Assembly: GCA_051294375.1 (NCBI GenBank)
Contig: CM119265.1
Span: forward strand, 778,089 to 842,088
Origin: Paraspadella gotoi
Lineage: Eukaryota > Animalia > Chaetognatha
Length of the DNA: 64,000 nucleotides
Reading direction: 5' to 3'
The notes beneath the pieces were generated by a model. The model did not search any database and was not told the DNA's origin. It worked only from the letters and a program-made list of their open reading frames with translations. Each line of letters begins with the position of its first letter. Positions within the stretch are counted from its first letter, which is position 1. Positions 1 through 64,000 of the stretch are shown one piece after another. Position numbers and translations under genes: made by a program.

Positions 1-213
1 CAATTACTATATGTTTATTTACTATATTTTCTAAATGGTATCAACGGACAGATGTCCTGTTCAAAAGACAGGGCTAAATGTCAGACATGACAGAAAGAGA
101 TACAGATATGATAGACAGAAAGATAGACATACTGACACCAAAAAATGAAAATCTCGTAAAAGTCGGTGAGACTTCGACTGTTTTGGGCAAAAAACTTGAA
201 CGGCGCCAGGTTT

Positions 214-284
<71 letters not shown>

Positions 285-794
285 TGATATTATTCGATTA
301 AGACTTTGATTATTCGATTTAAAAATGAGAAGAAAAGATGAACAACTCAACCTTAATGAATTTCAACACCCCGAGTTTTAAGATTATATCTTAACACACC
401 GAAACTTAACTAAATTTTTAATCACCCTGTGACTTAATAGTAAATCTTTAATCTGCACTTGACCTGAATTCTGATCACCCCGAGTTTTAAAATAATTTTT
501 CGCCACCCTGTGACTTAACGTCTAATCTCCCTACATTACAGCTTCACGTTATCCTTGCAATTTTACATACTGTTCTACTTTTTTCTTTTTATATTAATTA
601 ATTAGTCTTTTCTCTTATCATTTTTGGAATTCTTTAATTTATTGACTCTTTTTTCTACTGACTCTTTCACCGACGCAATCAGTCACTTGCATATGCGATT
701 ATCAATCAATCAATCAATGATTCTATCAATAAATCAATCATTCAATTAATCATACATTCAACCAGTCTTTCCCTCTCTCTCTCTATTCTCTCTT

Positions 795-833
<39 letters not shown>

Positions 834-1494
834 CTATCTTCCAGCTATCTCCATCCTTCCCTCCTCTCTCCTCCATCTCCTCTCTTCCACACTCTCTCTC
901 TCTTTCTCCTCTCTCTCTCTCTCCTCTCTCTCTCCCTCTCCCAATTCCTCGTCTCTCTCTCTCTCTCTCTCTCTCCCTTCACACACACAAAACGCTCTTC
1001 CACACAGAATATATCTCACTCATCCTTTTCAACTCGAATGAACTCAGACAAACTTCAATATCAATGAAATTGTTCACCAAAAAAAAAAATTGTCAAATGA
1101 AACTCAAAACTTTTTATTTTCTCGACTTCAAAATAATCAAGAGACACATTTTAACATTTTTATCGCATTTAAACTTGTCAGTATAAATAAAAGATTTTAA
1201 TTTTGTAACAAAAGAAATAATGATTTAAGTAAAATTAATCGAAGATTATAATGTTTTTTTAACGCCTGGAAATGAAAATTGATGTCGTTTTTTAGTTTTT
1301 ATTGTTTTTTTTTATTTTTTTTTTATTTTCACGGTTTCAAATTAAGTGTCATTACGACACGATCATAAATTTTAATTTTTTTCTGTCGATTTTTAGTCTA
1401 TTTTTTTGTGATTTTAAACTTCCCTAAAATGATATTCATATACAAATGAATGCCTATTACACACTGAAAAAATAAACTACTGAACAAAAAAACG

Positions 1495-2460
1495 ATGCAT
1501 TCCCGTCTTTGGCTCCTTTCTCTCTCTTCTCTTCTCCTGTTAACGAGTTGCTCCAGCAGAGAAGTGGTCACATGGGACGGTGGAAGAGTCACGTTTACTT
1601 GTCCCCGATTGAGAGAAGACTCCAGCCAGGATGACCCCAGCTCCTACAATGTACATCCCGTTGTAGCAATGAAACGAGACTTCAAAGAAACTGTCATCTT
1701 TGGTCCGAACGCCAACAGCAAGAGTCAAAGGATCGATTGCGTAAACGAGACATCAACAATCTGCAGACAAATTGCAAAAAGGATTCTTCTCTTGGAAACG
1801 AAGAAAGTTGATGGAATCGAACGCTTGACCTTTGTATTTGAAGCGGCGTTGACGGACGGCAACTCCGCGCTGCTCTGTAAAACGACTGCGGGGCTGAGGG
1901 CGCCGCTGGATTCGGGAGATGAAGTGGAATTGACAGTCGTTGCTAAGAGACAGATGCAATTGAAGGTTTGAAGTGAAAAAAAGAAGTTATAAAACTTTGA
2001 TTTTATACATACATTTGTATTGTATCGCATAATGTATTAGCAATTGAACTTTTTGTATATATTAATGTGTTTGCAGATTTTAAATTTTAAAATTAATGCG
2101 TTTTAAATTTTTTAGTAGAGATTTGGATTCGCCAGTAAAAAAAAAGCATTTGTGATAGATTCTTCTTTAATGAGTTATTAATTTGTACAAAGTAAAAATT
2201 GCAAAATCGAATAAAGTAATAATTTATTTGTATTAGTTTTTCATGAATAATTTGAATCATTCTGAATATTCATTATTTTTTACTGGTCCAGTTACTGCAA
2301 TGATAACAAAATCAATAACATTCCATTGCAGGTGGACGACGGTGCCACCAATTTGCCTGGAATCGATGCAGGACAAAAACTCAATGTGTCTTGCAGAGAG
2401 AATCTTGTTAAAGGAGATGGAACCGTTCCACTTATGATTCAAATCTCGACAGTAGAAAGT

Positions 2461-2511
<51 letters not shown>

Positions 2512-5500
2512 TCACATTACCTCATTAAATTATTTAAAATTGAAAAATTAAAATTTTAATTAAAGTTGAAAACAAGATTCTTAAAATTCAAAACTTTGAA
2601 ACTTGAAACTTTAAATATAATATAATTAAATATAAATTAAATATAACAACTAAAATTAAAATGTTGAAACTTAACACATCACAACCTTAACTTAAATCCA
2701 GAAAACCTGAAAACTGAAAATTCAACTTCGATCTTTATTTAGTTCGTCGCGGGAGGTTAATGAGATTTGATTGGTTGTAAGTTGCAATTAATGCTGTTTA
2801 AAAAGGATTTCCTGCTTTACGATTTAGCCTAGTTATGTCAATTATAAACAACTACATACAATTAAGCCATTTTCTTCTCTTATCTAACGATAGTATGAAG
2901 ATAGGGAAAAAATTTGTAAATCCAAGGCTTTCTAACAATAAAGTAATTGAACATTTTTCAGGTGATTATAATTATTATTACTTGAACATTAAGGTAGTAG
3001 AGCCAACCTACCTGATTGCGCTATATAAAAACGTAAAAAACTATTAACAAAAAAATTAAAATAAAAAAATGGAATGTGACTGAGTTAATATGTAAAAAAA
3101 TAACTTATATTATGTCCAACGAATTAATAATTAAATAAAATCATTTTTTCAGATCCTGCCTTATTTACTGATCTGCCCATTGAAAGAGTTTCTCCGAATG
3201 AAGTAAAACTCAAAGATGTTATTCTTGAAAGAACTTACCATAAACTGAGATGTCTCTCTGGTCCGCCGAAGAGGTAAGGCTGAATCAATGATATAAAAAG
3301 TTAAGAAATTAGGTTTCCATTTAGGGTTAGTGATTAGTTTCAGGTATAAGATTATATTTATCAATAACTTAGATACATATTAGGTTTACTTTTAGATACT
3401 GTATAATCTTTTTCACGAGACATATAAGATAAGACATAAGACATAAAAGATGCCCCCCGTTATATCATCTCAAATTAAGTTTGGAAATAAGTTTCAGCGC
3501 AAAAAAATTAATGGGCGAATCTACTCCATCTTTCTTTGCCTCTTTTTTGGCTGATTGGGCCGTTAATAGTTTTATTTAAGCTAATTTTTTGTTCATTAAG
3601 CATTTAACTTATCACAATTATTCTAATCAATTAATTAATTAATGAATAATTAATCTATAAATTCTACTCTATTTTTGGTGGGAAATATGTTTTTTTAGTA
3701 ATGTAATAAAGGTAGACTTTTTTGTAAGAAAATGTTAAGTTGAAAAAAGACATTATGGCCAAGTATAAATGAATTAAAAATATTAAAAGAATTAATGTTA
3801 ATAATGAATTAATTAAAATGATCATTTTCCCCTACCCCCGCCCCCTCGCCTAGACCATGGGGTCGGACCAATAGTGCCCCTCTCCAAGTCAGGTTCAAAC
3901 CCTGGGGTCTGACCATAGACAGACCCAACCCTCTAAGGGTCCTTTGGACATACGACGAAGAGCACGAGCATCTGGAGAGTTTCCATTGCGCCGCCGACGA
4001 TGGAAAACCTGAGGGAATCAAATGGGTCATTGAAGCCGAAGTTGATGGAATCGTGAAACCGGAATTGGTTCACATCGCACATGTGTATCACGTGAAAGAT
4101 ATGATGCATATCAGATTCGATGTGGTGGTGGAAAAGGATACTAAGGTATGTGTTTGGGGTGTGGGAAGAGTGTGAAGGGGAAAGTGTGGAAAGTATGTGG
4201 AAAGTGTGAGAAAAGCATGTGGAAAGTATGGGGAAAGTGTGAGAAAAGTATGTGAAAAGTGTGGGAAGGAGGTAATGAGTAGGAAAGAAAAGAATGTATG
4301 AATATATTTATGTATTATATCCAATTAGTAACCTATTTCAGAAAAATATTTTAACCTCGTGTTTTTCCAAAGTCCTTTCTAACAAAATTTTAAACTCAAT
4401 AACTAACTTTCCAAATTCATTATCAAAAATATTCTTGTCACCTAAACTTTACAAATTCGAAATTTTTAAATTTAAATGAAAGGGAATAATTAAATTCATT
4501 GTAAGTTCATTGTATTTTTTGTGTTTTTGAAATCGGAATACAAAATCGTTTCAACAGTTATAAGTTTGTTCAAATATACGTATATACTATATAATATACT
4601 ATATTTCTTTCGCGATGAATGGGTGTATAATTTTCCTTTCGCTCTAATGACCAAACAAAAGTTTTTGTGGTTAATAGGCCATTAAAATCTTGTTAAATAC
4701 AACTAACAATACAGGAAAAAAAAAGTAATAGCTAAATTTTAAAAAGGATTATTTTCGGCATTCGTCAATATATAAATTGATAAATATCTAAAATTGATAT
4801 GCGTAATTGTTTGAATTAAGTTTAATTAATTAGTAATTTTGTATCCTTATAAACACTTTTCCCCCAGATTATTTTTCTATTTTGGTTTAAATGGTTTTAA
4901 AAATTAAACTGGTATCTCAATAAAAATATATCAATGGAATAAATAAAATCAATCAAATCAAATCAATCAATCAATCAAACCATCTTCCTGTTTCATCACA
5001 AGGTCCGATGCATCGCAAAAAACGAAGTGGGAAATTCAGAATTGGAACTTTGGATTCACAAATTAAGACCGGCAAGTCGAAAGTGGGAGAGAAAGTTTTT
5101 ATCTCGTTTTTGATTGGGTTTTATTAATTCTCCCTCTTTCCCTCTCTCTCTCTCTTTCTCTCTCTCTCTCCCTCCCTCTCCCCATCTCTCCCTCTCTCCT
5201 CCTCCTTCTCTCCTCTGTCCTCCCTCTCTCCCTCTCCCTCTCCTCTCTCTTCTCTCTCCCTCTCTCTCTCCTTCTCTCCCTCCCTCTCCCTCTCTCTCCC
5301 TCTCTCTCCTCCTTCCCTCCCCTCTCTTTCCCTCTCTCTCTCTTTCCCTCCCTCTCTCCCTCTCTTTCTCCCTCTCTGTCTCTCTCTCTCTCAGTCCCTC
5401 GGCAAAGGAATCATGGCGGGAATCATCGTCGCGATTCTTTTAATTCTTCTCGGTTGTATCATCTTTATAATAGGAATTGCCTGTATCAGGGATGAGGAAG

Positions 5501-5622
5501 AGGAGGAAGAGGAAGATGTGGAGAAAGGAGGAGGAGCAGATGTTGGTGCAGATGTTGGTGCAGATGTTGCTGCAGATGTTGCTGCAGATGGAGACGAACC
5601 CGGACCGGCTTCAATGATCTGA
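1495..5622 (+). CDS. Ig-superfamily-like type I membrane receptor, paralog A (signal peptide, 4-Cys N-terminal domain, two Ig-like domains, TM, acidic tail)
   Basis: Phase-consistent exons 1495-1965, 2332-2458, 3153-3273, 3854-4145, 5003-5071 (GC donor), 5395-5622. Hydrophobic leader MHSRLWLLSLSSLLLLTSC. Ig-type motifs FHCAADDGKP..IKW and KVRCIAKNEVG. TM IMAGIIVAILLILLGCIIFIIGIACI. Clear homology to paralogs B and C (LPGxDxGQxLxxSC, DLPI...EVxLKxV, LQVRFKP, EAEVDG). Confidence 0.85.
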
Positions 5623-6088
5623 AAAAGACTGATAGACGACGACGACGACGACGACTGACATCCGACGTCACTGACATCCGTGATAGTGACATCACAGTTA
5701 GTGATATCTATTTATGTTAATTAGACTTTGAAGGTGGGTGAAGACTATTAGCACCCCCCGTCGGTGAAACGTATTGTGTGAACGGACATTAAAAGTGATT
5801 AAAGAAAGACGTTAAAGTTTCACGAGAACAACAAAAAAAGATATTGAATACTGAATCGTTTTGACAGTTTTCTCGATTAAGTTAAATTCTAGGAAAGGTA
5901 GTCTTTTTTTTTTATTAAATACTATTACTTTCAATCATAATTAGTTTAGAGACTGTATACGGAGAGGTTTTTTTTTAAGATATTATATAATAACGGAATC
6001 TGGCGAGTGAATTCTATATTCTAATCTAATAAACCTTAAATAACCATTCAGCTATTTTGATGGAGGATTAGGTTTTTTTTGTCTCTTC

Positions 6089-6139
<51 letters not shown>

Positions 6140-7407
6140 ATATTTAAGAAGGTTAAAACGGAGAAGACACCGATAAAATTAAAGTTGTTTATAGAACGGT
6201 ATTTATTTTATTTTTTCCCTAATGTAATAATTTAAACGCACTATATAATAAAAATTGTATGCTCACATTTAAAAAATAATCCCACACAAGATTTATTTAT
6301 CCTTATTTTTAATTTTGTCCCTGATCGCACAATTTTTTTGATACTCCAATTTCCAAATAGGTAGAAACTAGTGCTTTTTTACTGTATTGAAATGTATGAT
6401 TATGATTTTATAAAGTTTTAAACAAAAGGCAGTTTTAAAAGATGTCGCTGTTGAAATCGCAATATATTTTGAACAAAAGGGAAAGAAAATTTTATTTCTT
6501 TCGATTTAACAAAATTAGCGACGATAAAAGAATCGATGGTTTGTTATATTTTTTTTACATTCATAACAATTGTACAAATCAGTTGATTTTACACAATTTG
6601 TATTTCTCGTATGTTGCTTAGGGAAATATACTGTATGAACCCGCGACAGTAGGGTGTGCCTTATTGTAAAAGTATTTTTTATTTGATCTCATTTTAGAAA
6701 ATAATTATACCTAGCTAGTTACCTCTGAACAATACTGCATAAAACATGTAATGTTGTACTGCAAAATTTATGTACATACATGTAAAAAATAACGCAATTG
6801 TTAGCAATTTCGGTTGTGGATTTCGGTTTTAATTTATTCAGTCAAGTAAACAAAGCTAAAACTAAAATAATGTAAGAGTTAAGTTAAATAAAACTTGTAC
6901 CAAAAGGTTCCAAGATATGAAGAACTAATAAAATATTAAATTATCAAGATTCATCTGAGACTAAATTTACTTTCATACTTTCATTTTTTTTTCATAGCTG
7001 AAAGAGAACGGGAGCGTCGATTGGCTTAAAAGTATGTTATATCTTGTAATCTGAGATGATTACAATTAATATCTGTTTTAATTTACTTATTAAAACCTCT
7101 TGTACATTCTTCTCTTAAAAATGTGATGTCTTTATAAATGTCGTGATTATCTAATTATAAATGTAAAATTCTATATTCTAGTTATAAATTATAAATCTTG
7201 TAATAAACTTTTAATCTAAATCTAAATTATAAATTTATATGTTATTCTAAACACTTTTTATTAAATTCTTAAGTTTTATCTCAAACTGTCCAAACCCGAT
7301 TTTTTATTACAGAATACATTTTTAATATCGCAGCAAAATCCTGTTTTCTTTTGCTGAACTCGTCCTTCAAAAGTCACGTTTTTGCCAAACACAATCATTT
7401 TGGAGCA

Positions 7408-7464
<57 letters not shown>

Positions 7465-7588
7465 GATTAGAGATTGAAGAATTAATTTAGTTTTTAGGTT
7501 TATAGATAAGGTTGGTGATAAGGATTAACGGTTAGGGCATATAGTAGGGGAATATGGTTAGGGATTGGGTTAGAGTTAGGTATTAGGT

Positions 7589-8197
7589 TATCTTATCTTA
7601 TCCTATCAATGTCTTATCTTATCTTATCCAATCAACGTCTTATCTTATCCAACCAACGTCTTATCTTATCCAATCAACATCTTATCTTATCTTATCCTAT
7701 CCAATCAACGTCTTATCTTATCTTATCTTATCCAATCAATATCTTATCTTATCTTATCCTATCCAATCAACATCTTATCTTATCTTATCTTATCCTATCA
7801 ATGTCTTAACTTATCTTATCCAATCAACGTCTTATCTTATCTTATCTTACCCAATCAACGTCTTATCTAATCTTATCCTATCCAATCAACGTCTTATCTT
7901 ATCTTATCCTATCCAATCGACGTCTTATCTTATCTTATCCTATCCAATCAACATCTTATCTTATCTTATCTTATCCAATCAACGTCTTATCTTATCTTAT
8001 CTTATCCAATCAACGTCTTATCTTATCTTATCTTCTCCAATCAATGTCTTATCTTATCTTATCTTATCCAATCAACGTCCTATCTTATCTTATCCTATCC
8101 TATCAACATCTTATCTTATCTTATCCAATCAACGTCTTATCTTATCTTATCCAATCCAATCAACTTCTTATCTTATCTTATCCTATCCAATCAACGT
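7589..8197. repeat. Compound satellite (TCTTA)n interspersed with TCCAATCAACG
   Basis: Directly visible tandem array. Confidence 0.95.
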
Positions 8198-8472
8198 AAG
8201 CCAATCGTGTTTAAAGTTCAACAGATTGGAAGTCCAACTACAATCTACAAGTCAGGTGGTCGAGCTTTGCAATAATTGCAGGTTGATGTAGCAGAGTTCT
8301 GGTTTGGAGGTTGATGAGTTATAAATTTGCTCCATTTGATTATCTTCTCAACCAATTTCATCTAATCATCATCTCAACTAATCAACTCATTTAATCAACT
8401 CTGATAAATCGCTTGAAAACTTCGTCTACCAGATTCAGTTAGAGTTCAGCCGCTTTCCTTTATTTTTACAAA

Positions 8473-8529
8473 ATGAAAAGTTTTCTTTTTTTTATTTTTT
8501 TGGGAATTTTCAGCGGCATCATTTTGGGA

Positions 8530-8588
<59 letters not shown>

Positions 8589-10963
8589 TGAAAAAAAGTT
8601 GATAAAAATTTTTAAAAAATTTTTAATTAACGTTTTGCTTACTAAATGAAATATTTATAATTATATTATTTATTTTTGAATCAGAAAAACCAAAACTGGG
8701 AGAGAATTTTCGTGATGAAAAACAGGTTTGAATAAACGAACTAAACAATTTAACAAATAAATGAATGGATATCATATGAATGTACAAATGAAAGAATGCG
8801 TAAACATATGAACGAACGACTGATGGATGTACTCGACCAACCTATTGATGAAATTTGTTGAAATTTAATAAATTAGTTTTTACTTTTGAATTAAAATAAT
8901 AATGTTGCTTCCTTTTTATACTTGATGTTTTTTGGTTTAAAAATATGAATTTAGAACGTTCTGGAACGTTATATTTGATAGTTTCTTATGAATTAGTTCA
9001 TAACATTTTATTTATGAGTCCATTTAAACGTTAATGTCTGTTAGTGTTTGTTTCTGTTGAATTTTAATAGTTTAGTTTTTACTTGCTTACTGTTTTCTAG
9101 TTTTATACACTGATACTGTTTTTGATTTTGTCAATACTGTTTTTGGTATTAATAAAAAAAAAAAAAAAAAAAAAATTTTACTTTAATTAAAGTTCTAAAA
9201 GTGAGGAACGAACAACATTATACTAATGAACATTAATGTAATAAAAAAATTTATAATAAATTTTACAATTTACGCAGTAGGCCATATTTATACTAGTACT
9301 AAACCAATAAATGTTAAAATTTCAAAACAGTTTTTTCTAAGATTTTTTTGCAGATTTGGAATCGTCATAAAAAGTTTATAAAAAGAAATACAACTCTTTT
9401 TGAAAAATTCCTTCAATAAGTGGGTCAAAATTAGAAAAAGCTATATTTTAAGCTGAAAATTAACTTTTTATATATTAAATATAGTTTTTTTAATTTTTAA
9501 CCCACTTAATGAAAGAATTTTTAAAAATGATTTATATTTTCTTTTATCAGCTTTTGACGAGGAATTCAAATCTGCAATCAAAATTAAGAAAAGCCTATTT
9601 TGAAATTTTTCGATTTTATAAGGATAGTACTATATATAAATACAGCCTACTGCAAAAATTAAAAAAACATAAAATTAATTTTTTTTACAAATTAATGTTC
9701 ACTGTTGGTATGTTGTTCAAAATTGACTTTTAGAATTTTTGTATGTAACTTTCACTACGCCTTAATGAACATACAGACGGACTGACCACATTTAATAATT
9801 TTTTATAGACTTTAGAAAAAACAAAAGAACGAAAAAATGCGGCGCTGGAAAATAAAGTTGCTGAGGTAATTGGTAATTGGTAATTGTTAATTGGTAATGG
9901 TTATGGGAATGGTAATTGGTAATGTTAACAACACAATTTTTTTTAAGATTTAATTTCGTTTTTGTTTTCGTTTTCTAGAAAATGAAATTCTAAAAAAAGG
10001 CAGTTATGAGTTTTTTTAATTATTTTTCTAATTATTAAGGGGATGAGAACATCAGAGTTTTTTTAATTAATTTTTCTATTATTAAGGGGATGAGAACCAT
10101 CAGAGCTATTTTAATTGTTTTTTTAATTATTAAGGGGATGAGAACATCTGAGTTTTTTTAATTATTAAGGGGATGAGAACATCAGAGTTTTTTAATTATT
10201 TTTTTAATTATTAAGGGGATGAGAACTATCAGAGTTTTTTTCTAGAACATAATTGTACCAGTAACTGTTTTTTTTTGTTTTTAACAAAAAGGACTCAAGT
10301 TTTTGTTAGTTTGATTTCGTCTTGTGAAATCTGCAGGCAGAATACAACAACCAAAATGAATAATATTAATTTTAAAGTGTTCGGTACCTATTTTATACTA
10401 ACACTAATTTTAAGTAGCTATTTATATTTTCATACTTAAACTATTCAAATTGAAAAAAAATTATATGGCAATCGTTTGACCTTATTTTATATTCATATGC
10501 CGTCCTAGGAAAAAAGCGTCAGCAAAATAATGAAATATTTGGAAGAAGAAAACAAAAAACTGAGGATTGAAAATTTACGTCTCAAGATGGATACACGTCA
10601 AAAGGATCAGAATGGTAAGGTTCATTCTAGGGCTCACTTTTCCTAAAGGGCTCTATTTCTATTCCCTGAACCTTATTTATGCTTAATATTTAACCCGAAT
10701 CTATCATTAAACCTATTACCTAATTTCTAACCATATTTCTTAATCATTAACTCTAACCTTAATTCTTAATCCCTAATCTTTTAATCCTAATCTCAAACCA
10801 TAAAACTTTACCCCCTAACCTTAATCCCTAATCCGGATCATTCTAGTCATTCTAATCAATCTAATCCCTAAGTCAATATTTAAAACATACAATGATACAC
10901 ATTTTATATCATACAATTAATTCTACATATTGTCCCATTATTCATATACTTTATTATGTTTAC

Positions 10964-11003
<40 letters not shown>

Positions 11004-11837
11004 TCATTATTATAACTAAATGATTATATTATTGTGTCGTCATTGTATCATCAATATCTCTATTAACCATTAATAAAACTTATTTTTTCAGAAACCAAGA
11101 ATTTGGTGACAAAAAGAGAAAAGATTGAAAATCGAATTTTCTTCACTTCAACTCCGAAAATCATCGATGTTTATTGTAAAAGAATTTCGTGATATAGTGG
11201 CGGATGTTGTAAAACTAGTACCACCGACATATTATGTTTTAATATATTATATGTCACATCCTTAAATAAAAGGCTATTTTCGGCTCTTTCTGGAATTAAA
11301 ATATAGCGTCTTTGTTATTATGGAAGAGTGAAATGTCTATTAATTAAAACCAATTTTGTGTTTTGAATGTTAAGATTATCATCATTTTTTTTAATTCATT
11401 AGTATCGGCAATTGAACACACGTTTATTCCATTCCTATGGCACAACCAATACTCGGCAGGAGACACTGTTTTCAGGGATAAAAACACGTGGGCATTTTAT
11501 AAAAATGGATTTGCCAGAGGTGAAAACAAAAATTTATTTCAAAAAGTTGTTACAAATGTTCAATTGTTCATGTGATATAGAATAATATTTAAAACTATTG
11601 ATAAATCATTACATGCCAAGCTTTTGAAACCTTTAAAATTAGTATAGTTTATTTTATCCATGTTGCCAGGCGATAATTTTTGGATGGGTCTGGAGAAACT
11701 TCATCAGCTCACCAAATCCGGCCACTGGTATTTAGTGGCCAAGTTTAAATGGTGGAAAAAAGGAATAGATGCAACTCATAACTCTGAAGATGATCCAAAG
11801 AAAGGAGAGTGGGGAGTTGGCGTATGGCCCAAATTTA

Positions 11838-11932
<95 letters not shown>

Positions 11933-13051
11933 TATTTTATATATATATTATATTTCAATCCTATCACAATATCGTGTTTTGTAGTGAGTCCCAATCGTTT
12001 GGACGGCAGAATATTCCCTTAACCAGCCGTGATTTGCGGTCACGCTGGTTCAAGTGTAATGACACCGGTGATAACTTGCCCGTCACATTGGGTGGTCATT
12101 TCTGGTCCAAAGCCCGTCAGCTAGTCAGGTGCTTCATACCCTGGGTCGTGAGTATCATAGACTTCCCCTTCTTTGCCATATTTAATATTTCATAGTTTCA
12201 TAGTTGATAGTTTATCATTTCATCCGAGTCGCGGATCAGATTCCATTCTTGGTTCCGATTCCATCCACGATGTGATATTGCAAGAAAGAAAATATTATTT
12301 TTATTTAAGGTAAAGGACGAGAACGAAGCTTACCAATGGACTTTCGATCGACTTTTAATCGGACATAATTTTCACTTGAATCCCTCTTGTGATGTTTTTG
12401 GAAATGAGCGAAATATGAGGTTAGTGGAAAAGTTGGTTAAAGATGATTTCTGTCACATTTATCACTTTAACAATTATGGAACGGGCCCTGGGTTTGGAAA
12501 CAGGTTTGAGGGGTTGTTACGCCCCTCAAGGTGGTCCATAAGAGGGCTCTCGCTTTCTAAAGGGCAGACACATGGTTTTACTCAAAGAGCCAACGGGTCA
12601 TGACTGAGGGAATCCTGATTAGTTTTTGGGCGAACTTAAGCAGTGCCTGTTGCATGCCTCAGGATTGTGACCCACTCTACACTGCTTCCTGTGAAGGGAG
12701 GGGAACAATCTTTAACAAGTCTTGGGACCTGGACAGTGGACACAGCTTTGAAGATGCAAGACAGGAAAGGCAAACAAGAGCTAAGTGGGCCAAAACGAGT
12801 TTTTTAACCCATGCTACAGATTCACCACTAGAGATAATCCACATCAGATAAACGGAGGAAATTGCGCCGCTGATTTCAATTATCAAGTGGGATGGTGGTT
12901 CAACCGATGTTTTCACACTTTGATCAATTCGCCGGAGTTTGTACGAGTGCAGGAAGGAGATGGCGCTGACCCTGGATGCGTATCGGGAGATGTTACTTCA
13001 ACTCCGTCAGAAATGATGTTAGCTATTTTTCGGGAGAGGAATAATTCTTGA
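8473..13051 (+). CDS. Secreted fibrinogen-related (FReD) protein: signal peptide, coiled coil, fibrinogen C-terminal domain (ficolin/angiopoietin-like layout)
   Basis: Exons 8473-8530 (MKSFLFFIFLGIFSGIILG), 8685-8725, 9809-9865, 10509-10614 (KYLEEENKKLRIENLRLK), 11092-~11175, 11403-11519 (TWAFYKNGF), 11670-11839 (GDNFWMGLEKLHQLT), 12310-12419, 12820-13051 (FTTRDN...NCAADF..VGWWFNRC). GT-AG introns with matching phases. The 11175 donor is the least certain boundary. Confidence 0.88.
10013..10240. repeat. Intronic minisatellite, 5 copies of a ~45-bp unit
   Basis: Core AATTATTAAGGGGATGAGAAC..TCAGAG repeated five times. Confidence 0.9.
12477..12560 (+). repeat. Dispersed GC-richer repeat (second copy on the minus strand at ~39590-39670)
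   Basis: TGGAACGGGCCCTGGGTTTGGAAACAGGTTTGAGGGG..ACGCCCCTCAAGG aligns with the reverse complement of 39610-39669. Family unknown. Confidence 0.55.
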
Positions 13052-13099
13052 TATGGAAAAATGAACATGAAATTGTTTTTTTTGTTTTGAGTGAAATGA

Positions 13100-13389
13100 A
13101 AGAAATTATTCAACCATTGAACAATAAACCAAAATTTTCCTGGTAAATGTGTCTTTTTTACTGAGGAAGTTGAACTTGAAAGAAGTGGCCAACTCGGGTT
13201 GGGCCCATGGTGGCCAAACCTTCGTCGCCAGTTATGACCAGGAATCGATCTCGGAACTTTCATGTCACTCTCTTCGACGATTCTCTCCGGCGCCTCTCCT
13301 TCATCGACGACGTCTCTAAGAAGTTGGCGAAGCTGGACGTCGGACGCGAGAGTGACTCGGTGGAACCCTAATGTCGAATGGAAATATAT
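13100..13389 (-). CDS. Possible terminal exon of an unidentified minus-strand gene converging on the FReD gene
   Basis: GC-richer island with acceptor TTTTCTACAAG at 13390 and an open frame IYFHSTLGFHRVTLASDVQLRQLLRDVVDEGEAPERIVEESDMKVPRS... No recognisable motif; end coordinate approximate. Confidence 0.25.
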
Positions 13390-13949
13390 CTTGTAGAAAA
13401 ATCAACATGAAATCAAATTATGTATAATTAAAAAGTTGAATTCTAAAGAATCATTTAAAATGATACCATATTTACTTTCTTGTCATGTGATCATAATAGA
13501 GGTTAATAAAGACTTAATTTTTATCGAGCCAGGACAGGCTTCGCCTGGTCCTGGCTATGTATATGAGGTGAGATTACTGTTTCAATATTTTATTTCATTT
13601 ATTCTGACTAACATCTTCTACAATGCTCCTTTTTGAGTATTGTATATTTGGTTAAAATTTTTAAATATGTATCTTACATATGATATGATACAATTGTTAT
13701 TGCAATATCGTTTAAATTTTGTTTTTTGTAATGCTCTATTTTAATGTAGTTTTTATGATGATTGGTCCGATTTTAAATTTTTAACTGTGTACTTCTGATA
13801 TCGGGTCATATATGAATCTCATATTCGTTGAGATCTATTTTTATGTTATTATGATTCTAGCTCATGTAGACGCATAAAATAGAAGAATTTATTTGATGCC
13901 CTGTGAAGAAAATGCGACACTCTCATGTGACGCTTTCGGTACCGTATAT

Positions 13950-15010
13950 TTTTTCAACTTATATAATTTTTTTCATCTTGCATTAATTAATTTTTTCGAT
14001 AACTTGCATTAATTTTTAATTTGCATAATTTATTTAAATTGTATATATTTTTTCAGCTTGCATAATTTTTATCACTTTGCCATATTTTTTTCAGACTTGT
14101 AGTATATTTTGTTTTCGATTTTGCATTAATTTTTTTCAACTTGCATAATTTTTTTTTAATTTGCATAATTTTTAAATTGTATAATTTTTTTCAAACTTGC
14201 TAATTTTTTCAAACTTGTATAATTGTAATTTTTTAACCTTGCATAATTTTTTAATTTGCAATATTTTTTTTAAATTGCATATCATTTTTTCAACTTGCAT
14301 AATTTTTTTCAACTTGCTATAATTTTTTCAACTTGCTGATAATTTTTTCAACTTGTTATAGATTTTTTTAACTTGCATTAATTTTTCAACTTGCATAATT
14401 TTTTTAAACATTGCATAATTTTTCAAATTGCATAATTTTTTTCAACTTGTAAAATTTTTTTTTAACTTGCCATAATTTTTTTAATTTGCATAATTTTTTA
14501 AATTGCCATAAATTTTTTAAATTGCATAATTTTTCAACTTGCATAATTTTTTTCAAACTTGCATAATTTTTTAAACTTGTATAATTTTTTTAACTTGCAT
14601 AATTTTTTCAATTTTTGCATAATTTTTTTAAACTTGCATAATTTTTTCAATTTGCATAATTTTTTCAACTTTGCATTATTTTTTAACTTGCATAATTTTT
14701 TAACTTACATAGATTTTTTCAACTTGCATATTTTTTTTTAACTTGCATTAATTTTTTTTCAACTTGCATAATTTTTTCAACTTGCATAATTTTTTTCACT
14801 TGCATAATTTTTCAACTGCATAATTTTTTTCAACTTGTAATTAATTTTTTTCAACTTGCATAATTTTTTTAACGATTGCCATGAATTTTTGTTAACTTGC
14901 ATAAATTTTTTCAATTTGCATAATTTTTTAAACTTGCATAATTTTTTTCAAATTTTAAATTTTTAAACTTGCATAATTTTTCAACTTGCATAATTTTTTC
15001 AACTGCAAAT
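13950..15010. repeat. Satellite of ~18-20-bp unit AACTTGCATAATTTTTT(C)
   Basis: Directly visible tandem array ending at an assembly gap. The same unit occurs inside HINE copies (34580-34700, 44560-44610). Confidence 0.95.
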
Positions 15011-15044
15011 TAGATTAAGTACTTTTCATTAATTTTCTTGAATA

Positions 15045-15069
15045 NNNNNNNNNNNNNNNNNNNNNNNNN
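15045..15069. other. Assembly gap (others at 42976-43000, 55549-55558, 56328-56352, 56994-57003)
   Basis: Runs of N. Confidence 1.
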
Positions 15070-15463
15070 TCTATAATGTTTAGGATTGCTTCTTTGTGAC
15101 GTAGTCGTCGTCGTCGTCGTCGTCGTCGTCGCGTCGTCGTCCGTCACGCTGTTTTTTACTATAAAAAGTACTACGCTTTTATAGGTTTGGCTGTGACTTA
15201 CCGTTTTTTTTTTAAATAAAAATTATTATAATTATGATAGAGTTTTACAAAAGTGTGCAATCATAGTAAGTTAAAAATTTAGATATGGCTTCTCATTTAA
15301 AATAGCTTTGATCTTTTCTCATTACATTTGGATTTAAGTATTTTTTTGTTTGAATTTCCACTTCATTATGATTTACTGCAATATGCAAATGAGATTATAG
15401 TACTCATTATAATATCCAAATTAGTATATAGAAATGCTTTAATCTAATTTACATATTGCAGTA

Positions 15464-15776
15464 TATCATCGGGGCAGGCAGAATCAAGCCAACCAATAAG
15501 CAAATCGGATCAAAAGGCACGTTGAATCCCACAGAATTGGAATCATGAATTTGGTTGAAGGCGGAATCCGGAATCGACCAATCAGCTTGCAGAAACAATG
15601 GATTGTAAAAAATACCCCTTGCCCTCTGATCCTCTTCTCTAGAATAAATAGACCTAGCTTCCTTAAGTTTCGTAGAATTGATTACTGGACTCCTGCGCGT
15701 GTCCCACCGTCACATTTTATTCTCAGAATAAAATCTCGTTTTAGTATTCACCAAAAACCATGAGTTTTTCCTTAAA
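15464..15776 (+). repeat. 5' LTR of the Gypsy-type element
   Basis: Aligns with 23613-23916; contains ATAAATA and AATAAA. Exact ends uncertain. Confidence 0.85.
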
Positions 15777-18700
15777 TGTGGTGACAGGACTTCTGGGCAA
15801 GACTCACCACTACCTCCGAAAAGCCAACAACGACCACGCCACCTCCAAATGGATCCTATGCCCAGCTTCGCACCTCCGCCGCGGAAAACCTCCACCGGCA
15901 ATTCCCAGCGCCAAAAGGAAATTGGACGGAATGGCGGGATCCAAACAAACAACGCCAAAAGTTGTCCACCCGACGATGACGTAGCAGTGTGGAAGAACGA
16001 CGACTAATCGTACGTTCGAGATGCCCGCCGCAGAGCCCCGAATTGGCAAAGCACTGCAGACCTCACCAAGAAGGAGTCATCGCAAAACAGATCATGCAAA
16101 TCGGTCAACGAAGCAAATATAAGAATCAAAATAAAATAGATTCGTCCCACCAAAGAACTTCTACGCTTGGACTCAAAAATAAATTCCATGGACAAAAACA
16201 TGGTGGAGGTGGGTCCAAAACTGAACGCCCATCCTCGTCAAGACTGGGTATATCAACATCGAAGAGGCATCACAGGCCAAGGCCTCCACCGGCGTCGTCG
16301 ATCTAAACCCCACGCTTCCCGGTACACACCATCAACACGTTGAGATGCCTATTCAACGCAATTTTAAGGTAAAAATACAGACCTTCACGACGACGTCAGA
16401 TCGGAAGGCGGCGCCAGTGAGCCGCCAAGCTATACCTCCATGAAAGCCCAAATCAAATTGGAAAAAAAGAGGAAAAGATGAAACCCGGAGCAATATCTCC
16501 GAACTTTTATCAGCCTTACAGAAATTCCACGGGCGTCGCCCAACAAGATTGACGAGCAGCTCCGAGCCATCCTTGCCCAAGACAAGAAGGGCGACGAGAA
16601 TTTACAAATTGAAATCAACAACAGCCGCTGGCTCGGACTACGCGCAATTTTGAAGCCTCCTCCCTGTCGATAGCTGAAGCAGATAAGTTGGCAACGACTC
16701 ATCCGTCGACCCGTCGATCCAGCTCCAGATACGGAGTCGCCCTCGTAAAATAAGCCTCGAAAAATATGAAAATGTTCGTGAGAAAAGATAAAGCGTCTAT
16801 TCCAGATTTATGCCTGCGCGGCTGCTCCTCGTGAAAGCCTTGGACCTTATATGCATGGAATAACGACCAAAACTCTGGAATGGACTTATTTTGTTAGAAC
16901 GTCAACAATATTCTCGACCTTGACGGAGAGATCGAATACAGGTTAAAAGGTTACCTGACAGCGGCGCCGAACCGAAGGATAAGGAAAACAGTTCAACACG
17001 GTTTCTGGAGAGGATAAAGAGAAATTGGTCAGTGCCCTTGTCACCAAGGGCCTCAACCGACCAGGACCAACAGGCTAGCGCCACAGCCTTTTATCAAGGA
17101 ACATGCATCCAAGAATTAAATAACGTAAACTGAATCTATCAGGGAAATGCGGCGCCAAATCGAAAAACCGACTCGTTTCAAGGATGACCACGGCGAACGA
17201 CGCCGCGATGACCGCCTGCTACAATGACCGCGATGACCGCCGCTACAGCGACCGCACGTTTCGACGACCGCCGCCAAGACGACGCCACTACGACGACCGC
17301 CAGCGTGGAGAAACAAAGCGCTTCGAGAAAGGCCCCAACTCAAAGGGAACCTGGAAAAACTATAAAGGCGGCCGAGGTTGGCGCGATGATTGATAATAAA
17401 GAGGAAGAGATTCTCGAAATTCGAAAAGAACGGGATGTTGTTTTTGTAAATGAAGATTTAGATAATTGATTCCACTGATGATGATACTTTCATGTTAATA
17501 AAAAAAATTGTAGCTACACCCGTCGTCGTTGACCAGAGAAAGAGAAAGACAGAAAGAAACCAAAGCCAACTAAAGCAAGCTTATCAAAGACTGGGCAAAG
17601 CAGATAAGCTCAAAGGAAGCCTTCATCGAAAATAGACAGATGTACTTAGAATGAATAAAGGCTTGGCAGAAAATTGCAAATAGCTTTCAAAGGAAGGTCA
17701 ACATCAGCGAGAATGCATAGTGCTCCAGTACTATCAAGCGGCGAGATGAACTGATAGTAATAAACAATAATGATTCATCAAATGGGCTGGAGAAACTGAA
17801 CGAATCCAGTGAAGGCGAAAAGAGAGGCCAGAATTAACCGATCTAAAGCCTGCGCCAAGCTAGCCAGAAGGGCGGAAACGAAAAGAAATAAAAAACGATA
17901 CTACTTCCTCCCTCCTCCTCCTTCAACTTCCATCTTCCTGCTCCTCCTCCGATTCAACACAACAAAAAGGCCAACCCTCAAGGCGATGCGAGCGCCTTGG
18001 GCTCAGGAGATTAAGCCTACAGGGCGGACGTGTCAACCGCGACATATAACATTATCAAAGGCGAGTTTAATGGAATCCCCTTCATCAGTGCCACTATTAG
18101 GGAATAGAAACTGAAATTCACGAACCAGAAATTTCCTCCGCCTCAACCGAGCGCCATAACACAACGAAAGATGAGAAAGAATTACCTCCCTTGCCAACTA
18201 AGGTGAGTGCAAGGGTCATGCACTGAGACCAAAGCCCGGCGCCACGTGACACACCGGAAATGCGTTACACGCTGGAAAAAACAGTTACATCCCGTCGTCA
18301 TTAGTGTGCCCCAGCAAGCTGCTTATATGATACAGGGGCTCTATAAACACTATCCCAAGGAAATTTGTCGAAAAATGGGTTTAGCCACTCAAATTTATTC
18401 ACGGAAAAGCGTTTAAAGCTCTTCGACAGCTACCGGGAGCCATCATAATTGGACTGAGAGGATAAATGTCAGGATAATGTTCAAACCTGGATCTTGAAAA
18501 CAGTGTTTTATATCTCAGCTGATGAAAACGACCAGGACATCATTATCGGCAGCGGCAATTACCAACCCTGGCCCACCCAACCAAATGTGGGTGTACAACC
18601 ATACAATAACAAGAGATGATCAACAGATGGCGTCCGAGGATGAAAACCCATCACTCATCTCTTTCAAAGACAAGCAGCGAAGGCACTCAAGCAGCCAGAT

Positions 18701-21700
18701 GGATGGCTAGAAGAAATATCGACGACAAATTGAGCTCCCACCACCACGTTCAAAAGGAGAAGATGGTCAAATGAGGTTAATGCTGACCGATTTATTGGAA
18801 ACGTTAGCCGCTCAAGATGGTATACATAGTCAATCAAACGGTGAAAAGATCCACATAGTGAATGGGACGACCTCAGAGATGGCGTCGAGGTAAAGGCCAA
18901 CCCAGGAAAATGGGGCTATGCCTTCCCCTAATAACAACCGAGGCAAAATCAAACTTGGTCTAGAGACTGACAACGCGCGTCGACCGGTCCAAGCTGATCT
19001 TAAGCGGAGAGAAACCACACTCAGAAAGGTGAGAAAGGAGATATCCCGGCCAACAACGCATTGTTCATCACAAACCCACCGAAGAATGAACTAAGAAGCG
19101 GTAAGAAAGAGCTGGCCAAGCCCGAAAAGAAACATAGATGCAAGAGGAAAAGAGGCTTTTTAAAATCCTTTCAGCGATGTTGATCCTTCCCTAGCCGATA
19201 AAGCTCCACTAGTATGGGAAATAGTGGGGAATTTCAAGAGATGTTTTCGGGCGAAAGCATCAATGACGCAAGGAACGATTTTTTAAATTACAAGGTCGAC
19301 CTTGGATTTAGCTGAGGAGGGGGATCTCCCCAAACCACGTTTTGTTAAATAAGGACCAGTCAGAAGGAGCTTTAAACGTTACCTCGAGTGTATAGAGAAT
19401 GCCGGAATCGTTTCCGAAGCAGAAATGAAGCATTCGAACGCCTTTCTAAATATAAGAACCAGGCCCACATTAGCGGTAGGGACAAGATGAAATGTCCGAT
19501 GAAACATTTGCAAAACAGTGGAGAATGATATGCGACTTATCGGCTGTCAATAACAATATCTCCACTTACGCAACGGAACGCACAAACAATAACTTCGATC
19601 CTTGAACAATATAAACCTCATGAACTCCAATGGCTCACTGGTATATTAGCTGCTTCCATCAGGTAAACCTCACGGAAAGATGCAAGCGCGTCCCCACCTT
19701 CGCCGGAGCTGGTCATAACTGGTGGATGAACAAGCTCCGCAATGGGAGGTGTAAATAGTGTAAATGTTTGCGCAAGCTATTCTCTGATGAGATTTTCAAA
19801 AAAGATCTTGGAAAAGCGTAAAGAGTTTCTTAGGTATACGTGGCATGACTTAATCCTTACCGCCAATATCGCGGAAGACATGGCCGAAAGATTACGGTGA
19901 GCTGCTTAAAATGCAGAGATGAAAATGTGTGCTCAAATGGACGAAGAGTGTACTACTTGGAAAGAGGATTTATCAAGTCCTCGGCTTCAGCATTTCCAAC
20001 AGGCAAGCTCCTCCCCCAAAGGGAAAAACATGCGAGGCTGCGGAAATCAAACTCAAAAACATAAAGACTTCCAGAAAGACCTCGAGGGCTATGTTGGCCT
20101 CACTAAACTATTACAGATGTTTCACACGATCAGATTTTCGTATATAGGCAGCAACCTTTACATGCTCTCACATTGGCTGGACAAAAGGAATTTCAAAATT
20201 AACTGAAAGCCACAAAGAAATGCTCCAGCTTTCTCATTGAAGGAAATCAAACCTCACCGGGGCGTCAATTTTCTCATGATAAAGAATCAGGCAAGGCTCT
20301 ATAGCAGGATTTATGCTGATGCAAGCTCCACAGCAATGGGCGGGCTGATAACAGCCACAGCTGATGGAATAGAGGTACCCTCTTTCCTTTCACTCGAAAT
20401 CCTTCCCCGAAGAATATCGAATCAAAGCACATTAAACATCCTCGAGACGCTGGCATTCAACATGATGGTGAGGCAGTACAAGGCTACCGTGCGGCCGAAG
20501 AGTCACCTTGGTAGGACTCTCATACTTCAAGATCATGGACCTCCCAACACGTATAAGCAGCAATTACTTCACCACAAACGTCCTCCGATGGATAACGGAG
20601 ATAAAACAGGAGTGCAACCAAGAGGAAGTTGTGCTGTGAAGAGCGAAGACAAGCCCAGCCGACCTTCCTCACACCGCTATTGGCTTGCAACAAGGTCAAT
20701 CACACCCTTGGTATCTACTCCCTTCTTCCCCGCTGGTTTTGACGTAGAGGCAATTACGAACGCTGGATATGCCGAAACCGCAGCTGGGGACAGCGAGACG
20801 CCAACACACCGTTGACCTAATCACGTGGGCCACGCCCAACACTCACCTTGATGGCGGGCAAATTCTCAGAACAGGAAACTAAAGTCTTCAAGAACTAGAT
20901 TTTTTGAGTTCACAAGACAAAAGCTTTGAAAAAGAAAAGAAATATGGAGAACTTTAACGGAAAAACCAAAACGAAAGATGCAGATACTTCATTCGGCACA
21001 TATATCAGCAAAAGACCTGGACCTCGGTCATCCAGAGCTCGAGATTGCTGGCCGAGATGACCGGGCATCAACATCGTATGCTTGACGAAGACTAAACACA
21101 AGGCCAAACTGGTTGCAAGTATGAACGGCCATTACCGGGCTAAACCGAGGCGGACAGAAACGATAAAGGTTTTTCCAGAAACCATCACAGGCCAGGTCAG
21201 CTTAGTTGGTGATTCTGAAAGAATCAAATCAATTACGCCCAATAAAGCCGCGTGACTTGAAGGTCATCGAACTAGGAAATCTAAAACCTAGCCCGAAAAC
21301 AGAGGAAGACGCAAAGAAGGGCAAAAGAGCAGAATACGAAACACATTAGTGAAGCTCCGACGGACTTATTAAACATACTGCATCAAACCAAATGGAAACA
21401 GTGATATGTCAACGAAGGCACCTTCTGATTTATTACATATAAATTTCGGAGACGCCTACGACGCATCCTCCCATAACAAGGCGGAAATGACGAAAACGAT
21501 GTGGTAGAAAAAGTCCCATAAACTGGCAGGAGCAGAAGAGGAAGCATTCATCGACAGCGCCATGGAAGGCGGATGTTGACGTTACTCTCACGAGAACTTG
21601 AAGAGGAATTGCAGAATCCAGACATAAAAATTTTTTTTCGTTAATCCCAATGGCACGGGAAGTCAAAGATTGGCAACAAGCTAATGATTCATTCAAAAAA

Positions 21701-23377
21701 GTCATAAACAAAATAAAAGAAGGCACAAGGAAGAAGCGAAAGACGTGCTCAGTAAAACGAAAGAAAAGGAAAAAACGGCAGAAAGATATCTCTTCCAACT
21801 GCCTTGAGGATCTAGAAGTACCCCGGAACAATCCTCATCTCAGGGGTTACAAAAGGCGACACATGCCCACCCACAGATTCGTTGGTCCCTCCCGAGAAGG
21901 CAGAAGTAATACGACGAAACGTCTACAACAAACCATTTTGGGCACCCTGGGCGAGACAGAACAGCCTTCATACACGGTCAATTACATCTCGCGCCTGGAC
22001 TAGCGACTGGCAGCGGCTAAAAGTGGTAAGAAATGCGAAAATTGTGCAATGGCAACCGACAACAAAAAAACAATGAAACACACGTCGGCATCAAATCTCG
22101 CTATTTCACCGTGGGATCTCTATGCATCGATGTGATGCCCTCCCAAGCCGTCTCCAGGCTACAAATATTGCCCTCATCGCTTCTGACAATGCACTCCGCA
22201 TATACCTGGGCAATCCACTCAAACGCGCGATGCGACAGTTTTGATAAAAAGCATTAGATGAAAAATATTTTCCTTCTATCACGGATCTTATCTTGAGTCA
22301 ACTTCGACGGGCGCACTCAACTCATGGCTCCACATGAAATCGATCCTAAATCTCCTAGATTTGTTGGCCGAAAAGTCTTAGTGAAGAAAAACAGGCAAAA
22401 GGGCCGAAAGGGATATCGCAGGATCAGGCAAGCCTACGGCAAAGGCCATAAAGTAGTAAAGATCAACCAAATCATGGCTTGAAGTACATACCGACAACTA
22501 ATGTTACTCTTAAAGTGCTACGCCATAGTCGGCTGAAAAACCGACATGTCTCCTCATGAGATCCATTCGGACATAAGGCCAAGGTTGTCGAAATGCTGAC
22601 GACTACACAAAAAGATATCACTCGTCGACTATGTGTAGAAACAGAGCAGACAACGCGAAACAGCTGAAAAACTACTGAGCAGGCAAAACCTCTTCAGACA
22701 AAGTTTCCTCGACAGTAATCCTTATAGAAAGCCAAAAAGATAAAGTGGAGACCTCGTATTGGCAAGACGGGAATCTCGTAACCAGCGCGCAACCCTCGCT
22801 GAAAACAAGGTGAAACGCATCTACACGGGCCCGCGCACAAAGTCATTCAGAAAGATGAAAAATCATTACGTTATCCCCTGCATAAAATGGTCAAAGGTCA
22901 AGTACATAGACGTCGTTAAAAAACTACCCTGCGCAAAACGAGGACTCTAATCGAATAATATTAATAGGTCTCACCAGTAATACTCAACTAGTTGTAACAA
23001 CAAAATAATTGATAGACAAAAACAACAATTGTATATCTCTCCTTCTTATCACGTAGCCTATCATCGTATCACTAACGCCATTTATTTATTTTTTCTCTCT
23101 CGTTATCTTCATTATCTCGTTATCCTCGTTATCTTCTTAGTCGCCTCAACACTTGATTTTTAGAACAAAAGCAGAACAATTTCTCTAACTCTAACATACA
23201 AAAAAAAAAAGAATTCAAAAAAGAAAACGACGCGCAACGAAACAAAAACAAAAGCCACGACGAAGAGAGCAGAATGATTTCCTCTAACTGGCTTCAAACA
23301 AAAAAAGAACGACGCGCACAAAAAAAACAAAAGCCACGACGAAGAAAGCAGTTCCAAAGCTGGCCCAAAACTGGCTT

Positions 23378-23418
<41 letters not shown>

Positions 23419-23612
23419 AATCGACTTCAACAAAAAGTTTGTCGGAAAGATGCCCTGATGGGATTAAGAAGCCAACGCCACTAATCCCTCCCAATCTTAC
23501 GTCTTCGATCGCTGCCAAAACGACGACCAAGAAATCCCAGAGGAATCCACAGACAGTTTTCAGACTCGCACGGTCAACTGACCCCTCCCGTGCTCCTCGG
23601 GGAGAGGGGGGA

Positions 23613-23916
23613 TCACATCGCAGGAGACACAGCCAACCAAAAGCAAATCGGATCAAAGGCACGTTTTGAATCCCACAGAATTGGAATCATGATGGTTGAG
23701 GCGGAATCGGAATCGACCAATCAGCTTGCAGAAACAATGGATTTGTAAAAAATACCCCTTGCTCTGATCCTCTTCTCTAGATATTAAATAGACCTAGCTT
23801 CCTTAGTTTCAGTAGAATTGATCTGGACTCCTGCGCGTGTCTCACCGTCACTATTTTATTCTCAGAATAAAATCTCGTTTTAGTATTCACCAAAAACCCA
23901 TGAGTTTTTCCTTAAA
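23613..23916 (+). repeat. 3' LTR of the Gypsy-type element
   Basis: Follows the PPT; aligns with 15464-15776. Confidence 0.85.
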
Positions 23917-24244
23917 TGATATAATATTGAAGATGAAATTCAAAAAATTTTTTTAAATTTCTAATAAAAATGGGAACTCAAAGGATTTTTTTAATGAGAA
24001 GCTATATCTTGAATTTTAATACAAATAAAAATAAAATCTTTTACAAGCTGCGATTGGAAAAAATTGAGAAAAATTTCAATTGTAAACCATTGTAACATTT
24101 TTGCCTTTCTAAGGTCTGGCGAGATCACTATACTTTTAAGATTTTTTATTCTTTTTCATCATTGAACGATAAAGTTTTAGTTAAACCAGATCCAGAGAAA
24201 GAAGAGATTAATCGTTAAATGGACGAAGATCCCTTGCGAAAGAA

Positions 24245-24295
<51 letters not shown>

Positions 24296-24400
24296 AAAAA
24301 CGGGAAAGTTCAAGTCGTTTGGCTGCATTGACTTTCTTAGAGCTCCTCCACGAAGAGAGAAAAAAATCTATACCTCATTCTCCTTCAGCGAAAGTATTAT

Positions 24401-25150
24401 TTTTTAGTCGGATCTGCTTGTCAGCAGATCCCGACTCTATAATCCACTTTGTCAGTCCGTCTGTAGAATATTTTTTACTTCGTTTCGAAAACTGATCTTT
24501 TGTTTGCCCCGTCTCTCGTCCTATTTTTTTAATTGGGTTTACAGACGATTTCACTTCACGTTACAGTTTTTTGCTGCTTCGAATTTAATGCCAAATTGTC
24601 TGCTTATTCAACGCCGTTTATTTCTAAAGTTAAAATGTATATTTTTATGCTTATGTAATTGCCAAATTTCTATAAAGTTCGACGTGTATACAAGGTCCGT
24701 TTAAGAGGAAGGGTCAATCACCATTAGACCTTTCCATATATAAAAAGTTTTGAAATTAAAAAACGAGTATTGTGTAAAATTAACGGTTAACGAAACTCTA
24801 GTCCCACCTTAGCAAAAAACTCCAATTACTCGTGATTGGATTGATGGATTGGAATGAAATTTTGTGTGTGGGTAGGGAGGTGTGTGATTGAGCTGGATAT
24901 GAAGTTTTGATGGAATCGTGGGAGTGGAAATGAGTTTAAATGTAAAAAAAACCGGCTTCACTAATTGATTATGTTTATTTTTCTTTTAATATTAAATGTA
25001 AATGTAAGATGTATTAATTAATAAAATAATTAATCAGTTAATTAGACACTAATCAATCAATTTATTTATCTATTAATTAATTATTCAATCAATCAATTTA
25101 TTTCTCAATTAATTAATTATTTAATCAATCAAACAATCAATCAAGTCAAT
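24401..25150 (+). mobile_element. Helentron-type non-autonomous element (HINE/DINE-1-like), rearranged copy
   Basis: 5' motif TTTTAGTCGGATCTGC..GCAGATCCCGACTCTATAA and internal core (CTCGTGATTGGA..TGGAATGAAATTTTGTG) shared with other copies. Interrupted by a segment that is the inverse of 57040-57305. Confidence 0.6.
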
Positions 25151-25422
25151 CGTTATCGCCATCATCGTCGTCGTTGTTTTTGTCGTGATCAGTGACGAAA
25201 AGACCTAAAAACAAACATTTTGGATCAAATTATTAAATTAATTAATTGCTTAATTAATTAACTTAAATTAATTAATTAAATATTTATTTACCGCTAATGA
25301 TCGTGTTAGTAGTATGTGCAGTATTTTGTTTAATATTAGTAAAAGTTAACCAATATATATAATGTATAAAAAGACTAATTTTTTTTTCACCAAACGAGAT
25401 ACCTTTCTTTTTATCCACTGTG

Positions 25423-25476
<54 letters not shown>

Positions 25477-26065
25477 CACCCAAAGGACGAGGGACAAAAA
25501 CTGTTTGCGACTCTTATTTCTTGTAACTGACATAAGCCGACTTCTGTAAAACGGTACCCACATACCTCAATATTTTTTCCCTTTATTATAAAAGTTTTAA
25601 AAATAATAAGTAAAAATAATAAGTAAAATTTAAAAAAAGAAACTTTTCTGTCGGTCGGTCTGTCTGTCCGTCGATCTGTCTCAGTTAAAAATGCTTAAAA
25701 TTCGCCTATATAAGGGACTGCTAGCGCCGCCTTCAGGAACTCAATAAACTATATTGATTTAAAGACGGAATTTCGAAGCAGTGCGTATCATAAATACATA
25801 TGCTAAAATAGTTATTGTAGTCATGTCATGTCATGTGATCAAATGTGCGCAACACATTGGATAAACCGATCTCGTTTTTAAAATCCTCGTCATTACCATC
25901 ATAATCTTAAGTTTCCAAAGAAACTTATTCTTTATTTATGAACTGATTTCTTCTGTCCAATATTTACTTTTCATTAAATAAAAATCCTTTTCAGTTAAAT
26001 TTGAACAAAACAAAAAAATTCAATCTTAGTCTTTGGCCAACGACGCTCGTGAACAAATAATAAAA

Positions 26066-29000
26066 ATGCGTTTGTCTCAAATCTTTGTCTGTTTATTGTG
26101 GGCGTGTCTCCTGAGCATCGCATCGTCGAAAGACGTCGTCGTCCCTTTTCAAGGTGAAGCGACCTCACCTGTGCCATTTCTGCGGAAAATCGACAACAAC
26201 AACAACGAAACAGATACTTACTCCGTTTTCCCAACCGTCTCTTACAAGACCAACTTCGGGGGATCTAATTATGACGTGGTCATATTCAGCGCAAATCCTG
26301 ATCCCAACCTCCAAGGCGACAAAGTTGATTGCGGAAAGAATTACACGATTAATGAAAAGAATATCTGCTCTGGAATGACCAGGCAGATCAAACCGTCAAA
26401 TGTGATAGAAGTAGTTGGAGTAAAATGGATCAATTTCAATTTAGACTTGTCCTTCACGAAGCTAAATCCACGCTGTATTGCAAAACGCCAGAGGGATTCG
26501 TGGCACCCCCTGGCGGAGAATCTCTCACCTTCACAGTGATTGACCTGAATCTGCAAAGTTGGTGGTGAAGAATGGGGCTGATCGATTGCCTGGCGTAGAT
26601 GAAGGACAAGAGTTAAAGGCCGCTTGCTTGCTGACAAAAATCTCAAGGCAATGGGGACGTGCCTCTCAAAATACAAATGTCTACAGTTCAAAGTAACATT
26701 GTATAAGATCATTAATCTAGAGAAACCCAAGTTTTTGATTTTTAAAAATTATTAGATTTTTAAATAATATTAGCTTCTATAAAATATGCATTAAATATGC
26801 AATATACTTTGTAGTATGAAAATTTGCAAAATTACTTGTTTTACTGTTTTCTATTTTTATAATATTAATGTTCAAGGCTTTAATATTTAATCTATGAAAT
26901 TGGTACAACCAATATAAAAATTATCCATTCATTTAATAAATAGGCTATCTTGCCTCTGACTTCACTCTTACAAGATAATGACATAGCAGGTCCCTGCAAG
27001 CTTTCAATCAAGACTCTTTCACAGTCTCGTTTATTCACTCCCAGAGTTCCTGGCTTCCCTATCAATGAAGTGGTATAATGTTTCAAAGAATGTTTCAATT
27101 GTATGAAAAGACCGGGGAATACTTTATTGTACTCCGCCCAGCAGATACGTCTATGGTGGACGAAAATCCACCAACCGTTCATCAGCGGCCATTGGTGCTG
27201 GAGGCAAGTCATTCGCCTCTCAACCCAAAGGTCCGGGGTTCTAGCCCGGTGGTCGCCTATCAGTTAAGAGGGACGGGGCGCTTAACCCGCCTGTAACATG
27301 GTGTTACAGCCTGATCCAAAGCTCAGGGACTGCTTATATTGAACGGTTCTGTCACTAACGCATAACAATAATTACTGTCTCTTCATTGGTGAGCCCGACT
27401 TCCGAACACAACAGCAACAACACTTTCAGGCGACAGGCCTCAACCTGGCGATGCACTTTCCGCCAACAACTCATCAGGCGACAAGCCTCAACTTGGTGAC
27501 GCACTTTCCACCAACAACAATTCACTGAAGAGACGCAACAGATTTCTCCCTACGGGAGAGGGGGATGTATGGTGGACAAAAATCTACCAACCGTTCATCA
27601 GCGGCCATTGGTGCCGGAGGCAAGTCATTCGCCTCCCAACCCAAAGGTCCGGGGTTTTAGCCCGGTGGTCGCCTAGCAGTTAAGAGGGACGGGGCGCTTA
27701 ACCCGCCTGTAACATGGTGTTATAGCCTGATCCGAAGCTCAGGGGCTGCTTATATTGAACAGTTCTGTCACTAACACACAACAATAATTACTGTCTCTTC
27801 ACGTCTTCTCCTTCCCTCAGCGCTGTAGTAGTGTACTGGGCTAACGCTTCATCTCCTAACCCAATTGTCTTGGGTTCTAACCCTGGCCGGAATTGTTCTT
27901 GCAAAGAGAGTGACGGGCCAGTTAAACCACCAGTAGCAAGCCTACCGCCAGATCCAAAGTTCCGGAAAGCAAAGCAACCAGACCCACTAGGCACACTAAG
28001 TGTAAGGGCTCTCCACACTCACAGAGAGGCATTGCAACCCTATCTCCACTCGGACACTTCATGCATATTGTTTTTGTAAATTTTTACTTAGAATTAAATA
28101 TGATATTTCATTATTGGAGGGGGAGTTCAGTGTTGTCTTCTGGAAATAGAGAGAGCATCTATAGATACAACTATACAACAATTATCTTTTACTTTCAGGC
28201 TAAATTTCCTGTTAATTGTACGATTTTAAAAGAATCGTCTAAGGGTAAATGAATTGTTTTTTTATAATAACATGATTGAATAAATAAAATATATAAAATA
28301 AAACATTTATGTTAACGCTGATGAAAGCTTGCAAGCAAAGCCGAAACATGTCTGTTTTATGCTAATAAAATCTAATCGTTGTCACACTCCAAATCAAACT
28401 TTCTTTAACTACTTCAAACAACGAAAAAGAAAGGATTTATATCACAATATAAATTTCATATATTCAAAAGATTCATATTACAAATGGGAAAAAAGAGTAT
28501 TATAAGTTGATTTCTTTACTTAAAAACTGATTAAACATTCCTTTTAGATGCAACTGTCTTTTATGATCTGCCCATTGCGAGATCCTCTTCCAGTGAGGTA
28601 CAGCTTAAAGGGGTCATCCTCGATAAAAAATTTCGCAATCTCAAATGTATTGTTGGGCCAGAAGAAAAGTAAGTTGTAAGTGTATTATAATTTCCTTCAT
28701 TACAAAGATAATTTTCTTCTATATTAAGAGTTTTATTTTTTTTATTAAGACCTTGGAAAGTCATCGAGTCCAACAAGCTACAAGTTCGCTACAAACCGTA
28801 CAATCTGAAATCAAATCGGGACAACCCGTTAAAGATTTCATCTGCTGACGGAAATGCAAAGAATGAATCATTCACCTGCTCTGCATTTTTGGGAAATCCA
28901 ACTACGATGAATTGGACTGTGGAGGCAGAAGTTGATGGGAAGCTGAGGCCGGACATCGTTCGGATGATCGGGGAGAAAATAGGCAGAGTGATGTTTGATG

Positions 29001-29589
29001 TCACTGTGGAAAAAGATACAAAGGTAACATGTTAAAGGATAAAAACAATATGATGATAAGATGAGGTTCATTGTCACAGTGGACGAGAATTTGAAAGTAA
29101 GTCTAACTACAAAGTTTTATGATAAGCAATTTAAGCACATAATCTTAAAAATGTCTTAATCCCAAAAAAATTTCATTTTAAAAATATAATCCAGGTACGT
29201 TGTACCGCCCAAAACGTCGTGGGAATTTCACAACTAAATATTTCGGTGGAATTTAGAAAAAATGTAAGTTTCTATCAATCAATAAATCAATCAATCAATC
29301 TATGAATATAATTATCAATTCTATTCAGATAAGCCAAAATAATTTGTAAGAAAACGCTTTAATAAAACAAGTGACAATGCAAATAATTATTTCATAAAAT
29401 CTCTTCTTCTCAACATTATCTCAGGAAACCCTGGTGAACCCAACACCTAATCCATTGAAACCTTGGATTCCAACCATCATCGCTATAATCGTCGCTGTTC
29501 ACGTCTTCATCGGTCTTCTTATTCTCTTGGTTCTTTGTTGTCTTCTCAGTGAAGCCAATAACAGAGAGAAGGAATCTTTAATTAACTGA
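26066..29589 (+). CDS. Ig-superfamily-like type I membrane receptor, paralog B (first coding exon frameshifted: pseudogene or consensus error)
   Basis: Exons 26066-26692, 28548-28668, 28750-29023, 29195-29263, 29425-29589. Exons 2-5 are intact and in phase. Exon 1 has homologous peptides (FSANPDP..KVDC, STLYCKTPEGF, GADRLPGVDEGQEL) in shifting frames. Confidence 0.8.
26896..27103 (+). repeat. Dispersed repeat (other copies ~54016-54272 +, ~37413-37618 -, partial ~36480-36548 -)
   Basis: Shared GAAATTGGTACAACCAATATAAAAATTAT...CTTACAAGATAATGACATAGCAGGTC...TTCACTCCCAGAG. Confidence 0.8.
27152..27801 (+). mobile_element. TRIM-like non-autonomous LTR element, family 1 copy 1, with tRNA-like module in each LTR
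   Basis: LTRs 27152-27385 and 27568-27801 (234 bp each, TA...CA). PBS TGGTGAGCCCGAC 27387-27399. PPT GGGAGAGGGGGA 27554-27565. 4-bp TSD CGTC (27148-27151 / 27802-27805). 182-bp non-coding interior with a ~48-bp tandem duplication. Confidence 0.93.
27185..27257 (+). promoter_or_regulatory. tRNA-derived (Gly-CCC-like) module with A/B-box-like Pol III promoter inside the LTR; not a functional tRNA
   Basis: GCGGCCA(27185-27191)/TGGTCGC(27250-27256) acceptor-like stem at tRNA spacing. TGGTGCTGGAGG A-box-like. CCGGG-GTTCTAG-CCCGG T-arm/B-box-like. TTCGCCTCCCA in other copies resembles the tRNA-Gly(CCC) anticodon region. Anticodon stem does not pair. Confidence 0.75.
28314..28356 (+). ncRNA. Minimal type I hammerhead ribozyme motif (Penelope-like-element style)
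   Basis: AACG-CTGATGA-AA-GCTT(GCAAGCA)AAGC-C-GAAA-CAT-GTC-TGTT: both conserved core boxes, stem II, palindromic ACATGT stem III, 4-bp stem I, AATAAA just downstream. Confidence 0.7.
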
Positions 29590-30560
29590 TATTTCTGTGT
29601 CATTTATGATATCATTCTGCCATATGTGTACATTTCAACGATTACTCTGTATCACTATAGGGTTTGTAACTTAGTTTGCTAAAAGATTTTGTAAATAAAT
29701 ATTTTTTGTTACTCCTATAATTTGTGAATGTGAAAACATCTTAAACTTACTCTCTGACTCTGTAGAGTCTGTATAGATAAAGAAAATTTGTTATTGCTTT
29801 TGTTAAAGGTTATTCGAAAGCCAGAAAATACTAACTACTTAATAATTAGCTTAAGAGGAAGGGTCATTCAGCTTAACTATTTGTATCACAGCTATCAATT
29901 CAAGAAATACATCGTATTCATCAGTAATAAAAAAAAAACCTTTATGGTGGTAGCGGCAGCCGACCAAATTCAAATTTTAATGGGAACAGTATTAAACGAA
30001 TCCATTATTGGTATTAGTTATTGTGTTAAAATATTTTTTTGCAACAATGTTCCGAACCATGAGTAATTTGCTAATTAAAATTATTATTTTGCTATATAAT
30101 GTAAAATTTTTTTTTATATTTTAAGTTTTTTTAATTGATTCTGATAGAGCTCAAAAAGTTAGGCAAAAAATATAATTACAACTTTTTAAAATTTTGATGC
30201 TTTGTCACTAAAAATGAGCAAAAACTACTAAAATTATCGGATGATGATGATGAGGATGATTTTTTTGGGTTTTTCACAATTTTGACCTACTTATCATCAA
30301 AATATTGAGAAAAAAAATTATACTTTGTGTAGACCACTTTTTATAAGCTATCTGAATCTGCTTTTAAAAATAAAAAATGCCAAAAAAAATTTTTGACATT
30401 TCCCATCTATAAATAAATATTAAAAAATTAATTACTAATGCTTCTAGCCATTTTAGAAAATTTTGGTCCATTGAAAGTTTTCTCAGAAATGTATGAAGTT
30501 TCATTTGGGAAGGTTCCCAAATCAAACTTCTGACCTACCCCATTGACAAAGTTTGGCTCT

Positions 30561-31216
30561 AATGGTGGACTAAAAACAACCCACCGTTCATCAGCGGCCA
30601 TTGGTGCCGGAGGCAAGTCATTCGCCTCCCAACCCAAAGGTCCCGGGTTCTAGCCCGGTGGTCGCCTTGCAGTTTAGAGGGACGGGGCGCTTAAACCGCC
30701 TGTAACTCGGTGTTACAGCCTGATCCGAAGCTCAGGGACTGCTTATATTGAACAGTTCTGTCATTATCATTTATCAATAATCACTGTCTCTTCATTGGTG
30801 AGCCCGACTTCTGAACACAACAGCAACAACAACACTTTCAGGCGACATGCCTCAACCTGGCGATGCACTTCCTGCCCACAACACATCAGGCGACATGCCT
30901 CAACTTGGTGACGAAATTTCCACCAACAACAACAATTCACTGAAGAGACGCAACAGACTTCTCCCTACGAGAGGGGGGGATGTATTGTGGACTAAAATCC
31001 ACCAACCGTTCATCAGCGGCCATTGGTGCCGGAGGCAAGTCATTTGCCTCCCAACCCAAAGGTCCGGGGTTCTAGCCCGGTGGTCGCCTAGCAGTTTAGA
31101 GGGACGGGGCGCTTAACCCACCTGTAACTCGGTGTTACAGCCTGATCCGAAGCTCAGGGACTGCTTATATTGAACGGTTCTGTCATTATCATATTTCAAT
31201 AATCACTGTCTCTTCA
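30561..31216 (+). mobile_element. TRIM-like element, family 1 copy 2
   Basis: LTRs ~30561-30794 and 30983-31216. PBS TGGTGAGCCCGAC 30796-30808. PPT ~30969-30980. Collinear with 27152-27801. No clean TSD (CTCT vs CCTT). Confidence 0.9.
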
Positions 31217-33394
31217 CCTTTTTTTATTTATATCATATAAGAAAACATTTCGTTTCAAATAATTTTTTTAATCGGTAAATATCAAAAGTGCCAAGTTGAA
31301 TCGGTAAGCACATTTTTTAGAAAATCTTTTATTGATCTGGTTGTTGAAAAATTGCAGGTAAAAAGTTAAAACACGGAAAACTATCACATTAGTGAATTAT
31401 TAATCTGTAATTATTTTTCTTTTTTATGTATATTGTAACTCAGTCAGCTTATTTTGTATATAGTACTACCCTTATATGATGTCAAAATTTCAAAATAGTT
31501 TTTTAAAATTTTTGAGAACAGATTCAGATTCCTCATAAAAAGTTGATAAAAGAAAATATAAATCTTTTTTTAAATATTATGTCATTAAGTATGTTAAAAC
31601 TATATTTTTAAGCTGAAAATTAAAAGTCGGCATCTTAAATATAGTTTTTTACATTTTTTACCAACTTATTGAAATAATTTTCAAAAAAGAATTATACTTT
31701 CTTTTATCAACTTTTTGCAAGAAATTCAAATGCGTTCTTAAAATTTAAAATTTTCATTTTAAAATTTTAGCTTATTATATACTTATTACTATATATAAAT
31801 ATAGCTTACTGGTGCCCACTAACATATAAAATTAAATTTACCAAAGTATTTTCATTAATTTTTATTTTTATATTTTATATGCTAAATTTTAATTTTATAA
31901 AATTTTATTATTCTCACATCGCTATAGTGTTCATCTGTTGAAGTTTCTTCTTAACTGGAAAATCTTCTTTTGACACAGTACTCTCTCTCTCTCTCTCTCT
32001 CTCTTTGTCTTCCTTTTTCCTCTCTCTCTCGCTCTCTCTCTCTTTTTCTTGCTCTCTCTTTCACCTTGTAAAACCGGATTCGTCATCGAAAATTCGGTGG
32101 AAAAATTCGACCTTGACTGATGAGGAGTTCCTCTCAAATTAATGAGAAGTTGAGAAGGAAAGAATAAAAAATAGGAGGAAGTGGAAGAGGAGGAGGAGGA
32201 AGAGTAAAAGTCATAGGCGGAGGAAGAGGAAGTCGCCACACTAGCATCCATCTATCCATCAAACAAATCATCCATTTATCCATCCATATATTTATCCATA
32301 AAGGACCAGTAGATGGATCTGATAGACCGAATGGTTTGCCTCTCTTGGCTTTTCCGTCTTTTCTTCTGATTGACCTAAAAGATGTAAAAAAAATAAATGA
32401 ATACTTTCTATCAGGGTTGTGGAGCTGGCCATTTTTTCTCCAGCTCCAGCTCCAACTCCAGCTCCGGCCAAAAAAATTTTTCAGCTCCAGCTCTAACTCC
32501 GGCTCCATCCTATATTTTTTTCCAGCTCCAACTCCAGCTCCAGCTCCGATAAAAATTTTGAGACAGCTCCAGCTCCAGCTCCCGCTCCCAGCTCCGACCC
32601 TTTAAAGTGTAATGTTTAATGTTGCTTGTATTTAAATTGGTACCAATTTTATTAATTTACTTATTTATAACTTATTTATTTGCTTATATTTAAATAAATA
32701 TTAATTTTATCAATTCATGTAAGAAACCATTTGATAATTTATTTATTAATAATAATTATGTATTTTTTAATATTTAATGTATGAGAAAATGATTTGTAGA
32801 CAATGAGTATAAAAGAGTATAAGAGAGTAAAAGATAAACATTTATAACTCACATAATTAATAGTTTATTTACTTTTTATAAAATAACATTTATCTAAAAT
32901 TTTAACTTTTACATTTTAAAATATTTTCATTATTTAACAGGATTTTACTTTCTAGTTTGAGGCTCAGTATTTCATGAGTTATGCTGCAATGAATTTTGTC
33001 TCATGTGATCACCTTTTAAGGTGATCATGGGTAGTAGGTTACTTATGCACGTTAAAGGTCTTTATCTTTTCCCTACCTTCCCAGTTACCTTCCTTCCTAG
33101 TATAAACTGACAAATTGATAAAGTTATAAGCCTTTTTAACATAAGTGGTACAGACCAACGGACAGACATAACAACCAACTGACCGACCGACTGACATAAA
33201 AGGCGGCTACAGTTAGAGGAAGGGGAAAGTCTCACTCCCAATGCCAAGGAACCAAGGACAAACCTTAGCCCTCTTGTCTTAAGGCAAGAAGAGGGCAGCC
33301 GGCAGTAACCCAAGGCATTTTTCTAAGAGGATCTTTGCCCAACCCTAATATGACGAGGTCCTTAAGTCTGGGAACTCAAGATCCAAATGACCTA

Positions 33395-33993
33395 TGACAT
33401 TCCAAGGACCCGGTCACATCGTCACTGCCTTTTGGGCTGTAGTCCGTCGCTACAGGTGGGTAAGACCCAAGTCCTTTGGGTTGGAAGGAGCTCGTGCTAT
33501 CTCCGGCGCCATAGGTGCTGCTGATTCTCGGATGAGTAGCGGGGTATAAAATACTACCGCTTCACATCCCCCCCCTAGGCATCACACACCCGCGCAAGTG
33601 TGATGGCGATGATGCACGCGTTGTGCCCGAGCACTCGAGGAGGGGCTGCCTATTTCTGCTCCCGTCTTCACACACAATGGTCGAGGGCAGAAATGTGTTA
33701 ACATGCCAGGGACAGAGGTGTATTAACGTGCCAGCGTGTTTGTGTGGGCTCACCAATGTGGAAAATGATGCCGCGAGCAGTTCACCGTCCATTGCACTCA
33801 AGGTCCCAAACTATGGATCGGGCTGTAGTCAGTAACTTCAGGTGGGTGAGATGCCCGGTCCCGCTTTTACTTGTGTGAATCAGTAAGGCGCGAACCCGAG
33901 ACCTTTGGGTTGGGAGGAGCTCATGCTACCTGCGGCGCCATAGGTGCTGCTGATTCTTGGAAGAGTAGCAGGGTATGAAATACTACCGCTACA
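33395..33993 (-). mobile_element. TRIM-like element, family 2 (related tRNA-like LTR)
   Basis: 5' LTR 33993-33757 (TG...CA). PBS TGGTGAGCCC 33755-33746. G8A PPT 33575-33567. 3' LTR from 33564, internally deleted and diverging at its 3' end. Shares CTCCCAACCCAAAGGTC..GGGTTC and CCCACCTG...TACAGCC with family 1. Confidence 0.8.
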
Positions 33994-34138
33994 TCTTCAC
34001 AATTTATTATTTAAAATGTTAATGTTTGTAAATTTAACAAACTCAACTATCTCTCTTTCACTCTCCCTCACTCTTTTGTACTTATTCTTAACTTGTCCTT
34101 AACCTCCCACTGTTTTTTTATTAATTTTTTGTTGGAAA

Positions 34139-34175
<37 letters not shown>

Positions 34176-34444
34176 CTTTCACACACACAAACCTTATGCT
34201 CTGAAAAAAGTTTTCACAAATCATTTATTAATATTTTGCGCTAATGAAGACTTAGATCTGAAGTCAAAAAATTTTCCTATTTCTCTCTTTCAAAACAAGA
34301 TCGATCCATCCAATGTATTGCGCAGCAGTGACCTTCTTTTCATTTGTTAACTAAGTTTATATTTGTTACCCAATTTAAATCTATATTATTATTTTACATA
34401 TACTTATTCAATATAATTGTAAATGTGTCACTATGAAGCAATTT

Positions 34445-35243
34445 AATACAAGTTTGAGCAAACAATGTCGGATCTGCCCACGATAATTAAGCGGTAATCA
34501 GCTAAATAAATAAATAAATAAATAAATACTAAAGTAGAAATAATTACTAATAAAGTATAAATAATTTTTTTAACTATTATTATTTTTTCCACTTGCATCA
34601 TTCTTTCAGCTTGCAACAATCTTTCAATTTGCATCATTTTTTAAATATGCATAATTTTTTTAACTAGCATTATTTTTTTCAAATTGCATCATTTTTTTAC
34701 TTAATTAATGAGTAAGCATAAATAATAAAAATTCAAGTCGACTTGACTTTGGTTTTTTCTATGCAAACTCATTTCCACTCCTCAATTCCAACGAAACTTT
34801 ATATTCTGCTCAAACACACACTTTCTTAGCCACACAAAAAATTACATCTCATTCTATCCATTCAATTATGAATAAATCGATTAATTATGGATTAAAATTA
34901 TTAAAAAGATTCAAATAAATATGACTTATGTTTTTTCCATTTAAACTTATTTCCACTTGCACGATTCCATCGAAACTTTATATCCCGCTCAATCACACAC
35001 TTTCCTACCCACACTCAAAATTTCCTTCCAATCACGAGTAATTGGAGTTTTTTGCCGACGGACGGACGGACGGACAAAAAGAAAGACGGACGGACGGACG
35101 GACAGTTTTTGTTGCTTAATTTAGCATAATATGATGTTCTGATGTGATAAAAATGATTTACCGACAAGATTTAGGGGTGGGACCGATGGACCGACAAAGT
35201 GAATTATAGAGTCGGAATCAGCTGATAAGCGAATCCAACTAAA
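34445..35243 (-). mobile_element. HINE/DINE-1-like element
   Basis: Subterminal inverted repeat GTCGGATCTGC/GCAGATCCGAC, 5' hairpin + ACTCTATAA, (GTCC)n microsatellite, T-rich flanks. Confidence 0.7.
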
Positions 35244-37623
35244 AATAATCTATGATGACTTCATTTTTAAAGGCAAAAATATTTCACCAAGTCACGGCTT
35301 AACATTTTGAAATAAATTAAATACTGCAATAAGCAAATGATAATTTGGATTCGATTTCAAATCTATACTGAACAAACAAGAGACAACGTTTTAATCAAGC
35401 TTTTTTCTTTCTAAGAATAATTCTATATTTTGAAAAAAGAGCTGTATCTAAAAGGTGTGTTTAGCAAAGGTAATAGACAAAATTGTTTTACAAATTTGTT
35501 CAACCATTCATTTCAATCATAAGGTTTTATAAATTAAAATATAATGATGACTATTTGAAATAGAAGATGGAATGGTGATGTTGGCAGATTGAATAATATT
35601 GCTAAAGAGCGTTAGAACAGAGAAAGAATAAGATATAAATTTATATATATATATAAATTTTTCGGACAACTATTTCTACTTAGATTTGCTGTTTCTGTTT
35701 GTACATATTGATTTAGTTTTTGCTTGCCATTAGAAACACAATAAAAAAGCTAAAAAATAATGATTTATTTGAAATTCATCAGCAGTATAAATATATATAA
35801 ATAGAATGGAAAATAAAGCCTTAAAAATATTTTAGGTTTTTTAAATTAAGGTGTTTAAGCTGTTGTTCAGGTATAATAAAGTTAAATCGATTCATTATAT
35901 TTTTTATAATTAAAGTATGTATGTTAAAGATGTTTAAAAGTTTCAAGACAGAAACTTGTAAGTAAAACTATCTTAATTAATGGTCACTGTCATCAAATAG
36001 CATTTCCGTCATATTTTTAAAAAAATCATATTATTTTTTATTTTTATAAATTTTATTATTTCCCAAAAAAATTTTTGGAGCTGGAGTTGGACCTTTTTTT
36101 GCCCGCTCCGACTCCAGCTCCAGCTCCGGCCAAGATAAAATCTCAGCTCCAGCTCCAGCTCCCGCTCCGGTAGGAAAAGAAATTCAGCTCCAGCTCCAGC
36201 TCCGGCCAAATATGCCAGCTCCGGCAGCTCCGACTCCAGCTCCCGCTCCAGCTCCACATCCCTGCTTTCTATGTAACTTGGCTCCCTTTTTTAAAAATCT
36301 TTCCACTATTAAAAAGTCGTGATAAAAATCTTGAAGAACAGGTAAAGAAAATTTATTTAATTTAAAAACGGGAATGTCTTTTGGCTCATTCTACAGGTGC
36401 CGTCTTAAAAAGAGAGAGAAAGAGAGAGGAAGAGAGAGAGAGAGTCAAGATAAAAAAAAGGCTTCTTTTGTGCTTTTATCATCAAGTAGCTTATTTATTA
36501 AATAAATGGATAATTTTATATTGGTTATATCAATTTTATAAAATTTCGCTCCTTGTACTTTGATGCTAGTGCGAAGTACAAAATAGTATTCCCCATTCTA
36601 AATATTATAATATATAATATATATATAATATATATATATAATATATAATATTATATTATATGTTGAAATATTATACCTGGAGAAAGCGATGCCTTTTTAT
36701 TCGCGTATAATTGTTTAGTTTCGTTTAGATCGATAGAATCATTTGTTTCCGTTGAATATCTGAATTTACTCTTCCCCGCGATCAGCTGTTATTAAAGCTA
36801 ACGAACGAGCGTGTTTCAGTTTTATCTTTCACAAGTCTTTTACTCTCAATTCAAACACGTGTGTAAAAATGAAAAGGAAAATACTTTAAATAATGTTTTG
36901 TACTACTTTACTGCCAATGTTTTATTCTCTATTCTGGAACCCAAATTGAAGGTTAGTTTACATTGGATTTATATTGAATTGTACTTAGGTTATATATGTT
37001 ACTTATAAGTTTAAGGTTTAAAGTTTATACTAATTTAGCATTGTCTATTTTTTGTAGTTTTAACACACTTGCCTCTCCTTGAACCCCACTCCTCCTTCTT
37101 GCCTACCTGTCCTTCTACATTGCTCACCATGAATATTTGTACCTGAGATTGGAAATTGTATTATCTCAAAATGTGGTTACTATTTCTGCTTTATTACATG
37201 GTTCTAAGAATATAAGGTTATAGTTAAGGTGTTTTACATGTTAGAACTGTTTGGTTTCCAAAAATACTTATTTGAGAGCAGTTGAACACGGATTTGAATT
37301 CAATAATTAATTAGGGCACAAATTAGGGCACTCTAGAAGAATAGAGATGAAACTTAGATTTGTTTTATTTGCGATAATCTCAGATTATCTAGGTCGCGCG
37401 TTAAGAAGCGCTTCAATACCGCTTCATGGATAGTGAAGCCAGGTACCCTGGGAGTGAATAAACGAGACGGTGAGAGAGTCTTGATTAAAAGATTTAAGGG
37501 ACTTGCTATATCATTATCTTGTAAGTGTGATGGAGGCCTTAAACCACTAAAGCCAGGTGCAAGATAGCTTATTTATTAAATGAATGGATAATTTTTATAT
37601 TGGTTGTTTTAATTTTATATACT

Positions 37624-38146
37624 TGAAGAGACAGTAATAATTGTTATGAGTTAGTGACAGAACCGTTCAATATAAGCAGTCCCTGAGCTTTGGATCAGGC
37701 TGTAACACCGTGCTAAAGGCGGGTTAAGCGCCCCGTCCCTCTTAACTGCTAGGTGACCACCGGGCTAGAACCTCGGACCTTTGGTTCTTTATTGTTTCAT
37801 CCGTGGAGCTAAAAATCTTTTTCAATGTTTGTTTTTAAATAAATAATATCAAAACAATATATTATAACCTACTCAATTTAATGTAAAATTTAATTGCGCC
37901 GCGAGTACTCACGAAGCAACTCTATAAGTCACTGTTTGGTTGGTCTGTCGGTCGGTCTGTGGTTATATCTCGCCTATACTTGCTCATTTGTTAAGACAGA
38001 AAAAACCTCAAATCTAAGGGACTGCTAGCACCGCCTTCAGAAAATCCGAAAACATGGATAAAGAATAAAAGATAGGTTGGGAGGCGAATGACTTGCCCCC
38101 TGCACTAATTTCCGCTGAAGAACGGTTGGTTTATTTTAGTCCACCA
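37624..38146 (-). mobile_element. Family-1 solo LTR split by a ~290-bp insertion (37786-38074)
   Basis: 37624-37785 and 38075-38146 join to give a complete reverse-complement family-1 LTR. Confidence 0.85.
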
Positions 38147-38491
38147 CTGTTTATTATAAAAATTCTTTCATTCTCTCTTTTATCTTTCTTGTCAGACAAG
38201 TTGAGGCCAAAATCTTCTCTCTTCTAAAACTGGAATCACACATCAGAAAAACGTGAAGCAAAGAAAAAAACCTGTTAAGAGTGGCGCGGTTGAAAACTTT
38301 TTATGTGGAGTTGTCCGACGGATTTTAATGAAAAGTAATAAAATGAATACTAAATGTTTGAAAAAAAACTAATAATTGTTAGTAATTAAACATCAAACTT
38401 ATATGATTTCTTTCATTTCTCCCTGTACCGTTCTCTAGAAAAAATAATGAACGACAATAACAACAGTCAAGCAAAGTGATAGATTCAAAAC

Positions 38492-41056
38492 ATGAATATC
38501 CAAGCATTTTCCCTCTGCCTTTGTTGGGCTCTGCTTGCAACGACCTGCTTGGCACGAGACTTCATCCTTTCGAACGGGAGCGCAATCGAATTTGACTGTC
38601 CTCGTCTCCGCAGAATCACAGACAATACGACCGTGTCTCCAGCGAACTACACTGTCTTTCCCACGATCGCTTACAAGACGTTCATCAATGGGTCCATTTA
38701 TGATATTGACGTCTTCTCTGCCAACCCTGATCCCGATTTAGAGAATGAAAAGGTGGACTGTGCCAACATTTCATCCACTCTTGCCGACTTCTGCAACGAC
38801 ATGGCAAAGAAAATCGTCCTTCAAAAATGGAAGACTATCGATGATGTTGAATGGGTTGATCTTCATTTCATTGCCTCCTACAAAGACGGCGGCTCGACCA
38901 TTTACTGCAAGACGCCAGCAGGATTTGCATCACCGCCCAAGGCCGGTGATGAAATTAGAATCACGATTTACGATTCCAATTCGATGGAATTTAATGTGAT
39001 GGACGGAGCTGATAAATTGCCAGGCGTTGATGAAGGACAACTGCTCAATGCCAGTTGTGGATTGAATATCAGCAAAGGAGACGGGAAATTGCCACTGGCC
39101 ATTCAATTCTCCACAACGAAAAGTAGGAAAATGTGTTTAAATGGGAATGTGAATCCGTAGCATTTCATTTTGGAAACAAATTGAGAATTAAAGAATATTT
39201 AAAAGCAAGACAGAAGATAACTATCACTCATGTTTTCTTTTTAAATCTTTTTTTTCCTGGCACAGAACCAAAGGAGTTCTTAGATCTTCCGATCATAAAT
39301 GTTTCACCAAGTGAGGTTCAGCTCAAGGATGTTGTTCTTAATAAAACTTTTTACAAACTCAAGTGCGTCTTTGGCGAAACACAAAGGTAAACTGAGTTTG
39401 ACAGATGGGAAATGTTATGAGGCTACTTTAGCTTTTTAAACGAGTAGATAAATTAATCATTAATTCATTTGTTAGTCAATATCATATAGTCGGACATTGC
39501 TATAAGTTTAGCACGCCTATAAGCATGACTCATTCGGTTGGGATTATTCGGTTGAGTAATGCCATCAGCTCATAGCTATTAAGCATCAGGAAGAGTGAGG
39601 ACGGCCGTAAACGGCCTTGGGGGCGTGGAAAACCCTTGAGCCTGGTTCCAAATCCAGGAACCTGTTCCACGGCTGCGAGCACTCTTCAGCCCAATTATTG
39701 CCTTATCTACAGGATTTTTTAATCAATTTTTAGTTACAATACTTTATTCTCCAAAGTTAGTTAACTTTTACATACTAAATCCAGTTGACAGCTATTTGAT
39801 TCAATGTCACTGATCAATTTCAACAATATAATTTACTTAATCCCCTTTCAGTCCATTGAAAGTCATCGAGAGTAAAAATCTACAAGTCCGGTTCAAACCG
39901 TACAACATGGTCATGCCTCATAGAAACCCAATAAAGCTTTTCTCTGCTGATGGAAATGCAATAAATAAAACTATTTTCTGCGTTACAAATGTGGGAAATC
40001 CAGCTGCATTAAATTGGACTGTGGAGGCAGAAGTTGATGGGAAGCTGAGGCCTGATATCATTCACAACGTGAATCCGAAAATCGTTCAGAGGTCTGGGAG
40101 AAAAATTGCCACCGTGAATTTTGTTGTAACTGTGGATGAAGATACAAAGGTAACATAAAAAAAAATGAGTTGAATTCATTTGGAAAAAAATAATATGATA
40201 ATAATAAAATGATAACAATGAAAACAAAACAAGATTAGATAGCTAATGAAAGGGACATATGCATGAACTTCTTAAAAAACTAGACAGCTGGCCTAATTTT
40301 GCTAGTACTTATAGATAAATTATCAGTATGAATAAATGAAAAAACTTGAGTGAAGTATTTTGGAGATTTCATTAATCTGTCATTAATCTGTCAAAATATT
40401 ATCTAATTTACTTATCGGACATACATGTATTATTCAAGGCATTATAAAAATTACAACTAAAAACAATATTTTGATGCATTTTTTTAGGTACTCTGCTCTG
40501 CTAAAAATGATGTTGGGGCAACAGAACTGGAAATTTCAATTCAAATGACAAAAAAAGTATGTTTGTATGAATCAATTATCCTCTTTTTAGTTGCGCCTCG
40601 GTCTGTCGGTTAAGCGCCCCGTTCCTCTGAACTGCTAGGCGACCACCGAGCTCCAATGCTGGACCTTTGAGTTGGGAGTTGAATGACTTGCCTCCTGCAC
40701 CAATGATGAATGGTTGGTGGATTTTAGTCCACCATAACCGTAACTTTAAAGTTTAAACCAAAATTTTTATTCATTAAAATTTTGCATTTAAACTATTTCG
40801 ACTATGATATAAAAATTGGGCACTATGTCATCTTAAAAGCCATTTTTATGCATTTATAACAATTTTCTTTCTTTACTGAATCTTATCTCAGGAAACCCCG
40901 GTGAACCCAACACCTGATCCATTGAAACCTTGGATTCCAACCATCGTCTCTATAATCGTCGCAGTTCACGTCTTCATCGGTCTTCTTATTCTCTTGGTTC
41001 TGTGTTGTTTCATCCGTGATGCTAAAAATAGAGAGAAGGAATCTTTACTAAAGTGA
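38492..41056 (+). CDS. Ig-superfamily-like type I membrane receptor, paralog C (intact)
   Basis: Exons 38492-39122, 39266-39386, 39852-40149, 40488-40556, 40892-41056, all GT-AG and in phase. Signal peptide, many N-x-S/T sites, IFCVTNVGNP..LNW and VLCSAKNDVG motifs, TM, tail ending REKESLLK. Confidence 0.9.
40608..40736 (-). mobile_element. Family-1 LTR fragment (5' half) in the last intron of paralog C
   Basis: Reverse complement of the LTR 5' half; confirms the TATGG 5' terminus. Confidence 0.8.
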
Positions 41057-41213
41057 TTCAGGAATTTTATGAGAGATTTGGTGAAAGTACTTTACGTAAT
41101 GAAAATATTATGATAAATTGTAAACTATTGTGCTTCTTTTCTTTTTGGATGTTTGTTTTGAAATAAATAATATCAGAACAGTATATTATAACCTATGCAA
41201 TTTAATGTAATTT

Positions 41214-41330
41214 TTAGTTGCGCCACGAGTACTCACAAAGCAATTCTATAAGTTCGGTCGGTCTGACGGTCGGTCTGTCGGTCGGTCTGTCTGTCAGTCA
41301 ATCTGTCCCATTTATGTTAAAAATGCTCAT
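41214..41330 (+). mobile_element. Second HINE-like family (also ~37893-37990, partial ~40588 and ~25650)
   Basis: TTTTAGTTGCGCC.CGAGTACTCAC.AAGCAA.TCTATAAG followed by (GGTC/TGTC)n. Confidence 0.55.
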
Positions 41331-42143
41331 AACTTGAAAAAACCTCTAATCTAAGGGACTGCTAACACCGCCTTCAGAAAATCCGAAAACATGGATAAAG
41401 AATAAAAGATGGAATTCCGATGCAGTGCATGTCATAAATACAAATACAATATAAAGACGTTCGTTATGTACATAAATTTCCTAGTCATGAAGTCATGTGA
41501 TCACATTGAAATACATGTGAAAATAAAGTCACTGCGGCGCAACACATTGGATGGACCAATCTTGTTTATTTATTTCTTGGCAAATAGTTGATGAATCAGG
41601 GAACATTAATTATGCATTTATTTCAAGAATATATATATATATATATATCGCCTAAAAATAGAACTGAAAATTTGAAGTCTCACTACATTCTAAAGTTTAT
41701 TTATAAGTCGACGTTTACATTAATTCTTAGAAACTAGATATACTGATCTTCTGAAAGTAATTGTATTGTATTGTATTTATTCAGAAAGCACCATAGTGCA
41801 CCATAGTAATTTACAATGTAATCATATTCTGATGGTTAGTGAGTTTTTATTTAAATACGTATTCTATTTAAGTAACTACCGTCGACGAATTGGTAATCTT
41901 TTGTTTAAATCAAGTTGCCTCCGATTTTTTACTTTTGTCCGCGACGCCTCTATCAGCAAATAGACGAAATATGCAGATCGGCCGCTTTTAACAACAAATG
42001 AACAAGGTTTGAGTTAGATATACAAAAAAAAGCTTTGGGTTAACCTTACTTTATTGGTTTGTTACTTGTGAAAACTCACGAAATATGATGACTGACTAAA
42101 TTGAAAATACAAGAGACAGAGAGATAGAGAGAAACACACAGAT

Positions 42144-42199
<56 letters not shown>

Positions 42200-42276
42200 A
42201 GAGAGAGAGAGAGAAATAGAGCGATTTAAGACAAACCACACCGGTAACCTCGACTGAAATGCCGGGTCAGAGCGAC

Positions 42277-42343
<67 letters not shown>

Positions 42344-42715
42344 GTGAAACGAGTTTCTGCTCAGGACTTCGTTGTCTTCATCATTTTTTCTTCGTCTTCG
42401 TCATTATTTTTTTCGTAAGGATAACTTTTTTCGTATAAGGTAAGATAAAAATGAAAATTAACCATAAAATTTCTTTTTTTTACAACAAAAAAATTACCTT
42501 TTGTCATCAAAAAAGTACATCATTGTCAAACTTAAATTATTGATTCAAATTTCAACTAGTTTTTTACATATTTAGCAACTACTACAATGCTGCAATTAAA
42601 GGAAGCCGTTAAAACCGACTAATTATGCTAATTATTCAATAACTATCTTTTAAAAAAACAGCTCTTTAAGTTAACTATTATAAGTTCAGGTCTTTGAACT
42701 TCAGGGTTCATCACT

Positions 42716-42773
<58 letters not shown>

Positions 42774-43392
42774 CTCTCTCTCAGTTTCGGCTTTCAGCGA
42801 GGCTCAAAAACCAGTTAGGTAGTGATACTTGCTTTCAGGGTAAGTAAGATGTTTTACTGAAATTGAAAAAGCTTTAAACTCGAAGTTTATCATTGAGTTA
42901 ACTTTTATTAGATTTTTTAATCAAATCATACCTCGGTCATGGGTTGGGCCCAACTTGCCGGCGAAATAAATATATNNNNNNNNNNNNNNNNNNNNNNNNN
43001 CAGCCATGGAACGGGCTGAACCTATGTATTCGCCCGACGACATGCTAAACCAAAATAAATATTTTAGTTATAACCATTTAAAAAATTAATTTAAACTTAA
43101 TGTCGAATGTTTTCAAATTTTATCAATTCTTCATCGTATTTGTTTTAGGGTTTTTTTTTAAATCTTTGCCTTTCAATAGCGATTTAGAGCACATATTTAT
43201 TCACTGAAATTTCCTAAATAAGCCTTGGATTTTTTGCTTTCTTTTTCCATTACTGATATTATTTACTTTTGCCTTACAATGTTAAACAAAATTTTACTAA
43301 ATTTAAATTAAATTAAACTAAACTCACTCGCCAGACAAATGCAGATTTTGATTTACTCAATTCTTTAGTTTCGACGTGGGGAAGACAATTTT

Positions 43393-44620
43393 TTTTTCAG
43401 TCGGATCTGCTATCAGCAGATCCCGACTCTATAACCACTTTTTATAACTCACTTTTTCGGTCCCGTCGGTCCGCCCCCTCAATATTGTCGGGCACACACT
43501 TATATCATGTCAGCAACATCGAATTTTTATGATAAATTATGCAAAAAAAAATGATGTCCGTCCGTCCTCTGTCTGTTTCACGTCCGTCCGTCCGTCCGTC
43601 CGTCCGTCCCACCTTAGCAAAAACACCAATACTCGTGATTGGATGGATGGATTTAAATGTGAAATGTTGTGTGTAGATAGGTAAGTGTGTGATTGAGCGG
43701 AATATTAAAGCTTTCGATGGGGAATCGTCCGGTGGAAATGAGTTTAAATGGAAAAAAACAAAAAAAATATATTTACTATTTGAACACCCAATTGCCTCAT
43801 GAGTGGATGGGCTGATTGACCTGGGAATTTTGTATGTGGCGTAGGAAAGTGTGTTGATTGAAACAGGAAATCAAGTTTCGATGGCGAATAGTTTTGAGTG
43901 GAAATTGAGTTTAAATGGAAAAAAACAAAAAACTTGTTTTACTAATTGATTATGGCTTCTTTTTCCTTTTATTTAAATGTCATCTGCAGGATGTATTAAT
44001 AAATCAAAAATAATTAATCAGTTATTAATCAATGTAGTAAATAAATTAATCAATAATTAATTAATTTAGTCAATCCAATCCGTCCATCCGTCCCATCTTA
44101 GCAATAAAAGCTCCAATAACTCGTGATTGGCTGGTTGGATTGCGAATTTAAATTTTGTGTGTGGGGTTAGGAAGTGTGTTGATAAAAGCTGGATATAAAA
44201 TTTCGATGGAATCTTTGTGATGGAAATTAGTTTAATGGAAAAAAACATAAGTCGAATTTACTTAAATCTTTTTACTTATTTTAACCAATAAATACTCCAA
44301 TTAATCATTAATTGGGATGGATAGAAGTGAGTTTTGAAATTATGTGTGTGGGTAGGAAAAACGTATGACGAAGCTTGATATAAAGTTTCAGTGGAAACGT
44401 TACCAGTGGAAATGAGTTTAAAATGAAAAAAAATATGAGTCACATTTACTTGAATCTTTTTTATTTATTTTAAACCCATGATAAGATTGCAGATGAAATT
44501 TTGTGAGGCCGGTAGCGAAACAGTTGAGTGTAAGAAGCTTGATATAAAAGTTTTGACGGATGCAAGTTGAAAAAATTATTAAAGGTTGAAAAAAAATGAT
44601 GCAAGTTAAAAAAAATCTTA
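43393..44620 (+). mobile_element. HINE/DINE-1-like element with internal tandem core repeats
   Basis: Same 5' hairpin, (GTCC)n and repeated ~180-bp core as the other copies; indel-rich sequence. Confidence 0.7.
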
Positions 44621-45529
44621 AAAAGCATAAGGATCGTCGCTATTGCATAAAAAAGAGAGAGAGAGAAGAGAGCAAAGACAGAGTGAGAGCTAGAGAGAGA
44701 GAGAGTGAGAGAGAAGAGGAGAGAGTGAGAGAGAGAGAGAGAGAAAGGAGACATAAAATAAAAAATCTTAAAAGGACTCAAGATCGAGCCAGAGCCCACT
44801 ATCATAGAAAATAATGAAAAAAAACCGGGAAACAAAAACGAAATGAATCATGCGATAACGAATTGTTGATGTACTAGTTAATGGGATTGACGGTAATACT
44901 AATTTGATGCATTGTAATAGTAATTATTGATGTAATAGGACATGATTATTGGATTCGTATGATAATCAATTATTGATGCGATGATAGTCATTCACTGCCT
45001 GTGATGATAGTCATTCAGTGATTGCGATGATTGTCATTCATTTGATGCGATGGTTGGTCACTTCATTGATTGCGATGATAAGTTCAATAAAACAAACAGA
45101 ATGCGTGTATGAGTGAAAGAGAGAGAGAGAGAGCTGAGAGAGAGAGAGGACAAAGAGAGAGAGAGAAAGAAAGAGGAGAGAGAGAGAGAAAGAGGAGGAG
45201 AGAATAAATGCCACGAAAATCTCGGTGATGAATGATGGGATTTTTGTTATTTGGAAAAAAATGCGCGGAATAAATTGGCAATAATAAAAAGTTTTTAGAA
45301 GGCAAAAAAATAATCAGAATTTTTCAAAAAAACAAACGATCACGCAAAAGATCGGACAGATTAGGGACCAGCGACACACACAGCAAGAGACAGAGAGAAC
45401 AGAGAGGAGAGAGAGAAAAAGGAGAGAGAAGAGAGAGAGAGAGAGAGCAGCCCGCCTGCAGAGAAAAGAGAAAGAGCGATATATAATAATTTAATAAGCT
45501 CTACAGCCCCTTTTACTCGTTTAAAAAGA

Positions 45530-45612
45530 GATCAGCAGTACTTATGGCGCCCGCCACGTTAGCTGAGCTATTCTCTACCCAAAGGACCCGGGTTCGCGCC
45601 CCTGTTCGCGGC
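45530..45612 (+). repeat. Isolated family-2-like tRNA module followed by a T-run
   Basis: ATCAGCAGTACTTATGGCGCC...ACCCAAAGGACCCGGGTTCGCGCC matches the family-2 LTR core; oligo-T at 45617-45626. Confidence 0.6.
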
Positions 45613-45671
45613 ATTCCTTTTTTTTACATTAGTGAACCCACATTATATCTAAAAATTTTTTTTTTTGTAAA

Positions 45672-45716
<45 letters not shown>

Positions 45717-47174
45717 AGGCTGGACAGGACGCTGCAGAGCTGAACTCGTTTTAGAAGAAGCAGTACGGGAGAAAAAGATAGAGAGAGAGAGAGCCCGACA
45801 TATAATTAAACGTTATTTGTTTTGATAAAATTAAAAACATAAAACAAATACCAATATTGATATTGAAACATGAGAATTTTAAAGATCACATTGATGATTT
45901 AGAAGCCAATATATGAAAATTCAAACTCCCTATGGATATCACACTCTTTTCAGAAGCCCATGGATTGCAAAAAAGCTGCGAGACGAAGCTAAACCGAAAA
46001 AAAAATCTAGACCAGGACGGGGCTTTGCCCGCCTGGCTCGATATAGGGATATTTGTTTGTTTTTGCATAAAATGTAAAACAAAACATTTAATAACTGTCC
46101 TGACTCAAATTTTAAGACATCGATGATGAACAATGCTGCAATATAAATTATAATTATTCTTATTAATTAATTAATTTAATTAATCTAATTAATTAATATA
46201 AATAATCTAAATAATTAATTAAATAACAATTATTAATTAATTAATCTTATTAATTAATTAATTAATCTATTAATTAATTTAATTCAGACAATAATTATTA
46301 CCATTAGTTCGTAGCAGTGACGGACATGTTTGTCTAACTTGTTTATTCTTAATTTCGAAAGAGAGATAATTTTATTGGTGATTGGGAAAGACTTCTCTCA
46401 GACACTCTTTGGTCAATCAATTTAATTAAAAATTTAAAAATATTATAGCTCAAAAATTGAAAAAAATAAGTTTATGAGAACATGTAAAAAAGCATAAAAA
46501 TTTTTAGGAATAATTTTGTAGTATTATTTATCAATACTACTTTTGTAAGAATTTTCATTTTATTCAATTCATTTTAATAATACTTACATTTATAAAAAAA
46601 TTACGACCGATACTAACCATCGCTACTTGACCTAATTTATTTAACGATTTACTTAATCTGTTTCACTTATAATTTTCTTATCTCTCCTCCTCTTCCTCCT
46701 CCTCTTCTTCCTCCTCCTCTTCCCTTCCTAACCTCCTCTTTCCCTTCCTCCTTCTCCTACTTCACCTAATCCCCCTCTTCCTCCTCTCCTCCTCCTCCTC
46801 TTCCTTATTCTTTTCCCCCTTTCTTCCTCCCCCTTCCCATCCTCTTCTTCACCCTCCTCCTCTTCCTCCTCCCCTCCTCTTTTCCTCCTCCTCTTCTTCC
46901 TTCCCTTCTCTTTCGCCTGCTCTTCCTCCTCCCCCTCTTCCTCCTCCCCCTCCTCCTTCTCCCCTCTTCCTCCCCTTCCCAGCTTCCTTTTCTTCCTCTT
47001 CCTCCTCCCCTTTTCTTTCCCCTCTTTCTTTCCTTTCCTCCCTCTTTCCCCTCCTTCTCCTCTTCCTCCTTCGCTTCCTCATCTTTCTCTCCTCTTCTTT
47101 CCCCCTCCTCCTCCTCCTCCTCTCTTCACCTCTTACTCTCCCTCCTCCTCCTCCTCCTCCTCCTCCTCTTAGCA

Positions 47175-50100
47175 ATGGGAGATCGACTTTCCAAATCCTC
47201 TACGGACGCCGTCGGTACAACAACAGCGACAATCAACGTTAGAGACGGAACTCTCACGATGCCTAAAACGTCGGAAAAAGATTGGGTCAAATTGTTTGAG
47301 AAGAATGAGGCCGCCGCTTGGAAGATGTACAAACGACTCAAGGTAATGGTTTTGGAATTATCACCTTTTTCTAAAAATATAGTAGGAAAGAATTTAACTA
47401 CTTTTTTTCAAGATAAGTTGGCGAGTATTTTTGTAAAGTTAATTGATAAATTTGATATTAAAGAAGTTAAGTTATCGTATTAGGAGGTTCCGTAATTTCA
47501 AAATGTTGTACTGTTTAATTGTTATTTTTTGGGGGGTCGTGCAACAGTAAATTTTTTTAATTAAAGATTAATTTTTAATTACATTGATTGAAAAAAGAAA
47601 ATATATGCACCAATGCTTATTAAATATTAAAATAATTTTGTAAATTTTAATAAAAAATTGAGCCTTAATTGTTGGGTTGTGTGGTTATTAGGGTGAAGTG
47701 AAAGTATGGAATTAAAATTCTGATAACATATTCAGATTCCTCGTGAAAAGTTAATAAAAGAAAATATAAATATTTTTTTAAGAATTATATCATTAACTAA
47801 GTTAAAATTATAAAAGTTTATTTTTAAACTGGAAATTACAAATTCACGTCCTAAATATAGTTAATTTACATTTTTGACCAATTTAATTTATGTAGCATAA
47901 TTGTTTTATAGTATATTATATAATATATTCATTAATAAGAATAGTATAAACTGGATTGGGAGACCGAAAATAACTTATACTAGTCGCTAAGCAAGTATAC
48001 GCGGCGTAACTAATAAAAGGTCGGCATGACCCTTTCTGAAATATAATGTGAAAAAGAGTATTTTTATTAGTTTTTAGTAGGTAAATGATCGAGATTGTAA
48101 AAGAATTTTTATATACTTAAATGTATAGACTTTCACAGAGTTATTCATGCTAAGCTAAAAGTTTTTATTCTTAAAATATTGTTTAATTTCTTTATTAATT
48201 TTTTTTGCACTAAAGATTCCCTGAGGCGCAACCGGCTTCAGAATCGATCATACGAATTAAATTAGAAAAAAAATTAAATATGCAGTCAAACTTAAAAAAA
48301 ACGGATATTTTTTTTAATTGACTAGAGAATTAAGAACAAGTGATCCATTTAAAAAGGTTTTTTCTTTATAATTCGCTGAATGAATTGGTTATATTTAATT
48401 TTTTTAAATTAAGAAGTTTTTTTTGTAGTTCAGTAGTTGTCAGAGAGTTTGTGGAACTTTTTTTCATCGAAGCGCCCTTGCTGCGGCTCCTGAAGCAGCG
48501 GACACACGCAGAAAACTATTTTGCTTTCTGCACTTTATTTATATTTATTTATTTATTTGTTTATTTATTTATTTAGATATTTATTCAGATATTTATTTAG
48601 ATATTTAGATATTTATTAAGATATTTATATATTTAGATATTTTTTCAATTATTTTTTATATATTTATTTATATTTATTTATATTTATTTATCTTTATTAT
48701 ATTTATTTATCTTTATTATATTTATTTATATTTATTTATATTTATTTATTTATTTTTCTCTTTTCAGGAAGTGGATCTCTTCGTTCTTGACAATTCCATC
48801 CGAGAATCCACAGTCGGTCAACTACGAGGTCACACGATTGAGGACAAGTACAAAATCTGGCAGGAGGCTAAGAAGTGTGGGTTCAAGGTATGCGGCTAAG
48901 AAATGTGGGTTCAAGGTATGCGGCTAAGAAGTGTGGGCTCAAGGTATGCAGCTAAGAAGTGTGGGTTCAAGGTATGCGGCTAAGAAGTGTGGGCTCAAGG
49001 TATGCGGCTAAGAAGTGTGGGTTCAAGGTATGCGGCTAAGAAGTATGGGTTCAAGGTATGCAATAGCTTTAGAAGCAAAAAGTTATGAATTGTATGCGTG
49101 CAAGTTTCTTAAAAGCCAAAAAAAGTGCAAGTTTACACAATAAAGTAATTCAAGAAACAAAGCAGTGTGGGTTTAAAATGTAAACGTGTATTAAAGTTAC
49201 GTAATATAGTTTGCTAAGTTGTGTGGATACAAGATATGCGAAGAATGGGAACCACCGAGTCTGATTTTATTTTAGATATTTTATGTCTCAAAACTTTGGA
49301 CAAGGGAAGATTAATCTTTCTTATCCTATTAAATCAAAAGTCTTTGAGAACGTTATATGATTAAAAGAATTAATGATTCAAGATAATTTTCTAGTGATTA
49401 ATTTATCTATTAATTCAAAAATAGATAAGTTGATTATATTGTATTTATTGATAAATAGTCTCATACATAATTCGACAAAATTTTGATTGCTTGACTCATT
49501 TTATGACCGATTCATGCATTAAAAATTGGATAATGATAGGTTTTAAATCGATTGATTGATTGATTGGCTTCTCTTGTGATTGTTTCGAATTGGAAGGTGG
49601 ATTAATTTTTTGATTGATTGATTGATTGATTGTTCCACTCAGAACTGGATGGTGGCCTCATTCAATCACATGACGAGAGTCGATGATGTCTTCATCGGAA
49701 AAATCGTTGAAGAAGCGAGAAAAGAAGAAAATGGGGAAGAAATCATCAGCGGATTTTGGGCTTTTTCAGAAATCGTCGATTTTAAGGGTACGAAGGAAAA
49801 ACATTATGAAAAACATAAGCCAAAAAATAAATACATTAAAAAAACATAAATATATAAACACACATAAACAAAAAAAAATGAACAAAATCAAAAGGAAAGT
49901 AAGGAAGAAAAACATGAAGAAAACCTTAATTGAAACAAAAATATTTAAACATAAAAACCGAACAATTATAAACAAAAGAAATAAAACAAAAAAACTTAAT
50001 AACCCCCATAAAAAAAAGCAAAAACAAAAACTTCAAGAAATCTATTTTATTGCTCAAAAGTTGATATTTTGTGCATCCATTTATTCTAGTCTCTGCTAAC

Positions 50101-53100
50101 CGAATACCTAATGGTGAAATTCTTCCTGTTGGACTCAAAAAGTCACAAGAATTTGGTCTCTACAACGTTTTGTTTGAAATTGATTTCGGGGACAAAATCT
50201 GGAATTTTAGAAAATTCCCTGTAGAGAAGTTTATTGAGCTGCTGGATGAGAGGTGAGCTGTTAAAGAATGATTTATATAGTTAAATTAATTATTATTAAA
50301 ATTTATATAATGTTTTATGTGCTTATTAAACCAAATTAAAAAAATTTTATGTTTTATTTACAAAAGTTTATTACATTAATAAAATTATTAACTATATTTT
50401 TTAATTTAAAATTTCTAAACAATCATAATTGTTTCGCTTCTTTATTCTTAACAATTTTTAAATCGTTCCCGCACCATGTCATTCTTATCATTTCTTTTAT
50501 CATTTATCATTATCATTTCTCTCTCACAGATTCCGTTGGTGCAACGAAAATCTTCCTTGGGCCAAAGACTCTACGGATCCAGCCCATCAAGGTCCTCGGC
50601 CCAAGATCAAGATTGGGGTGAATTTCAGGGACATGCCCGAAGTTATGTCGAAGCATCCGGAGAGAATTTACAAGGTCGGAACAATTTAGGAATAAAAATA
50701 TATAAACAAAAGAAATCAATCAGTTAAATTTTGTATGACTATAAAATATATTATATTAAGCCTATTATCAATTCAATTATTGTTTATAGACTTCATTAAA
50801 ACTTTATAAATGTGAATTATTAAAATTTGCTTGCGTTAATTTAATTAAAATAAATCTTTCAGAATACTGATAAATTTACATATTGATAATGATATTTTCT
50901 TATTAGATCTTTATCGATTTTTATATTTATAATTAGATATAATTATTCAAAATAACTTACCAATTTCCAGGTCGCAACTTACCTCGCCTCACTTCCCGAA
51001 TCTTCCAACTTTTTCGCCATCGCGTTTGAAGAACCAACAGGCGACTCTCTCCCGGAATCCGTCGCCAACTGGACCAAAGGCTTTCGACGCATCCTGGACG
51101 ATTACGGATCGAAAGCGAGACTCTTGGTTCACACTCACGAGCGGTTTGGTCTTTCCGACGTCACCGCGTTGCAGGTAAAGCGGTAACTTGTGGTTCTTTA
51201 ATCTCATTTACATATTGTAGTAGTATAGATTTATTTTCATATATCTTTAGATACGGTTTTCATGTAAGTCGTAATTTACTATTTTAGCTATACTTTATAT
51301 GATTTTAAATGTTGATTTGGCTAACAAACTCCCTTTCAAGACTCTCATCACCATGATAAACTTTCAGAAAATAGTTTTTGGGGACAAAATGTGTGCATTT
51401 CTGCAGAATCTTTGCATGTAGATAATTTTATCCATTATTTTTTCACTAGTTAGGGGTAGTCAAAATGTTAAATTTGAATTAATGTTATTATATATTTTTT
51501 TTTCTTTTTTTATTTATTTTTTCTTATTTTTTGTCAATTTTTTAAAAAAATTTTTTTTAGTTGTTAACTTTTTCATTAACATTTTTTATTTGCAATAATT
51601 CCTCTTTCAGTCCATCATGGGCTGGCGCAGATGGTATCTGGGCTTCGGTCTGTTGTGAAGGCGCCTACATCGGTGCTGCTTCATCTTGCGTTACGTTGCT
51701 AAACCTAATTCGTTTAGGAAACAAAAAAGTCTTGAAAAAATTACAACTGCAGGTTAATGGATTAGTTTATTGCGTGGCTAAATTTAATAAACCCCGGAGA
51801 AATTTTAGATGTCGTAATCTATCTCACATATCTTCTGCATCTCTCTCTCTCCCTCTCTCTCTCTCTCATCTCTCTCTCTCTCTCTCTCGTCCTCCTCTCT
51901 CTCTCTCTCTCTCCACTTTCTCTCTCTCTCCCTCCCTGCCCACCGCCCACAGCAGTTACCATTTCCGCGAAGGCTGCCATCGAAAGTGACCGAAATCACA
52001 ACGGGCACTGACCTCCCAAGCGAACAACCAATCTTTGGTACTCGCGCTTATTTTTTTTTTTTCAGTTTTTTGACGTTAGTTGGGCTTATTTTTTGTTTTT
52101 TTTTTTGTTTTCTTTTTTTATTTTCTGTGCATCTGGACTGGCCCCGGGGACAATTCGAACTTTGCCAGTTTCTGTTTCTTGGGTAGAGAACCTCCAGTTG
52201 CGTGAGGATAATACAATATTGAGAAATAAACTCTCCAAAAGCTTTTCAACTAACTTTTGACCCTTTTCGTATTAAAATCGCGAGGTGAAAAATTATATAA
52301 TATCTGTAAAATTTTTTGGTAAAAATGCGATTAAAAACATATTTATGAGGTTCTAATGAAAGGAAGGATTTTACAAAAAATCTGAACCTTCTCTATTTTA
52401 TAACAATTTTTATCATATTTTTCTTTCCACTCCCTTTCTTTTTATTTTCTCCATACTCTTCCTTTCCTATTTTTCTCTTTCCTTTCCTATCTTTCTCTTT
52501 CCTTTCTTCTCTTTTTCTTTCCTCCCTTTCTCTTTCCTTTCCTCCCTTTGTCTTTCCTTTCCTCCACCCCCCCGCAGCATCACCACGATGTCTTCAGCCG
52601 ACATGATCCTTCAACGACTCAAAAATCTTTTCGGCGACGAACCCGAATTCACTTGGACGATCGCAGCTGCGATGAAGGAAAAGATATTGGACGATTTGAG
52701 AGATGGGAGGTGATTAATGATTGATTGATTGAATTGAATTGAATTTAATTTATTTAACTTATTTATTTAATTTATAAATAGAAAACTGTAAAGTGAAATA
52801 TTGATTTATTGTACAAATTGGAATTAAAATTGATCTCTTTTCAATTTGTCACCGCGATTGATTGTGATTGATTGATTGATTGATTGTGATTGATTGTAAT
52901 TCAAAACGATAGTTATTATTAATGAATTATGATTGATTTTCATTAATTTTGTTTTATAACGATATCGCCTGAGAATGTGTAATAAGACAATTAACAAATT
53001 TATATTCACTAGTACTGTGTCTGTGATGAATGAACCGTAATAAATTCGGCTCTCATTTCCTTTACTATTTAAAATTTAATAATTAAACTAAAATGTTACT

Positions 53101-53687
53101 TAGTTTCTATCCTTAATCCCTAACTCTAGTCGTGAAACTTAACCCTAAACCTTTGCCTATTTTATAACCCAAACAACTAATCATAAACCCTTTATTTTTC
53201 ACCCTAATCTCTAACCTTAATCCTTCACCTTAATCCTTCACCTTAATCACTATATTTAATCACTATCCTTATCCCTAACCTTAATCCCTAACCTTAATCA
53301 CTAACCTTAATCCCTAACCTAATCCCTAACCTAATCCTCCTTCCCAATTTTTAACTCGAAACATAATTCCTAATTGAGGATGAAATGTGTCGTTCTGGGA
53401 AAATAAGGCCATAAATTCTATACCCAAATCTGCTCCCCATTTTTTCAGAAAAGAAGAGTACATGTCTCCCGCCGGGTTCGCTCTCCTATTCGACAGAAGC
53501 GGCGGGAAAATGACGGAATCCATGCGAGACGTCGTGGCCAAACAAAAGGCGAACTCTGCGATGGGAGAAAAATTGATTAGTGAGATAAAGAAAGACTGGG
53601 ACGAATGGGATCTCAGAGAAGATGGAGAGAAGGTGAGAGATGATGATGACGATGATGATGATTTAAGAAAGATGGAAAGAAGGTGAG

Positions 53688-53729
<42 letters not shown>

Positions 53730-56700
53730 CATTTCATCCACCAGGACAACATGTTGGCCTTTGATTCTTTCTACAACGGATTCATGTCGCGTTTCTTTGG
53801 ATGCTACAGATGCGCTGACACTTTAGACGCTTTGAAGTGTCTCGACATGGACAGCGATGGAGAGGTGAGTTCAAAGGGTCAGTTCAAAGGGTAAGGATGT
53901 ATAAACTAATTTTTATTCAAATTTTTTGTGATTAATCTTTCTTTTCGTCTTCGTCTTTAATCTCAAGTAACAAATTTTTTTCAAATTTAAATGAAAAACA
54001 AGAGAGCAATTCTGTGAAATTGGTACAACCAATATAAAAATTATTCTTATTTCATTATTTAGATAAATATCGTATGCCTTAGCACTGTCTTTGGACAGCC
54101 TTTGGTTGTATTAGAGGCCTCCATCACTCTTACAAGATAAATGACATAGCAGGTCTTCCTGCAAGCTTTCGATCAAGATTCTCTCACAAGTCGAGTTAAT
54201 TCACTCCCAGAGTACCTGGGCTTCCCTATAATGAAGTGAGTATAAATATTTCAAAAAATGTTTTCAATTTTATAAATCACCACAGTTGATAGTAGATCAT
54301 CTATTCATTATAATTGGACAAGCTCTCTTCCTTTGTAATTAGTTAAGTTGTTAAGACCTTAATCTCTCTCACAAGTTAATTAACATATTTAATGAATAAT
54401 AACCAAGACAGAGTGAGTTCCTGATAAAAGCTTACCTAGACCTTATTTATGAATGTTAATTTTCAATATTGTTTTTACTAATTTCCCTTGTGCAAGCTTT
54501 CAATCAAGACTCTTCACAATCTATGACTTTTTTAAACTCCCATAGTATTGTTGAATTCGTTATGTGTATTACTTAACATAAAACCGCCTTTTCAGGTTGA
54601 CTGGGATGAATTTGCCGCATGTAGCCTCAACATGGGCTCGGCTAACGCTTTTCCAGACCCAAAGATAAAGAATGAACTTCTCGATGCCAGCCTTCACTAA
54701 AGGCCTCATTCCAGCGAATGAGGGACGAAATAAGAATTAACACCAAGTCAGTTGTTAATTTTCTTTAATTATTTTTTCTTCAGGTCTCAAGTGATGTTTT
54801 ATTTTAAAAAGAAAATTTAGATATACAAATGTTTTCAAAGTTTAATAAAAAATTTTATTATTGTAAAGCAATACCATTTTTGTATTACATAATAATTTAG
54901 ATTTATTAATTATCAAAAATATAAATTATAATAATAATAATTAATAATAGTAATGACTACAGTAGTTACACATAATAACTACAGAATTAATCAATATATA
55001 ATATATAATATTAATTTTAATAATAATAATAATAAAGAATTTTTAATTAATTAATCTCAACAAACAACAAAAGAAAGGATTAATAGAATTTTTAATAAAT
55101 AATTTTAATTAATTTCATAAAATATAAAATTTAAAATAGTAAAACAAGCAATTCTGTTATTTTCATAAATTTAAAATTATTTTTCAAAAGTAATTTAAAT
55201 ATTGAATAACAAATATTTGCTCAACAATTTTTTTTCAAAATCCTTACACGGTAACTCGTTTATTGTTGAATCTTTTAGTTAAAAGTATCTTTACAACAAT
55301 TAAATGAAAGTACTAAATGTGTCAGAGCGCCATCTGCTACGGATGACGTCGACGGAGATGGCGTTGTCCAGACTTGGTACAAATTGACGAACCAGTCAAC
55401 GAGCGGAGTTTTGACTCTGGATGAAGAAACGGGAAATCTTGTGACGGCTTCGTTTAAGGTGAATGGTATATGCCGGACTGTGATACTTTTGATTTTTTAC
55501 TGCATCTTATAAATACAATGATCTTTATTTGAAAAAATATAAAAAAAANNNNNNNNNNTTTTTACTGCATCTTATAAATACAATGATCTTTACTTCAAAA
55601 AATAAAAAAAAATGTATAGCTTAATAGCTTAAATGCTTATATTTTTTTTAAATATAGCTTCACTTTTATTTTCTCTCCCTCTTTTTTCTCTCTCTCCCTC
55701 TTTTTGATTATTATTCAAAAGTAATTTAAATATTGAATAACAATATTTGCTCAACAATTTTTTTTCAAAATCCTTACACGGTAACTCGTTTATTGTTGAA
55801 TCTTTTAGTTAAAAGTATCTTTACAACAATTAAATGAAAGTACTAAATGTGTCAGAGCGCCATCTGCTACGGATGACGTCGACGGAGATGGAGTTGTCCA
55901 GACTTGGTACAAATGACGAACCAGTCAACGAGCGGAGTTTTGACTCTGGATGAAGAAACGGGAAATCTTGTGACGGCTTCGTTTAAGGTGAATGGTATAT
56001 GCCGGACTGTGATACTTTGATTTTTTACTGCATCTTATAAATACAATGATCTTTACTTCAAAAAATAAAAAAAAATGTATAGCTTAATAGCTTAAATGCT
56101 TATATTTTTTTTAAATATAGCTTCACTTTTATTTTCTCTCCCTCTTTTTTCTTCTCTCTCCCTCTTTTTCTCTCTTCTCCTCTTTTTCTCTCTCTCCTCT
56201 TTTTCTCTCCTCCCTCTTTTCTCTCTCTCCCTGTTTTCTCTCTCTCCCTCTTTTTCTCTCTCTCCCTCTTTTTCTCTCTCTCCCTGTCTTTCTCTCTCCC
56301 CACTATCACTTCTCTCTCTCTCTCTCTNNNNNNNNNNNNNNNNNNNNNNNNNCTCTCTCTCTCTCTCTCTCTATTTCTCTCCGTCCACCCCATCTTCACC
56401 AGTGCGGTGACAACCAATTGTTCAAACTTGTATCCGGTGGACGACTCATTTCAAAAACTGGAAAAGAAGTCGGAATAAAAGAAAAAGAAGTTAAGGTTGG
56501 AACAGAATTGGTTGGCAAAGACGAAGGAGGAGATATAGTCCTCATGTGGAGGTAAAGAAAATTTGGCTCTTTCCATTCCTTCATTTATTTTGAATCTTAA
56601 TATTTGATTTAAACATGGTCTTAAACTTAAAACCTAATCCTTTATTTTAATCCTAATTCTTAATTCTAATCTTAATTACCAATTTTAATCCTAATTTTCA

Positions 56701-56993
56701 ATTATAATCTTAATTCCCAATTCTAATCCTTAATCTTAATCCTAAACCATTACCCTAATCCTTAACCTAATAAACCTTAACCCTAAATTTTTAATTTAAT
56801 CTTTAAATTAAAAAAATTAACCTATATCCAAATTAAAGATAAAATAAGACGTTATTGGAAAATAAGTCACATTATAGGACACAATTTTGATAAATCTAAC
56901 TAAAAGTTTTAATTTGAATATATTTAAATTAAATCTAAATCTTAATTCCTCCCTCAAGGGTTGAAGATGGAAAAATTATTTTATTCTCCTACG
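47175..56993 (+). CDS. DRE-TIM metallolyase-like (HMGL/IPMS superfamily) protein with EF-hand and probable C-terminal ricin-B-like beta-trefoil; 3' end lost in gap
   Basis: Exons 47175-47342, 48768-48887 (VLDNSIRESTVGQ), 49643-49787, 50090-50252, 50530-50674, 50971-51174 (EEPTG; LLVHTHERFG), 51611-51752 (AGADGIWASVCCEGA), ~51953-52050 (damaged), 52578-52709, 53449-53632, 53745-53864, 54596-54746 (DMDSDGE|VDWDEF), 55326-55458, 56403-56551, 56959-56993. Indels in exons 7, 8 and 12. Confidence 0.75.
48866..49061 (+). repeat. 7 x 28-bp minisatellite spanning an exon/intron junction
   Basis: Unit GGCTAAGAAGTGTGGGTTCAAG|GTATGC; first unit contains the real donor at 48887/48888. Confidence 0.95.
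55716..56140 (+). repeat. Near-identical second copy of ~55185-55680 including an exon; probable assembly overlap
   Basis: Straddles the N-gap at 55549-55558; second exon copy (55856-55987) has a 1-bp deletion. Confidence 0.75.
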
Positions 56994-57964
56994 NNNNNNN
57001 NNNTAAACGCATTAAAAACGAGTTAAAAACGAGTTAAAAACCATTTAAACGGACCTGGTATACACGTCGAACTTTATAGAGATTTGGCGATTACATAAGC
57101 ATAAAAATATACATTTCAACTTTCGAAATAAACGGCGTTGAATAAGCAGAGAATTTGGCATTAAATTCGAAGCAGCAAAAACGGTAACGTGCAGGATATC
57201 GTCTGTGAATCGAATTAAAAATAGGACGAGAGAGAAAAGACTGGTCTCTCACGAATGCGGGGTAAACAAAAGATCAGTTTTCGAAACGAAGTAAAAAATA
57301 TTCTACAAAATATGTTAGAAGAATATTTTATTTAAGTTTTATCAACATTGATTATTTTATATAATCGGAAAACAGTTTCATACCAAAACTAACGTTGGAA
57401 ATAAAAAATTACAAAAGAAATTTTAACACGAAATTCTGTGTGTTTTCGAAATCCGAGAAATAAAGCATTAATTGTTAAGGGGACCCAGTGATAATTGTTA
57501 AGGAAGAACATTTTGTAAACAATATTACTTTAATTAATTAATTAGGTTAATTTATGCCCTGGAGATTTTTTTTAGTGTTTGTTTTGCTCAAAATCTTCTG
57601 ATCAAGGATTTCTCAATAGACAAACTCTTTTTTTTCTCAAAAACTCTAATTAAAAATTGATCACTCTGATATCTCTCTTTTTCTTTTTTTTTCTTTTTTT
57701 TTCTTTTTTAATTTCATTTTTTTCTTCCTTTCTTTTTATCTTTCTTTTCTCCTTCTTTCTTTCTATCTTTCTTTTCTCCTTCTTTCTTTTTATCTTTATT
57801 TTATCCTTCTTTCTTTTCTCCTTCTTTCTTTCTTTCTTTCTGTCACTCTTTCTTTTTTCTCACACGCTCGTAAAACGTGTGAATCTGAATCTACAAAACT
57901 CAAATTCCTTCGAACTGGTTTGGTTCGCGTCCTTGACATTTTCTGTCTAAAAACTCAAAATTGA

Positions 57965-58755
57965 TTTTAGTCCGATCTGCTTGCAGCAGATCTCGACTCT
58001 ATAATTCACTTTGTCGGTCCGCCGGTCAGTCGGTCGGTCCGTCGGTCCGCCCCCTCAATATTGTCGGGCAACCACATATATTATGTCAGAGTGTCGAATT
58101 ATGATAAATTATGCAAAAAAAAACGATGTCCGTCCGTCCGTCTGTCCGTCCATTCCACCTTAGTAAAAAACTCCAATTACTCGTGATTGGATGGATGGAT
58201 TGGAATGAAATTTTGTGGGTGGGTAGGAAAGGGTGTGATTGAGTTGGATATAAAGTTTCGATAGAATCGTGAGTGTGATAAAGAGATTAAATGGAAAAAA
58301 CAAAAAAAATATATTTCACTATTTGAACGCCAATTACTTATGAGTGGATGAGACGATTGACTTGAAATTTTGTATTTGGGTAGAAAAGTGTGTGATTAAA
58401 CTGGAAATCAAGTTTCGATGGAATCGTTTGAATGGAAATGAGTTTAAATGAAAAAAACAAAAACCTGTTTCACTAATTAATTATGCTTCTTTTTATTTTT
58501 TTTAAATGTAAATGCAAGATGTATTAATTAATCAAATAATTAATCAGTTTATTAATCAATAATTAATTAATCAGTCAATTAATTAATTAATCAATAATTA
58601 ATTAATCAGTCAATTCATCAATCAATTAATTATTAAACCAATCAAATATTTATCTATTAATTAATTATTCAATCAATCAATTTATTTATCTATTAACTAA
58701 TTATTTAATCAATCATGCATAATTTCATCATAATCCGACAATCTGTTCAAAAGTA
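57965..58755 (+). mobile_element. HINE/DINE-1-like element
   Basis: 5' hairpin + ACTCTATAA, (GTCC)n, shared core, 3' ATCCGACA. Confidence 0.7.
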
Positions 58756-58966
58756 ATCAATTTTTGTTTTTAATGAGTTTTTATTGGACTTTTTTAAAAT
58801 TTTGCATTATATTGAGAAAACGCTTTTGAATTAAGCCCGCGCTCTACCTGATTTAAATAATAAAATCAATACAGTTTCTGTCAATTGTGTTCAAAATTGA
58901 AAAAAATGAAGGCTTGACTATGCAGTTTTCACCTAAAAAACCAGTTCATTTGATTGCTTTATCAAG

Positions 58967-59130
58967 CACCTGCACCTGCAGCAGACTCAATGCCGCAACT
59001 GGTGCCGCCCCCTCTGCCGGCAACGCCCACAATATTTCCAATCATGTGGCGTCAAACAAATCAGGTCCCAGGCCTCACCAACATCCTCCCGGCGATGCTT
59101 CAGTCGCCGGAAGATGACGAAGATCAATGA
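58967..59130 (+). CDS. Possible Pro-rich terminal exon, perhaps of the DRE-TIM gene
   Basis: Acceptor TTATCAAG, open frame APAPAADSMPQLVPPPLPATPT...PEDDEDQ*, GC-richer than surroundings. Linkage hidden by gap. Confidence 0.3.
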
Positions 59131-59550
59131 CTCTCAGCCTTCCTCCTCTTGGACGAAGTGTGGGGGGGATGTGTGGCAGCAGAAACACGCGACCTCATCC
59201 GATCATCTCTCTCTCTCCCAATCACTGGCCAATCACCGGTCACTACCACTCTCTACCGGCTGTCCTCAGCCGGTCTCTCTGTACAGTTTATTGTTATGGT
59301 TTTAGAATTTGGAATTGATGTCTGTATCATTCTCGATCTGAACTTTGTCTCTTTAATAACTGCCACAATACAATGAATGAAAACAGTATTTAAATTTTTT
59401 TTATTTAAAAAAAACATTCATCAAGATATTTGTATTGAATTTTAATTAAAGTTTTCATTTCATACCAAAAAAATTTTCAAATAATAATCTTGTAACAACA
59501 AGAGCAAAATATTTTTTTGCTTTTTACTATTTACATAATTATTCAGAAAT

Positions 59551-62500
59551 TCAGCATTCTTTGATATTGCAATATTTCCAGGATGTTCCTTTAGTGTAGC
59601 ACCAAGGTCTCTTGCCTTCACTAGGATTTCTGCAATAGTTTTCATCTAATCCCGCGTTAGGTTTTCTACGGGGAAAAAAAAATTTTGAATGTTCAAATTA
59701 AACCATATAAAACGATTGCTGTTATTTGTATAAATAAAGTTTATACACTCTGTCACAACTGATAATATATGGACAGCTCTTTGTTATACAACTAGTTAAC
59801 ATTGAGGATTAAAAGAGGCACTCTGGGAAAAGAGAGCCAACCATTAAAAAGGGGCACTCTGGGAAAAAAGAGCCAACCATTTAAAAGGGGCTCTCTGGGA
59901 AAAAAGCCAACCATTAAAATGGGGCACTCTGGGAAAAGAGAGCCAACCATTTAAAAGGGGCACTCTGGGAAAAGAGAGCCCTCAGTTTACTCACTTTGAA
60001 GGGTTATACTTTTTTGATTTGCTCCTTTTCCAATCTTGACAAGTGAGACCATTTTCAGCCACAGACAAAGCACCTCGATAATCTTTTCCTTTGGGTTTTT
60101 TATAACATTCTTTACCTGAATAAAGCATATTTCTTTTGTAAAATCGTTAATATATATATAGTATTTCTATAATGCAATTACAATTATCAAACAAATTCTG
60201 AACTTACCCTAAATTATGGGCAATAAAATTGCCAAAAAATTATAATCATGTAATTAAAGATTAAAGATTAAAAGTTTTTATTTTTTGTTTAAACAACGAA
60301 TTTATTTAATATTACATTATCTAATATAATATTACATATTAAATAAATTCGTTTTCTCCTTTAATGCTACCAACGCAACGAAACGAAAGAATCAAAACAA
60401 AATTATATAATTTTATGATTATAATTTTTGAGTCGGATCTGCTTATCGGAAGATCACGACTCTATAATTCACTTTGTCAGTCCGTCGGTCCCACCTCAAA
60501 AGATTGTCGTTAAGACACTTAGATCATGTCAGAACATCGAATTATGATAAATAAATAAATAAATTATGCCAAAAAAATTATGACCGTCCGTCTGTCCATC
60601 CTTTCGTCCGTCTATCCGTCCTCCGTCTGTGTGTCTGTCTGTCTGTCTGTCTGAAGGTCCGTTCCACCTTAACAAAAAACACCAATTACTCGTGATTGGA
60701 TAGATGGAATGAAATTTTGTGTGTTGCACGAAAAGTTTGTGATTGAGCAGGATATAAAGTTTCAAAGGAATCGTCCGAGTGAAAAGTAATTTAAATGGAA
60801 AAAATATAAGTCACGTTTACTCGAATATTTTTATTTATATAACCTCATAATTACTCTAATTAATCACAATTAGATAGATCAATTGAGATGAAATTTTGTG
60901 TGTCTGTAGGAAAATAAGTGATTGAACTGAATAAAGAGTTTTGATTAAATTATGCAAGTGTAAATAAGTTTAAATTGAAAAAAACGAAAGTCACATTTAT
61001 TTTATTTTTTGTTAATTTTCAAGTTTCTCTCTCTCTCTCTCTCTCTCTGAGATAAAATAATGGATTGTCTGATTAAGCAGTTGTTTGAATGATTGATTGA
61101 AAGATTTAATAATTGATTATCATTGCATCTACTATAAATATCAATCAATATCAATAAATACTTAACATTGCTTCAATGAATGACTATAAAATAATCAATG
61201 ACTAACTTTTTTCTTAATAATAAATGACTATCATTTATCAATGAATGACTATCATCTTAATGATAAATGACTATCACCGCAACCATAATTTGTCATCTAC
61301 TATTATCGCATCAAGAAATCATTATTATTGTATCAATAAATCCTTAACATTGATTCAATGAATGACTATCATACAATCAATGAATGACTAATATCTTAAT
61401 AATGAATGACTATTATCTTATCAATGAATAACTATCATCTTATCAATAAATGATAATCATCTTAATGATAAATGACTATCACCGCAACCATAATTTGTCA
61501 TCTACTATTATCGCATCAAGAAATCATTATCATTGTATCAATAAATCCTTAACATCACTTCAATGAATGACTATCATACAATCAATGAATGACTAACATC
61601 TTAATAATGAATGACTATTATCTTATCAATGAATAACTATCATCTTATCAATAAATGACAATCATCTTAATGATAAATGACTATCACCGCAACCATAATT
61701 TGTCGTCTTCAATTTTACATTAATTTATTATCATTGTAACATCAAACTATTTTTATTACATCAGTAATTTTTTATTATTTTAATAATTTATAATTATTAA
61801 AAAACAGAATTATCATGTAATTTATAGAATTATTAATAAGTCTGTTATGATTTGTTTTGTTATAATTTGTTATAATCTATAGAGATCGCAAAGAATTATG
61901 ATTATCATTTGTTTAGCTGATTACCACTAAATTATCGCAGGCAGATCCGACATTGTTTGCTCAAACTTGATGAGGTTAAACCTAACTCAGGGTCGTACAA
62001 TCAACAAGTTGGGGATTCTTACGTTTTTGCTCGTGAAGATAAACTTGGACCTCACAAAGTCGAATTTCGGTGAAAGTATTTATCACAGTGATTTTAATTT
62101 GGTCGCCATGATTCCTTCTTCTCCGCACGAAACATCCAATTTGATCTGCTTATATCTTGTACCTGAATACAGAGCAAAGTGAAAGTGAGAAAGTGAAGAA
62201 AGTGAAGTGAGGAAAGTGGAAAAGTGAAGTGAGGAAAGTGAGGAAAGTAAAGTGAGGAAAGTGAGGAAAGTGAAGAGACTCTTGTTTTTTAAGCAAATAC
62301 TACGAGTTTTGATATTACTGGATTTAAAGATAGCAAGATAGAGTGAGAAAGAAAGAGATAGCGAGAGTGTGAAATATGTTTTAAATGTTTAAGAAGAGCT
62401 TGAAAAAGTGGGAAGGAGCGCCGTAGAGTATAAACAAGAGATAAAGTGTGCAAATAAGCGTAAAAGAGTATGATACATATTTCGACTTATTTTCTCAGTC

Positions 62501-63920
62501 ATCATCATTGAAAATAGGTATTTATATTAGCATTCTACTAGCGCATGTGATGACTTTAAGGTAAGTGTGTTAATTGTCATTTTTAATGAACCTGTTTCTC
62601 TTGATTAAGCCTCCACAGCTGCCAGCTTTTTTTCCTGAAGCAAAGATTTCAACTCTGAAGGGAAAGATAAATGACCACATGCCTTCATTATCCTTCGTGT
62701 TAAATATTCGGATGCGGCCAACTGAAGGAAACAAAGCAGGGATGATTGTGCAAAGTTTAAGCAGATCTAATGCAGGATTTTCAAACTTTGACAAAAAAAA
62801 ACTTAAATGAAATTTTTCTCAAAAAGTTGTAATTTTACTTTTATTTTAGCTTTCTATTTGTCTTAATATAATAATTTTAAATAACTTGTAATTACCATTC
62901 TCTGTAATAAAATTTTTATATTCTGTTATATACTATACAATTGAATATTATTGTCAAATAAACGTTACACAGTTGTATTAAAGATTCATTTCAATTTCAA
63001 ATATGATTTTTTATTTACTTTTAATTTTTCTCCCGAATTGAATACGGATCCAAGGGTGTTTTTCAAATAGGGATTCAAAACATTTTGTTGACTTGAAGTA
63101 GTCCCTTAAGAAATATAGGAATAAGTAAGAGTAAATCAAAAATAACACAAATACAATTAACATGATATTGGAAGGGGCTCATGCTGAGCCATTTTTAAAC
63201 GGTCTAGCACAAGGCCCATCTGAATTAAGTGTTCCATTCCCGACCCTACCCCATACATCAGCACTTCAGCAGCAAGAGACTCTCAGAGAGGATCTATTAG
63301 CGCTGACACCAACCATTGTAAATGCCAAATGCCCTGCTCTCTAAGAATTAGAGCTGATACAGCCAATAGTAAATCTACAATTGTATTAATTACAAAATGG
63401 GAAAAAATATTTTTTTGATTATGGAGAAGTAAAAATCAGGTCTCTCTTTCTCTCACTCTTTCTTTCACACACCATTTCTAACATATTCTTGCCTATATGA
63501 ACTACTCATATCTGCCTCTAAAGATTATTTGATTTATTTTTAGAACTATTTCCTTTTAATTCTTCTTGATTGCTCTATATGATAAAATGTTAGAAAGATA
63601 TTTTTCTTAACTTTACTGTTCATCCAACTGTTAAGATATATAACCACTTTGTCCCAGTACAAAAACAAATATGGACAAAAACAATGAATTATTATTTGGT
63701 TTCTTACGAGTATTTGTTATCGACCAGATTTCTAGGATTTGAAGAATCACGCCTGGATATAGCGAAAACTCTTTGGTTAAGAGCAACGTTTTTGCCTGAA
63801 TTGTTAGGATAAAATATTAAATTCATTTGGAGTCATCACATGTTCTAAGATTAAAATTTAGTTAAAGATGACACATTAGAATACAGGTACAATATTTTTC
63901 TTCATCATCTATGATACCAT
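59551..63920 (-). CDS. F-type lectin (fucolectin/F5-8C-fold)-like domain + C-terminal kringle protein; 5' end outside window
   Basis: Exons 63920-63891 (tentative), 63795-63708 (KNVALNQ...NLVDN), 63104-63019 ([15 protein letters not shown]), 62721-62592 (IRIFNTKD...GSCG), 62162-62023 (VSC...GDQIKI...LCEVQVY), 60115-59995 ([11 protein letters not shown]...GLTCQDW), 59665-59551 (NYCRNPS..RPWCY...WKYCNIKEC*). About two 1-bp frame inconsistencies near 62592 and 62108. Confidence 0.85.
59812..59981. repeat. 5 x ~35-bp minisatellite in the kringle intron
   Basis: GGGGCACTCTGGGAAAAGAGAGCCAACCATTAAAA unit. Confidence 0.9.
60425..61970 (+). mobile_element. HINE/DINE-1-like element containing a ~3 x 205-bp tandem array (61130-61705)
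   Basis: 5' GTCGGATCTGC..ACTCTATAA. 3' GCAGATCCGACATTGTTTGCTCAAACTTG matches the end of the 34445 copy. Array marker GATAAATGACTATCACCGCAACC at 61262, 61467, 61672. Confidence 0.65.
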
Positions 63921-64000
63921 CTGGATTGAAATATTGATCATATTAAAAAAAATATTGTCTGTGTACTTCCATGTGTGATTTTGAACTAAATTAACTCATT

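Follow-up and report, generated by a model that had tools for sequence, protein, structure and literature searches.

A TRIM family of Helenus layout with a twister-type fold in both LTRs, a candidate LTR retrozyme

Introduction

Helenus elements (TRIMp3) are TRIMs with a tRNA-like sequence in both LTRs, a PBS, and a PPT, and their mobilisation by Gypsy elements has been inferred (Kojima 2024, PMC10886601). Animal Helenus elements occur in six phyla and have 4-bp TSDs, and Pol III transcription of the published elements is unvalidated (PMC10886601). The TRIM groups derived from 5S are Cassandra and Ajax, not Helenus (PMC10886601). For retrozymes, the accessible sections of PMC4918200 describe a model of circularisation followed by reverse transcription round the circle. 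RtcB ligation and minimal hammerheads that depend on dimers have been demonstrated for animal non-LTR retrozymes (PMC7229834, accessible sections), and metazoan retrozymes are stated to be devoid of LTR, PBS, and PPT in the accessible parts of three accounts (PMC7761336, PMC4918200, PMC7229834).

Here we analyse a TRIM in a 64-kb window (the whole stretch of DNA under study) whose LTRs had been predicted to carry a tRNA-derived Pol III module. The original prediction knew of no described animal family with this layout and counted Helenus among the 5S-derived elements. Both statements are superseded by Kojima (2024, PMC10886601), where Helenus is defined as tRNA-type and already has the tRNA-in-LTR design; the architecture is therefore already catalogued. 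While the layout is known, the form that bears a twister-type fold appears, in the literature covered, to be new.

Results

Copy 1 of the element (family A) occupies 27152-27801 on the plus strand and consists of 650 bp of non-coding DNA, in which two 234-bp LTRs flank a 182-nt interior. The LTRs are identical at 222 of 234 positions and have the termini TA...CA, as set by the points where contigs diverge: pile-ups of loose ends delimit the 5' LTR (27152-27385), and alignment with it gives the 3' LTR (27568-27801). Starting the LTR at a TG (27150 or 27154) was incompatible with the loose ends and the TSD, which sequence comparison places at 27148-27151 on the left and 27802-27805 on the right (CGTC in both cases). 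On the same strand, the PBS (27387-27399) is complementary at 12 of 13 positions to the 3' end of tRNA-Trp (Kojima Fig. S2, PMC10886601), and a PPT of 12 purines is found at 27554-27565. The interior also holds two direct repeats of ~49 nt (27417-27513), each predicted to form two small hairpins, which we infer to be a candidate packaging signal. Two LTRs, PBS, PPT, and 4-bp TSD had all been predicted, and alignment together with junction contigs bears them out.

A second full copy (30561-31216, plus strand; LTRs 30561-30794 and 30983-31216) was recognised by LTR alignment and twister pairing, and its LTRs agree at 221 of 234 positions. An intact 4-bp TSD is present in one of the two full copies in the window, namely copy 1, while copy 2 is flanked by CTCT or GCTC versus CCTT. 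Alignment further located a solo LTR (37624-38148, minus strand) that is split by a 290-bp insert (37785-38074) and a decayed 5' LTR fragment (40608-40736, minus strand); the second full copy and the solo or partial LTRs of the original prediction are thus all present. Copy 1 sits between two same-strand coding stretches of a host gene. Pfam detected no reverse transcriptase or integrase in the 13 of 71 window frames scanned, and no helper element was found within the 64 kb. A weak fibrinogen-C fragment (Pfam, E 0.026) was also recorded in the window; together with the repeat landscape, it points to a probable animal host.

Relatives were located by a profile search of the window with the family A head. 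Family B lies on the minus strand at 33430-34001 and has a separate pair of LTRs, with a 5' LTR ending in CA at 33757, a PBS start (33755-33746) common to families A and B, a PPT (33576-33567), and a 3' LTR that opens with TG at 33566 and has an internal deletion. Family C is represented by the LTR that hosts copy 1 (27125-28061, plus strand; pieces ~27125-27151 and 27806-28061, the left end being approximate), traced with the head profile and contigs. It likewise contains a tRNA-like head and a twister-type fold (GA-CGG at 27912, predicted cut 27923/27924) and ends in CA at 28061 according to contigs of uninterrupted copies; no contigs from run X10 (organism B) matched it. Family D is an isolated tRNA-like head followed by a T run (45530-45618, plus strand).

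Contigs of four public sequencing runs, 21,880 of them from run X1, were aligned to the locus. They leave the window sequence exactly at 27152 and 27568 on the left and at 27385 and 27801 on the right, with 88+33 left-end and 173+42 right-end junction contigs in run X1 and the same positions in the three other runs. These junctions show that family A comprises many separate insertions. Their flank consensus is AT-rich and ATAT-like, and a simple-repeat tail, as in SINEs, is absent at the sharp CA end in the junction contigs of all four runs. Uninterrupted copies of family C cross the insertion site of copy 1 with a single 4-mer (consensus of loose-end contigs), which supports its TSD. Neither a family-specific scan of metagenomes nor one for the twister variant gave any match.

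The tRNA-like head of the 5' LTR (27185-27256, plus strand) was delimited by folding, a tRNA model, and conservation; it has a stem (27185-27191/27250-27256), an A-box-like motif (27193-27204), and a B-box-like GGTTC (27237), and its counterpart in the 3' LTR (27601-27672, plus strand) follows from alignment with the 5' LTR. By these motifs, the head is a candidate Pol III promoter. ARAGORN reported zero tRNA genes, and two Rfam scans gave no tRNA match at E ≤ 10. With a covariance model of 24 tRNAs from phages and E. coli, the four heads reach 10.7-14.2 bits (E 0.11-1.0) and ranks 2, 3, 4, and 6 of 12 matches, below one chance match. The 7-bp acceptor-like stem of the predicted tRNA-shaped segment forms with pair probabilities of 0.97-1.0, and GGTTC and an A-box-like start are retained in four related families; the B-box-like motif departs from the tRNA consensus. 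The tRNA shape is therefore only suggestive, and a tRNA origin is without statistical support. We lean towards a Pol III start near 27185. T runs are scarce on the sense strand, as Pol III transcription would allow, but shuffled sequences lack a run with a probability of 0.285, which leaves this observation without weight.

Directly behind the head in each LTR, on the strand of the PBS and PPT, stands a twister-type fold, the unusual part of the element, which the original prediction had overlooked. Its elements follow each other as P2 strand, GA-CGG, a 6-nt linker, UAA, P2 strand, T2 dinucleotide, P3, and P4, and the 8-nt loop of P4 can pair with CGG (T1) and with the dinucleotide (T2). In the 5' LTR, the fold (27260-27333, plus strand, P5 order; descriptor, phage covariance model, and pair counts) has GA-CGG at 27272-27276, a self-complementary hexamer at 27277-27282, U^AA with the predicted cut at 27283/27284, the T2 dinucleotide at 27289-27290, P3 at 27291-27309, and P4 at 27310-27327 with its loop at 27315-27322. 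The 3' LTR fold (27676-27749, plus strand; predicted cut 27699/27700) is a zero-mismatch match to the descriptor. Element order and the core letters GA, UAA, and UCC-AA agree with the canonical twister (RF02684), as defined in the accessible sections of PMC5408937, PMC8501958, and PMC6765202.

As controls, phage loci with a twister pattern (46 and 62 loci) were drawn from viral contigs. RF02684 matched 16 of the 20 tested from the set of 46 and all 20 tested from the set of 62, 18 of the latter above the gathering score. Where the P2 strand is 3 nt long, phage matches are completely paired in 65 of 71 cases, so this P2 spacing is natural in P5 twisters. With a covariance model of 58 of 91 phage P5 twister sequences (P1 linkers of at most 22 nt), five family A LTR segments took ranks 1-5 of 11 matches in the 64 kb, at 14.2-20.3 bits and rough E values of 0.0025-0.076, and the next match had E 1.7. 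The alignments of these segments to the model mis-register P1 and P2, so P4/L4 contributes most of the score. A descriptor that includes both pseudoknots, composed after the sequence was known, matched the 3' LTR without mismatch (the only such match in the window), the 5' LTR and the solo LTR with one mismatch, and family C with two. At zero, one, and two mismatches, it was matched by 0, 2, and 4 of 20,000 LTR shuffles and gave 0, 1, and 12 matches in 150 window shuffles; among phage loci with a twister pattern it recovered 97 of 107, and among three tRNA loci none.

Across seven segments of three families, 91% of cells are paired, compared with 23-47% when the pairing is slid by 1-3 columns. 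Two-sided changes affect 6 of 23 pairs and fall in the stems P2, P3, and P4, in the hexamer, and in pseudoknot T2, which covaries between G-C and A-U across families; the basis of this covariation is three related families. T1 is paired throughout in three of the seven segments from the window and in most of the contig depth of families A and C; its middle pair is broken in the other four. Families A and C retain the catalytic-core letters GA, UAA, and UCC-AA, whereas substitutions in the helices around them come in compensating pairs. The window copy of family C has A-C mismatches at 27920, 27932, 27950, and 27956, all CpG-type, and the pairing letter makes up 89, 91, 92, and 67% of X1 depth at these positions (depth being summed contig depth and no measure of copy number), with X2 and X5 trending alike. 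We consider a twister ancestry of the LTR fold very probable.

Several features depart from a canonical twister. The LTR had no match at E ≤ 10 with the Rfam twister models and stayed below the gathering score, whereas the phage controls do match. The pair closing L4 is A-U in all seven segments instead of the conserved G-C, which is essentially invariant in twisters according to the accessible part of a review (PMC5408937). P2 consists of two direct pairs and a third across a bulge, and a longer or shorter P2 may upset the active site (same review, accessible part). The P1 linker measures 6 nt versus at least 9 in 113 phage matches, and P1 is described as dispensable for cleavage (PMC5408937, accessible part). 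Given the Rfam result, the A-U pair, the bulged P2, and the 6-nt P1, we call the fold twister-type rather than canonical. Nested folding, in which pseudoknots are unscored, prefers a rival hairpin over P2 with a probability of 0.94-0.99 (-25.0 versus -16.8 kcal/mol) and gives the hexamer duplex a probability of 0; by eye, the rival hairpin is weak in family C. Each of the two LTRs of copy 2 has one broken twister pair, and family B is without the cleavage-site A and its fold has decayed at core positions. When the four full LTRs are compared, the twister region varies in 9 of 76 columns and the head in 5 of 73, so the fold is no better conserved than other parts of the LTR. Taking both sides together, active cleavage by the LTR fold still seems probable to us.

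Other ribozymes were also considered. A hammerhead at an interior CTGAAGA was dismissed by eye as its GAAA partner is not conserved, and the Rfam hammerhead models gave no match on the element; the twister-type fold occupies that place. HDV-like and hairpin ribozyme folds were weighed by eye and dropped.

Discussion

We favour, if cautiously, the reading that family A is a TRIM of Helenus layout which, by means of the twister-type fold in its LTRs, would spread as a retrozyme through self-cleavage, a 416-nt circle, and copying by a Gypsy helper. Transcription by Pol III would start near 27185 from the tRNA-like head, and the twister would cut at 27283/27284 and 27699/27700, releasing the predicted unit (27284-27699, plus strand, 416 nt). 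As both cuts fall at the identical LTR position, the unit would be left without a terminal repeat for strand transfer and would need ligation into a circle, presumably by an RtcB-type ligase, which would restore one whole LTR. A tRNA, most likely tRNA-Trp, might then serve as primer at the PBS, and a reverse transcriptase travelling round the circle would produce two LTRs. Finally, a Gypsy integrase would insert the product at AT-rich sites with a 4-bp duplication. Mobilisation by a Gypsy helper, which had been proposed before, is the option that we likewise judge most likely.

The least certain sub-step concerns the cut itself, which may require mutual pairing of the two LTR motifs in the manner of minimal hammerheads. 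With P1 shrunk to a self-complementary hexamer, the LTR motifs may supply P1 to each other. The 6-nt linker of family A is self-complementary (duplex with flanks -9.7 kcal/mol), and that of family C has a different sequence which is self-complementary in most of the contig depth. In the minimum-energy fold of the full transcript, the P3 and P5 strands are swapped between the LTRs and the hexamer duplex is not formed, so a monomeric mini-twister without P1 is equally possible.

That two adjacent copies of a SINE or ribozyme-SINE merely mimic LTRs is hardly tenable. Heads resembling tRNAs are typical of SINEs, and family D is indeed a solitary head with a T run behind it; yet PBS and PPT adjoin the repeats, the TA...CA ends are sharp and tail-less in hundreds of junction contigs, the TSD has 4 bp, and the PBS/PPT layout recurs in a second family (B). 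The SINE reading is thus largely refuted, and integration of the LTR type, as originally predicted, holds. More serious, albeit unlikely in our estimate, is the possibility of an ordinary Helenus TRIM with a linear Pol III transcript and normal strand transfer, in which the twister-derived segment behind the head would be a captured relic or a non-catalytic structure acting in packaging, stability, or termination. The missing Rfam match, the departures in the L4-closing pair, P2, and P1, the preference of nested folding for another hairpin, and the decayed core of family B all speak for it, as does the lack of such a module in most Helenus LTRs in the accessible part of the PMC10886601 supplement. 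What argues against it is the combination, in families A and C, of unchanged core letters with compensatory changes in the helices and a pseudoknot, which would not be expected of a dead relic.

The twister could also be active with a different promoter, i.e. host Pol II read-through or another source, the head being a structural relic. Weak tRNA scores and the off-consensus B-box-like motif are in line with this, copy 1 is flanked by same-strand coding stretches of one host gene, and read-through has been proposed for retrozymes (PMC7761336, accessible part). However, the retention of GGTTC and the A-box-like start in four families matches Kojima's Helenus pattern (PMC10886601), and we regard read-through as clearly improbable.

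Beyond the retrozyme reading that we favour, family A might belong to a superfamily of animal LTR retrozymes that combine a tRNA-derived Pol III promoter with an active permuted twister cutting only when LTR copies pair. We find this wider claim possible but doubtful. If true, LTR pairing would excise exactly one unit and shield the single-twister circle from being cut again, and the element would be a natural dimer-dependent twister. Together with the hammerhead-like Helenus of wasps, a Pol III head with an interchangeable ribozyme would then be a recurring LTR design.

Among described elements, Helenus shares the LTR pair, the tRNA-like segment, PBS, PPT, 4-bp TSD, the non-coding nature, and a size below 1.3 kb, and the LTRs of Helenus-3_MeDo and Helenus-3_TheEle also start with TA. 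Family A differs in that the head lies in the 5' third of its LTR with the twister-type fold behind. A string search of the PMC10886601 supplement, in which line breaks may mask matches, recovered none of six family-specific 9-10-mers (a control term was found in 82 places); by that test, family A is not a listed Helenus family. The main text of PMC10886601 does not contain "twister" and has "hammerhead" only within a reference. The closest counterparts, as far as the accessible part of this source goes, are Helenus-2_SyJa and Helenus-2_SyUm of gall wasps, which share the tRNA-Trp-type PBS and whose LTRs in the supplement have, by eye, a hammerhead core in the same place just behind the head. 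Cassandra and Ajax likewise have an LTR segment derived from a small RNA, but theirs stems from 5S and PMC10886601 reports no ribozyme in them; a 12-nt match to Ajax LTRs is expected by chance.

The type-P5 twister (RF02684) has in common with family A the element order, GA-NGG, UAA, the T2 dinucleotide, P4 with an 8-nt loop, and both pseudoknots, while family A deviates by its 6-nt P1, an A-U pair where G-C is conserved, a bulged P2, and a score under Rfam detection. Twister motifs within animal retrotransposons are described for Schistosoma Perere-3 (PMC8501958) and RTE (PMC7761336), and their P3 stem sequence is similar; in the accessible sections of these sources, the elements are autonomous and of the non-LTR type, and each bears a single twister, of P1 order, at its 5' end. 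In the openly accessible literature covered, no LTR or TRIM with a twister is described.

Plant LTR retrozymes (Cervera et al. 2016, PMC4918200, accessible sections) are likewise non-coding LTR elements with a ribozyme per LTR, the twister-type fold taking this position in family A, and they share PBS, PPT, and 4-bp TSD, as well as the Gypsy helper and the unit-length RNA without R repeat that are predicted for family A. Theirs are type III hammerheads, a tRNA-Met PBS, and circles of ~600-800 nt (same source), and a tRNA-like internal promoter does not appear in the accessible parts of the retrozyme accounts (PMC4918200, PMC7761336, PMC7229834). In these same parts, LTR retrozymes are described only from plants and only with hammerheads. 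If the twister were active in both LTRs, the circular-RNA route of LTR retrotransposition would be extended to a high-copy, likely animal, element; the twister would thereby gain a defined job, and a Pol III transcript would become usable as a template without a terminal repeat.

Genomic surroundings of family A

Copy 1 of family A, a Helenus-type TRIM element (27152-27801, plus strand), is flanked by the two coding stretches of one gene (26030-26539 and 28712-29035), on the same strand. This gene belongs to a paralogous trio in the window, the other members having coding stretches at 1468-1971, 3822-4175 and 5391-5622, and at 38483-39160 and 39841-40158, respectively. Their exons share 31-56% identity with one another, and the products are predicted from sequence to be secreted or single-pass proteins, for which a Pfam search returned no family. 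Within the interior of copy 1, direct repeats (27417-27513) keep their hairpin loops while their stems differ by compensating pairs.

The family A solo LTR (37624-38148, minus strand) is interrupted by a 290-bp repeat (37785-38074) that is 81% alike to a relative at 41140-41410. A high-copy repeat (26893-27113, 37416-37619, 54011-54276, 36483-36540) adjoins two family A insertions; further copies of the repeat run beyond 27113 to a TTAA-containing end, and it is presumably Kolobok-like. Tandem arrays occupy 7571-8259 (period ~31 nt), 13945-15000 (~18-19 nt) and 61149-61690 (~22 nt). A degraded coding-like stretch at 19600-22300 bears an RNase H-like motif and presumably resembles DIRS-type elements, with no match in a Pfam search, and an exon fragment at 11648-12022 is weakly Fibrinogen C-like (E 0.026, Pfam).

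Ribozyme motifs in related and viral sequences

In two gall wasp LTRs, Helenus-2_SyJa-LTR and Helenus-2_SyUm-LTR (PMC10886601 Data S1), visual inspection places a hammerhead core of type III, whose loops are complementary, directly behind the tRNA-like head; the main text of PMC10886601 makes no mention of this core. Among type-P5 (permuted) twisters, two scans of IMG/VR viral contigs gave 62 loci with a 3-bp P2 (including L047-L107, often several on one phage contig) versus 46 with 4 bp. The P2 commoner in these scans is shorter than the four pairs given in a review.
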